DNA of 64,000 bases, taken from the NCBI GenBank assembly GCA_018335035.1, contig JAGXKT010000010.1, forward strand, positions 28 to 64,027. Reading direction: 5' to 3'. Within the stretch, counting starts at the first letter, position 1. Every line of letters begins with the position of its first letter. A model generated the notes under the pieces. It did not search any database, had not been told where the DNA came from, and worked only from the letters and a program-made list of their open reading frames with translations. The stretch comes from Phycisphaerae bacterium (lineage in GTDB: Bacteria; Planctomycetota; Phycisphaerae; SM23-33). Of this stretch, positions 1 through 64,000 are shown piece after piece. The position numbers and the translations under genes were made by a program.

Positions 1-1031
1 GTCGTCGGTTCGGGCACCGTCGCGATCCAAGCTTCCGTATCACCTTCAGGGTTCGTGCCCGTACCCACGATAACGCCACCGTCATGCGAGACACCGGCCG
101 CCTCTGTCAACGTCCAGCCGGCCAGGTCGACCCCCTCGTCCGTGAGCACTTCGGTCACGGCGTGCATGCCACTCGCGGCATCCCACACGAAGGCGCGTTG
201 CTCGCCCGAGCCGTTCTGGCTGTGGCCGACCACTACGGCGCCATTGGCAGAGACGGCCTTGGCGCGACTATCCAGGTACGCGTTCTCGTCGCTGAGAAAC
301 CCCAATCCTGTCATGCCGTCACCGTCGGCCCATCGGAAGGCTTCGTACTTATCGTTGCTATTGCGGCTGAAGCCGACCACCACGCTACCATCTCCAGAGA
401 CCGCGTGGGCCTTGCTGTACGGCTCCTCGGAAGCCAGCCCGCCGAGGTGGTCGGGGTCGTTGTGCCCCGCGACCCAGCGGAGGGCCTGGTAGGTCCACTC
501 GGACCATCCCACGATGACCGCGCCGTCGTCCGAGGCGCCGCGCGCTTTGTCGAAGTCGCTGAGTTCCACCATGCCACCGTCAGCGGTCCAACGAAAGCCC
601 TTGCTGTTACTGCGGCCTACGACGACGTCACCGTCTCCGGAGACGGCGTAGGCCTTGGCATTGTCGCCCACACTGCTCATGCCGCTCCCGGCGACCCAGC
701 GAAAGGCCGTATAGTCGGCATCATCCAGCGTATAGCCAACCACGACGCTCCCATCGGCCGAAACGCCACAGGCCTCGCTGCTGTCGTCACCCGTAAATGC
801 ACCGAGCCCCACAATTCCGGTCGCTTGAGTCCACCGAAATGCTTCGCTTGAGTACTCGCTGCTGGAATACCCCACAACCGCTGTCCCATCAGCAGACACA
901 CCTGTCGCCACGCTGACGTATGCGCCTTGGGGCAGGTCGCCTAAGCCCTCGAAACTCGCTGCCGACGCTCCTTGGCCATAAACACAGGCGCTCGCGCAGC
1001 ACAAAACCACACACACATGGTGATTCCACAT
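1..1031 (-). CDS. HAF-family extracellular repeat protein; N-terminus and signal peptide are in the window, the 3' end runs off the left edge
   Basis: ATG is the reverse complement of 1029-1031. Translation: MWNHHVCVVLCCASACVYGQGASAASFEGLGDLP, then repeated G..VVGYS...AFRW..GMxxLG units typical of the HAF repeat (TIGR02913-like). No stop before position 1. Absent from the ORF track because it is incomplete. Confidence 0.6.
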   Translation of the reverse strand, partial: MWNHHVCVVLCCASACVYGQGASAASFEGLGDLPQGAYVSVATGVSADGTAVVGYSSSEYSSEAFRWTQATGIVGLGAFTGDDSSEACGVSADGSVVVGYTLDDADYTAFRWVAGSGMSSVGDNAKAYAVSGDGDVVVGRSNSKGFRWTADGGMVELSDFDKARGASDDGAVIVGWSEWTYQALRWVAGHNDPDHLGGLASEEPYSKAHAVSGDGSVVVGFSRNSNDKYEAFRWADGDGMTGLGFLSDENAYLDSRAKAVSANGAVVVGHSQNGSGEQRAFVWDAASGMHAVTEVLTDEGVDLAGWTLTEAAGVSHDGGVIVGTGTNPEGDTEAWIATVPEPT

Positions 1032-1319
1032 CCCCGGCTCCTTTTCCTTTAGGGTTGTGTGATACGCCCCCGGGCCTCCCCCGTAGGGCTGTCATGAGCG
1101 TCGTATTGTATGCCACAAGCCCAATCTGTCAATAGCACGCTTGAAAAAATCTTGTCAACCCTTGTGTCTAATTTCTTCAGGGGGCGGAACGTTGGCGCGC
1201 CGGTACCATCGGGGTGGGTTTGCCGAAGACGTCACGCTCGACGCCGCATTCGTCGTGGGCGCAGCCCATTGGCCGTATCTGGCTCTGGGAAGGCCGAGAA
1301 TATCGGCGAGTTGCCACGC

Positions 1320-1889
1320 TCACGTCGCGACTGCTTGCTCCACCCATTCACAGAGTACGTGGTAGATCGCCACGTGCCCTTGCTGGACGTGCGCCGTCGT
1401 ATCGGCCGGCACGTTAAGCAGGACGTCGGCGAACTCGGCGCACTTGCCACCCCTTCGCCCGGTCAAGGCGATGGTCGTCATCTGCATCTCGCGTGCCTTG
1501 GACAGGCCCGTAACCACGTTCGCCGAGTCACCCGACGTGCTCAGAGCGACAGCGACGTCGCGCGCGGCGGCCTTGGCCTCCAGTTGACGCGCGAAGACGG
1601 CCTCGTAGCCGTAATCGTTTCCAAGCGCGGTCAGCACGGCGGAATCGGCATTGAGCGCCTCGGCCCGAAAGCCGTGCCGTTCCATCGCGAATCGCCCGAC
1701 AAACTCGGCGGCGATATGCTGGGCATCACAGGCCGACCCCCCATTGCCGAACAGGAAGATGCCACGCCGTTGCCGAACCGCCTCGGTCAGGATGTCGGCC
1801 GCGTGTGCGATACTGCCTTCCAGGTGCAACGGTATAGCGCGGATCGCCTCGGCCGCTTCGTCGAACCGTTTCGATAGCTCTGTAGACAT
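1320..1889 (-). CDS. gmhA: Phosphoheptose isomerase (SIS domain; GmhA/DiaA family)
   Basis: FLFGNGGSACDAQHIAAEF matches the GmhA signature. Start moved to the internal ATG (MSTELSKRF), which has GGAGAG 6 nt upstream. The longer track ORF (1982) has an R-rich N-extension. Confidence 0.7.
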   Translation of the reverse strand: MSTELSKRFDEAAEAIRAIPLHLEGSIAHAADILTEAVRQRRGIFLFGNGGSACDAQHIAAEFVGRFAMERHGFRAEALNADSAVLTALGNDYGYEAVFARQLEAKAAARDVAVALSTSGDSANVVTGLSKAREMQMTTIALTGRRGGKCAEFADVLLNVPADTTAHVQQGHVAIYHVLCEWVEQAVAT

Positions 1890-2120
1890 CGCACTCTCCT
1901 CGCGAGGCACAGTATTCCATACGGCGGACCGCCCTGCCAGCCCATTGCTCCGAAGAGCTTGGCTCGTGCACGTGCCTGACATGGCTGGCCTTCGCGTAAG
2001 CCAGCGCCGATCAAAACGTACGTCGATTCAACCACCACGGCAGGTCCGGCAAGGCAACAAGCGTGTCGCGCCGTAAACTATGGGGCGCGGCGCGAGCCGC
2101 GTCACCGCGAAGGCAGATAC

Positions 2121-2521
2121 ATGCGAATCATCAACGTCGCCGGAGCCCGTCCGAATTTCATGGAGATCATCCAGCGGGACCTGCTCATCGTTTTACCATC
2201 CATCCGCGGACGCGGAAGGACCTCCCACGGCTTGGCCTGGCCGAGCGCACCGAGCGCATGGCGAATCTGTGGCTGATCGACCCGGCCGGCTACCTGGACT
2301 TCCTCAAGCTGACGGCCGAGTCACGGCGCGTGCTGACCGACTCCGGCGGCATTCAGGAGGAAACCACGATCCTGACGGTCCCCTGCATCGCGCTACGGGG
2401 AAGCACTGAACGGCCGGTGACGGTCGAGAGCGGATCATATCAACTTGCGGGGACCAACCCGGAAGCGATTCTGGCGGCCTATCGCAGGATCGCCGACGGC
2501 GCGCCCTGCACAGGCGTCCGA
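2121..2521 (+). pseudogene. wecB: UDP-N-acetylglucosamine 2-epimerase (WecB) remnant: intact start plus 17 N-terminal codons joined out of frame to the C-terminal ~115 residues, and 3'-truncated at the GH55 stop
   Basis: Frame 0 from 2121 reads MRIINVAGARPNFMEII (WecB N-terminus, AAGG 8 nt upstream), then nonsense and a stop. Frame +2 from ~2185 reads FTIHPRTRKDLPRLGL...LIDPAGYLDFLKL...VLTDSGGIQEE...RGSTERPVTVESGSYQLAGTNPEAILAAYRRIADG, i.e. WecB residues ~245-350. The terminal NPYGDG block is missing, and this frame runs straight into the antisense of the GH55 gene. Confidence 0.5.
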
Positions 2522-4411
2522 CTACTCGCGGCCCGTGGCGGATTCGTTGATCGCGCTGTACAGGCCGACGTTCAGCGTGTTGGGGGCGACGCGGAATTCC
2601 TTCACCTGATCGCCGCGGATTTCGATCGCGTGAAGCGCCCGCGCCTTGCCCGGCGCCCATGCGAAGTGGAAGTAGCTGGCTGTCAAGGACGCGTCCTTGG
2701 TGATGAAGTACGGCACCCCCGTGGACAGATCCACCCCCTCCAGCGGCGGCTTGCCGCGCCATTGATAAGACTCCGGCCCGCGGTGGTCGCGGAAGAAGCC
2801 GCCGAACACCTCCGTCCGCCCGCCGTCGGTGGTTACGACGTGGACGGCGGGGTCCTCCGTCTTGAACCCCATCAGGCAAACGTGCGCCCCGCGGTTGCGG
2901 ATGTACGTGCGCGGCAGTTTGCCGGGGCTGAACGGGTTGTTCTCCATGTCGCATTGACGGACGACAACGTGAGCCGGCGCCGTAAAGGTCGAATCGCCAA
3001 TCCCCTCGTCGATGAAGATCTTCCGCGCCTCCGGCGTGTTGCCATAGACGATCCAGCCGCAGGCGTTGAAGTAGACCGTTCGCGGCGTGGCGACCTGTGC
3101 GGCCAGCACGCGACGCGGCAGCCCCAGCCATTCGACGGCGATCGGGTGCTCGCCGTCGCCCTCGAAACGCAACACGGGCTTGCCCTGACCGGCGAAGCGC
3201 CGGCGACTGACGCGAATGGCCGCACCGAGCCCGACGATGCGCCGCACCGCCCCGCGAACGCGAATCGTATCGCTGACGCGGTAGTTCCCGCCCGGCGTGA
3301 ACAGCAGCGTCTGCGCGCCGGAGTCTATCGCGGCCTGGATCGCCTCCGTGTCGTCCCCGGCCGAGTCGTCGACAACCTTCCACCGCGACTTGGGCTCGAC
3401 GAACACCGTGGGCGGGCTGTCGACCAGGTCCAGGCCGCGAACGGGCGTGTCGTCGTAGACCGTGTGCGTGCGGCCGAGGATTGTCTCGGCGATCGCGTCG
3501 CCGGCAACGACCTCGTCGCCTTCGCGCAAGGCCGCGGCGTAGCCGGCGGTCTTGACGCGGCGTAGAACGGCCGCGCCCCGAACATGCTCAATGGCGCAAT
3601 GCGCGCCGTCGCCGCCGGTCAGCGTCGCGTCCACGAGGGCAAGGTTCGCCTTCGCGCCGTCGTTTCGGATCGCGGGCACCTTGTTGATACTGACGAAATT
3701 CTGAATGGTCACCGGGAAGCGGTTCAGCATGCCCAGCGTGTTCTGGTTCTTGAGCGTGATGTCCACCAGCGTGCCGTGCGAAACCTGGTCGAGGGTCTTG
3801 ATGCCGACGTCGAAGCCCTCAACGGTCACGCGGCGGAGCATGCCGGGCCCGAACTCCGTGGACGACATGTCCACGCCCACGACCCCGCTGCCGTCGCCGG
3901 AGCGGACGACCACGTCGCCGAGGATGCCCTGATTGTGCGTGGTGTACATCACGCCGATCGCGCCGGGGTTGCCCGTGCCGGTATCGACGGTCAGATGGAG
4001 GATGTAGTTCGCGAACGCCGCGTTCGCACGGCTGTCGTTGCCATAGGTGCCCTCGGCATGAGCCGTCCACAACACGGGCTTGGGCGTGTCGGGATCGCCG
4101 AACCCGCCGCAACGGTCCTTCAGCTTGATCGTCGTCTTACCGGCACCGGCGCCGATGAGCTTCTTGCGTTGCGCCCAGCCGATCGTGCCGCTGACCAGAT
4201 ACGTCCCCTCCGGCACGTAGATCACCCGGGCGCCGGAGACGGCTTTCTTGAACGCGGCCGTGTCGTCCGTCACACCGTCGCCGACGGCACCCGCGCGGCG
4301 AACGTTCCGCCAACCGCCGACGGGGAAGTCCTCGTCGCGAATCGGCGTCGCGGCGTGGGCGTGAGTGGCCCCGACCGCCGCGACACACAGCAACCGTCCG
4401 ATCTTGTTCAT
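2522..4411 (-). CDS. Secreted glycoside hydrolase family 55-like (pectate-lyase-superfamily double beta-helix; putative exo-beta-1,3-glucanase)
   Basis: Signal peptide MNKIGRLLCVAAVGATHAHAATP. Two beta-helix domain starts: GAVGDGVTDDTAAFKKAV and DDSAGDDTEAIQAAIDSGAQTLLFTPG. Paralogous to 4470..8030 and 12349..14262. Confidence 0.8.
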   Translation of the reverse strand: MNKIGRLLCVAAVGATHAHAATPIRDEDFPVGGWRNVRRAGAVGDGVTDDTAAFKKAVSGARVIYVPEGTYLVSGTIGWAQRKKLIGAGAGKTTIKLKDRCGGFGDPDTPKPVLWTAHAEGTYGNDSRANAAFANYILHLTVDTGTGNPGAIGVMYTTHNQGILGDVVVRSGDGSGVVGVDMSSTEFGPGMLRRVTVEGFDVGIKTLDQVSHGTLVDITLKNQNTLGMLNRFPVTIQNFVSINKVPAIRNDGAKANLALVDATLTGGDGAHCAIEHVRGAAVLRRVKTAGYAAALREGDEVVAGDAIAETILGRTHTVYDDTPVRGLDLVDSPPTVFVEPKSRWKVVDDSAGDDTEAIQAAIDSGAQTLLFTPGGNYRVSDTIRVRGAVRRIVGLGAAIRVSRRRFAGQGKPVLRFEGDGEHPIAVEWLGLPRRVLAAQVATPRTVYFNACGWIVYGNTPEARKIFIDEGIGDSTFTAPAHVVVRQCDMENNPFSPGKLPRTYIRNRGAHVCLMGFKTEDPAVHVVTTDGGRTEVFGGFFRDHRGPESYQWRGKPPLEGVDLSTGVPYFITKDASLTASYFHFAWAPGKARALHAIEIRGDQVKEFRVAPNTLNVGLYSAINESATGRE

Positions 4412-4469
4412 CGCGCCACGCCTTTCGCCGGTCGTGGGCCACCTGTCGCGCGCACCGGGGATGCGGCGC

Positions 4470-7400
4470 CTACTTGGTCAACATCGCCGCGCCCCAGGTC
4501 ACCGGCTTCTTGAAGCCCTGGTCCTTGCTCTTGTCGGACAGGAACTGCGCCGCCGACTTTCCGTCGTCGATGATGACGACGTTGAAGCTGACTTTCGTGT
4601 CGGGCGTCATCTTCGCCGGGCGCAGCAGCCGCGCCGGAATTATGAACTCGATGGCGTAGCCGTTGGACGTCTTGGCCCACGCCGCCTTGATGAGGTTCTG
4701 CCACGGGCGGTCGTATCCCCAGACCTCCAACGCCGCATCGCCCGGCTTGCCACTGGCCGCCGGACCGACGGTCAGTTGCATCGTCTTGCCGTCCTTCTCG
4801 GCGCGGGCGAAATCCTTCTCGATGAACACCTCGACGCAGTCGGCCTTGTACAGGTCGTAGTCTGCGCCGGCGATGGAATCATCCACAACCAAGGCCGAGC
4901 CGTACAGCCCCTGGTCGGACCATGCGAACCGCACGCCGCTGGCCTGGACGCCTTCGAAGGGCATCGGCAGAGATGCCACACCCTTCCAGTCGTCCAGGTC
5001 GCCGTCGATGGCGATCTCGCGGGGGGCCTTGGGCAGTTCAAGCGGGCTGTCCACCGTGCCTGCCCCGCCGACGGCGCCGGCGCCGACAGGCGGACTGGCG
5101 GGATGGCCTTCTTCGCCCAGCACGAAGATCTGCCGAACCGCCTCGGGGCCCGGCAGCGCGTGGCCGTCCTTGAAGCACCGCGCGCGAAGCTTGCAGCTCT
5201 TCTTGACCGTGATCGGCGCGGTGTACAACGTCGCGTCCTTGTCGGGCGCGGAGCCATCCAGCGTGTAGCGGATGTTCGCGTCCTTGCTGCCGCCGCCTTT
5301 GACCTGAACGGCCAGCGCGACGTTGACAGCACCGTCCTCTGCCTTGGCGTCCTGGGTGCTGTCGACCCCAACGGACCATCGCGCCCCGTGGCTCAAGGCC
5401 GAGTCCGGAATGGGCTCTTCGTCGGCGCCGGGGACTTTCCACATGACCTTCAGCCCCTGCCCGCCGCGGCTCTCAAAGAAGCCCACGCGGATGGGATGCT
5501 TGCCGGCCTCGAGGTTGATCTTGCCGGACGCGGTGAGCATGCCGTGCGGCAGGTCGTTGTCCACGACCAGCTCGTCGCCGATGTACAGCACGCTTCCATC
5601 GTCCGAGGCGGTGTAGAACGTATACATGCCCTCGCGCGGCACCTCCACGTAGCCCTCGAACCACAGGGCGAAGTTATCGTCGGCCGAAGCCATCTCCAGC
5701 CCGAAGTTCTTGACGACGCCTTTGCTCTTGGGGTCATGCTCGTCGGGATCGGGCACGGCGCCCCACCCGCCCTCGTAATACGTGTAGCGCACGCCCGGCG
5801 TGGTGGCCGGCGGGTGCGCCGCCTTCCGCGGACGGACGAACCGATACGTCTGCCGCCCGACGCCGCCGCCCTGATCGCCCCAGAAGCAGCGTGCGGTGAC
5901 CGTTGTGGTCTCGTCCAGCGTGAACGGGCCGGTGTAGCGCTTGGAATCGAGCGTCGGCTTGCTGCCGTCCAGCGTGTAGCGAACGGCGACGTCTTCGCTC
6001 GTGACGCCGGCGGGCAGTTCCAGCGAGACGGTGACGTTCTCGCCGTGCGGCCAGGTGGCGCCTTTCGGCTGCACTGCCGGCCAGCGGCGGCGCATGCGGT
6101 CGTCCGGCGTGGCGGCCTCGTTGATCGCGCTGTAGAGCCCGAGGTTGAGGTTGTTCGGCGGGACGCGGAATTCCTCCACCTGGTCGCCGCGAATCTCGAT
6201 GCCTTGCAGCGCCCGGGCCTTCCCGCCGGCCCAGGCATACTGGAAATACGTGGCCGTCAGGGACGCGTCCTTCGTGATCCAGTACGGCACGCCGGCGGAC
6301 ATATCCACGCCAGGCAGCGGCGGCGCGCCGTGCCATTCGTAATCCGTCGGACCGAAGTGATCGCGGAAGAACCCGCCGAGCACCTCGGTCTTTCCGCCGT
6401 CGGTGGTCACGGCGTGGACGGCCGGCGCTTCGGTCTTGAACCCGAGCACGCAGACGTCGGCGCCGCGATTGCGGATGTAGGTACACGGCAGTTTGCCGTC
6501 ACCGAAGGGGTTGTTCTCCATGTTGCACTGGCGGATGACGACCTTCGCCGGGGCGACGAACATCGAATGGCCCATGCCCTCGTCGATGAAGATCTTCCGC
6601 GCCTCGGGTGTGTTGCGATAGCCCATGTAGCGGGTCGACTGGAAGTACACGGTTCGCGGCGTGGCGATCTCGGCGCCGATCGCGCCGTCGGCGGCGTTGA
6701 TCCACTCGACGGAGATCGGATGCTTCCCGTCGCCCTCGAACCGCATGACCGGCTTGTCGGCCTCGACGAACTCCCGCCCGGGCCCGCGAATGGTCGTGCC
6801 GAACCCGAAGCCGATCAGCCGCCGCACCTTGCCGCGAACGCGGATCGTGTCGGTCACGTCGTAATCGCCGCCCGGAATGAAGAACAACGTCTTGGCGCCC
6901 GAGTCGATCGCGGCCTGGATGGTCTCCGTGTCGTCTTCGGCCGAGTCGTCCACGACCTTCCACTGCGATCGCGGCTCCTCGAACACCGGCGGCGGGCTCT
7001 CGGCCAGACGCAGCGCCCGGATGGGCGTGCCGTCATAGACGCTGTGCTCCGGGCCGAGCACTCTCTCGTCAATCGACGCGCCGTCGATGACCTTGCCCTC
7101 GAGCTTCAGCGCGGCCTTGTAGCCGGCGGTTTTGACGTCGCTGAGCAGGCCCGACCCCTTGACCTGCTCGATGGCGCAGTGATCGGGCGACCCGCCGGTA
7201 AGCTTCGCGCCGACCATCGCCAGGTTGGCGATGCCGCCGTCGTTGCGGACGGCGGGCACCTTGTTGACGCTGACGAGGTTATGGATGGTCACCGGGAAGC
7301 GGTTGAGGATGCCCAGCTTGTTCTGATTCTTGAGCGTGATGTCCACGAGCGTTCCGTGCGAGACGTTGCCCGTGGTCTTGATGCCGATGTCGAAGCCCTC

Positions 7401-8030
7401 GATCGTCACGCGGCGGAGCATGCCGGGCCCGAACTCCGTGGACGACAGGTCGATCCCGATCGGGCCGCTGCCATCGCCCGAGCGAACGACCACATCGCCG
7501 ACGTAGCCGTAGTTGTGCGTCGTGTATTCGATGCCGACGGCGCCCGCGTTGCCCTTGCCCGTGTCCACGGTCAGATCAAGGATGTAGTTGCCGAACGCCG
7601 CGTTGGCGCGGCTATCCCGCCCGTAGTGGGCTTTCTTGTGCCCCGCCCAAAGCACCGGCTTGGACTTGCCACTGAACCGGTCGCAGTTGTCCTTGAGCTT
7701 GATGACGGTCTTGTCGGCCCCGTCGCCGACGAACCACGTCCGCCGCCCCCAGCCGATCGTGTCGCTGACCACGTACGTACCGGCCGGCACATAGATGACC
7801 ATGTACTCGAAGGGGTCCGTCTTGCGGGCCGAGAGGGCCTTGCGGAACGCCGCCGTGTCGTCCGTCACCCCGTCGCCCTTGGCGCCCTGGTTCTTGACGC
7901 TGCGCCATTCGCAGTACTTCTGGCTCTTGGGGAAATCCTCGGGGCGAACCGGCGTCGCCGCGCGGACCTGTGAACCAACCACGGCCGCCAGACACACGGC
8001 CAATCCCATCAGCTTCGTCATGCGTTGCAT
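4470..8030 (-). CDS. Multidomain secreted GH55-like hydrolase: GH55 core + PA14 + 2x chitobiase/hexosaminidase C-terminal-like (CHB_HEX_C) + CBM9-like
   Basis: Start set at ATG 8030 (MQRMTKLMGLAVCLAAVVGSQVRA), with AAAGGA 8 nt upstream; the track's 8054 is a GTG. GAKGDGVTDDTAAF and DDSAEDDTETIQAAIDSGAKTLFF motifs. PA14: GLEMASADDNFALWFEGYVEVPREGMYTFYTASDDGSVLYIGD. CHB_HEX_C-like: VRYTLDGSKPTLDSKRYTGPFTL...ARCF and IRYTLDGSAPDKDATLYTAPITV...ARCF. C-terminal CBM9-like: IDGDLDDWKGV...GYAIEFIIPARLL. Confidence 0.8.
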   Translation of the reverse strand: MQRMTKLMGLAVCLAAVVGSQVRAATPVRPEDFPKSQKYCEWRSVKNQGAKGDGVTDDTAAFRKALSARKTDPFEYMVIYVPAGTYVVSDTIGWGRRTWFVGDGADKTVIKLKDNCDRFSGKSKPVLWAGHKKAHYGRDSRANAAFGNYILDLTVDTGKGNAGAVGIEYTTHNYGYVGDVVVRSGDGSGPIGIDLSSTEFGPGMLRRVTIEGFDIGIKTTGNVSHGTLVDITLKNQNKLGILNRFPVTIHNLVSVNKVPAVRNDGGIANLAMVGAKLTGGSPDHCAIEQVKGSGLLSDVKTAGYKAALKLEGKVIDGASIDERVLGPEHSVYDGTPIRALRLAESPPPVFEEPRSQWKVVDDSAEDDTETIQAAIDSGAKTLFFIPGGDYDVTDTIRVRGKVRRLIGFGFGTTIRGPGREFVEADKPVMRFEGDGKHPISVEWINAADGAIGAEIATPRTVYFQSTRYMGYRNTPEARKIFIDEGMGHSMFVAPAKVVIRQCNMENNPFGDGKLPCTYIRNRGADVCVLGFKTEAPAVHAVTTDGGKTEVLGGFFRDHFGPTDYEWHGAPPLPGVDMSAGVPYWITKDASLTATYFQYAWAGGKARALQGIEIRGDQVEEFRVPPNNLNLGLYSAINEAATPDDRMRRRWPAVQPKGATWPHGENVTVSLELPAGVTSEDVAVRYTLDGSKPTLDSKRYTGPFTLDETTTVTARCFWGDQGGGVGRQTYRFVRPRKAAHPPATTPGVRYTYYEGGWGAVPDPDEHDPKSKGVVKNFGLEMASADDNFALWFEGYVEVPREGMYTFYTASDDGSVLYIGDELVVDNDLPHGMLTASGKINLEAGKHPIRVGFFESRGGQGLKVMWKVPGADEEPIPDSALSHGARWSVGVDSTQDAKAEDGAVNVALAVQVKGGGSKDANIRYTLDGSAPDKDATLYTAPITVKKSCKLRARCFKDGHALPGPEAVRQIFVLGEEGHPASPPVGAGAVGGAGTVDSPLELPKAPREIAIDGDLDDWKGVASLPMPFEGVQASGVRFAWSDQGLYGSALVVDDSIAGADYDLYKADCVEVFIEKDFARAEKDGKTMQLTVGPAASGKPGDAALEVWGYDRPWQNLIKAAWAKTSNGYAIEFIIPARLLRPAKMTPDTKVSFNVVIIDDGKSAAQFLSDKSKDQGFKKPVTWGAAMLTK

Positions 8031-8218
8031 AATCGTTCCTTTCTCACGCCTCACGACGTATCAGATTTCCGAAAACTCGGCCTATCGGCCGGGATCGTTG
8101 CGCCGCATCACCTGCTTGAACCGCTCAGACGGTCGGATGTTTCGGTCCCGGACTCGATCGCTTGTTACACATCATGAATTAGTGTATGCGTCGCGATGCG
8201 CGGCAAACGGCTGGCGCG

Positions 8219-9715
8219 TCATTCGACCACGTACTGCTGCGGCAGGTCACGCGGATACTCCTGGAGCGGCACGATGTCGCTGGTCGTCACGTACCAGTCC
8301 AACAGCGCCTGCTCCAGCGCGCTTTGCACCGCCGCGTATTCGTCGCTCCCGTGGACGTTGCGCAGCTCCCGGGGGTCCTGCGTCAGGTCATACAGCTCGT
8401 CCACGCCGAGCGGACGACGCACCAGCTTGTGGGTCCGCGTGCGGATCATCGCACACCGCGTGACTGTCTCCGGCCGCTCCTGTTGCATGCGAAGCTTCGC
8501 CCCCATGCGGTATGTGCCGCCGGCGGCCTCGACCCTGGCCTTGCGCGGCGCTTCGCGCGGCGGATGGCCTTCCAATGCGTGGACCTCGCGCCCGGGAAAG
8601 CCGTCGTAGCCGCCCTCGGCGAACACGGCCCGGTCCGGATCGCCCGGCGCCCCGCGAAGCTGCGGCACCAAGCTTCGCCCGAACTGCGTGTACGCCAGCG
8701 GCACGCCCGTCAGCTCGTGAATCGTGGCCGGCAGGTCCTGCAATTCCACCGGCTCGGCCACCACGTGGCCCGGCGTCACGCCCGGCGCCCGAATCAGCAA
8801 CGGCACACGCGTCAGGACGTCCTCCAGCCCGGACGGCCATTTCTCCACCAGCCCGTAGTCCCCCGCGTAGTCGCCGTGGTCCGAGAAGTAGACCAGCGCC
8901 GTATTCTCCGCCAGTCCCGAGGCGTCGAGGTACGCCATCATGCGGCCCAGCATCCAGTCCGCATACGAGACCATGCCGAGATACGTCGCGTTGACGCGGC
9001 GCATGATCTGTGGGTCGCGTTTTTCGGCCCCGCGGTGGCGGAAGTAGTCTCGCTTGACCGCGTGGTACAGCGGTTTGCCGGCGCCTTCCGGCGGGCGCAG
9101 CGCGGGGACGTCCTCGTGAGCGTACATGTCGTGCCACGGCGCCGGGGCGCAGTACGGCTCGTGCGGGTACAGCAGCGGCAGATACACCACGAACGGCTGG
9201 TCGTTGTGATTGCGGCGGCGGTCCTCCATGAATTCGATCGCCCGGTCGATGCGCCGACAGTCCGTGGACTCCTCCTGGGCGTAGTCCGTCGCCGGTTGAA
9301 GATGCGTCTCGGCGCGCGGGTCGTCCTGCTCGAATAGCCGCCCGGAACTCAGCCACGGTCCCGGCGTGTCGCGAAGCTCGCTGACCGACAGCGGAAACGA
9401 CTCGGGCGCCAGGCAATCGTTGTGCCCGCCATCCCAGTACACGTAGTAGCCCGCCTCCTTCAGCGACCGCAGAAGGTTCGGCTCCTCCGGCTGCAGCGGG
9501 TAAAACAGCGTCCGGTGCCCGCGTACGTGTGGATACCAGCCGGTCAGGAACGAGCACCGCGACGGCCCGCACACCGTGTGCTGTGCGTGGCATTGATCGA
9601 ACCGTACCCCCTCGTGCGCCAGACGATCCATGTTCGGCGTCTGAACCAGCGGATGCCCGTAGCACCCGACGCTTTCGGCACGCATCTCGTCCGGGTTCAA
9701 CAGGATGATATTCAT
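8219..9715 (-). CDS. Sulfatase (formylglycine-dependent arylsulfatase family), no signal peptide
   Basis: Sulfatase signature CGPSRCSFLTG. N-terminus MNIILLNPDEMRAE is the conserved 'PNIIlilaDdlg' block at residue 2. Only 43 bp separate the start from the upstream gene, so there is no room for a leader. Confidence 0.85.
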   Translation of the reverse strand: MNIILLNPDEMRAESVGCYGHPLVQTPNMDRLAHEGVRFDQCHAQHTVCGPSRCSFLTGWYPHVRGHRTLFYPLQPEEPNLLRSLKEAGYYVYWDGGHNDCLAPESFPLSVSELRDTPGPWLSSGRLFEQDDPRAETHLQPATDYAQEESTDCRRIDRAIEFMEDRRRNHNDQPFVVYLPLLYPHEPYCAPAPWHDMYAHEDVPALRPPEGAGKPLYHAVKRDYFRHRGAEKRDPQIMRRVNATYLGMVSYADWMLGRMMAYLDASGLAENTALVYFSDHGDYAGDYGLVEKWPSGLEDVLTRVPLLIRAPGVTPGHVVAEPVELQDLPATIHELTGVPLAYTQFGRSLVPQLRGAPGDPDRAVFAEGGYDGFPGREVHALEGHPPREAPRKARVEAAGGTYRMGAKLRMQQERPETVTRCAMIRTRTHKLVRRPLGVDELYDLTQDPRELRNVHGSDEYAAVQSALEQALLDWYVTTSDIVPLQEYPRDLPQQYVVE

Positions 9716-9758
9716 CGTAATCTCGCCCGACCCGGCGGATTCCCCGGGAAAGAAGACC

Positions 9759-11015
9759 TTACGTCAAGCCGCTGGTATTGTGAAACTGCAGTTCGCGAAT
9801 CTCGCCCTCGCCGTCGGCGTCGACGATCTCCAGCCAGGCCTTGCACGCCTTGACCAGGGGGAACCGGCAGATGGCCTTGTGCCCGATGCTCTTGCCCTCG
9901 TAGAGCGTGGTGTCGCGCCCTTCCGGCGCGGGAGTGATGCGGATCGCGAACCGACGGACGTGCTCGCCGCGGGTGATGTCCTCCTGAATGACCGCATGGT
10001 CCATCAGGAACGGTTCAGCCGGTTCGTACACGAGACGATTGCCCGCCTGACGGCAGTCCGCCCTCGTGCACAGCGGCGAGCCGAAACGCCGCCGCAGCGC
10101 CTCGCCGAATTCGGTCAGCCGGGCAGCGTCCTCCTCGTGGACGCGTCCCCGCAGGTCCGGGCCGACGTTCAGCAGCAGGTTGCAGCCCCGCCCCACGGAG
10201 TAGTCGTACAGCCCCATCAGTTCCTCGACGCTTTTGAGCGGGTCGTCCGTGCCGCGCCACGTCCAGCCCTCGTAGCGGAGACGGCAGTCGCACTCGGCCG
10301 GCAGCCAGGTCGGGGCGGGCATGGTGTCCACCTCGTCGGATTCGATGGAAAACGGCACCTGCTCGACGGTATTCCAGTTGGGAATGGAGGCGATGCCGGC
10401 CTCGTTGCCGACCCAGCGGAAATCGGGATCGCCCATGTTGAAGATCCGAATCTCCGGCTGCATCGCGCGGATCTCCTGGATCAGCATGGGCCAGTTGTAC
10501 GCGTGCCCCTCGCTGAACGCGCCGTCGAACCAGAGAATGTCGATCGGGCCGTACGCGCCGCCGAGAAGCTCCCGCATGTGACTGAGGAAGTACTCATCGT
10601 AGGCCGGCGGGTCGGCCTGGTACGACGGCTCGTGCGCGTCGAACGGCGAGTAGTACAGCCCGACCGCCAGGTGCTGCCCGCGGCAGGCGTCGACGAACTC
10701 GCCGACGACGTCGCCCGCCCCGTCGCGCCACGAGCAGGCCGCCGTGGAGAAATTCGGTGTCGTCGCCGACGGCCAATGGCAGAAGCCGTCGTGATGCTTG
10801 GCCGTGTAGACCATGTACCGCGCCCCGGCCTGGGAGGCCAACTGCGCCCACTGCTGGCAATCCAGCTCGCTCGGGTCAAAGGCCTCGGTCTGGACCGAGT
10901 CCTTCTCGGCCTTGAAGTCCGTCTGGTGCGTGTACTGCCCGGCCAGAAAGTGAATGAACAGCCCGAATTCCCAATCCTGGAAGTCAAGCTGCCGCTGCGT
11001 CGGTTTGGCGGTCAT
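9759..11015 (-). CDS. Alpha-L-fucosidase (GH29), no signal peptide
   Basis: GH29 N-terminal blocks WEFGLFIHF, WAQLASQAGARYMVYTAKHHDGFCHWPS and ILWFDG. Confidence 0.8.
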   Translation of the reverse strand: MTAKPTQRQLDFQDWEFGLFIHFLAGQYTHQTDFKAEKDSVQTEAFDPSELDCQQWAQLASQAGARYMVYTAKHHDGFCHWPSATTPNFSTAACSWRDGAGDVVGEFVDACRGQHLAVGLYYSPFDAHEPSYQADPPAYDEYFLSHMRELLGGAYGPIDILWFDGAFSEGHAYNWPMLIQEIRAMQPEIRIFNMGDPDFRWVGNEAGIASIPNWNTVEQVPFSIESDEVDTMPAPTWLPAECDCRLRYEGWTWRGTDDPLKSVEELMGLYDYSVGRGCNLLLNVGPDLRGRVHEEDAARLTEFGEALRRRFGSPLCTRADCRQAGNRLVYEPAEPFLMDHAVIQEDITRGEHVRRFAIRITPAPEGRDTTLYEGKSIGHKAICRFPLVKACKAWLEIVDADGEGEIRELQFHNTSGLT

Positions 11016-11176
11016 GCGTGTTCGCTCCGACAGGTCGGTTCGATGCGTATCGGCTTACAGCGATGTGCGCAAGATTCTCGACAACCGGAGCACCGAATGT
11101 CAACGGAGCTGTTGGCGAGGGAAGGCAAACACCATGGGGCGCCGTCCCCAGATCACGCGCGACGCAGGTCGGCGGC

Positions 11177-11950
11177 TCAGCGGTCGAAGTCCGCCCACAG
11201 GCCGTGCGTTTCCGTCTCGTCGAGGTAGAGATAGTCGGGGGCGTCCACGAACGGGCGTAGTTCACCGGTGGGGAATTCCGGGTCGTAGATCGTCTCCTCG
11301 ATCTGCTCGATGCCGACCCACGCCACGGAGCCGTCGCCGTAGCCGACGTTCAGCCCATCGCCGTGGCGATTCTCGACGGACCCCGAGCCGAAGACGTAGT
11401 CCGACACCATCGCCTGTTGGGCTGAGACCTGCCGCGGTAGGTCAGGGAAGTTGTTGCCGGACCAAAACCAGGCCGGCCACTGGACGCTCGGACGGGTTCC
11501 GTATCCGGCACGGCAGAACGTGGAGCCCTCAAGCGGCGGCCATTCGTTGCCGTCCCCGTTGTAAGCGAGGAACTGGTTGTCGCTTTGGCTCGGACAGTAA
11601 AACAGGCGCCCCTGTTCGACCAGTTCGGCCTGCCAGAGCTTGCCCAGCATCATATAGGCATCTTCGTTGTTCTGATAATTGACGACGTAGTCGCCCCACT
11701 TGCCGGCGCCGTAGTACCCAACGGGCACCATGCCGTACTCCGTAGCATACGCCAGCATCTGCGTGGTGATGCCGCGCACCTGCACCGCACAGGACGAACG
11801 GTGCGCCAAGTCTCTGGCGCGCTCCAGCGATGGCATCAGAATGCTCACCAACACCGCGATAATCGCGATGACCACGAGCAACTCGATCAACGTAAATGCG
11901 CGCGTCGAGACCATCGGCTTTTCGTGCGGGGCCATGTGATATTTCTCCAC
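11177..11950 (-). CDS. DUF1559 'H-X9-DG' protein with prepilin-type N-terminal cleavage/methylation domain (Planctomycete-type pseudopilin-like)
   Basis: RAFTLIELLVVIAIIAVLVSILMPSL prepilin N-terminus. C-terminal NRHGDGLNVGYGDGSV is an H-X9-DG motif. Start uncertain between M at 11950, 11935 and MVSTRAF. Confidence 0.75.
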   Translation of the reverse strand: MEKYHMAPHEKPMVSTRAFTLIELLVVIAIIAVLVSILMPSLERARDLAHRSSCAVQVRGITTQMLAYATEYGMVPVGYYGAGKWGDYVVNYQNNEDAYMMLGKLWQAELVEQGRLFYCPSQSDNQFLAYNGDGNEWPPLEGSTFCRAGYGTRPSVQWPAWFWSGNNFPDLPRQVSAQQAMVSDYVFGSGSVENRHGDGLNVGYGDGSVAWVGIEQIEETIYDPEFPTGELRPFVDAPDYLYLDETETHGLWADFDR

Positions 11951-12348
11951 GATGGGTTACCTAAGACCGGCGTGACCAGCGACGACATGCGACGGCACGC
12001 GCCGGACTCGCTTATGCCGGCTTCAGCCAAGACCAAGGCGGCGCCCAACGGCAAACGAAGAAGCCAATTGCTCCGATGTAAGACCGCCACGGTACCGGAA
12101 ATTCTAACATGCATAACCGGTATATCAAAGAAAGGATTGCCCTGCGTGACGCGGCATGTCTAGCCCACAGAAATGCTGATCGCGCGCGAAATCCGGCGTA
12201 CGGTAGGCCAGGGCCCGTGAGACCCGTCATGCGAGAGCGGCCTGTATACCGGCTGAGGGGGCCGCGATCGCCGCAGCGGACGCAAACCAACCCGGCCGGT
12301 GCGCACGGCGCGGGGGGCCTCAGACGCTGCAGGAATACGGCGGCCGCG

Positions 12349-14262
12349 CTACGGCGAATCCGGCGGGGCCGCGCTGTACAGCCCCATCGCACGCGTAGCC
12401 GGCTTGACGCGAAGTTGCTTCGTTTCGTCGCGGCGAATCTCGATCGCCTGAAGTGCCCGCGTCCGGTCGCCGGCGAACTGCACGTACGACGCCGTCAGCG
12501 ACGCGTCCTTCGTGATGAAGTAGGGCACTGCCTCCAGTTGCACGCCCGGCACGGGCGACTCGCCGAACCAGCGGTACTGGTCCGGGCGGAAGTGGTCGCG
12601 GAAGAACCCGCCGAGGATCTCGCTACGCCCGCCGTCCAGCGTGACGACGTGCACGGCCGGGGATTCCGTCTTCATGCTCAGCACCCACAGGTTCGCGCCG
12701 CGGTTGATCACGTAGGTGCGGGGCAGTTTGTACCGTCCGCCCTGCTCGATGCGGAACGGGTTGTTCTCGGGGTTGTACTGGCGAATCCAGACGTTCTGCC
12801 CGGGATGAAGCCGCAGGCTGGCGCCGGTCTCGTCGAGGAACAGGTCGCCCGTCGCCTCCGGCCGTGCGGTCAGCCCGTGGAACCAGCCGTACTTGATATG
12901 CACCGGGCGCGACGTGGCGATCTCGATGCGGTCGTTGTGCGTCGGCCAGGCGGAGATGCTGACCGACTCGATGGTCACCGGTCGGCCCTCGCCTGCGACG
13001 CGGAGCATGGGCTTGTCCGCGAAGTTCCCTTTCGGGTCGATGGCGCGAAGATTGCCATGGTGGTGCTTCAGCGCGAGGATGCGGCGGACCGCGCCACGGA
13101 CGACGATGGTGTCGCTGATCTTGTACTGCACGTTCGCCGGCAGAAAGACCGTCCTGGCGCCGGAGTCGATGGCGGCCTGCAAGGCCCGCGTGTCGTCCTC
13201 GCCCGAGCCGTCCGGCGTGACCCATTGGTCCACCGGCTCGACGAACGTAGCGGGCGGGTCCTTGATCTTGAGGCCGATGTGCCCCTCGGCGGCCGGGAAC
13301 ACCGCCTCGCGCCGTCCGGCGACGGCCTCGTCGATCGACGCGCCGGGCACGACGGTGCCTTCGGCCCGCAGCGCGGCCTTGTAGCCGCTCGTGCGAACGT
13401 TCCGCAGGTAGTGAGAACCATCGCTCTCGATGGCGCAGACGTCGGGTGAGCCACCGGTCAGTTTCCCGTCGATGAGTACGAACTGGGCGAGCTGGCCGCC
13501 GTTGCGCACGGCCGGGACCGCGTTGTGGCTGACCAGTCCGCGAACCGAGACGGGCAGATGATTCTCGAAGCCGACGACCTTCTGGGCTTTGAGCGTGATA
13601 TTCTCGAACGCGCAGCTCGACGGGCTGCCCGGCGTCTTGACGCCCACATCGAACCCCTCGACGGCGATGTTGCGGACCATGCCGGGCCCGAACTCCGTGT
13701 CCGACAGGTCGATACCGACGGCACCCGATCCGTCGGCGGCGCGAAGGGTCACGTCCTCGACCACGCCGTGATTGTGCGTGGTGAAACGGACGCCGACGGC
13801 GCCGGGATTCCCGCGCCCTACGTCGATCGTCATGTTGCGGACGTAATTGCTGAACGCGGCATTGCAGCGCGCATCCCGGCCGTAGAAGGGCCCCCGGGCG
13901 CCGGTGACGACAACGCCCTTCGGATCGCCGTCGTAGCCCGGGCAGTCGTCCTTGAGCTTGATGATGGTCCCGTCGCGGCTTTGGCCCTGGAGCGTGATCC
14001 AGTTGCCCCAGGCGATCCGGTCGCTGACGAGGTACGTCCCGTCCGGCACGTAGATGACCTGGAAGTGCCGCTTGACCGCCTGAATCGCCTTAACGAACGC
14101 GGCCGTGTCGTCCGTCTTGCCGTCGCCCTTGGCGCCGAAGTCGCGAACGTTGAACTGCCCGGCACCGGCGGGGTAGACGACCTCCCGGGCGCCCGCTGTC
14201 GCGGCGCAACCACACAATAGAAGCATCGCGATGACGAGGTCGGCTCGAAGTACGTCGATCAT
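12349..14262 (-). CDS. Secreted GH55-like double beta-helix hydrolase (third paralog), possible lipoprotein
   Basis: Start moved to ATG 14262 (MIDVLRADLVIAMLLLCGCAATAGA). FGAKGDGKTDDTAAFVKAI and DGSGEDDTRALQAAIDSGARTVFLP motifs. The track start 14391 has an R-rich extension. Confidence 0.8.
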   Translation of the reverse strand: MIDVLRADLVIAMLLLCGCAATAGAREVVYPAGAGQFNVRDFGAKGDGKTDDTAAFVKAIQAVKRHFQVIYVPDGTYLVSDRIAWGNWITLQGQSRDGTIIKLKDDCPGYDGDPKGVVVTGARGPFYGRDARCNAAFSNYVRNMTIDVGRGNPGAVGVRFTTHNHGVVEDVTLRAADGSGAVGIDLSDTEFGPGMVRNIAVEGFDVGVKTPGSPSSCAFENITLKAQKVVGFENHLPVSVRGLVSHNAVPAVRNGGQLAQFVLIDGKLTGGSPDVCAIESDGSHYLRNVRTSGYKAALRAEGTVVPGASIDEAVAGRREAVFPAAEGHIGLKIKDPPATFVEPVDQWVTPDGSGEDDTRALQAAIDSGARTVFLPANVQYKISDTIVVRGAVRRILALKHHHGNLRAIDPKGNFADKPMLRVAGEGRPVTIESVSISAWPTHNDRIEIATSRPVHIKYGWFHGLTARPEATGDLFLDETGASLRLHPGQNVWIRQYNPENNPFRIEQGGRYKLPRTYVINRGANLWVLSMKTESPAVHVVTLDGGRSEILGGFFRDHFRPDQYRWFGESPVPGVQLEAVPYFITKDASLTASYVQFAGDRTRALQAIEIRRDETKQLRVKPATRAMGLYSAAPPDSP

Positions 14263-14288
14263 GATGGTGCCCTTTCGCACGCGGTCCG

Positions 14289-15893
14289 TCACTTGTCGGC
14301 GGACGCCGGGCGGTACCACTTGTCCGAGACGATCGCCTTGCGAAGCGCGTCGGGCCATTGGACGATCAACGCGTCCCGCTCCCCCCGGCACCGCTCGCCG
14401 AAGGTCACGTTGTCCCAGCGTTCGGCGATCGACGGGTTCTCCAACAGCAGCCCACCGACGGCGAGGTCGTCGAAGCGGACGTTTCGCAACATCAACTCGC
14501 CGCAGATGCCCAGCGTGATCTCCTCAGGCATCTGCTTGTAGCCGTCCAGGCGCCCTTCAAACCACGCATTATGCCGTCGGTGCCAGCAGATGACCAGCTT
14601 CGCTTCGTCCGGATCGGCCGTGTGGACCACCACCTCCGCCGACGGGGTGAAGATCGCGCCCGGCACACGCCGCTTGACATCGCGGAAACCGGCCGGCGCC
14701 TTGAAGCTGATGCCGAAGCAAACGTCCTCCGTAATTGGATGGGCCTCGGTGCCCGCCTCAATCCGCCCGGCGATGATGATGTCCATCGAGCCCTGGCTGT
14801 ACTTGAAGCCGTAGCCGCTGCCGGGTGCCGTGTGGGCCTTGCCGTACTCGGCGCCGGACATCAGCCGCAGCGTCGTGCCACGGGAAATGTGCTGCACCGA
14901 ACGGGTCCCCGCCCAGAGCTGGCTGCCCTCGGCGACGATCGCCGTGCCGGCCTTCATCTGGAAATCGTCGCTGCTGACGACGGTCCCCGAGAACTCGACC
15001 GACGCGTCGCCTTCCTTGCGTACGTTCAGGTACTGCGACATTCCGTATGGCTTGCCGACCGGGATGATGAACCCGCCGCGAACGGGCTTCGCGCCGGGGG
15101 ATTCCGGCGTCAGCCGCGGCTGATCGTTCAGGAAGAACGTGTGCTTCGCGCCGCACATGACCGTGGTGTAACGGCAACGATAGATCCCGTCGCGCGCCAC
15201 CCACAGGTTGCCCACCATCTGCGGAACCGTCGACGGGTTGAATTTGGCGTTATGCTCGACGGTGACGTGGCGAAACTTGATGATGCCGGCCGGACGCAGT
15301 TTGTACTTGGACTGGTATGATTTCGCCGCGACCGGTACGAGAATGTCCGTATCCGGGCCCAGCCAGGAGACCTTCAGGTCTCTGCGGTCGATGGTCTCGA
15401 CGGGGGGCCAGAGCTCCTCGCCGGTGCCGCCGACAACAATCCAGTTGTCCGGGTCGTGCAGCACGCCGGTGGTACCGGGATTCTTCCAGACGAGCAGCCG
15501 GTGGGGTGCGTCCCACGTCTCGCCGGTGTAGGCGGGCTTGCGCCCGGTCGCCGGCGGCGCGTCCGGCCAGTCGGTCCGTCCGATCAGACGCTTCTCCTCG
15601 TCCGTCAGCGCGCGCTTGGCATTGAGTTGCTCGCGCTTGCCTTGGACCGTCACCGCGTGGACATGCTGCTTCATGAACGACCGCAGCGTCGCCAGGCGCG
15701 GTGAATAGACGACCAGGTAGTCGTCCATCTCGCATTCGACGGCCAACTTGCCTTCGATCCGCGTTCCGTCAACAAGCTCGATCGTACACGCCGCCAGCTT
15801 GACCGTCGGCGCCCCTTCAGCCGTGACGCAGCCCGTCACGATCATGAGACAAGCGGCGATTTCAACGGCGACAGACCACTTTATTCGCATCAT
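14289..15893 (-). CDS. Hypothetical lipoprotein, 534 aa, no recognisable domain
   Basis: Start ATG 15893 (MMRIKWSVAVEIAACLMIVTGC) with GAGGAG ~8 nt upstream. The lipobox V-T-G-C fits. The track start 15965 adds an R/C-rich leader. A 26-bp gap separates it from the GH55 gene downstream. Confidence 0.55.
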   Translation of the reverse strand: MMRIKWSVAVEIAACLMIVTGCVTAEGAPTVKLAACTIELVDGTRIEGKLAVECEMDDYLVVYSPRLATLRSFMKQHVHAVTVQGKREQLNAKRALTDEEKRLIGRTDWPDAPPATGRKPAYTGETWDAPHRLLVWKNPGTTGVLHDPDNWIVVGGTGEELWPPVETIDRRDLKVSWLGPDTDILVPVAAKSYQSKYKLRPAGIIKFRHVTVEHNAKFNPSTVPQMVGNLWVARDGIYRCRYTTVMCGAKHTFFLNDQPRLTPESPGAKPVRGGFIIPVGKPYGMSQYLNVRKEGDASVEFSGTVVSSDDFQMKAGTAIVAEGSQLWAGTRSVQHISRGTTLRLMSGAEYGKAHTAPGSGYGFKYSQGSMDIIIAGRIEAGTEAHPITEDVCFGISFKAPAGFRDVKRRVPGAIFTPSAEVVVHTADPDEAKLVICWHRRHNAWFEGRLDGYKQMPEEITLGICGELMLRNVRFDDLAVGGLLLENPSIAERWDNVTFGERCRGERDALIVQWPDALRKAIVSDKWYRPASADK

Positions 15894-15978
15894 GGCACAT
15901 CTCCTCGGAAGAGCTCTGTTTGTGGAACACACGCGCTCGCCGATGCGCTCGCAAGTCGGTTGCAATTGGATGCCACGG

Positions 15979-18465
15979 TCACGTGCCGCTGCATGCAGGC
16001 GCGGGTGCGGCGCGCCCGGAATCAGCGCCGACGGGACACGCCGTGAAGCATCGCTCGACCGCGGGCGTGTAACCCGGGCGCTGGATGCGGTCGCTGTTCC
16101 GCACCGCCTCCACGATGTACTCCGGCGTGATCCGCTCGGGCACGGCGACGTCGTTGCGCGCGTGGCTGTACATGCCGCCGGATTCGGGGATCAGCTTGTA
16201 GCGTTTGGAAAAATCGCACCGCAGCAAATCCAGCCGGCCCCAGCGGAAGGTCCGACCCTCGACGGCGACCGACAATGTCTCGTCGCCGGCGATGGCAGCC
16301 ATCGGGCACGCCTGCACGCAGGCCTTGCACTCGGTGCACAGCGCCGGGCCGGCGTAGACGTCGTCGGTGTCCAATTCGGCATCGGTCACCAGGCAGACGA
16401 ACCGCTGCCGCGGGCCGAACTGTGGCGTCAGCACGATGCCATTCCAGCCGATCTCCCCGAGCCCGGCCGCAACGGCCGCGAACCGCGACGCCAGAAGATC
16501 CTGCCCCGCCCCGCCGATGCGCCCGGCCAGGCCGCACAGGTCGCGCGTCGGCGCGGCCGCGTGCCCCGCCGCTTCCAACAGGCGCGACAGCGTCAACTGG
16601 ATCGTCTCGAGCTGGCTCCAGGCCTCCTCGTGAACGACGGTGTGGTAATGCCCCGCCTTGTGCGCCAGCGGCTGGCCGACCTGGTCGATGCTCGCGTCCG
16701 GAAGCGCCACACCCAGAACGATGACCGACCGCGCGCCGTCGAGGTGGTCAGCCGGGCGCGTGGGCTGAAGCCGCTCCGGGCGGGCCTGCGGATTGAATGG
16801 CCAGCCCTGCCCGCCCCACAGGCACGGCCGGTCGATCGACCAGCCCTGATCCTCGACGACGAAGTAGTCTTCCGACTCGCGCGCGAACAGTTCCGCAAGC
16901 TGCGGGACGACCGCGTCCATCCGCGCCGCCGGCATGATGCCGACAAGGTCCGCGCCGGCGTCGGCGGCGACGCGCCGCACGCGTTGCGTCAGGTCGCTCG
17001 GCGTGGCCTCAACGCGCTCGAACTGCGGCGCGAGCTCGCACACCTGTCGCTCCAACGGTGCCGAGGTCAGGATCACGCGCCAGCGCTGCCGCCGGCCAAA
17101 GCGATCGGAGACCACCTTGCCGTACTCGGTGTCCATGCGCAGCGAGTAGTTGACGGTCGCCTTCTTTCCACCGTGCGCCTCGTGGGCGACCTCCTCGGAC
17201 GGACGCGCCAGACCCGCAACGACGGCCGCCTGCTCCTCGTCCAGCCCACTGCGAGGCAGCACCGAGAAGCCGTACCGCTCCTGCATGAGGTAGCCGATCA
17301 TGATCTCAGCGCGGGCGGCGTGGTAATCGACGTTCAACTCGCACCCATCGGGATAGCCCAGACCGATCACCACCGCCCCGGCCGCGTCGGGCATGATCTG
17401 CTTCAGGTCCACGCCCGCCCCGGCGTAGTCCTCGGCCGAGACTGTCGCCAGCATGTCCACGCCAAGCGTCTCAGCGAGGTTCCGGACATCTCCCGTCATC
17501 GCCTCCAGTGTCTCCGGCGACGCGTCGGGCTCGACATCCCGCCGGCGGCGCGGCGCCTTGCAGTAATCGCGGTCAAAGTAGCGCCGCGGCTTGGACATGC
17601 AGTGCTTGAGGCACATGCCCATCTTCCAGCCGGTGATCCACTCGTTGCGCTCCTTGACGGCGCGTTCCTCCATCTCGGTCATGAGCGCCTCGTCGACGTG
17701 CTTGCCCCGCCATTCGTCGAGTAACACGTCGAGCATGAAGTTCTCGCCGGTCGCGCAGCGCCACAGGTTCCGGTCGGGAAACTCGTATCGCCTGCCTTCG
17801 ATCTCGATGTGCCGCATCTCGCCGCTGACGTCCTCGTCGAAGCATCGCGTGGGGCAGTTCTTCGCGCACAGCTTGCAGCGGTCGCACAGCGCGGGCCCGT
17901 CGTACATCGGCGTCGGCGTCAGCTCCGCGTCCGTCACGATGCTCACGAACCGCTGCCGCGGGCCGAACTCCGGCGTCAGGCAGATGTTCTGCCAGCCGAC
18001 CTCGCCGAGCCCCGCGCAGACGGCCGCGTAGTAATGGCACATGTCGCCGACCCAGCCGCGATCGTGACTGCCGTCCGACAGCGGCGCCGCGCGATAGCGC
18101 CACTGACCGCTCTGGCGGACGAACAGCGCCTGATGCCCGAGCCGCTCCAGCCGCCGCATGACCTTCCACGCGATGTCGTGGAGCATCGCCGAGACGTTCA
18201 TCTGCGTCATCGCCGGCCCGGGATAGCGCGGGTCCTGCTCGGCGCCGAGTTCGGCCGGGGCGTCCAGAAAGTGACACGCGCAGACGATCACGTTCTTCGC
18301 CGCCGGGAAGATGCCCTGCGGGCTGTGTTCGATGGGGGCCTTGTCCCAGCGCGATACGGGCGCGACGCCGACAAGATTGGCCCCGAGCTGCCTGGCGTAG
18401 CGCGTGATGTCCTCGGTCAGGGCCTGAACATCTGCGCGCGCGTCACTTTGCATCGATTCAGTCAT
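15979..18465 (-). CDS. Tandem-duplicated epoxyqueuosine reductase (QueG)/reductive-dehalogenase-superfamily-like Fe-S protein, 828 aa
   Basis: Two copies of the QueG core. Copy 1: AAVCAGLGEVGWQNICLTPEFGPRQRFVSIVTDAEL...GPALCDRCKLCAKNCPT. Copy 2: AAVAAGLGEIGWNGIVLTPQFGPRQRFVCLVTDAEL...GPALCTECKACVQACP. Both have C-x2-C-x2-C-x3-CP. AGGAAG 8 nt upstream of ATG 18465. Confidence 0.65.
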   Translation of the reverse strand: MTESMQSDARADVQALTEDITRYARQLGANLVGVAPVSRWDKAPIEHSPQGIFPAAKNVIVCACHFLDAPAELGAEQDPRYPGPAMTQMNVSAMLHDIAWKVMRRLERLGHQALFVRQSGQWRYRAAPLSDGSHDRGWVGDMCHYYAAVCAGLGEVGWQNICLTPEFGPRQRFVSIVTDAELTPTPMYDGPALCDRCKLCAKNCPTRCFDEDVSGEMRHIEIEGRRYEFPDRNLWRCATGENFMLDVLLDEWRGKHVDEALMTEMEERAVKERNEWITGWKMGMCLKHCMSKPRRYFDRDYCKAPRRRRDVEPDASPETLEAMTGDVRNLAETLGVDMLATVSAEDYAGAGVDLKQIMPDAAGAVVIGLGYPDGCELNVDYHAARAEIMIGYLMQERYGFSVLPRSGLDEEQAAVVAGLARPSEEVAHEAHGGKKATVNYSLRMDTEYGKVVSDRFGRRQRWRVILTSAPLERQVCELAPQFERVEATPSDLTQRVRRVAADAGADLVGIMPAARMDAVVPQLAELFARESEDYFVVEDQGWSIDRPCLWGGQGWPFNPQARPERLQPTRPADHLDGARSVIVLGVALPDASIDQVGQPLAHKAGHYHTVVHEEAWSQLETIQLTLSRLLEAAGHAAAPTRDLCGLAGRIGGAGQDLLASRFAAVAAGLGEIGWNGIVLTPQFGPRQRFVCLVTDAELDTDDVYAGPALCTECKACVQACPMAAIAGDETLSVAVEGRTFRWGRLDLLRCDFSKRYKLIPESGGMYSHARNDVAVPERITPEYIVEAVRNSDRIQRPGYTPAVERCFTACPVGADSGRAAPAPACSGT

Positions 18466-18484
18466 GGTAGACTTCCTGCGGCGT

Positions 18485-19261
18485 CTAGTCCGCCGCGATG
18501 GCTGTCTTGTTCTGGAAGGATTGTGTCAAGGCCTCGCTAAGCTGCTGCGCCGCCGCACGCCCGGCGGCGACGATCTGCCGGCGGCGACCATCATCGAAGC
18601 GCTGCAGCGGCACGCCCACGCCGAGCGCCGCCAGCGGCGTGCCCCCCTCAAAGACCGGAAACGCCACCTGCGCCACCTCCTCGCGATCCGTCAGCACGCA
18701 CATCCCCTCATCGCGAATGCGCTCCAGCGCGCCGGTGAGCGTATCGACCGTTTCGGCGCCGGGCCAACAGGCCTCCGTCGGCACGCCGCGTTCGGCCACG
18801 AAGGCCTCCACCTCCCGCGGCGCCGCGTGCGCCAGCAGCACGCGGCCGGTGGCCGTCTCGTAGACATCGTTGCGATACGGAATATCGTCGCGGACCTGCA
18901 CCGCCCGCTCCGGATGCACCACGCAGAGAATGGAGCGGCGGGCGCCCTTCAGCGTCGCGACGAGCACCATCTCCGCCAGCTCGGCGGACAGTTCCGCCAC
19001 AACGGGCTGGGCGGCGGCCACGATGTCGCGGCGATACGGTCCGTGGCGCGCGAGGAAGTACACCGTCGCCCCGAGCAGATAGCCCTTCTTGGGCGCGACC
19101 TGCTCGACGAGCCCACGGTCGATCAGGGTCTTGAGGATGTTGGCGCACGTCGAAGCGTTCTGCCCCAACGCCGTAGCGATCTCACCCAGCCCGACCGGGT
19201 CGCCCGGATGGGCGGCCAGCAGTTCCAACACGTCGCATGCCTTGTGAAGGACGCGTATCAT
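18485..19261 (-). CDS. IclR-family transcriptional regulator
   Basis: MIRVLHKACDVLELLAAHPGDPVGLGEIATALGQNASTCANILKTLIDRGLV is an IclR HTH, followed by an effector domain. Start trimmed from the 934-aa track ORF, the remainder of which is antisense to GH31. Confidence 0.75.
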   Translation of the reverse strand: MIRVLHKACDVLELLAAHPGDPVGLGEIATALGQNASTCANILKTLIDRGLVEQVAPKKGYLLGATVYFLARHGPYRRDIVAAAQPVVAELSAELAEMVLVATLKGARRSILCVVHPERAVQVRDDIPYRNDVYETATGRVLLAHAAPREVEAFVAERGVPTEACWPGAETVDTLTGALERIRDEGMCVLTDREEVAQVAFPVFEGGTPLAALGVGVPLQRFDDGRRRQIVAAGRAAAQQLSEALTQSFQNKTAIAAD

Positions 19262-19272
19262 TTCAAGGACAC

Positions 19273-19291
19273 AAAAGCGAACCTCGCTTTG
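19273..19291. promoter_or_regulatory. Perfect 7-bp inverted repeat AAAGCGA-acc-TCGCTTT, 13-29 nt upstream of the iclR ATG, in the iclR/GH31 divergent region
   Basis: Seen directly in the sequence. Palindromic operators are typical of IclR regulators. Could equally be an mRNA hairpin. Confidence 0.3.
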
Positions 19292-19483
19292 ATGAATTAT
19301 AGGCCATGCGAACGACCCGGTCAAGCCCGTTGCCCTCCGCAGATCGGCCGGCGTGACGACGGCGTCCCGTCGCGCCAGCGGGCTTGCCATTGATCCGAAG
19401 CGGCCTTGGCGGTACCGTGCCTCGCCGGCAGCGTCTGGCCGATTCGGGCCGAGCGCACGAGCGACGATGGAAAGGACCCCTTC

Positions 19484-21454
19484 ATGGAGCGGCTGACACA
19501 AGACGGCAACCGCCTGCTTTGGCGTCGCCAAGGCAACACCGTGTGTATCGAACCGTGGGGGCCGGACGTGCTGCGCGTCCGCGCGACGGTCAATCCCGAC
19601 CTGCGCGACGACCGCTACGCCCTGCTGGACGCCGCCGACACGACGCCGGAGATCGCGATCACCGACCAGGAAGGCATCATCCGCAACGGACGGATCGCCG
19701 CGCGCCTCGGCGCCGAACGCGGCGTCCTGCGGTTCGTTCGCAGCGACGACGGCGAGGAGCTGCTCGGCGAGATGTGGCGCGACCCCTTCCGCCCCCACCG
19801 GCAATGGCGCTGCGTCGGCGGCGACAGCTACCGTGCCGAGGTCTGCTTTGCCGGACACGCGGACGAACGCCTCTACGGGCTCGGGCAGAACACCAACGGC
19901 CGGCTCGACCAGAAGGGCTGCGTCGTCGACCTCTGCCAGCGCAACACGGAAGTCAGCATTCCGCTGCTGATCTCCGACCGGATGTACGGGCTGCTGTGGC
20001 ATTGCCCGTCGCAGGGGCGGGTGGAGCTGTCGCCGGACCGCACGCGCTGGATCGCTGAGCAGACACATCAGATCGACTACTGCGTGATCGGCGGGCGCAG
20101 CTATGCGGACATCCTGGCCCGCTACGCGGACCTGACCGGTCACGCGCCGATGCTGCCCGACTGGGCGACCGGGTTCTGGCAGTGCAAACTGCGCTACACG
20201 TCGCAGGAGGAACTGCTGAACGTCGCGCGGGAGCACGTCAAGACGCGCGGGCTGCCGATGTCCGTCATCGTCAGTGACTTCTACCACTGGACCAAGCAGG
20301 GCGAGTGGACGTTCGATCCGGTCCACTGGCCCGACCCGGACGCCATGGTCCGCGAGCTGGACGAGATGGGCGTCCGCCTGATGGTCTCCGTCTGGCCGAC
20401 AGTCAACCGCAACGCCGAAACCTATGAGGAAATGCGCGACCGTGGGTTGCTGTTGGGAACCCATGCCGGCGTGCCGCCGCAGAAGGAGATGCTCGACGAC
20501 GGCGCCGCCGGTCAGGCCTACGTGCAGTTTTACGACCCGTCGAACCCGGCCGCACGCGACTACATCTGGCAGCGTGTCCGCGACGGCTACTACCGCCACG
20601 GCATCAAGATCTACTGGCTGGACGCCGACGAGCCGCCCATCGCCGAAGGGCACTTCGACAACCTGCGCTACCACGCCGGTCACGGAACGGCCGTGTCCAA
20701 TCTTTACGCCTTGTGGCACCAGCAGGCGTTCTACGACGGGCTCAAGTCGGAGGGCGAAACCGAGATCATCACCCTCTCGCGCAGCGCCTGGGCAGGCAGC
20801 CAGCGCTACGGCGCCGCGCTGTGGTCCGGCGATATCGTCAGTTCCTGGCGCGACCTGCGCGAGCAGGTCCACGCTGGGCTCAACGTCGCCCTCAGCGGCA
20901 TCCCCTGGTGGACCACGGACATCGGCGGCTTCTTCCACGGCGACCCGGACGCCGAGTGGTTCCGCGAGTTGGTCGTCCGCTGGTTCCAGTACGGAACGTT
21001 CTGCCCGCTGTTCCGGCTGCACGGTGATCGCGTCTCGCACGAGCCGGACAAATGCGGCGACAACGAGGTCTGGTCCTACGGCGATCGCGCGTACGAGATC
21101 ATGAAGGGCCTTCTGCTGCTGCGCGAGCGGCTCCGCCCGTACATCATGGATCAGATGCGCCTGGCGAGCGAGACCGGCACGCCGCCGATGCGCCCGGTGT
21201 TCTTCGACTTCCCCGACGATGCCGGCGCCTACGAGGCGCAGTATGAATTCCTGTTCGGCCCGGACCTGCTGGTCGCGCCGGTCGTGCATGAAGGCGCCGA
21301 CGCGCGCGAGGTGTACCTGCCGGCCGGGGCAACCTGGACCGACGCTTGGACGGACGAGGCGCTGCCGGGCGGGCAGACCGTCCAGGCCGAGGCGCCGCTG
21401 GAGCGGATCCCGCTGTACCTGCGTGACGGCGCCGCGTTGCCGATCCGGGCCTGA
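19484..21454 (+). CDS. Glycoside hydrolase family 31 (alpha-glucosidase/alpha-xylosidase-like), cytoplasmic
   Basis: Start at MERLTQDG, with GAAAGGA 12 nt upstream. KIYWLDADEP and GGFFHGDPDAEWFRELVVRWFQYGTFCPLFRLHGD are GH31 blocks. Confidence 0.85.
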   Translation: MERLTQDGNRLLWRRQGNTVCIEPWGPDVLRVRATVNPDLRDDRYALLDAADTTPEIAITDQEGIIRNGRIAARLGAERGVLRFVRSDDGEELLGEMWRDPFRPHRQWRCVGGDSYRAEVCFAGHADERLYGLGQNTNGRLDQKGCVVDLCQRNTEVSIPLLISDRMYGLLWHCPSQGRVELSPDRTRWIAEQTHQIDYCVIGGRSYADILARYADLTGHAPMLPDWATGFWQCKLRYTSQEELLNVAREHVKTRGLPMSVIVSDFYHWTKQGEWTFDPVHWPDPDAMVRELDEMGVRLMVSVWPTVNRNAETYEEMRDRGLLLGTHAGVPPQKEMLDDGAAGQAYVQFYDPSNPAARDYIWQRVRDGYYRHGIKIYWLDADEPPIAEGHFDNLRYHAGHGTAVSNLYALWHQQAFYDGLKSEGETEIITLSRSAWAGSQRYGAALWSGDIVSSWRDLREQVHAGLNVALSGIPWWTTDIGGFFHGDPDAEWFRELVVRWFQYGTFCPLFRLHGDRVSHEPDKCGDNEVWSYGDRAYEIMKGLLLLRERLRPYIMDQMRLASETGTPPMRPVFFDFPDDAGAYEAQYEFLFGPDLLVAPVVHEGADAREVYLPAGATWTDAWTDEALPGGQTVQAEAPLERIPLYLRDGAALPIRA

Positions 21455-21645
21455 GCGACGCAGCGCCGACGCAAAACAGTGGCCCGCAACGAGGCGGGGG
21501 AGACCACGCTACGGGCCGACTCAACAGGTCGGGGGAAACCTGTCGAGCGCTCCAATTATAGCGCCCACAGCAAGTTGATGCCAGAAATAGGTGATAATCC
21601 TAAAAGGCCGAATTCCGGGCCACATATCCCCCTAAAGCGGCGTCT

Positions 21646-22635
21646 CTACCGGCGTCCGGTCCAGAGGTACAGAAAGCGTGGCCGGGCCAGATCGAGCACG
21701 CCCGGGACGTTGATGTTGACCAGGTTGAATTGCCCCGATGCCGCGGTCGCGGCATAGGCGTTCGGCTTGGCGCCCCACGGACGGTGATACATCACGACGC
21801 GGGCCCGCTCGATGCCCGCCAGCCGCTTGGCCGCGTCGATCGCCCCGTTCATATCGGTCGTGGCATCCACGAGCCCGTTCGCGGCCGCTTGCTCGCCCGT
21901 GTAGACACGCCCGTCGGCGAGCGTCTTGACCTGCTCGCCCGACAGGTCGGACCGCCCGCGCGTGACCACGCCACAGAACCGCTCGTAGAATTCGTCGACC
22001 ATCGTCTGAAGCACGGCGCGGTCGTCGTCCCCCAACGGCTTGAGCGGGCTGGCCATGTCCTTGTAGGGTCCGCTGGTGACGGCCTCGGCGTCGATGCCGA
22101 GTTTGTCCATGGTGCCGGCGAAGCTGACGGTCTGGACCACAACGCCGATCGAGCCGGTCACGCTGGTCGGGTGGGCGAGGATCGTATCGGCCCCGCAGGC
22201 GAGGTAGTAGCCCCCGCTGGCGCCGACGTCCTCGATGATCGCCACGACCGGCACGCGGCGCTGCTCGCGAAACCGCATCAGGCGACGGTACATGATGTCG
22301 CTGGCCGTGACGCCCCCGCCGGGCGAGTTGATCCGCAGGACGACGGCGTGGACGGAAGCATCCGCCGCCGCTTTGTCGAGCTTCTCGATGAAGACGCTCA
22401 CCGGGTTCTCGCCCATGCTCAGCAAGCCGCGGTCGCGACGGTTGATCAGCAACCCGTCGACGTCGATCACGGCGATCTTGTCCGTGACGAACAGTCCGGG
22501 GTCGCGATCGATGGTCGTCTCGACGAGGTCCTCTTCCAGCGGGACGGGCTTGACGACCCAGCCGACGTTGTCGCCGCAGCCGGCGGCGAGAAGCGGCGCC
22601 GCGACCAGCCACACGATGGACATGCGAGTCTTCAT
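21646..22635 (-). CDS. sppA: Signal peptide peptidase SppA (36K type, protease IV family), probable lipoprotein
   Basis: [21 protein letters not shown] leader. SppA blocks [15 protein letters not shown] and [28 protein letters not shown]. Confidence 0.8.
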
Positions 22636-22718
22636 GCCGACGATTCTACGCCGCCGCATCCGCCACGGCAAGCGGCGTGGCGCTTGCCGCCGCGCGGGGT
22701 TTGGGCTACTGTGCGGGC

Positions 22719-23234
22719 ATGGCGCGTATTGGGAGTGGATACGACTCGCACCGCTTCGCGACGGATGGCGCCGGGCGCCCGCTGATCCTCGGCGGCGTGC
22801 GGCTCGCCGACGACGGCGGCCTGGCCGGCCACAGCGACGGCGACACCGTCCTGCACGCCGTCACGGACGCGATCCTCGGCGCACTGGCGGCCGGGGATAT
22901 CGGCGAACACTTTCCCGATGACGACCCGCGGTGGTCCGGCGCCGACAGCAGTGCCTTCGTCCGCCATGCCGTCGAGTTGGCCGGCAACCGCGGGCTGGCC
23001 GTGGGCAATTGCGATGTGACCGTCCTGGCCGAGCGACCGAAGCTGGGCGACCACAAGCCGGCCATGGCCCGCCGCATCGCCGAGCTGCTGGGCGTCGCGG
23101 CCGACCGCGTGTCCGTCAAAGCCAAGACCAATGAGCAAATGGGCTTCGTCGGCCGGGGCGAGGGCATCGCCGCCTTCGCGGCCGTGATGCTCGACGAACC
23201 CTCACGGGGAGAAAACAATGACACCTTTGCGTAA
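22719..23234 (+). CDS. ispF: 2-C-methyl-D-erythritol 2,4-cyclodiphosphate synthase
   Basis: [13 protein letters not shown]...[19 protein letters not shown] are IspF motifs. Confidence 0.85.
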
Positions 23235-23598
23235 GCTGGTCGGGCTGGCTATCGTCCTCGGCGCCGTCGCCTGGATGATCCAAGCGGGCGGGGCGTTGGA
23301 TGTCTTCCTCAACCTTCCCTCCCTAGTGGGCTTGCTGCTGCTGGTTGTCGGCGGGACGCTTTGTGCCTTTCGGGTGGCGACGGTGGGGCGAGCGCTGTCT
23401 GCGAGCTTCTCCCGTCGCGCACCAACTCGCCTGGGCCGGTGGGTTGTTGATGATGGTCATTGGATTGATAGATATGCTGGTCACCCTGCGTGGCTTTGTG
23501 GTCGCGGCAAGCCTGTTGCTCGCGGCCGTGCTGGCCATGAGCGTTTTGGCCTTTTCCGGGCCGCGGATGTCATCCGAATGAAACGCGGACTATTCTGA
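23218..23598 (+). pseudogene. MotA/TolQ/ExbB-like stator-protein remnant (N-terminal ~75 aa in frame 1; two further TM segments only in frame 3). Either an internally deleted/frameshifted relic or a small 2-TM protein
   Basis: Frame 1: [69 protein letters not shown] parallels the E. coli MotA N-terminus through KALPLLFRRS. The frame-3 overlap (23345..23581) encodes AWAGGLLMMVIGLIDMLVTL and VVAASLLLAAVLAMSVLAF. The frame-1 tail is R/G-rich nonsense. Confidence 0.3.
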
Positions 23599-23602
23599 AA
23601 CG

Positions 23603-25213
<1,611 letters not shown>

Positions 25214-25308
25214 CATGGTGTGGCCTCACCCCTGGCGGGGTTCGCCGCTCGCGCAATCCCCCTTCCCCGCGGCCGGGGCACCGCGCAAAATCCACGGACG
25301 GCGTTGTT

Positions 25309-25842
25309 TCACGCATCGGGGAGTTGTTCGGGCTTGCGGCGGCGTCGGCGATGGCGTCGGTAGGCGACGACGGACCAGCGGATCAGGAAGTACGTCGGCA
25401 CGGCGAAGGCCACCCCGACCACCACGCCGCCGAGCATCAGGGGGACGACGACGTTCCGCGTGGCCTCCAGCCAGGCGGTGGCTTTATTCCACCAGCCGCC
25501 GGTGGCGTTCAGCGCCTCCAGGAAGCCCGGATCGGACCAGTTGCGCCCGATCAGCGTGCAGCCGACCCAATAGTCGGCCAGGTACATCGGCGCCATCGTC
25601 GCGGGGTTGGAGACCCACACCCACGGCATCCCGACGGCCTTGTTCGCCCGCAGGCAGGCCGCGAGGATGAACGTTGTGATCATCTGGATGCCGACAATGG
25701 GCATCCAGCCCGCCCACACGCCGATCGCCACGCCGAGGGCGATCCGGTGCGGCGTGTCGTCCACGTGCAGCACGCGGTAGAGGAAGAACGTTTTGGCCTT
25801 GCGGGCTATGTACCGATGCGGCATCGCAACGTCCTCGTCCAA
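25309..25842 (-). CDS. DUF2062-family small membrane protein
   Basis: PHRIALGVAIGVWAGWMPIVGIQ...SNPATMAPMYLADYWVG pattern. The start may be the internal MPHRYIA at 25824. Confidence 0.6.
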   Translation of the reverse strand: MDEDVAMPHRYIARKAKTFFLYRVLHVDDTPHRIALGVAIGVWAGWMPIVGIQMITTFILAACLRANKAVGMPWVWVSNPATMAPMYLADYWVGCTLIGRNWSDPGFLEALNATGGWWNKATAWLEATRNVVVPLMLGGVVVGVAFAVPTYFLIRWSVVAYRRHRRRRRKPEQLPDA

Positions 25843-25934
25843 GCATCAGACGGCGCCAGAGAACCCCGGCCCCGCCAAGCGGTCAGATTGGTCATCCGTC
25901 GATCGGCCAATCGGCCCTGGCGGCGCCGAGGCGC

Positions 25935-26975
25935 CTACGCGGAGGCCAGCATATCGCGCCCCGCGGCGATCACGTCGCGCGGGTCGATCAGTTCCATGCA
26001 CGTCCCGTGCCCGCAGCGGCGTTTGCGGCAGCCGCGGCAGGGCACATCGGCGACGATCGCCCGCCCCGAGCCGACCGGGCCGGTCTCGTCGACGCGCGTC
26101 GGACCAATCAGCACGACGGCGTCGGTCCCGACGGCCGGGGCGACGAACTTCGCGGCCGAGTCGCTGCACAGCACGCCGGCGGCCGCGGCGATCAGCGCGA
26201 CCATCTGCGGGATGCTCGTCTGCCCGGCCGCGTTGATCACGCCGGAAAGCCCGTCGGCGATCGCGCCGCAGAGGCGCTCGTCGCCGGGCGCCCCGAGCAA
26301 CACGAGCGGGGCGTTGTCGGTCAGCCCGGCCGCCACTGTGCGCCAGTGACGCACGGGATAGCGCTTGGATGGCCATCGCGTCGGCGGCACGGCCACCAGG
26401 AAGGCCTGATCGGCCAGCCCGCGCTCGCGGGCGAATCGTTCGGAAAATTCGGCCGCCGCATCGGGCACGTGCAGCGTCATGTCATCGCGGGAGGCCTCCA
26501 CGCCCAGCGCCGCGGCGAGGGCGATGTTGCGGTCCACGGTGTGCGGGGCCTCGGGACCGACCCGGTGCGTGTAGAACAGCCGCGCCCCTTCCCGGGCGTC
26601 GGCGAAACCCGCGCGGACGCCCGCGCGCGAGCGCCGGGCGAAGTAGCCGCTACGGAATAACCCCTGCAGGTCGAGGGCCCAGTCGAACTTGCCGGCACGG
26701 AGCGTGCGGATCAGCCGGCGCAGATCGCGTGCGGCGCTGAGCGACCGCCAGCAGCGTCCCAGGCGCTTGCGATGGAACAGGATGACCTCGTCCAGATCCG
26801 GGTCGCCGTCCAGAAGCGGCGCGAAGACGTCGCCGAGCAGCCAGGCGAGGTGCGCGTCGGGAAACGCCCGCCGCAGGCCGCGAAGAACCGGCAGCGCCGT
26901 GACGACGTCGCCCAACGAGCTGGGCTTGATAATCAGGACGCGCCCGGGGGGGACCGTTGGCGCCGAGGCCTTCAC
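25935..26975 (-). CDS. Glycosyltransferase family 9 (ADP-heptose:LPS heptosyltransferase-like)
   Basis: RVLIIKPSSLGDVVTALPV is the heptosyltransferase N-terminal block. Start re-set to GTG 26975, with a perfect GAGGAG 9 nt upstream and a GTGA overlap with the upstream kinase stop. The track start 27158 would give a 50-aa non-homologous leader and a 187-nt overlap. Confidence 0.7.
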   Translation of the reverse strand: MKASAPTVPPGRVLIIKPSSLGDVVTALPVLRGLRRAFPDAHLAWLLGDVFAPLLDGDPDLDEVILFHRKRLGRCWRSLSAARDLRRLIRTLRAGKFDWALDLQGLFRSGYFARRSRAGVRAGFADAREGARLFYTHRVGPEAPHTVDRNIALAAALGVEASRDDMTLHVPDAAAEFSERFARERGLADQAFLVAVPPTRWPSKRYPVRHWRTVAAGLTDNAPLVLLGAPGDERLCGAIADGLSGVINAAGQTSIPQMVALIAAAAGVLCSDSAAKFVAPAVGTDAVVLIGPTRVDETGPVGSGRAIVADVPCRGCRKRRCGHGTCMELIDPRDVIAAGRDMLASA

Positions 26976-28714
26976 GACGTGGGCCTCCTCAAAGCCCGCT
27001 GCCGCCGACGGCGCGAGCGAATCTGGCGGTTGAGCTTTCGTGCCGACCAGACCTCCAGCACGCGCCAGTAGGGTTTGAAGTTGATCCATCCGCAGCCCGG
27101 GCGGCGCAGGTAGCCCAGCAGCATCCGCAGTCGCCCGGCGTGGGTGACCACCGGGCACTTCAGCAGCGAGACGTTGAGGCGCATCAACCCCTGGAACCGC
27201 CGACGGACCGTCAACACGTGCGTCTGGCGCAGCCCGTCGAGGTCGACCAGGACGATCTGCGGCAGTTCACCCGCGCGCCAGTGAACGAGCATGTTCGGCG
27301 CCTTGAGATCGCGATGGGCGAAGCCGTGGTCGTGCAAGCCCTGCACGAGCCGCCCGAGCTGCCAGAGCACGGCCTGGGCGAGCTGGCGGCGCTGGCTGTG
27401 ATCGAGCTTGGCATCAGCCGCCCGCCCAAGATGCAACTCCAGAAAGCGGCTCAGTCGCGGCGCCTCGACGGCCTCGGTCAGGTAGATGGTATCCAGCAGG
27501 AACGGGCCCCGGCGGCGTTCCAGACCGGCCAGCGGGAAGGCCGTGGCGATGCGGCGCGTCAGCAGCATGTGCCCCAGGCGAAACGCCCGCACACCGCGTC
27601 CGCGACGGAAGCAGTCCAACAGCACCTTCCACGCCCGCTTGCGGTGCGAGCGCTTGACGTACACGTCCAGCTCACGCCCGCCGATGGTCAGCTTGCGGCG
27701 AACGACGCGGCTGGTGGCGCTATCCTTGACGACCTCGACGTCGCCGTCCATCAGCGCTTCCGGGTGCGCCAGCGCGTCGCGCCATGCATCGGGCGAAAAC
27801 TGCATATGCGCCGCGGCCGACTCGGCCGGCTTGCGCTTGGAGGCGAGCACGACGTGCCCGCGCCAGCCCCGCGGCAGCCGAACCCGCGCGAAATATCGGT
27901 TCGTCCGCGCGATCCGCCGGTCGCGGTGGGCGTACTGCCGGGCGGTGTGGCGCCGGGCGAGTTCCTCGATCAACATCTGCCAGCCACGGAGTTGGCCGGT
28001 CAGACCGGCCGCTCGCAGGTACGCGCGCAGGAAGCGCAGGCGATCGGTCCGTGTGGTGAAATCACGTCGGTCGTGGAGGAGCTGGGCGAGGTTGCTTGCC
28101 CGGGCGCGTCGGCCCCGGCTACGCCGAGTGCGGTGCAGGTCCATCACCACGAAGCTGACCTCACCGGCGTCGGATCGGCGGACCAGGAGATTGCCACAGT
28201 GCAGATCGCGATGCACAACGCCCAGGGCGTGCATGCGGGCGAGGGTCTCGGCGAGCGTGCGAATGGCCGAGCGTATCGGCCGGATGCCCGCGTCGCCCTT
28301 GGCGCGCACGCGGGCATGCCAGGCATCGGCGGGCTCGGCGTTGGTGACGGCCTCGCTGGCGACCCATTCGGTGTTGCCGGCCCGGCCGACGGCCAGAATG
28401 CGCGGCGCCGGCACGCCGCCCTGGCGCAACCGCCGCGCCAGACGCAACTCGCGCCGCGCGTCGGAAACGCCCAGACGCCGGCGCAGCCGACCCCACGCGG
28501 ACCGCGGGTGGAAGTGCTTGACGTACAGAAGCTGTCCATCGATCGCACCGCGCCACACGGTGCGCGAGGCGTTGTGCTTGACGCGCTCGAATGCGTCGTC
28601 CGGCCAGGCCAGACGCTCCACGGCACCGGCAAGTTGCCGCTCGGCGTCGGCGTCGGCGAACTCCACGCCGTCGGGCCGGCGCGGCGAGATGTCGGCGGGG
28701 TTGGTCGAGGTCAT
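26972..28714 (-). CDS. Tandem lipopolysaccharide kinase (Kdo/WaaP family) domains, 580 aa
   Basis: Two kinase cores: LLYVKHFHP...VVHRDLHCGNLLV and LDVYVKRSH...FAHRDLKAPNMLV. Confidence 0.7.
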   Translation of the reverse strand: MTSTNPADISPRRPDGVEFADADAERQLAGAVERLAWPDDAFERVKHNASRTVWRGAIDGQLLYVKHFHPRSAWGRLRRRLGVSDARRELRLARRLRQGGVPAPRILAVGRAGNTEWVASEAVTNAEPADAWHARVRAKGDAGIRPIRSAIRTLAETLARMHALGVVHRDLHCGNLLVRRSDAGEVSFVVMDLHRTRRSRGRRARASNLAQLLHDRRDFTTRTDRLRFLRAYLRAAGLTGQLRGWQMLIEELARRHTARQYAHRDRRIARTNRYFARVRLPRGWRGHVVLASKRKPAESAAAHMQFSPDAWRDALAHPEALMDGDVEVVKDSATSRVVRRKLTIGGRELDVYVKRSHRKRAWKVLLDCFRRGRGVRAFRLGHMLLTRRIATAFPLAGLERRRGPFLLDTIYLTEAVEAPRLSRFLELHLGRAADAKLDHSQRRQLAQAVLWQLGRLVQGLHDHGFAHRDLKAPNMLVHWRAGELPQIVLVDLDGLRQTHVLTVRRRFQGLMRLNVSLLKCPVVTHAGRLRMLLGYLRRPGCGWINFKPYWRVLEVWSARKLNRQIRSRRRRQRALRRPTS

Positions 28715-28762
28715 CGCGATGCCGGCGGTCCCGTCGGCGGGCGGATTATATCGCCCGAAGAA

Positions 28763-29833
28763 TCACGCGTTCAAGCCGCAGCGCACACCGGCGGCGGCCT
28801 CGTAGATCGCCTCCAGTGCGCGGCGACACCGCTCGGGAGCGTGCTCGCCCGCCACGGTCAGACCTTCAGCGACGAGGGCTTTACGACGTGCGCTGTTCTC
28901 GACAAGTTCCAGAACCGCCGAGGCGTAATCGCGCGGCATGCGGCGGCGGACCAGCAGCGCCGCCCGGCCGTCGTCGGTCAGTTCGCAGACATCGCGCGTC
29001 CGGCAGGCCGTGACGGCAACGCCGGATGCCAGCGCCCTGACCAGTGCGGCCGTGCCGTTGTCCCGCTCGGCGAAGAACGTCGCCACGTCCGCGGCCGCCA
29101 GTGCGTCGTCCAGCCCCACGCGCTCGCCGGGCAGAAACACCTCCTCGTCAAAACCCGTCGTGCCGGCGAAGAACCGGACGTGCCGGAACGCCGCCCCGCC
29201 GCCGGGCAGCAGCAGGCGCAGGCCCGGGCGAATGTGCCGGACGATCGCGTGGGCCCAGGAGGCGTACATGTGCCCGGCTGTGTGGGTCATCTCGCCCGGA
29301 GCGACCACCAGCGCTTCGTCGTCGGAGACACCAAGTTCGGCGCGGATGCGCCGGCGGCGTTCGGCGGTATCGTCCGGCACTCGCGCGGGCGCGGGCAATA
29401 CGTGGATGCGATCGTCAAAGCCCCCTGCTTCCAGCAGCGCCGCGCGGGCGGAGCGCGTCGGCACGGTCAGGTGCAGCCCGGCGAAGCCCGGAGCGTTCAA
29501 CGCGCGGCGGAGGTCGTGCCCGGTCGGCACGCACGGCAGGGACACCACGCCCGGGCGCACGGCGCCTCGGGCGGCCTCAGCCGCGGCCTCTGCCGCGCGG
29601 AGCGACCACGCGTGCACGATATCGGCCCGCCAAGCCACGGCGGTCAGCCGTCTGCCGCACAAGCTCGCCATCCCCAGCGGCACGTGTTCGCTGCGTGCGG
29701 GCAGATGCGCCGGCCACCACGCCGGCGGCGGGTCAACGGACACCATGTCATCGCCTTCGGCGACGAGCAGCTCGAGCTGCCACGCCGCGTCCCGCGAGAT
29801 CGTTCCATCGATGATGTGCAGCACACGCGTCAC
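28763..29833 (-). CDS. Glycosyltransferase family 1 (GT4-like, LPS-core type)
   Basis: Start trimmed to GTG 29833 (VTRVLHIIDG; alternative GTG at 29824). The upstream 194 codons of the track ORF are antisense to der. Start uncertain. Confidence 0.6.
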   Translation of the reverse strand: MTRVLHIIDGTISRDAAWQLELLVAEGDDMVSVDPPPAWWPAHLPARSEHVPLGMASLCGRRLTAVAWRADIVHAWSLRAAEAAAEAARGAVRPGVVSLPCVPTGHDLRRALNAPGFAGLHLTVPTRSARAALLEAGGFDDRIHVLPAPARVPDDTAERRRRIRAELGVSDDEALVVAPGEMTHTAGHMYASWAHAIVRHIRPGLRLLLPGGGAAFRHVRFFAGTTGFDEEVFLPGERVGLDDALAAADVATFFAERDNGTAALVRALASGVAVTACRTRDVCELTDDGRAALLVRRRMPRDYASAVLELVENSARRKALVAEGLTVAGEHAPERCRRALEAIYEAAAGVRCGLNA

Positions 29834-29914
29834 GGCGCGAATGATACGCCCCCGCCCGCGCGGGCACAACCGCCGGGTATTCCCTCGGAGGCCCCAGGAC
29901 AGTAGGATGCACCC

Positions 29915-31252
29915 ATGAGCTTGCCGATCGTCACCATCGTGGGCCGGCCCAACGTGGGCAAGAGTTCCCTGTTCAACCGCCTCGCGGGCCGGCGGATCGC
30001 GATTGTCGACCCCACGCCGGGCGTGACGCGCGATCGTGTGTCCTTTCCGCTGGCGCTCGATGACCGCGAGGACGGCCGCTACGCGGAGCTGGTGGACACC
30101 GGCGGCATGGGCATCGAGGACAGCGACGACCTGACAGCCGAGGTCGAGGACCAGATCGCCTATGCCCTCTCGGCCGCGTCGCTGATCGTGTTCGTCGTCG
30201 ACGCGCGCGAGGGCATCCTGCCGCTGGACCGCACCGTGGCGCGCCGTCTGCGGCGGCAGGACACGCCCGTGCTGCTTGTCGCCAACAAGGTCGATCACCC
30301 CGACCAGATCAGCGAACTGTACGAGATGTCGGAGCTGGGCTTTGGCGAGGCGCTGGGCGTTTCGGCCGCTCACGGACTCGGCGCCGACGACTTGCTTGAC
30401 GCTATCCGCTCGCACCTCGGCGACGCGGGCGAGCGGCCCGACGAGGCCGTCATGAAGCTCGCCGTCGTCGGCAAGCGCAACGCCGGCAAGAGCACGTTGA
30501 TTAACGCCCTAGCCGGCGGCCCGCGGGTGATCGTCTCCGAGACGCCCGGAACCACGCGCGACAGCGTGGACGTCACCGTCGAGAGCGACGACCAGCGCAT
30601 CACGCTGATCGACACGGCCGGCGTTCGCAAGAAGAAGAAGCTCGCCGGCGACGTCGAGTTCTACAGCTACAGCCGGGCCATGCAATCGATCCGCCGCGCC
30701 GACGTGGTGGCACTGATGATCGACGCGGCCGTTCCGGTCTCCCAAGTGGACAAGAAGCTCGCGGCAGAGATCGCCAAACAGGAACGTCCCGTGGCGTTCG
30801 TGGTCAACAAGTGGGACCTAGCCGGCCAGAGCGCCACCGGGGAGGACTATGCCGAGTACCTCGCCAAGACGTTTCCGTCGCTGTCGTTCGCACCCGTGTC
30901 GCTGACCCAAGCCGACGCCGGCGTCAACGTTCGCGAGACGATACACCTAACGCGCCAGCTCTACGACCAGGCGCGGACGCGCGTGGGCACCGGGCGGCTC
31001 AACGCGGCGCTGGAGGACATTCTTGCCCAGCGCGGGCCCAGCCACAAGCGCGGCACGCGCCCGCCGAAGCTCTACTACGCCGCGCAGGTCGCCACCGCCC
31101 CACCGACGATCGTCTGCTTCGTCAACGACGTCCGCAGCTTCGACGAGGGCTACCGGCGATTCCTGCTCAACCAGCTCCGAGAGCATCTGCCCTTCGCGGA
31201 AGTGCCCATTCGCCTGCTGTTCCGCCCCCGACGCAACGACGACGCCAGGTAA
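29915..31252 (+). CDS. der: Ribosome-biogenesis GTPase Der (EngA), two GTP-binding domains
   Basis: IVGRPNVGKSSLFNRL (G1 of domain 1) and VVGKRNAGKSTLINAL (G1 of domain 2). Confidence 0.9.
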   Translation: MSLPIVTIVGRPNVGKSSLFNRLAGRRIAIVDPTPGVTRDRVSFPLALDDREDGRYAELVDTGGMGIEDSDDLTAEVEDQIAYALSAASLIVFVVDAREGILPLDRTVARRLRRQDTPVLLVANKVDHPDQISELYEMSELGFGEALGVSAAHGLGADDLLDAIRSHLGDAGERPDEAVMKLAVVGKRNAGKSTLINALAGGPRVIVSETPGTTRDSVDVTVESDDQRITLIDTAGVRKKKKLAGDVEFYSYSRAMQSIRRADVVALMIDAAVPVSQVDKKLAAEIAKQERPVAFVVNKWDLAGQSATGEDYAEYLAKTFPSLSFAPVSLTQADAGVNVRETIHLTRQLYDQARTRVGTGRLNAALEDILAQRGPSHKRGTRPPKLYYAAQVATAPPTIVCFVNDVRSFDEGYRRFLLNQLREHLPFAEVPIRLLFRPRRNDDAR

Positions 31253-31442
31253 GTGCGGCGGGCCCCAGACGCTGGCGCGACTCGCACGAGGTCTTCGACG
31301 TCCGCCCCGTGTGGGGCATGGGACCATGCGGGTCTGCGACATCTCGCCCGCGTTGGTCCGCCGCCTTGTCCCACGCCGGTTCGGGCGATAGACTTGCTGC
31401 TGTCAGGAGTTCGCAGACGATTTCAACCCAAGGAGCCGCCGC

Positions 31443-32348
31443 ATGAGCTTGCTGGTCACCGGAAGCATCGGAATCGACACCGTCGAAGCGCCCACCGGCA
31501 CCACCGAAAACGCCCTGGGCGGATCGAGCGTCTACTTCGCCTACGCGGCGAGTTTCTTCACGCCCGTCCGCCTGGTCGGCGTCGTCGGCGACGACTGCCC
31601 GGACGGCTTCCTTCGCCCGCTCGAGCAGCGGGGCAACATCGACCTGGCCGGGCTGGAGGTCCGCACCGGCAGCAAAACCTTTCGCTGGCACGGACGCTAC
31701 CACGAGGACGTCAACGAGCGAGACACCATCGCCGTGGACCTGAACGTTCTGGAGGAAGCCGGGCCGACAATTCCCGACGCCTTCGGCGACAGCGAGTACG
31801 TCTTCCTGGCCAATACGCACCCCGCCCTGCAGCTGGAATTGCTCAGTCAGCTCACCGCCCCCAAGCTCGTCGTCGCTGACACCATGGACCTGTGGATCAA
31901 GACCGAGCACGACGCACTGAACGAGCTGCTTGGCAAGATCGACGGCTTCGTTCTCAACGACGGGGAGGCCAAGCTTCTGACTGAGAAGCACAACGTTGTC
32001 GATGCCGGGCTCGAAATCGCCAGAAGCGTCCGGGGCTTCGTCGTCGTCAAGAAGGGCGAGCACGGAAGCATCCTCTTCATGGACGACCGCGCCTGGCCCC
32101 TGCCGGGCTATCCCTCCTGCAAAGTCGTCGACCCGACCGGCGCGGGCGACACCTTCGCCGGGGCCATGATGGGACACCTCGCCGCGACGGACAAGACCGA
32201 CGCTGCGGCCGTGCGCTCGGCAATCGCCTACGGCGCCGTTACCGCCGGCATCGAGCTGGAGGACTTCTCGCTCAATCGCCTGCTGACCGTCAGCCGCGAT
32301 GAGATCGACGCGCGGCTGGATGAGTTTCGCGAAATCTCCCGGTTCTAG
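31443..32348 (+). CDS. PfkB-family carbohydrate kinase (ribokinase-like)
   Basis: DPTGAGDTFAGAMMGHL is the PfkB C-terminal signature. AAGGAG 8 nt upstream of the ATG. Confidence 0.75.
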   Translation: MSLLVTGSIGIDTVEAPTGTTENALGGSSVYFAYAASFFTPVRLVGVVGDDCPDGFLRPLEQRGNIDLAGLEVRTGSKTFRWHGRYHEDVNERDTIAVDLNVLEEAGPTIPDAFGDSEYVFLANTHPALQLELLSQLTAPKLVVADTMDLWIKTEHDALNELLGKIDGFVLNDGEAKLLTEKHNVVDAGLEIARSVRGFVVVKKGEHGSILFMDDRAWPLPGYPSCKVVDPTGAGDTFAGAMMGHLAATDKTDAAAVRSAIAYGAVTAGIELEDFSLNRLLTVSRDEIDARLDEFREISRF

Positions 32349-32355
32349 CGATGAC

Positions 32356-32919
32356 ATGCGGACTTTCCTGGCCCTGGACATTGACGCCGAAACCCGCAAA
32401 GCGCTGGCGTCGCTGCCGGGCAACGTGCCCGCTGCCGGCGCCAAGATCCGCTGGACCGAGCCGGAGAACCTGCACGTGACGCTGCACTTCCTCGGCGAGG
32501 TCGACGCCGAGCGGCTCACCGAGGTGTGCGAGACAGCCGTCGCCGGAGCCGGGGAGGTCGAACCGTTCGACTTCGCCGTCGAAGGCGCGCTGTGCGTCCC
32601 CTCGGGCGGACGCAAGCTGCGCATGATCTGGGCGGGCGTCGTCGAGCCGACCGGGCGCCTGGCCGCGCTGCACACGACGCTGGGGACCGCGCTGGAAGGA
32701 TTGGGCTTCCGTCAGGAGCGGCGGGCCTTTCGGCCGCACATCACCCTGGCACGCCTCAAGTATGCCAACCGTGTCGAGCCAATCCGCCGCGCCGTCGCCG
32801 GGTACAGCGAGACCCGATTCGGCACGCCGCGGGCCGACGCCGCGACGATCTACACCAGCGAGTTGACGCCGCGCGGGGCCGTCTACACGCCCGCAGCGCG
32901 GGTGCCGCTCGGGGTGTAA
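32356..32919 (+). CDS. thpR: RNA 2',3'-cyclic phosphodiesterase (2H family, ThpR/LigT)
   Basis: Two H-x-T-x motifs: HVTLHFLGE and HITLARL. Start set at the internal ATG MRTFLALDID. Confidence 0.75.
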   Translation: MRTFLALDIDAETRKALASLPGNVPAAGAKIRWTEPENLHVTLHFLGEVDAERLTEVCETAVAGAGEVEPFDFAVEGALCVPSGGRKLRMIWAGVVEPTGRLAALHTTLGTALEGLGFRQERRAFRPHITLARLKYANRVEPIRRAVAGYSETRFGTPRADAATIYTSELTPRGAVYTPAARVPLGV

Positions 32920-32971
32920 GCCCCCCGGACAAAGACGTAACCGCCTTTGAAATAGCTTTTTACGAGAAAAG

Positions 32972-32993
32972 TTGCCCGCCCGCGGGTTTTTTT
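32972..32993 (+). terminator. Putative intrinsic terminator after thpR: short GC stem (cccg-cccg-cggg) followed by T7
   Basis: gttgcccgcccgcggg + ttttttt. A 7-T run is conspicuous in ~70% GC DNA. An AAAA run upstream makes it potentially bidirectional. Confidence 0.4.
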
Positions 32994-33154
32994 CAGCCGG
33001 CGCCTTGCGGCGTGCGAACAAATTCCGTACATTAGGTGGCATCGTCATGGGGTGTGGCCCTCGCGGCAAGCGGCGCACTTGACCCGCCGCGGCGACCTCG
33101 GTGAAATGGCCACGGGACGATTCCAAGGCCGATCCGGATAGGAGAACCCAGACC

Positions 33155-34225
33155 ATGGCCAAATCAACAGCGACCAGCACGCCGGCGTCCGACACAGCCG
33201 GCGGGGACGACAAGCGCCACAAGGCCCTCAAGGCGGCCGTGGCGCAAATCGAGAAGAACTACGGCAAGGGCAGCATCATGCGCCTGGCCGACAGCGAGGT
33301 CGCCAACGTGCCGGGCATTGCCACCGGTGCGCTGTCGTTGGACATCGCCCTCGGCGGGCGGGGCATTCCCCGCGGGCGGATCTGCGAATTGTACGGGCCT
33401 GAGGGCTCGGGCAAAACGACGTTGGCGCTGCACGTGGTCGCCAACGCCCAGAAAGCCGGCGGCGTGGCGGCGTTCATCGACGCCGAGCACGGACTGGACC
33501 CGAGCTGGGCGCGGAAGCTCGGGGTCAACCTCGAGGACCTTCTGATCAGCCAACCGAGCACCGGCGAGGAGGCGCTGGAGATCTGCGAGATGCTCATCCG
33601 CTCCAACGCCGTGGACGTGATCGTCGTCGACTCGGTCGCGGCGTTGATCCCCAAGGCCGAGATCGAGGGCGAGATGGGTCAGCAGCAGGTGGGCCTCCAG
33701 GCCCGGTTGATGAGCCAGGCGATGCGCAAGCTCGTCGGCGCGATCGCCAAGTCGCGCACGAGCGTGATCTTCATCAACCAGATCCGCATGAAGATCGGCG
33801 TGATGTTCGGCAACCCGGAGACGACACCGGGCGGGCGGGCGCTGAAGTTCTACAGTTCCGTCCGCATCGACATCCGGCGGATCAGCAGCATCAAGGCCGG
33901 CGACGAGGTCGTCGGCAACCACGTCCGCGCCCGCGTGGTCAAGAACAAGGTCGCCCCGCCCTTCCGCCGCGCGGAGTTCGACATCCTCTTCAACCAGGGC
34001 ATCAGCGCCGAAGGCGACCTTCTGGACCTCGCCGTCGCCCACGACGTCGTCGCCAAGCAGGGCGCCTGGTTCAGCTACGGCGAAACGCGCCTCGGGCAAG
34101 GCCGGGCCAACGCCGCAAGCTTCCTGCGCGAGAACACCGACCTGCTGGAGGAGGTCAAGCAGGCCGTGCTCGACGCCGCCCTGCCCAAACCGCCCGCCGA
34201 TGACGAAGACGAAAGCGAGACGTAA
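33155..34225 (+). CDS. recA: Recombinase RecA
   Basis: [15 protein letters not shown] (Walker A) and canonical RecA blocks. AGGAGA 10 nt upstream of the ATG. The first 18 codons of the track ORF are removed. Confidence 0.95.
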
Positions 34226-34314
34226 GCGCTCCTTCCGCACGGGGCCGCAGGCCCGTCGCGTTGACATTGCACCGTCTTGGCTTCGGGCCTAGCATAGCGC
34301 GTCAGGAGACGCCC

Positions 34315-35595
34315 ATGGACTTGCAGGTCAACCCGTCGCCGCATCTGCATGGCGAGGTCGCGATCCCGCCGAACAAGAGCCATTCCTTCCGCGCCCTGCT
34401 GATGGCCGCCCTGGCCGAGGGGACCAGCCGGATTCACGGACCGGCCGTGTCCAACGACTGGATGCGCGGCGTCGAGGCGCTGGAGATGTTCGGCGCGACG
34501 ATCACGCCGCGCGCCGATCGCTACTGGGAGGTCGTCGGCACCGGCGGCGAGTTGACCACACCCGACGACGTGATCGACTGCGGCAACAGCGGGATCATCC
34601 TGCGGTTTTTCACCGCCCTGGCCGCCTGCTGCGGCGGCTACAGTGTCCTCAGCGGCGATGACTCCATCCGCCACATCCGCCCCTGCGGCGCGCTGCTGGG
34701 GGCCCTCAACGACCTCGGCGCCTGGGGCGTGTCCACCAAGGGCGACGGGCACGCGCCGGTCGTTGTCCGCGGGCCGCTCAAGGGCGGACGGACCGAGATC
34801 GATGGCAGCGACTCCCAACCGGTCTCGGCGCTGCTGATCGCCTCGTCCCTCGGCGACGCGCCGACGGAATTGACCGTCCGCAACCCCGGCGAGAAGCCCT
34901 GGGTCGGCGTCACGCTTGACTGGCTCGGCCGCTGCGGCGTCGATTACGCAAACGAGGACTTCCAGCGCTATCGCGTCCGCGGCAACAGCCGCTGGAGCGG
35001 CTTCGAGGCCGAGATCCCCCTGGACTGGTCGGCGGCGCTGTACCCGATCGTTGCGGCCGTTCTGACCGACAACAGCGAGCTGACGCTGCGAGGCATGGAC
35101 CTTAACGACTCGCAGGGGGACAAGGCGGTCGTGGATGTGCTGCGGCGGATGGGCGCCGACATCGCGGTCGACGAGCAGACCGTCACGGCGCGGTCCAGCG
35201 AACTGACCGGCTGCGAGATAGACTGCAACGACTTCATCGACCAGTTCATGCTGCTGGCCGTCGTCGGCGCCTGCGCCGCCGGCGAAACGCGCCTGGTCAA
35301 CGCCGAAATTTGCCGCCACAAAGAGTGCGACCGCATCACGGCGATGCGCCATATGCTCGAGCAGTTGGGCGCCGACGTCGAGGAAAGACCCGACGGACTG
35401 ACGGTCCGCCGAAGCACCCTGCGCGGCGCACGGATCGATAGCCGACGCGATCACCGCATGGTGATGACGGCCACCGTCGCCGGCCTGGTCGCCAGCGGGA
35501 CGACCGTCATCCAGGACATCGAGTGCGTCAAGAAGACCTTCCCGGAGTTCGTCAAGCAGATGCAGCACGTCGGAGCGGACCTCGAAACCGACTGA
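34315..35595 (+). CDS. aroA: 3-phosphoshikimate 1-carboxyvinyltransferase (EPSP synthase)
   Basis: NKSHSFRALLMAAL...IDCGNSGIILRFF...RPCGALLGAL are EPSPS blocks. AGGAGA 6 nt upstream of the ATG. The track start is TTG. Confidence 0.9.
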   Translation: MDLQVNPSPHLHGEVAIPPNKSHSFRALLMAALAEGTSRIHGPAVSNDWMRGVEALEMFGATITPRADRYWEVVGTGGELTTPDDVIDCGNSGIILRFFTALAACCGGYSVLSGDDSIRHIRPCGALLGALNDLGAWGVSTKGDGHAPVVVRGPLKGGRTEIDGSDSQPVSALLIASSLGDAPTELTVRNPGEKPWVGVTLDWLGRCGVDYANEDFQRYRVRGNSRWSGFEAEIPLDWSAALYPIVAAVLTDNSELTLRGMDLNDSQGDKAVVDVLRRMGADIAVDEQTVTARSSELTGCEIDCNDFIDQFMLLAVVGACAAGETRLVNAEICRHKECDRITAMRHMLEQLGADVEERPDGLTVRRSTLRGARIDSRRDHRMVMTATVAGLVASGTTVIQDIECVKKTFPEFVKQMQHVGADLETD

Positions 35596-35629
35596 CGCCG
35601 CCGGCGCGCCAACGAAAGCTGCTGGCGCC

Positions 35630-35661
35630 GGTTCCTTGCGGCCGCACGCGGCCGTATAATA
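35630..35661 (+). promoter_or_regulatory. Possible promoter for aroK-aroC: perfect TATAAT at 35655-35660, preceded by a CGGCCG-cac-gCGGCCG hairpin. -35 element weak
   Basis: A perfect TATAAT hexamer is rare in this GC-rich DNA. Found in the 130-bp aroA/aroK-aroC gap. Confidence 0.2.
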
Positions 35662-35725
35662 CCGCCCGAACCCCCCAACCCGCCGGGCGACGGCTCGGCA
35701 CGACCACGCACACGGCGATACGCAC

Positions 35726-37321
35726 ATGAAGATCGTTCTGACGGGACCGAAGGGATCAGGCAAGAGCACCGTCGGCCGCATTCTCGCCGAGCAGCTCGGC
35801 ATTGCTCACGTCGATACGGACGAGTTGCTGACCGCCGCCTGCGAGGCCGAGACGGGCCGGCGCCTGACCTGTCGCGAGATCTGCCGCGAAGAAGGCGAGC
35901 CGGCCTTTCGCGCCCGGGAGGCCCGTGCCGTAGCCCAGGCCGCCGAGCGGCGCTACTGCATCGTCTCGACAGGTGGCTCGTCCCTGCTCGACCCGGATAA
36001 CCGCCGACGCCTGCGCCACGAGGCAGTGCTGGTCTATCTCCGGCTCGACGCCGAGGCGTGTTGGCAGCGCGTCTCTGCCGACGGTGTGCCGGCGTTCCTC
36101 ACGAGCGACCAGCCGAAGCGCGAGTTCGTCGACCGCGTCGCCCGCCTGGACGACGTCATCACCCCCTACGCCGACGCCGTCGTCGCCGTAGAGGCCGATG
36201 AGCCGCCCGAGCAGGTCGCCCGGCGCGTCCGCGAGCGCGTCGAGGAGGAGCTGACGCTCGCGGCCGGGCGCTTCAGCACGCTCGGGTTGGTTCTGCAGGT
36301 CCACACGTTCGGCGAGAGCCACGGTCCGGCCATCGGGGCAGTCCTCGACGGCGTGCCGCCCGGCGTGCCCCTCAGCGAGGCGGATATTCAGACCGACCTC
36401 GACCGCCGCCGCCCCGGTCAGAGCGCGGTCTCGACACCGCGGTCCGAGGCGGACCGGGTGCGGATCCTCTCGGGCGTGCTCGAGGGGGCGACCACCGGCG
36501 CGCCGATCGCGATGGTCATCGAGAACACACGACAGCGCTCTGGGGACTACGAGGCCCTGCGCGATGTGTTCCGCCCCGGGCACGCGGACTTCACGTTCTG
36601 GGCGAAGTACGGCCGGCGGGACCACCGCGGCGGCGGGCGCAGCAGCGGGCGCGAGACGGCCGCTCGCGTCGCGGGCGGGGCGGTGGCCAAGAAGATCCTC
36701 GCCGAGCGCGGCATCGAGATTCGCGCCCACGCCGTCGAGATCGGCGGCGTCCGCGCCAAGACCGTCGACTATGACGTTGTCGAGCAGAATCCCGTGCGTT
36801 GCGCGGACGCGCAAGCGGCCGAGGCGATGGAGGCCGCCATCCGCGACGCACGCGAGGCCGGCGACTCAGTCGGCGGAGTCATCGAGGTCGAAATCGCCGG
36901 CGTCCCTGCCGGTCTGGGGGACCCGGTCTTCGCCAAGCTCGACGCCCGCCTGGGCGCCGCGTTGCTGTCGGTCGGCGCGGTCAAGGGCGTGGAGTTCGGC
37001 GCCGGCTTCGCCGCGGCGCGGCAGCGCGGCAGCGAGCACAACGACCCGATGTGCGACGGGCGCTTCGTCACCAACCGCGCCGGCGGCATCGCCGGCGGCA
37101 TCAGCACCGGCGAGCCCATCGTGGTCCGCGTGGCGGTCAAGCCGACGGCCTCGATCTCCCGACCGCAGCAGACCTGCGACGTGCACGGCCGCAACCGCGA
37201 AATCGAAATCCAAGGCCGCCACGATCCCTGCATCGTGCCGCGCGCCGTGCCTGTGATGGAGGCAATGGCCGCGATGGTCGTGCTCGACAGCTTGTTGATC
37301 CAGCAGCGCCTTGGCGGCTAA
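35726..37321 (+). CDS. Bifunctional shikimate kinase (N-terminal ~175 aa) / chorismate synthase (C-terminal) fusion protein
   Basis: N-terminus: MKIVLTGPKGSGKSTVGRILAEQLG (AroK P-loop). C-terminus: RFSTLGLVLQVHTFGESHGPAIGAVLDGVPPG...GRSSGRETAARVAGGAVAKK (AroC). One continuous 531-aa ORF. Confidence 0.85.
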   Translation: MKIVLTGPKGSGKSTVGRILAEQLGIAHVDTDELLTAACEAETGRRLTCREICREEGEPAFRAREARAVAQAAERRYCIVSTGGSSLLDPDNRRRLRHEAVLVYLRLDAEACWQRVSADGVPAFLTSDQPKREFVDRVARLDDVITPYADAVVAVEADEPPEQVARRVRERVEEELTLAAGRFSTLGLVLQVHTFGESHGPAIGAVLDGVPPGVPLSEADIQTDLDRRRPGQSAVSTPRSEADRVRILSGVLEGATTGAPIAMVIENTRQRSGDYEALRDVFRPGHADFTFWAKYGRRDHRGGGRSSGRETAARVAGGAVAKKILAERGIEIRAHAVEIGGVRAKTVDYDVVEQNPVRCADAQAAEAMEAAIRDAREAGDSVGGVIEVEIAGVPAGLGDPVFAKLDARLGAALLSVGAVKGVEFGAGFAAARQRGSEHNDPMCDGRFVTNRAGGIAGGISTGEPIVVRVAVKPTASISRPQQTCDVHGRNREIEIQGRHDPCIVPRAVPVMEAMAAMVVLDSLLIQQRLGG

Positions 37322-37507
37322 GCGGCGTCGCCGGCCCTGCGTCAATGCGGCCGGGCCCGCGACAAGGGCCCGTATACGAAGTAGGCGGCACCGAACGCTG
37401 AGCTGAAACGGCACGCGGCGGTGGGCGCATCTCGCGCTGGCCGCCGCGGACGTGTTACGCTAGCATTTCACGCCTGCCCCGGGCTCTACACGCAGAAAGC
37501 TTCCAAC

Positions 37508-37936
37508 ATGAGAATCGCCATTGCATCCGACCACGCCGGGTTCGACTACAAGGAGCGAATTAAGCGGCATCTCAGCGCGGCCGGGCATGAGGTCACGGAC
37601 TTCGGCACGGACTCCGACGCGGCGTGCGATTACCCGAAATTCATCCGACCGGCCGCGGAGGCGGTGGCGCGCGGCGACTGCGAGCGCGGCATCGTCCTCG
37701 GCGGCTCGGGCAACGGCGAGGCCATCGTCGCCAATCGCATTCCCGGCCTCCGTTGCGGGGTCTGCTGGGACGCGGAATCGGCCCGTCTGGCCCGGCGGCA
37801 CAATGACGCCAACGTGATCTCCTTCGGCCAGCGGATGATCGCTTTCGAGACCGCCCTGCAGATCGTGGACATCTTCCTCTCCGAGCCCTTCGACGCCGGC
37901 CGACACGCCCGCCGCATCGCGCAGATTGATACGTAA
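37508..37936 (+). CDS. rpiB: Ribose-5-phosphate isomerase B (RpiB/LacA/LacB family)
   Basis: MRIAIASDHAGF...GIVLGGSGNGEAIVANR. Start set at the internal ATG. Confidence 0.8.
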   Translation: MRIAIASDHAGFDYKERIKRHLSAAGHEVTDFGTDSDAACDYPKFIRPAAEAVARGDCERGIVLGGSGNGEAIVANRIPGLRCGVCWDAESARLARRHNDANVISFGQRMIAFETALQIVDIFLSEPFDAGRHARRIAQIDT

Positions 37937-37966
37937 GGAGCCGCAGGGATGCAGCAGACGGGGCCC

Positions 37967-38874
37967 TCAGCGGTACTGAACGAGTATCTTCAGCGGCCGC
38001 AGCAGATTCCCCTCCGTGAGCTTGGCCACGCCGACCAGGGCGCCGTCGACGTCTACCACGAGAACCTCCGCGTCGCCCGGGACGTCGCCCGCGCCAGTGT
38101 CCGCGGGCATCGCCACGCGCTGCCCCATCGCCAGGCGCCGTACCTGTTCGGCATCCGCCGCAAAGCGCGGCAGGTCCGCTGCCGCTTCCAGCGGATCGCG
38201 CAGGTCGCGGGGCAGGTCCAGCGCGTCCGGCGCAGCGGCGTCGTCGGCCGTGAATGCGCCGACGGCAGTCCGGCGCAGTCGTGAGCAGTACCCACCGGTT
38301 GCCAGGGCCGCGCCGATGTCCCGCGCCAGCGCGCGGACGTACGTGCCCGTCCCGCAGCGTACGTCGATCTCCAGCTCCGGCCAGTCGTAGCGAATCACGT
38401 CGATTCCGTGGATCGTCACGCGTCGCGGCTGCAGCGGCGGCGCCTTGCCCCGACGCGCCAGGCGGTAGGCGCGGTGCCCGTCGACGTGCACGGCCGAGTG
38501 GACCGGCGGCGCCTGGTCGATCGCGCCGACGAACCGCCCCACGGTCTGACGTACGGCGTGGGCACCAGGCGGCGTCGTGTCGGTTCGGGCGACAATGTCG
38601 CCTTCCGGATCGTCCGTCGTGCTCGTCGCTGCGAGGCGTACGACGGCGCGGTATCGCTTCGGCGCGCGCTGGACGTACTCGGCCAGGCGGGTCGCCGGGC
38701 CCACGCACAGCACGAGCACACCCGAAGCAAACGGGTCAAGCGTGCCGGCGTGCCCGACGCGCGTGCCCCGCGGCAGGCGACGGCGGACGCCGGCGACGAT
38801 GTCGTGGCTCGTGGGCCCCGGCGGCTTGTCCACGTTCAGCAGCCCGAACAGCAGCGGTCGTCGCATCTGTGCCA
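37967..38874 (-). CDS. truB: tRNA pseudouridine(55) synthase
   Basis: LLNVDKPPGPTSHDIV and GHAGTLDPFASGVLVL (catalytic Asp). Start trimmed to MAQMRRP, 302 aa. Confidence 0.85.
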
Positions 38875-39020
38875 TGGGCCTACTGTACCGCCGCGTCGCC
38901 GGCCGTACCATGGCAGCCGCATGCCCGTTCGACCCCACGCGACTCATGCCCGCCGCCCGAAAACGCCGATAGGTCCGGTGGACAAGAACGCCCAATCGCA
39001 GCCGTAAGGAAAGACACCCC

Positions 39021-39554
39021 ATGCCGCACACGCACGCCCCCGTCGTCACGCCAGCCGACGCATCCGTCAGGCGATGGTTCACGCCGCAACAGGCCGACCG
39101 CGCGTTGGTGCTCGTGCGGCGTGTCCTGGCCGATATCGTTACACTGTACCGCCGCCTGCTCGATCTCCAGGAGGCGGTCGAGGCGACGGAGGGTGCGGCG
39201 GGCGGATCGGCGGCCGCCGCACGCGAAGAACTGATCGATACGGCAGAGCGGCTGCACGGCTGCCTGGCCGAACTTGACGAGATCGGCGTGGAGCTGAAGG
39301 ATTGGGACCGCGGCGTGGTGGACTTCCCCTGCCGCGCCGGCGGACGCGAGGTGCGCCTCTGCTGGCGCCGCGGCGAGCCGAGTGTCGCCCATTGGCACGA
39401 CGTACACCCCGATAGCGGCACCTACGGACGGAACTGCGCCGACGACCGCCACCCGCTGCGAACCCTGCCGAGCCATCAGCCCGCGGACGTGCCGACTCGC
39501 CGCCGGCCCGCTCAGTCCGGCGCCTGCCAGGCGGGCGGATCGGCAAGTTTGTAG
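39021..39554 (+). CDS. DUF2203-family protein
   Basis: RWFTPQQADRALVLVRRVLADIV...GVELKDWDRGVVDFP...GREVRLCWRRGEPSVAHWH pattern. AAGGAAAG upstream. The 3' end overlaps the convergent larA-like gene by 43 bp. Confidence 0.55.
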   Translation: MPHTHAPVVTPADASVRRWFTPQQADRALVLVRRVLADIVTLYRRLLDLQEAVEATEGAAGGSAAAAREELIDTAERLHGCLAELDEIGVELKDWDRGVVDFPCRAGGREVRLCWRRGEPSVAHWHDVHPDSGTYGRNCADDRHPLRTLPSHQPADVPTRRRPAQSGACQAGGSASL

Positions 39555-40837
39555 AGCGTCTCGCCGGCTTTGGACACGTAGAGCCGCCCGGCGCTGCGGT
39601 GATCGCGCCAGTCGTCCAGGTCAATGCTTGCCGGGTCGCGATAGCCGAGGTTAATTCTGCGGCAGGTCGCCTCGTCGATGCCTGTGGCCAGCGTGACCTG
39701 AATTCGCGGCCGCTCCACGCCGTCGGCGTACGTGCCAATGCCCTTGACGTGCGTCGAATGGGCCAGCACGCCCCAGGGGTAGTCCTTGAAAGCATCCCAC
39801 TGGGCAAGAAAGTAATCCCGCGTGTGATAGCCGACCTGCTCGATGACGGCGCCGTGTGTGGCTGACAACTCCGTGATGTGCGGGGCGTAGATAATCAGCT
39901 CGCCGCCGTCGGCGACGACCGGTTCGAGCTTGTACATGCACTTGGCGCCGACCCACAGTTCGTCGTACATCGCCGGCGCCGCACTCAGCACGCTGTCGAA
40001 CGGATGATTGAGGTACGTCACGTTACACCGGCTCGACAGTTGGGCCGCGGCCTCCCACGCCTGAACCGCGTCGCCGACGTACAGGCCGACCAGGTCCGCA
40101 CCGTCGATAACCATCGTCAGCGCGGCCGTCGGAGTGGGCACCATCTCCAGCGCCGCGTGGAGCAGCGCGCGCACGGGTGTGTGCAGGTTGCCGATGATCT
40201 TCGGACACGAGATCACTGCCCCGAGCCAGTGGAAGAAGTTCAACAGCGCCTCGCCGCAGATACCGGGGAAGAAGTACTTTGCCCCGCCGGAGAAGCCCAC
40301 CACCTCGTGCGGGAACACCGGCCCGCAGATCAGCACGCGGTCGTATTCGAGCACTTTGCGGTTAATCGTCACTTCGACGTCCATGGCGAACCGCCCGCCC
40401 GTGATGCGTTCGATTTCGTCGGACGGCAGCGCCCCAAGCGTCGCCAGCGCGTCGGGGTTCTGCCAGGCGTGGTTGAATATGCGCGACTCGCCGAAGACGT
40501 CAGCCCGCCGTCCGGGCTCGCACCCGAGCAGCGCGTCGATTCGCGGCTCGCTGAGCGGCGGATGTGTGCCCAGTGCGATCAGGAAGTCCACGCGCCGAGC
40601 CCGCGGGGCCAGCGCCGTGTGCAGCGCCCGGCTGATCCGCGGAAGCGGGCAGGTCCGCGTGTGGTCGGGAATGACGACCAGCACGTCCTTTCCGTCGGCG
40701 TCGAGCCCGCCCGCAAGCCCGGCGACGATTCGCCCGATCGTCTCGTCGGGCAGCGCCCCATCGGGTTGTCCCTGGCCGATCAGTTCCATTATGCTCGCAA
40801 CCGGCGTTGGCAACTGGTCGATACAATGGTACGCCAT
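39512..40837 (-). CDS. LarA-family (nickel-pincer-nucleotide-dependent lactate racemase-like) protein
   Basis: DUF2088/LarA blocks: VVIPDHTRTCP, LIALGTHPPLS, GFSGGAKYFFPG. Start set at MAYH (40837). The track start 40891 would overlap the divergent ATG at 40890. Confidence 0.65.
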   Translation of the reverse strand: MAYHCIDQLPTPVASIMELIGQGQPDGALPDETIGRIVAGLAGGLDADGKDVLVVIPDHTRTCPLPRISRALHTALAPRARRVDFLIALGTHPPLSEPRIDALLGCEPGRRADVFGESRIFNHAWQNPDALATLGALPSDEIERITGGRFAMDVEVTINRKVLEYDRVLICGPVFPHEVVGFSGGAKYFFPGICGEALLNFFHWLGAVISCPKIIGNLHTPVRALLHAALEMVPTPTAALTMVIDGADLVGLYVGDAVQAWEAAAQLSSRCNVTYLNHPFDSVLSAAPAMYDELWVGAKCMYKLEPVVADGGELIIYAPHITELSATHGAVIEQVGYHTRDYFLAQWDAFKDYPWGVLAHSTHVKGIGTYADGVERPRIQVTLATGIDEATCRRINLGYRDPASIDLDDWRDHRSAGRLYVSKAGETLYKLADPPAWQAPD

Positions 40838-40889
40838 GGCGGGGACGGACACAAAGGCCCCCGGCGCAGGAAGTTCAAGGACAAGCAAC

Positions 40890-42638
40890 ATGATAGCCGT
40901 ACACGTAACGCACGAGGCCGTCGAGCAGATGGGGGGTATCGGCGCCGTGATCGCTGGGTTGGGTACGGCGCGGGCCTATGACGAGGCGATCAGCCGGACG
41001 GTGCTTCTGGGCCCGTTGATGCGAACCGACCAGCCGGTCAACCGCCGGCTCGGCGAGGGCGGCAAGCTGCTGTACAGCTCGCTGGACGCGATACACACGG
41101 CCCCCTGGAGCGACCGCTTCCGCCCCATCGAGCGGACGTACGACGTGGGGGTCACCTACGGCACGCGCCCGGTTCGCGCCGCCTGCTCGAACAAGACCGT
41201 CGAGGCCGAAGTCCTCCTGCTGGACGTGTTCCACGCCAACCGCGACCGCCTCAATCTGTTCAAGGGCGAGCTGTACCGCAAGTTCGCCGTCCCGAGTGAT
41301 CAGTTCGAGCACACCTGGGAGTACGAGCAATACGTGCGTCTGGCTGAGCCGGGCTTCGAGGCGCTCAAGGCGATCGGGTGCGACGAGAGCGACGAGCGGG
41401 TGGTGATCCTCGCCCACGAGTACATGGGCATGCCCACGGCGTTGAAGGCGGTTCTGTCCGGCGGGCCCAACACGCGGACCGTCTTCTACGCGCACGAGGT
41501 CGCCTCGGTCCGCCCCGTCGTGGAAACCGCGCCGGGGCACGATACGATGTTCTACAACGTCCTGCCGCTGGCGCGTCGTCGCGGGCAGTGGCTGGAGGAC
41601 GTCTTCGATGAGGTAGTGACGAATTTCAAGCACCCGCTGGTCAAGGCGGCGCGCTACTGCGATCACGTCTTCGCCGTCGGCGATCGCATCCGCGATGAGC
41701 TGTGTTTCGTCGATCCGCACTTCGAAACGATGGGCGTGGACCTGGTCTACAACGGCATCCCCGCCGGCCGCATCACGCGCGACCAACGCACCGACAGCCG
41801 CGAGCGCCTCGCCCGGTACGCCGAGAGACTCTTCGGCGACAGGCCGACTTGGCTGTTCAGCCACGTCTGCCGTCCGGTCGTCTCCAAGGGCATCTGGCGT
41901 GACCTGGCCGTGCTGGACACGTTGGAGTCCCTGCTCGCCCGACGCGGCGAGACGTGCGTGTACTTCATGCTGGGCACACTCGCCGGCAAGCGCCGCACCC
42001 CCGATGTCCGACAGATGGAGCGCGTGTACGGCTGGCCGGTATACCACGAGCATGGCTATCCCGACCTCTGCGGCGGCGAGGAGCAACTCGGTGAAATGTT
42101 TGACATCTTCAACCGGGACCGCGAGGCCTGCCGCGCCGTTCTGGTCAACCAATGGGGCTGGAGCCGCGACGCCTGCGGCGACCGCATGCCCGCCGAGACG
42201 ACCTTCGCTGACTTGCGGCGCGGAACGGACCTGGAGTTCGGGCTAAGCGTCTACGAGCCGTTCGGCATCAGCCAGTTCGAACCGCTGGCGTCCGGCGCCC
42301 TGTGCGCGGTATCGAACGTCTGCGGCTGCATGGGTCTGGCCCGACGGGAGGCCGGCGCGGACGGCTTCGACGACAACATCATCGTCGGCGACTTCCTGCA
42401 CGCCCCGGAGGGACTGAGCATCGAGCAGTTGGTCTCCATGCCCGTCGACCAGCGCGACGCCATCGAGGCCGACGAAGCCGCCCGCCTGGCGGAGATCATC
42501 GACGCCAAGCTCCCCCGCGATGAGGACACGATCCACAGCAGGATGGCGCAAGGACAAGCCCTTGCCGAACGGATGAGCTGGGAACACGTGGTGTCCGACT
42601 ACATCCTGCCGTCACTCCAGCGGGCGTCCGAGACGTAG
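40890..42638 (+). CDS. Glycosyltransferase, putatively GT3 glycogen(starch)-synthase-like
   Basis: N-terminus MIAVHVTHEAVEQMGGIGAVIAGL resembles the GT3 'EVAWEVANKVGGIYTVI' start. Start set at the ATG inside the longer track ORF (40134); the upstream part of that ORF is antisense to larA. Family call is tentative. Confidence 0.5.
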   Translation: MIAVHVTHEAVEQMGGIGAVIAGLGTARAYDEAISRTVLLGPLMRTDQPVNRRLGEGGKLLYSSLDAIHTAPWSDRFRPIERTYDVGVTYGTRPVRAACSNKTVEAEVLLLDVFHANRDRLNLFKGELYRKFAVPSDQFEHTWEYEQYVRLAEPGFEALKAIGCDESDERVVILAHEYMGMPTALKAVLSGGPNTRTVFYAHEVASVRPVVETAPGHDTMFYNVLPLARRRGQWLEDVFDEVVTNFKHPLVKAARYCDHVFAVGDRIRDELCFVDPHFETMGVDLVYNGIPAGRITRDQRTDSRERLARYAERLFGDRPTWLFSHVCRPVVSKGIWRDLAVLDTLESLLARRGETCVYFMLGTLAGKRRTPDVRQMERVYGWPVYHEHGYPDLCGGEEQLGEMFDIFNRDREACRAVLVNQWGWSRDACGDRMPAETTFADLRRGTDLEFGLSVYEPFGISQFEPLASGALCAVSNVCGCMGLARREAGADGFDDNIIVGDFLHAPEGLSIEQLVSMPVDQRDAIEADEAARLAEIIDAKLPRDEDTIHSRMAQGQALAERMSWEHVVSDYILPSLQRASET

Positions 42639-42786
42639 CTACGCTGCCGGCCAGGGCCCCGCAGGGGATACACAGGGATGATTTGAGGGATGGGCCGCGT
42701 CACTCGGAACGCGCGCAATGGGCCGCCGCACAAGCCCGGTGCTTCTTCAACGGGTCAACGAATTAACGAATCCACGAGCCAACGGC

Positions 42787-45528
42787 CTACTTCACTTCCG
42801 TCATCAACAGCACGGCCGGGCGGTCGTCGGCGCCGTAGCAGTTTCCGCGGTCGATAACGGCCAGGTAGTGCCACGTGCCCTGTTCATCATCATCGGCGTC
42901 GCGCAGTTCAACGCGGATCGTAGCGGCGTACGTATCGCTCTGCGTGGTGATGACGTTCGCCACGGACGTGTACAGCAGATTGACGGCGACGGCGTAATTG
43001 GCGGTGCCTTCATTGGCCAGGCCGGCAAAATGGTCGACGACGTAGTCACCCAATGGCACGGCCAGTTCGCCGGGCGTCATATATCCGGGGTGGTTGCTGC
43101 TGCCGCGCAGGCCGGCAATGCCGGTCGCCCCCGCCCGCGACATGTAGTCGCGACTGCCGCCGATATGCGCCGCGTAGCGGTACGCCAGGATGTAGTCGCA
43201 CAGCGTGTTGCGTCGCGCCGTGGTGATATTCGGCTCGCTCGACCCGTCGTCCACGCCGTTGCCGTTGAGGTCGAAGTACGTCGGAAACGGCAAGCGAAAC
43301 AGTACCTCGCGAGGGGCGGTGTTGATGTTCACGCGCCCGTAGACGCGTGTGTGCGTATTGGCCGGTGCCGGTCCAGGCGCCTCGCGGGTGTCGTCGCCGG
43401 GAATCTGCTCGAGCAGTTCGCCCACCACCGTCGACCAGGGCACGTCGGCGTAATCGCCGCCGCCCAGATCGGGGCTCCGCCAATTCAGCTTGCCGCGCGA
43501 TGCACTGGTGGCGTACGAACTTTCGAGTTGGTGGGGCAGGTCGTTGCCATCGTCGTCCGGGCCGGTCACGAAGATGTCCGTCAACTGCCCCAGACTGTAC
43601 GGATCGCCGTGGAGCACGTCGACATCGAATCCTTCGTAGCAGGTGTCGCGCTCCATGTCGCTCGTGTCAACGTTGTTGGCCACGCCCAGGCGATGGGACC
43701 CATCCTCGTAGCGATCGTAGACGGCGACGGCGCAGCGCTGCCGCGACGCGCCGTCGTCACGACGTGCGTCCTTCGTTTCCGCTTCATCGTTTGCAACGTT
43801 CGTCGCCTCGTACTCAAGTTCATCCGCCGAGACGCTGTCGACGCGAACCTGCACGCTCGTCGCATTGCGGACGAGGCGCTTGGTGGACTCCGTGAAATCC
43901 GTGATCCAGTTGCATTGCACCCAGTTGCTCCCCGGCGGCGGATCGAATACGTCCGCCACGGTCGCAGGGGTGCTCGTTTCCTTGTCCCAGTTGTACAGCA
44001 CGCAGCGCGCGCCGGGCGCAAGTGTGATGTTCAAGGGCCCCAGCGATCCACCCTCGAACAGGTAATTGTTCAAGCTGATTTGGCGGGACGTGGGGTTGAA
44101 GATTTCCACGGCCGCCCCCCAGACCCAGTCGCCCGGCACCGTGTCACCGTTGTAATCGGGGTTGTGCATGGCGAAGGCCTCGGAGATGACCGGCCCGTCG
44201 ATGACACCGTAGACGACCTTCTCGAGCGTGGCCGGATTCCCGTCGTGGTCGTAGCTGTAATCGAAGGCCTCCGAGGTGTCGTAATCGCTCAGGTACGCCC
44301 ACAGATTGGCCACAAAATGCGCCGCGTCCGTGCGTGGGGCGCCGGCGGCGACCAGTTCACCGAACAGGGCGTCGCGGGCGCTGGCGCTGCCGCGGATGTC
44401 GGACAAGGTCAACCGGCGCAGGAAGGGCTGCCCGCCGATCGTTCCCGGCCGGCGAACCACAACCCGCGAGGCGTTGTAGGTGGTCATCAGCGCGCGATCG
44501 GCGGCGGATGTCAGCTCCGCGCCGTTGTGGGTCAAGCCCTGGTACAGGCGGCTCGTGTCGACCACGGCCGACGAGGACAACCAGCGCAGAAGCACCTCGT
44601 CGCCGACGGAGAACGGGCGGGCGCCGCCCGTCGGGCTCAGCGGGTGCAGTGCGATCTGCTCGTGAATGCCCAGCGGCTCTTCACTGCCCGCCGCGGTGCC
44701 CTGCCGCTGCGCGTTGATGCCCAAAATGCGCTCGCCGATCAAATTCTGAAGATCAATGTACACCGGTGCCAGGTAGTCCGGGTAGTCCCACGTATCGACC
44801 TGGTCGTCGTCAAAGCAGATGCTGACGTTAAGCATGCCCGACAGATCGACCACGTTGACGGCCACGTGATACGTCCGTCCGTTGACGTCGGATATGCCCG
44901 TGTCGATCAGATACGCGTCCTCGGCGTTGTCATCATCGGTATCGACGAAGGTCGTGGACGTCCCGAACACGTCGCTGAGGCGCCGACCGGGCGGCGAGTC
45001 GACCGCATTGGCCTGAGACGACAGATGGGCGTCGATGTCGTCGGACGGACAATCGATGAAACGCCGCCATCGCTCGGCGGGTCCCGCGCCGCCGGCGCCG
45101 ACGTTCACGTACGGCCAATTGCCGCCGCCGATGTGCAGGTCGTCTTTGAGCAAGTCGCAGACGCGTTCCAAGGCCCCGCGCGCCACCGGTTCGGCGCGGT
45201 GCTTGACCGTCAGCGACGCGGTGCTCCGCGCATGCGAGTGCGAGATGATCAGAAACGTCCCGCCCAGCATGGCGAGGATCGTCAAGAGCCCGACGACCAG
45301 CAACAACGCCGAGCCGCGGCGTGCGCGTCCGTATGGACTGCGCCGTGTGCGGCCGTACGGGACAGCGTGATTGGCGTGCCTGCCTGACGCCCCCCCCGCC
45401 AAACCACGACGCCCGCCGCGCGTGTCGTGGGTGCCATGGTTTGCCCTCGCGCCGTCCGCGAGGGCAACCATGCCGAATGCTGCGTGCAGGCCCGCGGCCG
45501 CTCGGATTCTTCTTTTTGATCTCGTCAT
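42787..45528 (-). CDS. gspK: Giant GspK-like minor pseudopilin (T2SS protein K family), ~910 aa
   Basis: N-terminal TM RRGSALLLVVGLLTILAMLGGTFLII. VNINTAPREVLFRLP is a GspK-type helix-hairpin-helix. Start uncertain: ATG 45528 (MTRSKRRIRAAAG, GGAG ~15 nt upstream) or ATG 45471, which lies inside a hairpin repeat. The track start 45729 is unlikely. Confidence 0.55.
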   Translation of the reverse strand: MTRSKRRIRAAAGLHAAFGMVALADGARANHGTHDTRGGRRGLAGGASGRHANHAVPYGRTRRSPYGRARRGSALLLVVGLLTILAMLGGTFLIISHSHARSTASLTVKHRAEPVARGALERVCDLLKDDLHIGGGNWPYVNVGAGGAGPAERWRRFIDCPSDDIDAHLSSQANAVDSPPGRRLSDVFGTSTTFVDTDDDNAEDAYLIDTGISDVNGRTYHVAVNVVDLSGMLNVSICFDDDQVDTWDYPDYLAPVYIDLQNLIGERILGINAQRQGTAAGSEEPLGIHEQIALHPLSPTGGARPFSVGDEVLLRWLSSSAVVDTSRLYQGLTHNGAELTSAADRALMTTYNASRVVVRRPGTIGGQPFLRRLTLSDIRGSASARDALFGELVAAGAPRTDAAHFVANLWAYLSDYDTSEAFDYSYDHDGNPATLEKVVYGVIDGPVISEAFAMHNPDYNGDTVPGDWVWGAAVEIFNPTSRQISLNNYLFEGGSLGPLNITLAPGARCVLYNWDKETSTPATVADVFDPPPGSNWVQCNWITDFTESTKRLVRNATSVQVRVDSVSADELEYEATNVANDEAETKDARRDDGASRQRCAVAVYDRYEDGSHRLGVANNVDTSDMERDTCYEGFDVDVLHGDPYSLGQLTDIFVTGPDDDGNDLPHQLESSYATSASRGKLNWRSPDLGGGDYADVPWSTVVGELLEQIPGDDTREAPGPAPANTHTRVYGRVNINTAPREVLFRLPFPTYFDLNGNGVDDGSSEPNITTARRNTLCDYILAYRYAAHIGGSRDYMSRAGATGIAGLRGSSNHPGYMTPGELAVPLGDYVVDHFAGLANEGTANYAVAVNLLYTSVANVITTQSDTYAATIRVELRDADDDEQGTWHYLAVIDRGNCYGADDRPAVLLMTEVK

Positions 45529-45712
45529 GGTTACTGCTCGCTTCTCCCCCCGCGGACCCGACAGGCGGGACGCTCGTCCACAACAACGGCCTACGGCGGC
45601 TGCCCCGGCTTGCCCGTGCGTTGTCGGCACGGGCAACCATGCCGGATGCCAAGCATCGCGTGGTTGGTTCGCCTGCCTGACGGCAGGCGCGCCAAGCCAC
45701 GGCATCCCGCCT
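45375..45712. repeat. Patch of dispersed short direct repeats and hairpins (REP-like) in the gspJ/gspK junction and gspK 5' region
   Basis: Hairpin 1: catggtttgccctcgcg-ccgtc-cgcgagggcaaccatg (45435-45472). Hairpin 2: ttgcccgtgc-gttgtcg-gcacgggcaa (45610-45636). Both are followed by GGGCAACCATGCCG[A/G]ATGC. GCCTGCCTGACG occurs at 45378 and 45671, the second copy in the hairpin gcctgcc-tgac-ggcaggc. CGCCAA[A/G]CCACG[A/G]C..CCCGCC occurs at 45397 and 45689. Confidence 0.5.
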
Positions 45713-45733
45713 GTAGTACAGCAAAGCACGGCA

Positions 45734-46579
45734 TTACCGCCCGACGGGGCAGATCACCTCGTAGCGATACTCGTCTTCGCCGGCGCCGCGCATCTCTTCC
45801 GGAAGCGTGGGATCGACCAGGCGAAAGCGAAAGCGAATCGCCATGGGCCAGTCGTTTTGGTCGTGATGCGTCCAGAGTTCCGACGTCGTCTGCCATTGCA
45901 GCGCGGTACCGACCACACTTCCGTCGGTCCATGCGATCTCCAGCTCCGTGCACCAGGCCGAGAGAACCTGCCACACCTCGCCGAGTTGGCTCAGGTTGGT
46001 CGGCGGCACGGTCAGTTGGTCGTTGTAGCTCCCGCTGCACAGCGACGTGCACCACGCCTGCATCTGCGGCCTGGCGGCGGCCTGAATGTCGCCCTGCGTG
46101 ACGTTGTTTCCGCCGAGGCGGAAGATGTCCGGGTCATCTCCCGACGGCGAGAGGACGTATCCGGCCCGCCACAAAATGAACTCCTCGTCGGCGGCATCCG
46201 CCTTCGGCCGGGCGCCGAGGCATACCACGGCGCCGTTTCCGCGGACCGGTCCGGTCACGCTGGGCGTCGGTCCGGCGGCGGTTATGATGAGCCTGGGCCG
46301 GCCGTCGTCGTCGTAACCCAGGTACAGGAAGCCCTGCTGGCTGGCGCGTTTGATGTCGCGGCGGAGCACGCTGGTGATCGCCGCGGCCTTGGCGTTGGCG
46401 CGCATCGCGCTCTGAGCGGTACTGACCACCCGGTGGCTCTGGGAGAACACGACACTGAAGCCCAGCAGCAGGATGGCCAGCACCGCCACGGCGACGATCA
46501 ACTCCATCAGGGTCATGCCGCTCCGCCACCGGGGCGCCGCCAAGCGGCGATAAGCGTTTTGTTTGCGAATCCGGTTCAT
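45734..46579 (-). CDS. Pseudopilin with prepilin-type N-terminus (GspJ-like by position)
   Basis: Start set at MNRIRKQNAYRRLAAPRWRSGMTLMELIVAVAVLAILLLGFS. The track start 46795 is R-rich. Confidence 0.6.
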   Translation of the reverse strand: MNRIRKQNAYRRLAAPRWRSGMTLMELIVAVAVLAILLLGFSVVFSQSHRVVSTAQSAMRANAKAAAITSVLRRDIKRASQQGFLYLGYDDDGRPRLIITAAGPTPSVTGPVRGNGAVVCLGARPKADAADEEFILWRAGYVLSPSGDDPDIFRLGGNNVTQGDIQAAARPQMQAWCTSLCSGSYNDQLTVPPTNLSQLGEVWQVLSAWCTELEIAWTDGSVVGTALQWQTTSELWTHHDQNDWPMAIRFRFRLVDPTLPEEMRGAGEDEYRYEVICPVGR

Positions 46580-46592
46580 CTTCCAGTCTCTA

Positions 46593-47297
46593 CTACTCCG
46601 GCAGCGACGTCCGGGTCGAATGCACGTACATCGCCGGGCTGCGCGTGGCGGTCGCCTCGGCGACGACATAGACGCTACGCTCGTTATCGGTCGGCAACGT
46701 GTCGTGTGCCGCGTCGAGATAGGCCGTCGCACCATCCAGCCGCACGATCCACCCGTAGTGACCGACGTCGTCCCCGTCCGGGCCGCTGCGCGCAATCACC
46801 GGTGAGCCGACCTGCAGATCCGTCGCGTCTTCAAATACCGCCACCATGCGATCCTCGTTGTCCGGGTCGTTGGACATCGTCGCTCGCTTTCTGACCAGAC
46901 GCGGGTTGCCGCCTTCGGTCTGGCGGCGGTAGGCCACGACCACAAGGTGGTAGTCGTTGACATCCGCCGTCACATATCGAGCCGTCAGAAAAAAGCCGAA
47001 GTCGCTGTCGCTGTCGCCCACGGGATAGGTGGCGTTGTCATGCCCGATCGCGGCGGTCTGGTTGGTAAGCCACCTGGAAGGAACGTCGGTCTGTCTGAGG
47101 CGCACGCGCGCGAGCGTCAGTGCGTTCTCACAGATGCTCTCGCCGATGACGTCGTTGACGGACCGTTGCGTTTCGGTCAGCGCGGCCGGGAACACCGCCG
47201 CCACCATCGACATGCCCGTCGCCAGAACGCCCAGGGCGATGAGCAACTCGGCCAGCGTGAAGGCCGGACGGCATCGGGTTGTGGTGAATCCTGGCAT
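46593..47297 (-). CDS. Pseudopilin with prepilin-type N-terminus (GspI-like by position)
   Basis: MPGFTTTRCRPAFTLAELLIALGVLATGMSMVAAV. 13-nt gap to the next gene. Confidence 0.6.
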   Translation of the reverse strand: MPGFTTTRCRPAFTLAELLIALGVLATGMSMVAAVFPAALTETQRSVNDVIGESICENALTLARVRLRQTDVPSRWLTNQTAAIGHDNATYPVGDSDSDFGFFLTARYVTADVNDYHLVVVAYRRQTEGGNPRLVRKRATMSNDPDNEDRMVAVFEDATDLQVGSPVIARSGPDGDDVGHYGWIVRLDGATAYLDAAHDTLPTDNERSVYVVAEATATRSPAMYVHSTRTSLPE

Positions 47298-47298
47298 G

Positions 47299-48090
47299 CT
47301 ACTTCCTCTCGAACAACTGACCGGTGTGGACGTTGATGGGGATCAACTGCCCGTGGGTATTGAGGTAGTCGGCGCGATCGTCGGCACCGCCGGTCCGGAA
47401 GTCGATTGAGTTGAACATCGTCACCGCCGTCGTTCCGGCCTCGCCGCTTGCCTCGCCATGGTCCCAGATGGCCCCGTCGCCGGTGAACACGTTGTCGCCA
47501 CTGTTGAAAAGGACGTTGCCGCCCTCCACGTTCGGCACGACCGCCCCGGACGGCGAGAAGACGATCGTGAACGTGGTAAAGTCGTCCAACGCGCTCTGAG
47601 AACTCATGTCCTCGAAGTCACCGGAATCATCGACGAAATCCGTCTCGCCGGTCAGTTGCCCGAACCAGTAGAGGCCGGGAACGCGACGCGGATCGTAGCC
47701 GTAGCCCACGGCATTGCTGAATCGCCCGCTGGCGGGGCTGCGTATCACCACGGCCATGAAGCAAACGTCCTCCAGATCCTCCTGGGCGTTCGGATCGGCC
47801 AACTGGACGTGGACGCCGGCGTACCGTCCCTCGCGAATGGCCAGGGCGCGGGCGGCTGCGAGTTGCCCGGCGAGCAGGTTGTACGCCTGGGCATCGCTGC
47901 CGGCCCCGAAGATGCTCGCCACGCTGGGCAGTGCGATCGCCGCGAGCAGGAGGATGATGCCGCAAACCACGAGCAGTTCGATCAGCGTGAATCCCCCTCG
48001 GCCGGCCGCCGCGCGGGCGGACGGTGCGGCGTGATGCCGCCATGCCCGAAGGGACCGTCGCTGTCCGCTTGTCTCAGTCAGATGTCGCAT
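47299..48090 (-). CDS. Pseudopilin with prepilin-type N-terminus (GspH-like by position)
   Basis: RGGFTLIELLVVCGIILLLAAIALPS. 1-nt gap to the downstream gene. Confidence 0.6.
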   Translation of the reverse strand: MRHLTETSGQRRSLRAWRHHAAPSARAAAGRGGFTLIELLVVCGIILLLAAIALPSVASIFGAGSDAQAYNLLAGQLAAARALAIREGRYAGVHVQLADPNAQEDLEDVCFMAVVIRSPASGRFSNAVGYGYDPRRVPGLYWFGQLTGETDFVDDSGDFEDMSSQSALDDFTTFTIVFSPSGAVVPNVEGGNVLFNSGDNVFTGDGAIWDHGEASGEAGTTAVTMFNSIDFRTGGADDRADYLNTHGQLIPINVHTGQLFERK

Positions 48091-48098
48091 AATCCGTC

Positions 48099-48644
48099 CT
48101 ACTGGCGATCCGAGCGAATGTTGTCTTCTTCGTTGTCGGGGTCGCCGTTAAACTCGCCGTCCGGTCCGGGCGAGATGAGCACGTACGTCCCGCCGAGACC
48201 CTCGGACTGCATGTAGCGCATTTCACGATTGAACCCGTCCAGGATCGGGTTGTGCCCGCCGGTCCAGCAGTCGGCGGGAAGATGGCTCAAAACCTTCGCC
48301 GAGGCCTGGCACTCGCTCAAGTCGCGCATCATGTCATCCGTCGCATGGTCGTCCGCGGAATCCTCCGGCGGCAGGGCGTTGTTGTTCTCGTCGCGATAGG
48401 TGTCGATGGCCTTGCAGACGATGCGTTGAATCAGCACCGTCTTGTCCTTGCCGGCTTTGACGCTGATGTAGCGGCTGACGCCCATCACCAGCGCCAGCAC
48501 AATGCCGATGATCGCCATGACGACCAGCAACTCGATGATCGTGAAGCCGTCGGGCGCCTGATGACGTCCCGCTCGCGGCCGGTTGCGCACGGACCGGCTG
48601 CGGCTATTCCATGTTTGTAATGTCATCGCCTTCATCGGGCTCAT
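48099..48644 (-). CDS. gspG: GspG-family (T2SS major pseudopilin-like) protein, paralog 3
   Basis: DGFTIIELLVVMAIIGIVLALV. GspG-like C-terminus YVLISPGPDGEFNGDPDNEEDNI. Start ambiguous among three in-frame ATGs (48644/48635/48626). Confidence 0.65.
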   Translation of the reverse strand: MSPMKAMTLQTWNSRSRSVRNRPRAGRHQAPDGFTIIELLVVMAIIGIVLALVMGVSRYISVKAGKDKTVLIQRIVCKAIDTYRDENNNALPPEDSADDHATDDMMRDLSECQASAKVLSHLPADCWTGGHNPILDGFNREMRYMQSEGLGGTYVLISPGPDGEFNGDPDNEEDNIRSDRQ

Positions 48645-49311
48645 CTTCGAAATCGCCGTCGATCCCCGGCGTAATCAGCAGATAGTCGCTTCGACGGTAT
48701 TGATTGCCGTCCCTGGCGTAGTCGTTGATGCTGCTCGGGCCGTCGTGGTTGTCTTCCGAGTCATACCCGCCGTCGTAGCGGTAGTACAACACGGGCTGGT
48801 CAAACTGGTCTACGAACGTCGGGGGGCTGCCCCGCATGGGCAATTCCTCGACGCCGTTGTAAGGCCCGTGCTTCTTCTTGCCGCCGGCGACGTGAAACCC
48901 CCACCCGTCCAAGCCGTCGCTGTTCGAATAGCCGGTCAAGTATGCCGCAAGCCGCTGGGCTCCGGAGCCGCCCGGCACCCAATCGGGGTGGCCCTCGTCG
49001 TCGCCGCTGGGAGGAACCTCCTGCCGGAAATCGACGGCATAGGCGTCAACTGCGCCCTCGATGCTTCTGAGGTGCGCACGCGACGTCGACACCTTCACAA
49101 GGCGCAGCGCCCGACCCCCCGCCGGTCCGAGAATGGACATGAGCACCGCCAGGATGGCCAGCGTCACCAGCAGTTCAATCAGCGTGAAACCTGACGATCC
49201 ACGGCTCCTCTCGGCGCGCCGCCTGCGTTGAGCGAATGCCGGCGGAGCGAGCGTAGGGCCCGCCACGGACGGAGGCGTTGGTAGTCGATTGTCGCCGGTT
49301 CGTGAGTTCAC
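48604..49311 (-). CDS. gspG: GspG-family pseudopilin-like protein, paralog 2
   Basis: SGFTLIELLVTLAILAVLMSIL. C-terminus YLLITPGIDGDFEDEPDEGDDITN. The long R-rich leader may be shorter in reality. Confidence 0.65.
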   Translation of the reverse strand: MNSRTGDNRLPTPPSVAGPTLAPPAFAQRRRRAERSRGSSGFTLIELLVTLAILAVLMSILGPAGGRALRLVKVSTSRAHLRSIEGAVDAYAVDFRQEVPPSGDDEGHPDWVPGGSGAQRLAAYLTGYSNSDGLDGWGFHVAGGKKKHGPYNGVEELPMRGSPPTFVDQFDQPVLYYRYDGGYDSEDNHDGPSSINDYARDGNQYRRSDYLLITPGIDGDFEDEPDEGDDITNME

Positions 49312-49319
49312 GAGCTGTC

Positions 49320-50033
49320 CTACCTGCCTGAGATATTCGTCAGATCGTCGCCGGTGCCGTACAACCGGTCCACGCCCGCGGCGATCAGGATGAACCTGCC
49401 ATCCTGGTACGGCGTGTTGCCGCCCTCCACGCGCGGGTCCCTGAGCCAGTCTTCGAAGTCGCCGTCCTCAACGGTCCAGTTCTCGTGCGTGTCGTCAATA
49501 AGATACTCCCCGTTGTCGGCCTCACGGTACTGATCGAGATCGCCCGTGCGCCGGGACGGGTAATACAGGATCGCCATCGGTCGGGAGCCGAAGCGGTCCG
49601 AAATGCTGTTGACCGCATCGCCGCAATACCGGTCGCGACGGATGTCGTCCGGATTGAACAAATCGCTGTCTTGCGCGTTGTCTGACAACTGGCACTTGGC
49701 GTAGAGCGTCTCGGCCGAGGTGATCTCGTGGTCGACGTTGACGTACGAGACGGCATCGTCGGGGTCGACGTCCGGATTGAACAGCTCGGCGCCCAGGATC
49801 TGGCTGCCGGTGTAGTCGTCGCCGCGCCATCCCGTGTAGATCTGGCCGGGATACAGGTGGTGTTCCTCCCAGAACGCCTGGCAGGCCGTCGATAGTTCGG
49901 TGACGCGGGCCTGCGACTCCGTGGCATGAGCGACATTGATGGCGGAGTTCAGCGCCGGCATCAGAATCGCCGCCAGCAGCACGATGATGCTGATCACCAC
50001 CAGAAGTTCGATCAAGGTAAACGCCGGCCGCAT
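49320..50033 (-). CDS. gspG: GspG-family pseudopilin-like protein, paralog 1
   Basis: Start set at MRPAFTLIELLVVISIIVLLAAILMPAL. C-terminus FILIAAGVDRLYGTGDDLTN. Confidence 0.65.
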   Translation of the reverse strand: MRPAFTLIELLVVISIIVLLAAILMPALNSAINVAHATESQARVTELSTACQAFWEEHHLYPGQIYTGWRGDDYTGSQILGAELFNPDVDPDDAVSYVNVDHEITSAETLYAKCQLSDNAQDSDLFNPDDIRRDRYCGDAVNSISDRFGSRPMAILYYPSRRTGDLDQYREADNGEYLIDDTHENWTVEDGDFEDWLRDPRVEGGNTPYQDGRFILIAAGVDRLYGTGDDLTNISGR

Positions 50034-50183
50034 GCCCCGGGCGGCGCTCCTCAGCGCCTCAGGCCGCCGCGACCGACGGGAACAGGGGCCTACCGGCGGC
50101 GTGACCCGCACCGCCCCCGCCGGGCGCCGCACGCTATGGGATATCGCGACAGACGGCATGATCCGTTCCTTCCCTAGGGGCGT

Positions 50184-51443
50184 CTACTGCTGCTGTTGCA
50201 CGGTTTCGAGCATCTTCGGTAATGGGATAAACAGGGCGATAACGATGAAGCCGACGATCACGCCGAGGGTGATGACCATCACGGGCTCAAGCAGACTCGC
50301 CAGCGAATTGACGAGACTGTCGACCTCCTCGTCGTAGGTATCCGCGACTTTGACGAGCATTTTGTCCAGCTCACCCGTCTCCTCCCCGACGTCGATCATG
50401 TTGGTGACCATCGGGTCGGCCACCCGCGCCTGGCGCAGCGGTTCGGCGAAGCTCTCGCCCTCGCGGATGCCGTCGTGCACGTCGTTCAGCGCCCCCGAAA
50501 TCACCGTATTCCCGGAGGTCTCGGACGTGATATTCAGCGCCTCGAGAATCGGAACGCCGGCCGCAAGCAGCGTGCCCATCGTTCGCGTGAACCGGGCAAT
50601 GGCCTGCTTGGAGATGATCCTGCCGATGATCGGCACGCGCAGCTTCAGGCGGTCGACGAATTGCCGCCCGCCGGGCGTGGTTTTGATCAGGCGGAAGATG
50701 AACCAGATCAGGAAGGGCGAGCCGAGGATGACCGCCCAGCCGAAGTCGTCTTTGACCCACATGCTGAAATCAACCAGCGCCTGCGTAATGCCGGGCAGTT
50801 CCGAGCCCATGCTTTTGAAGATCTTGTCGAACTTGGGCACAATGAACGCCAACAGCAACGTCACGATAATCAGCGCGAAGCTGATGACCGCGATGGGATA
50901 CACCATCGCGCCGATGACCTTGCGTTTCAGCGCCTGGGATTTCTCCATGAAATCGGCCAGGCGGTCGAGAACGAGGTCCAACACGCCGCCGAGTTCACCG
51001 GCGCGGATCATATTGGTGTAGAGCTTGTCGAAGGCCTTGGGATGGCGCTCCATCGCCTCTGACAGCGTGGAGCCGGCCTCGACATCCTCGGCCACGAGCC
51101 GCAGCCCGACGCGCAACATGCCGGGCTTCTGCTGTTGCTCGAGAATGCGCAACGAGCGGACAATCGGCAGTCCGGCGTCGATCAGCGTGGACAACTGACG
51201 CGTGAACTGCGTCAGCAGCTTCTTGTTGACGCGCCCGACGGTGCGGCGCCCGCCCCCGCTGCCGCCGCCCCCACCGGACTGCTTCGCCGCGGCCTTGGGG
51301 GGCTTGCCCGCCTGCTTGAGCTTGGTGGGAAACAACCCCAGCGCTCGGATCTTGGTGGCCGCCTCCTCGGGCGACCCGGCATCGAGCTTGTCCTTGACAG
51401 GCTGGCCGGAGTTGTTCATCGCTTCATACTGATACGTAGGCAT
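50184..51443 (-). CDS. gspF: Type II secretion / type IV pilus platform protein (GspF/PilC family)
   Basis: Two T2SSF repeats, three TM segments. LSTLIDAGLPIVRSLRIL...FTRTMGTLLAAGVPILEAL. Confidence 0.85.
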   Translation of the reverse strand: MPTYQYEAMNNSGQPVKDKLDAGSPEEAATKIRALGLFPTKLKQAGKPPKAAAKQSGGGGGSGGGRRTVGRVNKKLLTQFTRQLSTLIDAGLPIVRSLRILEQQQKPGMLRVGLRLVAEDVEAGSTLSEAMERHPKAFDKLYTNMIRAGELGGVLDLVLDRLADFMEKSQALKRKVIGAMVYPIAVISFALIIVTLLLAFIVPKFDKIFKSMGSELPGITQALVDFSMWVKDDFGWAVILGSPFLIWFIFRLIKTTPGGRQFVDRLKLRVPIIGRIISKQAIARFTRTMGTLLAAGVPILEALNITSETSGNTVISGALNDVHDGIREGESFAEPLRQARVADPMVTNMIDVGEETGELDKMLVKVADTYDEEVDSLVNSLASLLEPVMVITLGVIVGFIVIALFIPLPKMLETVQQQQ

Positions 51444-51499
51444 GACCTTGCTCCTGTCCGCTGCTTACGGACACATCGCGTCCACGGCGCCCGCCGGCG

Positions 51500-53257
51500 C
51501 TACGCCTCCACGTCCTCGTAGATCGTCTGGGAGACGACCTCTTCGATCGTGGTCTGCCCGTCATAGATCATCAGCAGTCCGCTCTCGCGCAGGGTGCGCA
51601 TGCCGCGCCGCCGAGCGGCCTCGCGAAGCACGTTCGTGCTCCGCCGCTCCATAATCAAGCTTCGCAGTTCGTCGTCCAGCACCATCATCTCGAACATCGC
51701 CGTCCGCCCGCTGTAGCCCGTCCCACGGCAGAAGTCGCAGCCCCCGCCGCGGTAGAAAGTCCGCCCTTGTACGTCCTGCGGCGTCAACCCCAGCTCCATA
51801 AGCATCTCTTCGGTGGGGGTATAGGCCTCCTTGCATCGCGGGCAGATCACCCGCACCAGACGCTGGGCCACGATGCCCTCCAGGGTGGCGGTAATCAGGT
51901 ACGGCGGCAGGCCCAGGTCCAGAATCCGCGCGATCGACGACGGCGCGTCGTTGGTGTGCAGCGTGGTGAACACCAGGTGTCCGGTCAACGACGCCTGCAC
52001 GGCGATCTGCGCCGTCTCCAGATCGCGAACCTCGCCGACAAGCACGATGTCCGGGTCCTGCCGAAGGAAAGACCGCAAGCAGCGGGCGAACGTCAGCCCG
52101 ATCTCGTCGTTGATCTGTGTCTGAACCAACCCGTCGATGTCGTACTCGACGGGGTTCTCGGCCGTGAGGACCTTCGTTTCGATGTCGTTCAACTCACGCA
52201 GGGCGGAGTATAGGGTGGTGGTCTTGCCGCTTCCGGTCGGCCCCGTGACAATCACAATGCCGTTGGGCCTCTCGATCAGACGCCGGAAGACGCGCATGTC
52301 ATCTTCGCGCATGCCGAGCTTTTCGATGTCGAGCGATACCTGGGAGCGGTCCAGAACGCGCATCACGACGCTCTCGCCGAACATGGTCGGCAACACGCTG
52401 ACGCGCAGGTCCACCGGCGAGCCGTTGACGACCAGTTCGATGCGTCCGTCCTGCGGCACGCGGCGCTCGGCGATGTCCAGCCCGCTCATTACCTTGATTC
52501 GCGAGGCGACCGCCACCGCGATCGAGGCCGGCGGCGGAAGCATCTCGTACAGGAGCCCGTCGATGCGATACCGCATCTTGAACTCGTCCTCGAACGGCTC
52601 GAAATGGATGTCCGAGGCCCGGTTGCGGATGGCCTCCAGCAGGACCATGTTCACCAGCCGCTTGACCGGGTTTGCGTCGGCCATCTCCTTGATCGTGTCC
52701 AGATCGATGCTCTCGCCGCGATCCTCCAGCATGGCGAGGTGCTCGTTGCCCGCAATCTCGTTGATCAGCTCCCCGATCGACTCCGGCTCGACGTCGTAGT
52801 ACTTCATCAACGCCGTCTCGATCTGCTTCTCGTCGGTGATCTTGGCGGTCACCTCGTAGCCCATCAGCGTTCGCAGATCGTCGGTCGCCTGGAAGTTATC
52901 CGCCGAGCCCAGCGCCACGACAAGGTGATGCGTCGCTTCGTCGTACTCCAGCGGGATGATGCCGTACGACTTGGCCATCTGCGAGGGCACCTGGCGGATG
53001 ACGTCGTCGGGCACGTCGTATGAGTCCAGGTCGACGTACTCCATCCCGGCCTGGTAGGCCAACGCCAGCGACAGCGTCCTGGCGTCAATATGCCCCAAAT
53101 CCACCAAGATCTGCCCCAACGGCCCGCCGCGGTCCTTCTGGACCTCCTGGGCCTCACGCACCTGCTCGCGGGTCACCTTGCCCATCTTGACCAGCACCCG
53201 CCCGATGTGCCGCCCGCGATACTGATGGATCCTCTGTTGTTCGCCCGCCTTATCCAT
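51500..53257 (-). CDS. gspE: T2SS/T4P assembly ATPase (GspE/PilB family) with N-terminal GspII domain
   Basis: IVTGPTGSGKTTTLYSAL (Walker A), LVGEVRD, C-terminal CPRC...CDFC zinc motif. Confidence 0.85.
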   Translation of the reverse strand: MDKAGEQQRIHQYRGRHIGRVLVKMGKVTREQVREAQEVQKDRGGPLGQILVDLGHIDARTLSLALAYQAGMEYVDLDSYDVPDDVIRQVPSQMAKSYGIIPLEYDEATHHLVVALGSADNFQATDDLRTLMGYEVTAKITDEKQIETALMKYYDVEPESIGELINEIAGNEHLAMLEDRGESIDLDTIKEMADANPVKRLVNMVLLEAIRNRASDIHFEPFEDEFKMRYRIDGLLYEMLPPPASIAVAVASRIKVMSGLDIAERRVPQDGRIELVVNGSPVDLRVSVLPTMFGESVVMRVLDRSQVSLDIEKLGMREDDMRVFRRLIERPNGIVIVTGPTGSGKTTTLYSALRELNDIETKVLTAENPVEYDIDGLVQTQINDEIGLTFARCLRSFLRQDPDIVLVGEVRDLETAQIAVQASLTGHLVFTTLHTNDAPSSIARILDLGLPPYLITATLEGIVAQRLVRVICPRCKEAYTPTEEMLMELGLTPQDVQGRTFYRGGGCDFCRGTGYSGRTAMFEMMVLDDELRSLIMERRSTNVLREAARRRGMRTLRESGLLMIYDGQTTIEEVVSQTIYEDVEA

Positions 53258-53263
53258 GGCTCG

Positions 53264-54436
53264 TCAGGTCCTCTGTTCCCCCTGGTCGGGTACGCCGCCC
53301 GCGATCGCGCGGACGCCGCCGGCGGCCTGGGCCGCCTCCTCGCTCAACCCGCTGCCGCTGGCCTCAATGCGGTCGTGCATCTCGGCCGCGTTATGCGATC
53401 GGTCGATCGCATCGATGTCGCTGATCTTGCCCTCCCGGTACAACTGCAGCAGGTGATCGTCCATCAACTGCATGCCCAGCTTCTTGCCCGTCTGGATTGA
53501 CGAGGGAATGCGGAAGGTCTTGTTCTCCCGGACCAGGTTGCTGATCGCATTGGTCACGTAGAGAAACTCGAACGCCGCCACCATCCCCCGCACGTCCTTT
53601 CGCGGAAGCAGCACCTGCGACAGCACCGAGATCAACGATTCCGACAGCATCACCCGGATCCGCTCCTGTTCGGCCGTCGGGAACATGTCCACGATGCGCG
53701 TGACCGTGCGGTGCGCGCTGGTCGTGTGCAGCGTGCCGAAGACCAGGTGCCCCGTTTCCGCCGCCTGAAGCGCCGCTTCCACCGTCTCCAGGTCACGCAA
53801 CTCCCCGACGAGAATCACGTCCGGGTCCTGCCGCAACACGCGACGCAACGCCTCGGCGAAGCTCGGCACGTCCACCCCCACCTCCCGCTGACTGATCAGC
53901 GACTTCTTGTGCGGGTGGTAGAACTCGATCGGGTCCTCGATCGTGATGATGTGCTTGTCGAATTCCCGGTTGATGTAGTCGATCAACGTCGCCAGCGTCG
54001 TCGTCTTACCCGAGCCGGTCGGACCGGTCACCAGGAACATCCCACGCGGACGACGACACAAGCTCTTGGTGACCTCCGGAAGCCCGATCTCCTCGAAGCT
54101 GAACAGCTTGGCCGGAATCAGCCGCAACGTCAGCGACAGGTTTCCCCGCTGCTGAAACACCGCCGTGCGAAAACGCCCCACCTCCCGGAACTCGAAGCCG
54201 AAGTCCGTCCCCCCCTGCTCCTGGAGCTCCTGCTGCGCCCGCTCAGGCGTGATCGCCTTCATCATCGCCTCGGTGTCGGCCGGCTCAAGGACTTTCGTCT
54301 CCAAGGAACGAAGTCGTCCGTGCAGTCGGAGCGTCGGCTGACGCCCCACGTGCAGGTGCAAGTCACTGGCCCCCCGCTTGATGCACGTCTCCAGCAGTCT
54401 GTCAATGTGCGGCGTGCTGGGCTGCGATTTCGCCAT
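53264..54436 (-). CDS. pilT: Type IV pilus retraction ATPase PilT
   Basis: ASDLHLHVGRQPTLRLHG, LVTGPTGSGKTTTLATLIDYIN, ILVGELRDLETV, GHLVFGTLHT. Start set at MAKSQ (GGAAG 7 nt upstream). 408 aa as the track has it. Confidence 0.85.
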   Translation of the reverse strand: MAKSQPSTPHIDRLLETCIKRGASDLHLHVGRQPTLRLHGRLRSLETKVLEPADTEAMMKAITPERAQQELQEQGGTDFGFEFREVGRFRTAVFQQRGNLSLTLRLIPAKLFSFEEIGLPEVTKSLCRRPRGMFLVTGPTGSGKTTTLATLIDYINREFDKHIITIEDPIEFYHPHKKSLISQREVGVDVPSFAEALRRVLRQDPDVILVGELRDLETVEAALQAAETGHLVFGTLHTTSAHRTVTRIVDMFPTAEQERIRVMLSESLISVLSQVLLPRKDVRGMVAAFEFLYVTNAISNLVRENKTFRIPSSIQTGKKLGMQLMDDHLLQLYREGKISDIDAIDRSHNAAEMHDRIEASGSGLSEEAAQAAGGVRAIAGGVPDQGEQRT

Positions 54437-54569
54437 CGGCATGCTTCCTTCTGCTAGCGCATTATTCGGGTTCCAGCCACCGCCGACCACGGCCCGCGGG
54501 CCGGGGCGCGCTGGTCAATAGCACTAACCTTTTGAAATACAATACTTTACCTTCCTCCACCGTCGAGGG

Positions 54570-56273
54570 CTACTCCGTGAGCAACTCCGTCGTCTGCGTG
54601 ATGCGCCCCAGTTCTTCAGGCGTCGTGACGCCGTTGAGAATCTTGCGACGACCGTCCTCCAACAGCATCCGCATGCCCGACGACCGCGCCGCTTCACGAA
54701 TCTCGCTCAGCGGGGCTTGGTTGAATGCCAACTCCCGAAGCGTGTTGTTCATCTCCATCAATTCGAAAATCCCCTGCCGCCCTCGGTATCCCAACCCGTG
54801 GCATGCGTTGCAACCCCTTCCACGATAAAAGGTTCGCCCCTTTATCTCCTCTTCGGTAAACCCCAGCAGCCGCAACGTGCGCTCGTCCGGGCTGGGGTCT
54901 TCCTCCCGGCATTCCGGACAGATCACGCGTACCAGCCGCTGCGCCATTACGGCCTGCACGCTACTGGCCACAAGGAAGGGCTTGACCCCCATGTCGATCA
55001 AGCGGGCAATCGCCGACGGCGCGTCGTTCGTGTGAAGTGTACTGAAAACCAGGTGTCCTGTCAGAGAGGCCTGAATAGCGACCTCGGCCACCTCAATATC
55101 GCGAATCTCGCCAACAAGAATGATATTTGGGGCTTGGCGCAGCATGGACCGCAGGATCGCCGCGAAGCTCAGGCCGATCTGGTCGTTGACCTGCACCTGA
55201 TTGATGCCGGTGAAGTTGTACTCCACCGGGTCCTCGGCCGTGATGATTTTGCGATCCGGGCGATTCAGTTCATTGATGGCCGCGTAAAGCGTCGTCGTCT
55301 TGCCCGATCCGGTCGGGCCGGTTACGAGGAACACGCCGTTGGGACGCTTGATGATGTTCAGGAAACGCTGGTAGTCTTCCTGGTCGAATCCCAGCGCCGG
55401 GATGCCCATCTTGGCGCTCTCCGGCCGCAGAATCCGCAAGACGATGCTTTCGCCGTGATACGCCGGAAGGGCCGAGACGCGGAAGTCCACCTGGGACCCG
55501 CCTACGGTCATCTTGATCCGCCCGTCCTGCGGGAGGCGGCGTTCGGCCAGGTCAAGGCCCGCCATGATCTTGAAGCGGTTGACCACGGAGCCCTGCATCC
55601 GCTTGGGAATGTTGTCGCGCTCCATACAAACGCCGTCGACGCGATACCGCACGCGCACGCGGTCCGCCATCGGCTCGATGTGAATGTCGCTGGCGCGCAT
55701 ATTGACCGCTTCGGTGATGATCATCGTCACCAAGCGGATAATGGGCGCATCTTCTCCGTCGCCTTCGTCTTCGCCGACCCGGGCGGCGACTTCTTCCTCA
55801 GGAGAGCGCATCTCGCTGACGGCCTCGTCGACGCTGACGTCACCGCGGACATATTGCTCCACGAAGCCGCGCAGCTTGGACTTGGACGCCAGGGCCGGTA
55901 CGATCTCCTTGCCCAGGCGAAAGCGAAGCATATCCAGCGTTTCGAGGTCCAGCGGGTCGGTGATAATCACCTTGACACGATCGTCCTCGGCGCCGAGAGG
56001 AAGCACCAGGTGGCGCCGAATGATCTCCTGCGGGATCAGATCGGTGTCGCTCGGCGCTACGACGTTGCGCTCGAGGTCGATGTACTCCATGTCGTACTGA
56101 CTGGCCAGTGCCTTGGTGACGTCCTCCTCGTCGGCGACGCCCAATGCCACCATCGCCTCGCCGATGCGCATCCCCTCGGCCTGGGCGTGCTGCAACGCTT
56201 CCTCCACGCCGCTTGGGGTGACGACCCCCCAATCCACGAGAATCTCGCCCAGTCGTCGTCGTTTCCGTGCCAT
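54570..56273 (-). CDS. Second T2SS/T4P assembly ATPase (GspE/PilB family)
   Basis: Start set at MARKRRRLGEILVDWGVV (GAAGG 8 nt upstream). LVTGPTGSGKTTTLYAAINEL, LVGEIRD, CPEC...CNAC. Paralog of 51500..53257. Confidence 0.85.
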   Translation of the reverse strand: MARKRRRLGEILVDWGVVTPSGVEEALQHAQAEGMRIGEAMVALGVADEEDVTKALASQYDMEYIDLERNVVAPSDTDLIPQEIIRRHLVLPLGAEDDRVKVIITDPLDLETLDMLRFRLGKEIVPALASKSKLRGFVEQYVRGDVSVDEAVSEMRSPEEEVAARVGEDEGDGEDAPIIRLVTMIITEAVNMRASDIHIEPMADRVRVRYRVDGVCMERDNIPKRMQGSVVNRFKIMAGLDLAERRLPQDGRIKMTVGGSQVDFRVSALPAYHGESIVLRILRPESAKMGIPALGFDQEDYQRFLNIIKRPNGVFLVTGPTGSGKTTTLYAAINELNRPDRKIITAEDPVEYNFTGINQVQVNDQIGLSFAAILRSMLRQAPNIILVGEIRDIEVAEVAIQASLTGHLVFSTLHTNDAPSAIARLIDMGVKPFLVASSVQAVMAQRLVRVICPECREEDPSPDERTLRLLGFTEEEIKGRTFYRGRGCNACHGLGYRGRQGIFELMEMNNTLRELAFNQAPLSEIREAARSSGMRMLLEDGRRKILNGVTTPEELGRITQTTELLTE

Positions 56274-56603
56274 GTTGCTACCTTCGCGACTGCAGAGCCC
56301 GCAGCGGCCCACTAGCGGAGCGATGCCGCCCTGCCGTGCTGCGCAGCGAATCGTTTGCCGCATCCACGGTGCTGTCGGGCGCTGCCGGAGAGGAAGGAGT
56401 TACAGATGAGGGCGGGACCGCCCGGACGCCCCACAGGACGCCCTTGAAAACTCCGACCGTGCCCGGAAAAACGATGAGATCCGGAATGCACATGGATTTT
56501 ACCACCCTGATGCGCTAAGGGTCAAGCTCCCGATGCCGCCAGGGCGCCGGCTCACGCGAGTGGCCGGCCGGGCGACGGGCACGATGGCCCGCCGCACGAG
56601 AGA

Positions 56604-57062
56604 TCAGCTGCTCGTACCCCCCCCGTCGATCACCGCGTAGACCCGCTCGAATCCCATCGCAGCCATGCGATTGCCAAGACGGAGAGCCCGCTCGCCGGTA
56701 CGACAGTACACCAGGTACGCTGTGTCACGGTCGAACGCGTCGAGCCGACTCGTCAGCATCCGCTCACCGGCGTGAACGTCAACGTGCACGGCCCCGGCGA
56801 GATGGCCCCGCTCGTACGCGCTGCCCGAGCGACAGTCCAGCACGGTCAACGACTCCCCGCCGGCAAGCATGCCGGCCGCCTGCTCCGGAACGATCAGCCA
56901 TGCGACCGCGGGGCGAGCCGAGCGGCCGCAAGTTGTACAGCCGCGCGGGCCGTCTATGCCGCCGCACGAGGTAACGCCAAGGGTGACCAGCGCGACGCTC
57001 CACCACGCCGCCCGGTTCAGTCGGGCGCGCGGGGCGCGTTCGGGGTGAATCGATCGATGCAC
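56604..57062 (-). CDS. Rhodanese-domain lipoprotein (single-domain sulfurtransferase)
   Basis: LTVLDCRSGSAYERGHLAGAVHV...YLVYCRTGERA is the rhodanese fold with an active-site Cys. Start re-set to GTG 57062 with a perfect GAGGAG 7 nt upstream. Leader ...AAWWSVALVTLGVTSC has a V-T-S-C lipobox. Confidence 0.6.
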   Translation of the reverse strand: MHRSIHPERAPRARLNRAAWWSVALVTLGVTSCGGIDGPRGCTTCGRSARPAVAWLIVPEQAAGMLAGGESLTVLDCRSGSAYERGHLAGAVHVDVHAGERMLTSRLDAFDRDTAYLVYCRTGERALRLGNRMAAMGFERVYAVIDGGGTSS

Positions 57063-57176
57063 ATATCGGCTCCTCGCTGCTTGCGTCAGTTCGTGTTCCC
57101 GCCGACGCGGGAACGGGCAAGACGCCAACCCGCGAGGGGCAGGCGCGGCGTCCCACCCGTCCGGGTGGCGGGCGGC

Positions 57177-58346
57177 TCACGCCGTCTCTGGCCGGGCGCT
57201 ACCGCGCGACGACGTCTGCTCGGGCGGCAGATCGACCTGTTCGTCGACGTCCTCGACGCATCGCGCGGCGAGACAATCCTCAACGCTCAATCCGTGGTTG
57301 TTCAGCAACCGCAGGGGGGTCTCGGGCTGGTGCGTCCGGTTGGACAGGTAGATCGCCTCGACAACGGCCAGATTCAGTAGGTTCTCACGTGCGGACGCCT
57401 CATAGCGATTCGCCCCGGCTGCGACGGCATGGACGAAGGCCTCGGCCTGCCTGCGGAAGATGTCGCGCGGCGGCGCCTCTTCGGCAACACTGTCGAGCAG
57501 GTTTCCGTCCGGGTCGCGCAGAAGGCACTGTTGGTCGTCGGTGCGAAGCGACCCGCGGCGCCCGTGGAGGCACAGCTCCTCGCTGACCGGTCCGGACGAC
57601 CGTGTCGTGACGACCGTGGCCATGCCCCCGTCGGCATATCGCAGGATCGCCGCGGCCGTGTCGTCCGTATCGTACACCGGCAGCGTCGCGCCGCAGGTCG
57701 CGGGCGTATCCGGGCGGTTACCCTCCGCCGCCAGGCCGTACACCTGCTCCGGAAGCCCGCGCAGCCAGAGCATCAGATCGATGGGGTGGTAGCCCAGTTC
57801 CATCAGCGCGCCGCCGCCGGCGGCCTCCGCGTCGCCCCGCCAGCCGAGCTGCGGGCCCCAGTTGAACAGATAGTGCGCTCGCCCCAGGAAGATACGCCCC
57901 AGGCGATGGCGCAGCTCGAATGCGCGGCGGTATGTCATGGTGAATCGCCGCTGCGTGCCGACGGCCAACAGCAGGCCCGCCTCGTCCATGCGCCGCACCA
58001 TCGCCACGCCCTCGGCGAGATTCCGCGCCGGCGGGGCCTCTGTCCAGACATGGATGCCACGTTCGGCGCAGGCCGCGACCAGCGGCGGCGCAAGATAGGG
58101 CGGCACGGCGAGAAACACCGCGCGCGGGCGTGTCTCGGCCAGAAGGGACCGGTTGTCGCTATAGACGGGCGCCGGCGGGCCGCCGCGCTCGGCAGCCACC
58201 TGATGCGCAATCCGATCGGCCGCACCGGTGACGCGGTCGGAGACGCCCACCACGCGGGCGCAATCGCTGCCGGCCAGGCCGCGCAGCGTCATCTGTCCGA
58301 TGCCGGCAACGCCGATAATCGCTACGGGAACGCTCTGGTCGCTCAT
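57177..58346 (-). CDS. Gfo/Idh/MocA-family NAD(P)-dependent oxidoreductase
   Basis: VAIIGVAGIGQMTLRGL Rossmann N-terminus and the typical family architecture. Confidence 0.75.
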   Translation of the reverse strand: MSDQSVPVAIIGVAGIGQMTLRGLAGSDCARVVGVSDRVTGAADRIAHQVAAERGGPPAPVYSDNRSLLAETRPRAVFLAVPPYLAPPLVAACAERGIHVWTEAPPARNLAEGVAMVRRMDEAGLLLAVGTQRRFTMTYRRAFELRHRLGRIFLGRAHYLFNWGPQLGWRGDAEAAGGGALMELGYHPIDLMLWLRGLPEQVYGLAAEGNRPDTPATCGATLPVYDTDDTAAAILRYADGGMATVVTTRSSGPVSEELCLHGRRGSLRTDDQQCLLRDPDGNLLDSVAEEAPPRDIFRRQAEAFVHAVAAGANRYEASARENLLNLAVVEAIYLSNRTHQPETPLRLLNNHGLSVEDCLAARCVEDVDEQVDLPPEQTSSRGSARPETA

Positions 58347-58432
58347 GGGCGGTATCGTACCGCGCCGTGCGCGGCGCGCCAGGCAGATTCCCTCGGGCGA
58401 AGGCGAAACGCCCGACCGCCTGAGGAAAATGC

Positions 58433-59215
58433 TTGCACCTGCGCCGCCGACGACGATACATACGTCGTGTGGGAAGCACGCAACAGATCAGACCTGTCAG
58501 TCGGCTTGTCCCGTCGACTCCGCGGCGTTTCGCGGCATACGCGGGTGCCGGCATCGCAGCCGCCGGCGCCTCGACGGCCCACTGGGCGGCCGTGCCCGTC
58601 GCGTACGATTCTGAACTGAGCTGGGCACAACTGGCGGCCGACGTGTGTCTGTGCGTGGCGGCGGGGATCACACTGCTTCTGGCGCTGCGTCTGCGGCGGG
58701 TCGGGCGCGAGGCGTGGACGGTCGTCGCGGTCGGGGTCGGCATGCTGGCGTTTCTGGCGTGGCGCGAGGTGGAGCTGGACGGGGTGCTGTTCGACGTGCA
58801 CATGTTCAGCTTCGCCTATTTGCTCAAAAGCGAGCAGGAGGTTTCGCTGACGGTCAAGCTGGGGTTGGGCATTCCGGGGCTGCTGATCGCCGCCGGCGCG
58901 GCGTGGTGGCTCTGGACGCACCGTCGGCCGATCGCCCGGCACCTGGGGTCGGTGCTGCGCAATCCCTTCGTCGTCCTTCCCGTCGCCGCCGTGGTGATGT
59001 TCCTTGTGGCCCAGTCGCTGGACCGCGCCAGTTCGTGGGAGCGGAACTTCGGCATCGTGCTGCCCGGCGCCGACGAGCCGGATAAACGTCGCCTGCGCAA
59101 TCTCGAGGAAATCCTCGAATTGGTCGGGGCCGTGTGGTGCCTCTGCGGTGCGATCGAGCTGCGTGTCAACCTGCTCGCGCGCGGCCAAGCGAGCGAGCAG
59201 GGCAAGCGGTCGTGA
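58433..59215 (+). CDS. Hypothetical multi-TM membrane protein (start unclear; the track start is TTG)
   Basis: Several hydrophobic segments (CLCVAAGITLLLAL, VVAVGVGMLAFLAW, LGLGIPGLLIAAGAAWWLW, FVVLPVAAVVMFLVA). The opposite-strand ORF 58343..59188 is R-rich and rejected. Confidence 0.35.
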   Translation: MHLRRRRRYIRRVGSTQQIRPVSRLVPSTPRRFAAYAGAGIAAAGASTAHWAAVPVAYDSELSWAQLAADVCLCVAAGITLLLALRLRRVGREAWTVVAVGVGMLAFLAWREVELDGVLFDVHMFSFAYLLKSEQEVSLTVKLGLGIPGLLIAAGAAWWLWTHRRPIARHLGSVLRNPFVVLPVAAVVMFLVAQSLDRASSWERNFGIVLPGADEPDKRRLRNLEEILELVGAVWCLCGAIELRVNLLARGQASEQGKRS

Positions 59216-59227
59216 AGCGTCGCCGGT

Positions 59228-62200
59228 TCACGCCAGAGCAGCGGCCTGCTCGTCATTTCGGGCCGCGGCAGCTCGCCAGGGGCGCAGGATACCCTTGCTG
59301 TCAAGGTACGCCTCACAACGGGTCATGACGCCGGCGTCGTTGCTGTGGGCGTCCATCTGGAGGGTCAGGAATGGCGCTTCGCATGCCCGGCCGATGAAGT
59401 GCTTGATGAAGGAGTCCGGCCCGCACTTGAAGTTCGTGATGTGGATGATGTGGCAGTCCTTCTGCCGCGCGACCAGTCGCGCCGCGGCCAGGATGTTGCG
59501 CCCCAGCGACCAGTACATGTGCTGGTTGAACTCGCGGACGCTGACGGGTCCGATGTCGAGGAAGTCCAGCGGGATACAGTTGACGCCGTAGTGCTCGCGC
59601 AGCTTCCGCGGCACGGCGAGGTTCACGCCGGCATCGTGCACGTTGTAGGCCCGCCCGACGATGACGACGGCCGAGTCGCCGGCGGCCTTGATCCGCTCGA
59701 CGGCGTCGCGCCCCGCGGCGAGGCGGCGATCCTCGAAGCGGTCCTGCGCGGCGAATGCGGCGCGGACGGCACGGCTGACGGTTTTCTTGTCGCGCCCCAG
59801 CGGCTTGAAGAATGCTTGGAGCGTGCGGCAGACGCCGGGGCGCCCCTCGCGGAAGCGGACGGTCGGCGTCCAGAACCGCTCGGCCAGGTGGCGCAGCTTC
59901 GGCGCCCGACGGACCACGAACGGAAGCGTCTGGTGCCACGGGCACAGGTGCGATTCCGTATGCAGCCACTGCGTCTCCATCGACACGATGTTCGGTAGGA
60001 GGATGTGGTCGACGCCTTTGGCGCCCAGATCGGCAACGTGTCCGTGGGCAACGATGATGGGAAAGCACGGCTCGGCGACGACCGCATTGCCGCCGGCCTG
60101 AACGATTCGCGTGTTGGTCGCGTCGGACAATACCGGCCGAAAGCCCAGCCGCGCCACGAGCGTTCGCCAGAAGGGCAACTGCTCCAGGGCGAACATCGTT
60201 CGCGGTATGCCGACGGTCGGCGCGTCGGGCTCGACGGCGGGCAGGTCCGTCTCGTCCAGCAGCCACTGCTCGCGCAGGTCGAACAGATCCTCGATGAGCG
60301 CCCGGCGCGTCGCCTTGGCCTGCTTGCGGAAGCGCTGCGAGCACTTGTCGCCCCAGTAGGTCTGCTCGCCGTCGACGCCGAACTCCTGGATGCGGCAGTG
60401 GTTCGAGCAGCCCTTGCAGGTGAACTCGCGCAGGGTGTAGTCCACCTGGTTCATATCCCAACCGCGGAAGCGCGATCTGGACGCCTCGCCCGTGCGGCGG
60501 TCCCGGTCGGACTCCGGCTGATCGGAGACGTACGTGCCGTCCTGACGGTCCTGCGACCTTCCGCCGCTGCCCTCGGCGTTTTCCATCTTGTCCTTGGCCA
60601 GCAACGCCGCTCCGATGGCGCCGACGACACCGTTGTGCGGCGGGACGATGATCTCCTTTCCGGTGACGGCGGCGAACGCGGCCGCGACGGCGTCGTTGTA
60701 GGCCGTGCCGCCCTGAAAGAAGATCGTCTCGCCGATGTGCCGCCCGCGGACGACGCGATTGATGTAGTTGTAGACCACCGAGTAGGCCAGCCCGGCGACC
60801 AGATCGTCCGTCTCGGCGCCGCGCTGCATGTAGCTGTTAACGTCGCGTTCCATGAACACGGTGCATCGCTCGCCGAGGCGTATCGGCGCATCGCTGGACA
60901 GCGCCAAGGAGGCGAACTGGTCCTTGATGGCGATCTCCAGTTCCTCGGCGCGCTCTTCGAGGAAGCTGCCCGTCCCGGCCGCACAGGCGTCGTTCATGGT
61001 GAAGTCCACGACCACGCCGCGGTCGAGCGAGATGAACTTGGAGTCCTGCCCGCCGATCTCGAAGATCGTCTCCGGCATGCGCCCGTCGAGCATGGTCTGC
61101 CCGACGAAGGTGGCGCCGGTTTTGTGCGCCGTGATTTCGTCGTTGATCGTGTCGGCACCGATCAGCGCGCCGACCAACTCGCGTCCGGAACCGGTCGTGG
61201 CCGTTCCGCGCACGCGCAGCCGGTCGCCCCAGTCGCGCTCGATCCGCGCCAGGGCGTCGGTGACGACCTCGATGGGCCGGCCCTGCGTGCGCGTGTAGAT
61301 CTCCGTGATGAGCTGCCCGTCCGAATCGATCGCCACGACGTTCGTCGAGACGCTGCCGATGTCCAGTCCGAGATAAGCGTCGATCGGGCCGTCGCCCGGC
61401 GGCGGCTCGTATGCCTTCTGGCGGTCGCGCAGCAAGATCACGTTGTCCATCGACAGCGGCTGCTGGGTGGGGAACCGCCCGCCGGCTGTGTCGCTGGCGG
61501 CCTGGAGCGCGTCCAGGTGTGACAGCGCCTGCCGCTCGCCGGCGCGGGCCGCCTCGGCCGCGGCACCGATCGCCGAGACGTGCGCATACGCCTCGGGCAC
61601 GTACAGGTCGCCGTCGCCCAACTCGAAGGCGCGCCGCATCGCCTGGACGACGGCCTCGTTGGCCGCCACGCCGCCGATCAGCGCCACCGGCGGCTCCACG
61701 ACGTGCGAGCGGACCACCGCAGCGCGAAAGTTCCGCGCCACCGCGTCGCACAGCCCGCGCAGCACCTCCGCCGGCGTGTACCCCTTCTGCTGGGCGTGGA
61801 TCATGTCGCTCTTGGCGAACACGCTGCATCGCCCCGCGATGCTCGCGGCGCGCTCGGCCGCCAGAACCACCCCGCCGACGTCCTCGATGTCGTATTGAAG
61901 CCGACCGGCCTGCTGATCCAGAAACGCGCCCGTCCCGGCCGCACAGTCGCCGTTCGTGGCGTAGTCCGTGATGCTGTAGCCGCCCTCGGCGGCGCGATCG
62001 AGCAGCAGATACTTGCTGGCCTCGCCCCCCATCTCGAAGGCACACCGCGCCTCGCACCCGATCGCCGCCAGCCCGGACGCCGCAGCGCGAAACTCGTTGA
62101 CCGTCGGCGCCTGGAGCGTCGCCGCGGCCGAGCGCGCCCCGCTGCCGGTCAGGCGCAGACCCCGCACGGCGTCGCGCCCCACGGCGGCGATGATCGCCTC

Positions 62201-62401
62201 CAGCACGGCCGTCGCCGCCTCGATAGGCCGGCCCCGCGTACGGCGATAGTCCGTGACGTAGACCCATCGCCCGTCCGGCCCACCGGCCGTGCGATGCAGC
62301 GAGCCGACATGCTCGCCGAGGTCTGTGTCCGCAATGACGGCCGCGGTAGCGCTGACCGCCCCGATGTCGATTCCTGCGTAGCACTTCATAAGGTTCAACA
62401 T
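59228..62401 (-). CDS. CoA-substrate-specific enzyme activase (two BadF/BcrA/HgdC-type ATPase domains) fused to a 2-hydroxyacyl-CoA-dehydratase-like C-terminal region, 1057 aa
   Basis: Two acetate/sugar-kinase-fold starts: YAGIDIGAVSATAAVI and YLGLDIGSVSTNVVAI. Each is followed by a GGxxxx..NDACAAGTG-type block (NGDCAAGTGAF and NDACAAGTGSF). GAAGGG 11 nt upstream of the ATG. Confidence 0.75.
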   Translation of the reverse strand: MLNLMKCYAGIDIGAVSATAAVIADTDLGEHVGSLHRTAGGPDGRWVYVTDYRRTRGRPIEAATAVLEAIIAAVGRDAVRGLRLTGSGARSAAATLQAPTVNEFRAAASGLAAIGCEARCAFEMGGEASKYLLLDRAAEGGYSITDYATNGDCAAGTGAFLDQQAGRLQYDIEDVGGVVLAAERAASIAGRCSVFAKSDMIHAQQKGYTPAEVLRGLCDAVARNFRAAVVRSHVVEPPVALIGGVAANEAVVQAMRRAFELGDGDLYVPEAYAHVSAIGAAAEAARAGERQALSHLDALQAASDTAGGRFPTQQPLSMDNVILLRDRQKAYEPPPGDGPIDAYLGLDIGSVSTNVVAIDSDGQLITEIYTRTQGRPIEVVTDALARIERDWGDRLRVRGTATTGSGRELVGALIGADTINDEITAHKTGATFVGQTMLDGRMPETIFEIGGQDSKFISLDRGVVVDFTMNDACAAGTGSFLEERAEELEIAIKDQFASLALSSDAPIRLGERCTVFMERDVNSYMQRGAETDDLVAGLAYSVVYNYINRVVRGRHIGETIFFQGGTAYNDAVAAAFAAVTGKEIIVPPHNGVVGAIGAALLAKDKMENAEGSGGRSQDRQDGTYVSDQPESDRDRRTGEASRSRFRGWDMNQVDYTLREFTCKGCSNHCRIQEFGVDGEQTYWGDKCSQRFRKQAKATRRALIEDLFDLREQWLLDETDLPAVEPDAPTVGIPRTMFALEQLPFWRTLVARLGFRPVLSDATNTRIVQAGGNAVVAEPCFPIIVAHGHVADLGAKGVDHILLPNIVSMETQWLHTESHLCPWHQTLPFVVRRAPKLRHLAERFWTPTVRFREGRPGVCRTLQAFFKPLGRDKKTVSRAVRAAFAAQDRFEDRRLAAGRDAVERIKAAGDSAVVIVGRAYNVHDAGVNLAVPRKLREHYGVNCIPLDFLDIGPVSVREFNQHMYWSLGRNILAAARLVARQKDCHIIHITNFKCGPDSFIKHFIGRACEAPFLTLQMDAHSNDAGVMTRCEAYLDSKGILRPWRAAAARNDEQAAALA

Positions 62402-62581
62402 TGTACCGGCCCTTCGCGGTTAATGAGCCAAAATCCACCCGAAGAACCTGCTGGGGTCCCCCCCGTACGAGAATTCCCTGGCCGACGCCGCCCGGCATGC
62501 CTATGATTGCGTATGCGAGGCGAAACGCCCTCGCAAGAACTGATCGTGGAACCATCTGCCACAAAAAGAAAGGGCCGAACG

Positions 62582-63109
62582 ATGACGAAGCGCCTGTGGA
62601 TCATGCTGTTAGCGGCACTGATGACGGTTGGTTTGACCGCCGGGGCTCATGCGGACGAGCACGAGGCCGCTGACGGGGAGCGGCAGCTGACCCCGTGGGG
62701 CAAGGCGTCCGTCGGCGACATGGTGAAGTACAAAACGATGGGCGACATGCTGCAGACACTCACCGTCAAGAAGATCGGCGACGAGACGGTCCACATCGAG
62801 ATGGTGATGGAAGTCAACGACCGGGAGATGCCCGCCCAGATGATGGAGATGCCGCGGTACGCCAAGCCCGGCGAGGACGAGACGCCGGAGGGCGTGGAGG
62901 TTGAGGAACTGGGCACCGAGACGGTCGCAATCGGCGACGAGAAGGTCACCTGCGAGGTCCGCAAGATGACGATGACACAAGACGGCAGGACCATCACGAG
63001 CAAGACGTGGACCAGCGACGATGTCCCCGGCGCGACGGTCAAGACCGCCAGCGACGCGATGGGCGAGATGACGGTGATGATGCAAGTCGTCGCCTTCAAG
63101 AAGAAGTAA
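62582..63109 (+). CDS. Methionine-rich secreted protein of unknown function
   Basis: Start set at MTKRLWIMLLAALMTVGLTAGAHA (signal peptide), with AAAGGG 8 nt upstream. 18 Met in 176 aa, in clusters such as MPAQMMEMPRY and MGEMTVMMQVV. Confidence 0.55.
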   Translation: MTKRLWIMLLAALMTVGLTAGAHADEHEAADGERQLTPWGKASVGDMVKYKTMGDMLQTLTVKKIGDETVHIEMVMEVNDREMPAQMMEMPRYAKPGEDETPEGVEVEELGTETVAIGDEKVTCEVRKMTMTQDGRTITSKTWTSDDVPGATVKTASDAMGEMTVMMQVVAFKKK

Positions 63110-63149
63110 CGCAGGCGGCGATTGCCCTGACAACGCTTGCAGCGCGCAG

Positions 63150-63184
63150 CGCCCCCGCTCTATGGGCCGGGGGCGTTGTTATTT
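63150..63184 (+). terminator. Intrinsic terminator: 8-bp GC stem cgcccccg / cgggggcg, 10-nt loop, then TTGTTATTT
   Basis: Seen directly in the sequence. Lies between the convergent secreted-protein and SDR genes. Confidence 0.5.
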
Positions 63185-63246
63185 GAGGCGTGGTAGCGTG
63201 CGAGCGGGACGTATGGCATAGTGCGCGGACAGCAAAGCTGACGGCC

Positions 63247-64000
63247 CTACGGCTTCTCCCCGTCGCGCTGCTCAGCCCGGACGAGGTCGTCGTGGTAGAG
63301 CTTCATCATGCGGTCGGCGAGGCGCGGGAAGCGGTTGTGGACCCAGATCAGCAGCTTCCCGCCGAGCGAGAAGACCACTTCGGGCTTGTGGCGCCCGACG
63401 GTGCGAGCGATGCGCCGCGCGACGGTCTCCGGCGGCATCAGCCCGCGCACGCGGGCAAAGCTCGTCTTGTGCAGCGACGTCCCCCCGCGGACGTGGTCGA
63501 AAAAGTCCGTTCGCGTCAGCCCGGGCAGGACGGTCGTAACCCGCACGTTGTAGGGCAGCATCTCCACGCGCAGCGCGTCCGAGAGCCCGCAAACGGCGAA
63601 CTTGGAGGCCGAGTACGCCCCGTTGAACGGGCAGCCCCGCCGCCCGATGACCGATGAAACGTTGAAGATGTGCCCGCCGCCCTGGCGGATCATGACCTGC
63701 GCGATCGCCCGGCAGCCGTAGAACACGCCGAAGAAGTTCACGTCCATGATCTCGCGCATCTGCTGGTCGCTGACCTCGTGGACGCGGGCGTGAACGCCAT
63801 GACCGGCATTGTTGACCATCACGTCGACGCGTCCGAAGCGCTCGACCGCCGCGGCGACCAGCGCGTCGACCTGATCGCGCGAGGCGACGTCCGTGGGTAC
63901 GACCAGCGTCCCGACCGCACCGGCCTGGCGACAGCGCTCGGCCACTGCATCGAGCTTCTCGGCCCGGCGGGCGGCGAGCACGACGGCCCGGCCGCGCGCG
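63247..64000 (-). CDS. Short-chain dehydrogenase/reductase (SDR), N-terminus beyond the right window edge
   Basis: NNAGHG, the S...YSASK catalytic pattern and LPG are SDR signatures. The track ORF's first Met (MLAARRAEKL) lies inside the Rossmann region, so the true start is upstream of 64000. Confidence 0.75.
   Translation of the reverse strand, partial: ARGRAVVLAARRAEKLDAVAERCRQAGAVGTLVVPTDVASRDQVDALVAAAVERFGRVDVMVNNAGHGVHARVHEVSDQQMREIMDVNFFGVFYGCRAIAQVMIRQGGGHIFNVSSVIGRRGCPFNGAYSASKFAVCGLSDALRVEMLPYNVRVTTVLPGLTRTDFFDHVRGGTSLHKTSFARVRGLMPPETVARRIARTVGRHKPEVVFSLGGKLLIWVHNRFPRLADRMMKLYHDDLVRAEQRDGEKP

Follow-up and report, generated by a model that had tools for sequence, protein, structure and literature searches.

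The window analysed here, a 64,000-nt stretch of DNA from an uncultured Phycisphaerae bacterium, carries an operon of the type II secretion / type IV pilus-like kind, and the patch of hairpins and repeats studied here lies on the transcribed (minus) strand at the junction of two of its genes:

45734..46579, minus strand: GspJ-like pseudopilin gene, with its stop codon TAA at 45734-45736 and a leader MNRIRK...RSG followed by MTLMELIV
42787..45528, minus strand: large pseudopilin-like gene in the GspK position, with coordinates given for the proposed start ATG 45528

All genes around the patch are on the minus strand, a point on which the preliminary description is corrected. The GspJ-like gene matched Pfam N_methyl and TIGR02532, with a weak gspJ match, and the orthologous protein P0012 is named by NCBI as a member of the PulJ/GspJ family. 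The downstream gene is KGY99_05720, which NCBI starts at TTG 45306 and the Logan gene call P0016 at ATG 45471. No Pfam, NCBIfam or PDB sequence match identified it as GspK, even with a 10-sequence profile, and its structure model was poor (pLDDT 51), with only weak matches, to lamin-tail Ig domains. The GspK label is thus putative and is drawn from its last position, behind the GspJ-like gene and four further N_methyl genes (the total of N_methyl genes being six), its prepilin-like N-terminus lacking Glu5 and its large size. Junctions elsewhere in the operon measure -41 to 79 nt, and the 205-nt spacer that follows the GspJ-like gene, where part of the patch lies, is the sole long non-coding gap. 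An independent Logan assembly (L069) is 100% identical across 42246-45975, and the patch is therefore not an assembly artefact. A promoter scan found no sigma-70-like promoter. A T-run follows none of the palindromic units on either strand, and the one consensus match to an intrinsic terminator, located where the GspJ-like gene stops, has a stem of just 5 bp within that stop codon region. The long repeats of the window are paralogous genes; no long repeat and no DGR-type template/variable repeat is tied to the patch.

We found that the patch consists of four copies of one ~50-nt palindromic unit, type D1 being type D2 inverted. Their order along the mRNA is D2b>, D1b<, the Shine-Dalgarno (SD) tract with ATG 45528, D1a<, D2a>, with two units in the spacer and two in the reading frame:

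45653..45706, minus strand: unit D2b, forward type, detected as repeat D2 and inverted repeat I2 (model R2, 71 bits)
45589..45657, minus strand: unit D1b with flanks, inverted type, in the spacer (model R1, 86.7 bits)
45420..45488, minus strand: unit D1a with flanks, inside the reading frame (model R1, 87.6 bits)
45360..45413, minus strand: unit D2a, inside the reading frame (model R2, 72.4 bits)

D2b lies in the intercistronic spacer and forms an imperfect hairpin of ~19 bp (inner stem GCGCCTGCC/GGCAGGCG, loop GUCA) that starts 32 nt past the GspJ-like stop codon; D2b> and D1b< are 8 nt apart, D1a< and D2a> ~20 nt. The inner stem of D2a is degenerate; this unit includes TTG 45402, which is in frame, and a G8 run at 45390-45397. 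A homopolymer switch found no support in this run, which has the same length in the independent assembly and is no rarer than expected (2 runs of at least 8 nt vs ~3). Both unit types have the ends GGTGCCRTGGYTTGSC ... GSCAACCAYG and share the end GGTGCC(A/G)TGG(T/C)TTG, while their inner stems differ. The D2 model matches D1a on the opposite strand with 25.4 bits and the D1 model matches D2b on the opposite strand with 23.1 bits; since the models recognise each other across strands, we regard D1 and D2 as one family in two orientations. The two subtypes differ by changes mirrored in both arms (G:C to A:T; GCG:CGC to CCC:GGG).

The two hairpins of the preliminary description were both recovered. 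Hairpin 1, the core of D1a, spans 45435-45472 with 16 bp, one bulged T, a 5-nt loop and a perfect 11-bp core at 45441-45467; hairpin 2, the core of D1b, spans 45610-45636 with 10 bp and a 7-nt loop. Their common tail, GGGCAACCATGCCG[A/G]ATGC, does occur exactly twice in the window (45462 and 45631), and up to two mismatches give 5 matches vs 1.07 expected, a number that none of 100 shuffles reached. As direct repeats of 52 nt, the two hairpin units share 77% identity. The motifs GCCTGCCTGACG and CGCCAARCCACG, correctly described as recurring about 290 bp apart, belong to a second repeat of 44 nt (77% identical, 293 bp apart), and a 14-nt inverted repeat (93%) joins 45371-45384 to 45682-45695. 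Stem lengths are 15-16 bp in D1 and 11-19 bp in D2. The RNA folding that had been suggested as a check gave z = -4.1 for the sense RNA of 45340-45740 and z = -3.85 for the antisense. A perfect 10-11 bp stem is by itself within chance, as Markov shuffles of the window give 9-12 bp, and the signal is hence the combination of shared sequence, compensatory stems and conservation in a second genome. The D1 helix has 97.8% of its cells paired, with 2 compensatory pairs (D1a vs D1b and L062, a related genome), and three G-U pairs form on the sense strand vs one on the antisense; D2 showed no covariation in the two genomes compared. Against Rfam 15 the window had no match at gathering score, and 45200-45900 gave chance-level matches only (E = 0.2-2).

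We compared the patch with the orthologous junction of L062, a Planctomycetota metagenome-assembled genome in which the proteins flanking the junction are 56-62% identical, and found orthologous units in the same order. D2b corresponds to L062 2910-2963, D1b to 2966-3035 (29 of 31 stem positions identical) and D2a to 3154-3207 (22 of 23 outer-stem positions identical); D1a has no counterpart in the alignment. Overall, 71 of 77 stem bases are identical (92%) vs 0.58 at four-fold sites (P = 3e-11), and the inner parts of the units are 65-75% identical. Since the D2 units sit in different reading frames, this conservation acts at the nucleotide and not at the peptide level. L062 also shows a duplicated half-unit of 34 nt and tandem repeats of 24 nt. 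In the sister lineage L001/L064 the spacer is unrelated to the units and does not itself fold significantly (z = -1.3), and in more distant orthologues the junction gap is 26 (L005), 21 (L067) or 20 bp (L068). These comparisons support an ancestrally tight junction and a lineage-specific, repeat-built, structured expansion in the patch. The preliminary description had named uniqueness of the units to the locus, together with orthologues lacking structure conservation, as evidence against it: the units are unique to this locus so far, whereas the closest orthologue does conserve the structure.

The orthologues also bear on where translation begins, for which the following features matter:

45541..45551, minus strand: purine-rich Shine-Dalgarno-like tract (sense GGGGGGAGAAG), 13-23 nt upstream of ATG 45528
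45526..45528, minus strand: start codon ATG of the large pseudopilin-like gene, aligned with L062 ATG 3077
45313..45528, minus strand: putative leader of 72 codons, running from Met1 to a conserved Gly72, then Ser-Ala-Leu-Leu-Leu, as placed by alignment

The in-frame starts are ATG 45705, 45528 and 45471 and TTG 45636, 45402 and 45306. The previous list of ATGs was right about 45528 and 45471, but 45729 is a GTG and ATG 45705 had been missed. GGAGAAG or GGAAG precedes the start in L062, L001, L064, L005 and L067, the start context ACCATGAC is common to the window and L067, and the SD with ATG 45528 is kept down to orthologues of 33% identity. ATC CGA follows 7 codons past ATG 45528, as it does past ATG 3077 in L062. 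Among the in-frame candidates ATG 45528 has the most accessible initiation region (P(unpaired) 0.55-0.62 vs 0.01 at 45471, with the same outcome in L062), and the SD tract has a mean P(unpaired) of 0.58. Because the context GGAGAAG..ACCATGAC is conserved, the native start, judged from sequence comparison, is ATG 45528 and neither ATG 45471 nor the annotated TTG 45306. Alignment of orthologues, which had been recommended for locating the native N-terminus, thus places it at this codon.

That the start codon lies within hairpin 1, as first proposed, did not hold: ATG 45471 does sit in a hairpin arm, but it is fully paired and its context is GGCATGG, whereas the CCATGG there (45434-45439) carries an out-of-frame ATG. 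Initiation at ATG 45471, gated by a palindrome that sequesters the start codon, is accordingly a very improbable reading. The codon is in frame, was chosen by one gene caller (P0016), and its P(unpaired) of 0.01 is what a gated start would have; but L062 has no equivalent of D1a and hence of this ATG, which also lacks an SD-like tract upstream, and the conserved SD and ATG lie 57 nt upstream in the same frame.

From ATG 45528 the frame is open to the transmembrane helix, through D1a and D2a (chance of no stop, 0.54). The leader is open and in register in both genomes, with 72 codons here vs 85 in L062, where it runs through D2 units (joint chance ~0.02). The motif RRGS, kept in all 7 orthologues, lies upstream of the annotated TTG 45306, and the closest starts in its frame are 45402, 45471 and 45528, which indirectly supports translation of some unit DNA. 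We infer that it is read as part of a 72-aa leader before the conserved Gly-Ser, the place at which prepilin-type proteins are cleaved. The Gly-Ser and the hydrophobic tract are invariant in the 7 orthologues, the leaders of which have 9-16 aa. A class III (prepilin) signal peptide consists of a hydrophilic leader of 6-26 aa ending in Gly, then ~21 hydrophobic residues (PMC4471445); the leader predicted here from the conserved ATG, at 72 aa, is far beyond that range. Its GC at codon positions 1/2/3 is 0.69/0.72/0.70 vs 0.64/0.48/0.84 in neighbouring genes, and this lack of coding-type periodicity is expected if palindromes were inserted.

We searched for further copies of the units; the expectation of the preliminary description that a REP family would recur many times was borne out neither in the window nor in related loci, public pattern scans or a peptide search. 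Full covariance-model scans (R1, R2) and blastn-short found no other unit in the remaining 63.6 kb of the window, where the best other match, a hairpin within coding sequence (28258-28334, 21.7 bits), is unrelated, and ~64 kb of related loci held no further copy of either unit outside the orthologous locus of L062. Both scans are compatible with a family sparser than ~1 copy per 50-100 kb. Scanning the genomes of 185,579 species, the JGI metagenomes and viral contigs for exact patterns returned chance matches or none: the genome pattern TTGCCCN{12,24}GGGCAACCATGCCG gave 31 single matches in unrelated phyla, with the hairpin in none, GGGCAACCATGCCGNATGC gave 24 metagenome matches, all chance, and the viral contigs gave 0 matches to unit patterns. 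These scans are weak negatives, as they did not return the source locus and the L062 D1 unit is one base off the genome pattern. A six-frame peptide query of all units against 5.8 billion proteins gave nothing at E <= 10. REP elements go with a RAYT (Y1/HUH transposase) in the genome; no Y1 transposase was found among the 15 gene-length ORFs (operon and immediate neighbours) and two sub-fragments scanned against Pfam.

The explanation we favour, to which we give a little less than an even chance, is that the palindromic units are REP/BIME-like, occupy a permissive site and work as hairpins in the mRNA. REP/RPE-like palindromic DNA would have expanded at the sole site of the operon able to tolerate it, namely the spacer and a leader removed from the mature protein. 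The units would be co-transcribed with the operon, where stable hairpins flanking an exposed ribosome-binding site may uncouple the last, low-abundance cistron from translation of the pseudopilin genes upstream and determine its stability and yield. Conservation at a single orthologous locus would be just as compatible with a function specific to this locus. A dedicated cis-regulatory element of this locus, not mobile DNA, in which selected RNA structures control synthesis of the terminal pseudopilin, is a reading we consider possible though rather unlikely. An RNA-binding protein or an RNase might bind to it, or the RNA around the ribosome-binding site might alternate between local hairpins and long-range pairing of D1b with D1a or of D2b with D2a. 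It agrees with the occurrence of units at this locus alone in all sequence searched, with an order and orientation kept in L062, with stems conserved at 92% vs 58% at silent sites (the conserved sequence itself suggesting a sequence-specific partner), with the compensatory D1 pairs, the excess of sense-strand G-U pairs and the slightly more stable sense fold, and with a ribosome-binding site in the open loop between the hairpin pairs. Yet both orientations of one unit are unusual for an RNA element, and the architecture is not fixed, since L062 lacks D1a and has the half-unit duplication and tandem repeats. The D2a inner stem is degenerate, L001/L064 have an unrelated spacer and more distant relatives none, Rfam has no match, and covariation is thin (two genomes) and absent from D2. 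A related proposal, which we regard as doubtful, is a selected locus-specific module of Phycisphaerae secretion-pilus operons in place of selfish repeats. Its sequence-specific hairpins, which flank the start and lie partly in the coding sequence of a cleavable leader of 72-85 aa, would set the amount of the terminal (tip) pseudopilin. The G8 run in the leader could then add an on/off frameshift switch like that of Neisseria pilC.

The remaining alternatives fare worse. The patch might be an array of double-stranded DNA binding sites, in which a regulator or nucleoid protein recognises widely spaced inverted half-sites (TGCCRTGGTTTG/CAAACCAYGGCA) and acts on an internal promoter of the last gene, as could be argued from D2 outer arms that are invariant rather than covarying, from a unit orientation that appears irrelevant and from the location in the operon's only long non-coding gap; this is improbable, as the mirrored D1/D2 arm changes point to base pairing, the half-sites are 20-25 bp apart, two units lie inside the reading frame and no sigma-70-like promoter was found. 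Readings of the units as attC-like or operator-like were set aside by eye, as the core motifs do not fit. Insertion of a single MITE (~45365-45701) that displaced the original start, one of the initial suggestions, was not upheld and is highly improbable: the 14-nt inverted repeat could be taken for its termini and distant orthologues have a far shorter junction, but the native SD, ATG and first codons shared with orthologues lie at its centre, the flanks GGACAGC and GCATCCC give no sign of a target-site duplication, the supposed termini are the self-complementary D2 unit present twice, which also occurs as direct repeats, and no second copy was found in the sequence searched. Nor do we see more than a slender chance that ordinary coding and spacer sequence, in a genome of 67% G+C, produced the hairpins and repeats by accident; perfect 10-11 bp stems do arise in Markov shuffles and open frames are common at this G+C, but neither the paired 14-mer nor the repeats of 52 and 44 nt are matched by shuffles, and the fold z of ~ -4 and the conservation in L062 also speak against it. 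As for the initial idea of an RNA structure regulating translation, the gated ATG 45471 is not supported. An RNA-level effect is plausible, since a relative keeps the hairpins and their changes are compensatory.

In practice, the analysis corrects the gene model of KGY99_05720: the conserved ribosome-binding site points to ATG 45528 in place of a TTG that cuts off a motif conserved in every orthologue. A second caller picked the hairpin-buried ATG, and the patch also misled gene annotation. The locus would be an example outside Rickettsia of in-frame palindromic repeat DNA inside a gene, and the leader would be several times longer than any described; location in a prepilin-type segment that is discarded after processing would explain why such an insertion is tolerated. 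Units that are locus-specific and selected would make a new Planctomycetota cis-regulatory element that governs pseudopilin stoichiometry, and a dispersed family would be REP-like, untagged and new to Phycisphaerae. In both cases the interest is confined to specialists, and the units may be no more than a tolerated REP-like insertion.

REP hairpins at malE-malF exemplify intercistronic stem-loops associated with differential mRNA decay. Such stem-loops have been surveyed genome-wide within operons (PMC5927463) and, as here, are stable hairpins between an upstream cistron and a less abundant one; half of the predicted hairpins here differ in lying downstream of the next start codon. As no U-tract is present, they would act as barriers or processing sites and not as terminators. 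Co-transcribed MITEs such as ERIC and Correia (PMC10969869) are likewise short inverted-repeat DNA, transcribed with its neighbours and folding in the mRNA, but those elements come in many copies per genome, with target-site duplications and terminal inverted repeats of defined form, and none of this was found here. In Rickettsia, the palindromic repeats known as RPEs have inserted in frame into protein-coding genes (review: PMC10969869), and they carry a CGTC tag (PMC3733652). The present units similarly place a palindrome inside an ORF, in register and free of stops, and would add a peptide at a tolerated position; RPEs are ~100-150 bp long and occur in dozens of genes, whereas these units are shorter and known from one gene only, and the peptide, if translated, would fall in a cleaved leader and not in the mature fold. 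The palindrome of a REP carries a conserved tetranucleotide, GTAG or CGTC, at one of its ends (PMC3733652). Our unit alignments contained no such conserved tag: D2 units end in TGCC/GGCC/CGTC-GTGG and D1 units in CGGC/CGAC-ATGG, D2a is the sole unit whose stem is abutted by CGTC, and GTAG is confined to loops of L062. The units also differ from repetitive extragenic palindromes (REP), their mosaic clusters (BIME) and inverted doublets (REPIN) in their length (45-54 nt vs the usual 20-40 nt), in having no other copy in the 64 kb or the scanned public collections, and in the two that lie inside a reading frame. They share with these elements an imperfect, G+C-rich palindrome whose stem base is conserved while its tip varies, clustering in alternating orientation in a co-transcribed intercistronic spacer, and an arrangement that varies among relatives; REP arrays of alternating orientation and REPs within genes are both documented (PMC3333891, PMC3116915, PMC3733652).

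We analysed the repeat and hairpin region (the patch) at the junction between a GspJ-like gene and a large gene in 'GspK' position, in a window of 67% G+C whose minus strand carries all the relevant genes.

Features of the operon and of the patch
56363 down to 45734, minus strand: three T2SSE ATPase genes, one T2SSF gene and six genes with a prepilin N-methylation motif
45734-46579, minus strand: GspJ-like gene, with a weak match to GspJ-type pseudopilins; NCBI names the orthologue PulJ/GspJ
45365-45408 and 45658-45701: D2 repeat pair (repeat search), 44 nt, 77% identical
45429-45480 and 45598-45649: D1 repeat pair (repeat search), 52 nt, 77% identical
42787-45528 with the proposed start, minus strand: large gene ending at 42787, after the patch; the N-terminus of its product is prepilin-like and hydrophobic

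The two hairpins of the preliminary description, their common 19-nt tail and a second motif pair were all found as claimed. The exact 14-mer GGGCAACCATGCCG occurs at only two places in the window, in the two hairpin units; with up to two mismatches it has 5 matches against 1.07 expected, a number reached in 0 of 100 shuffles. A perfect stem of 10-11 bp is by itself not rare at this composition; the region folds more stably than shuffled sequences, with z = -4.1 (sense) and -3.85 (antisense). The whole patch is identical in an independent Logan assembly. Covariance models, one for the D1 copies (15 pairs) and one for the D2 copies (12 pairs), score the four copies, D1a (hairpin 1, 45420-45488), D1b (hairpin 2, 45589-45657), D2a (45360-45413) and D2b (45653-45706), at 71-88 bits, and find no other convincing match across the window. 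The best non-member match of the D1 model (21.7 bits), a perfect 10-bp hairpin at 28285-28316 (ATGCCCGCGT...ACGCGGGCAT), lies in apparent coding sequence and was judged unrelated. In addition, each model matches units of the other type, on the opposite strand, with 23-25 bits, and reverse-complemented D1 and D2 share their two ends, GGTGCC(A/G)TGG(T/C)TTG and CAACCA(T/C)G. The patch is therefore one palindromic unit, present four times in two orientations, in the order D2b>, D1b<, D1a<, D2a> on the mRNA. D1a and D1b differ by two double (compensatory) stem substitutions, while the outer stems of D2 are invariant and the inner stems vary among copies.

The large-gene product is 100% identical to MBS3734408.1 (KGY99_05720) of a Phycisphaerae bacterium MAG. 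The name 'GspK' is positional only: no GspK match was obtained with Pfam, NCBIfam, a PDB sequence search, a 10-sequence profile or a low-confidence structure model (pLDDT 51). All other operon junctions in the window measure -41 to 79 nt. Of the three T2SSE-family ATPases, encoded within 51500-56363 (minus strand), two (597 and 585 aa) carry an MshEN domain and are about 70% identical across a stretch of 300 nt; the third, of 408 aa, is shorter and PilT-like. This set resembles a type IV pilus machine with retraction more closely than a classical T2SS. A weak match of the GspJ-like N-terminus to TIGR02599 (Verru_Chthon cassette protein C) hints at a possible kinship between the pseudopilin set and the four-gene cassette of the PVC superphylum. 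Elsewhere in the window, a small gene family in a tandem-like arrangement is indicated by three paralogous segments (2534-4292, 6108-7887 and 12400-14137), each about 1.8 kb long, with 60-82% identity.

We then located the start of the large gene. All seven orthologues have Gly-Ser followed by a hydrophobic helix, and outside the window and L062, a contig from a related Planctomycetota MAG, the leader ahead of the conserved Gly is 9-16 residues long. The annotated start, TTG 45306, comes after the RRGS codons of the window and is therefore too short. Further upstream, the in-frame starts near the helix are only three, TTG 45402 (in D2a), ATG 45471 (in one arm of hairpin 1) and ATG 45528; a Logan gene call begins at ATG 45471. 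The codon list of the preliminary description needs small corrections: 45729 is GTG, and the in-frame ATGs are 45705, 45528 and 45471. ATG 45528 is preceded by GGGGGGAGAAG and followed seven codons later by ATC CGA, an exact match to ATG 3077 of L062. The context GGAGAAG..ACCATGAC recurs in the L067 orthologue (33% identity), and GGAAGGAAG stands ahead of the start in the orthologous loci L001, L064 and L005. Partition-function folding leaves the initiation region of ATG 45528 more open than that of any other in-frame candidate (P(unpaired) 0.55-0.62) and ATG 45471 closed (0.01); the initiation region of L062 folds in the same way. An in-frame stop just ahead of ATG 3077 means that L062 has no start further upstream. 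In both genomes the frame that begins at this ATG stays open and in register as far as the helix, over different lengths (72 versus 85 codons to the Gly); for an ATG with no relation to the gene, the joint probability of this would be about 0.02. G+C at the three codon positions of the leader-coding stretch is 0.69/0.72/0.70, versus 0.64/0.48/0.84 in neighbouring genes, revealing no periodicity, and the D2 units fall in different reading frames; the stretch is palindromic DNA that would be read incidentally, not moulded by coding selection. Judged from the sequence, each of the three upstream starts would lead to translation of part of the cluster.

Both public gene models look 5'-truncated: that of KGY99_05720 starts within the hydrophobic helix and loses the conserved RRGS, and that of KGY99_05725 (260 aa) begins without a leader at the Met of MTLMELIV (46516, minus strand), where ATG 46579 would add a leader of 21 aa with Gly as its last residue. 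Just two homopolymer runs in the window reach a length of 8 or more (about 3 expected, hence no excess): 45390-45397 and 56617-56624 (C8, plus strand). They lie within the putative leader-coding stretch and about 250 nt upstream of the operon's first ATPase gene, respectively; run length is identical in the independent assembly.

Homologues of both flanking proteins are few. In the closest relative, whose GspJ-like and large proteins are 62% and 56% identical to those of the window, L062 spans the junction, with a gap of similar length that can be aligned with that of the window. It carries a D2 unit, a D1 unit (stem 29/31 identical to D1b), a purine-rich SD and the ATG, then a duplicated D2 half-unit with a full D2 orthologous to D2a, a 24-nt tandem repeat and RRGSALLL; D1a has no counterpart there. 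In the three pairs of orthologous units, the two genomes agree at 71 of 77 stem positions, against 58% of the four-fold degenerate sites of the flanking genes (P = 3e-11); identity in unit loops and inner parts is 65-75%. Selection, or homogenisation among members of a repeat family, therefore maintains the stem bases. One step further out, the L001/L064 lineage (49-52% identity) has a spacer of 218-228 bp that is unrelated and whose fold is not significant (z = -1.3), and the junction is 20-26 bp in orthologues at 30-38% identity. The L001 and L064 spacers (5783-6000 and 4255-4482) are 93.6% conserved between the two and have their own inverted repeat of about 20 nt around about 130 nt. In the L062 leader region, the 5' half of D2 is duplicated (34 nt twice) and the 24-nt repeat is present 2.8 times (3119-3187 and 3266-3331). 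The sibling contig L003 and the Logan contig L004 start exactly past these leader repeats, which points to repeat or strain variation as the cause of an assembly break at this place.

The observations of the preliminary description thus stood, and its interpretations found partial support. The start gated by the hairpin-1 palindrome, the single MITE displacing the original start and an origin by chance are all contradicted by the conservation statistics and by the conserved start, which sits mid-patch at ATG 45528. We tentatively favour REP/BIME-like palindromic units, because the discarded leader, like the spacer past the preceding stop codon, would be a permissive place for added sequence. 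What speaks against this reading is that no dispersed unit copies, the hallmark of REPs, occur in any sequence searched; the public scans missed the source locus, so that the effective test of the source genome covered 64 kb, and the units could form a low-copy family. Nor is either of the REP tags, GTAG or CGTC (PMC3733652), conserved in the aligned D1/D2 units. A dedicated regulatory element at this locus, the main rival, which we rank somewhat below the REP-like reading, would fit the conservation at one orthologous locus and the sequence-level invariance of the stem bases about equally well.

Under the REP-like reading, the units would have expanded at the sole tolerant site of a compact operon, with two of them in the spacer and two carried in frame. 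Co-transcribed, they would form stable mRNA hairpins that flank an exposed ribosome-binding site; the units contain no U-tracts. Such hairpins would end translational coupling to the upstream genes and alter segment stability and the yield of the last cistron, effects that have been reported for REPs and for other intercistronic hairpins (PMC3733652, PMC5927463). The patch behaves like REP/BIME or RPE palindromes but does not clearly belong to either group by their defining features; it resembles the RPEs of Rickettsia in that palindromic units are carried in frame (PMC10969869).
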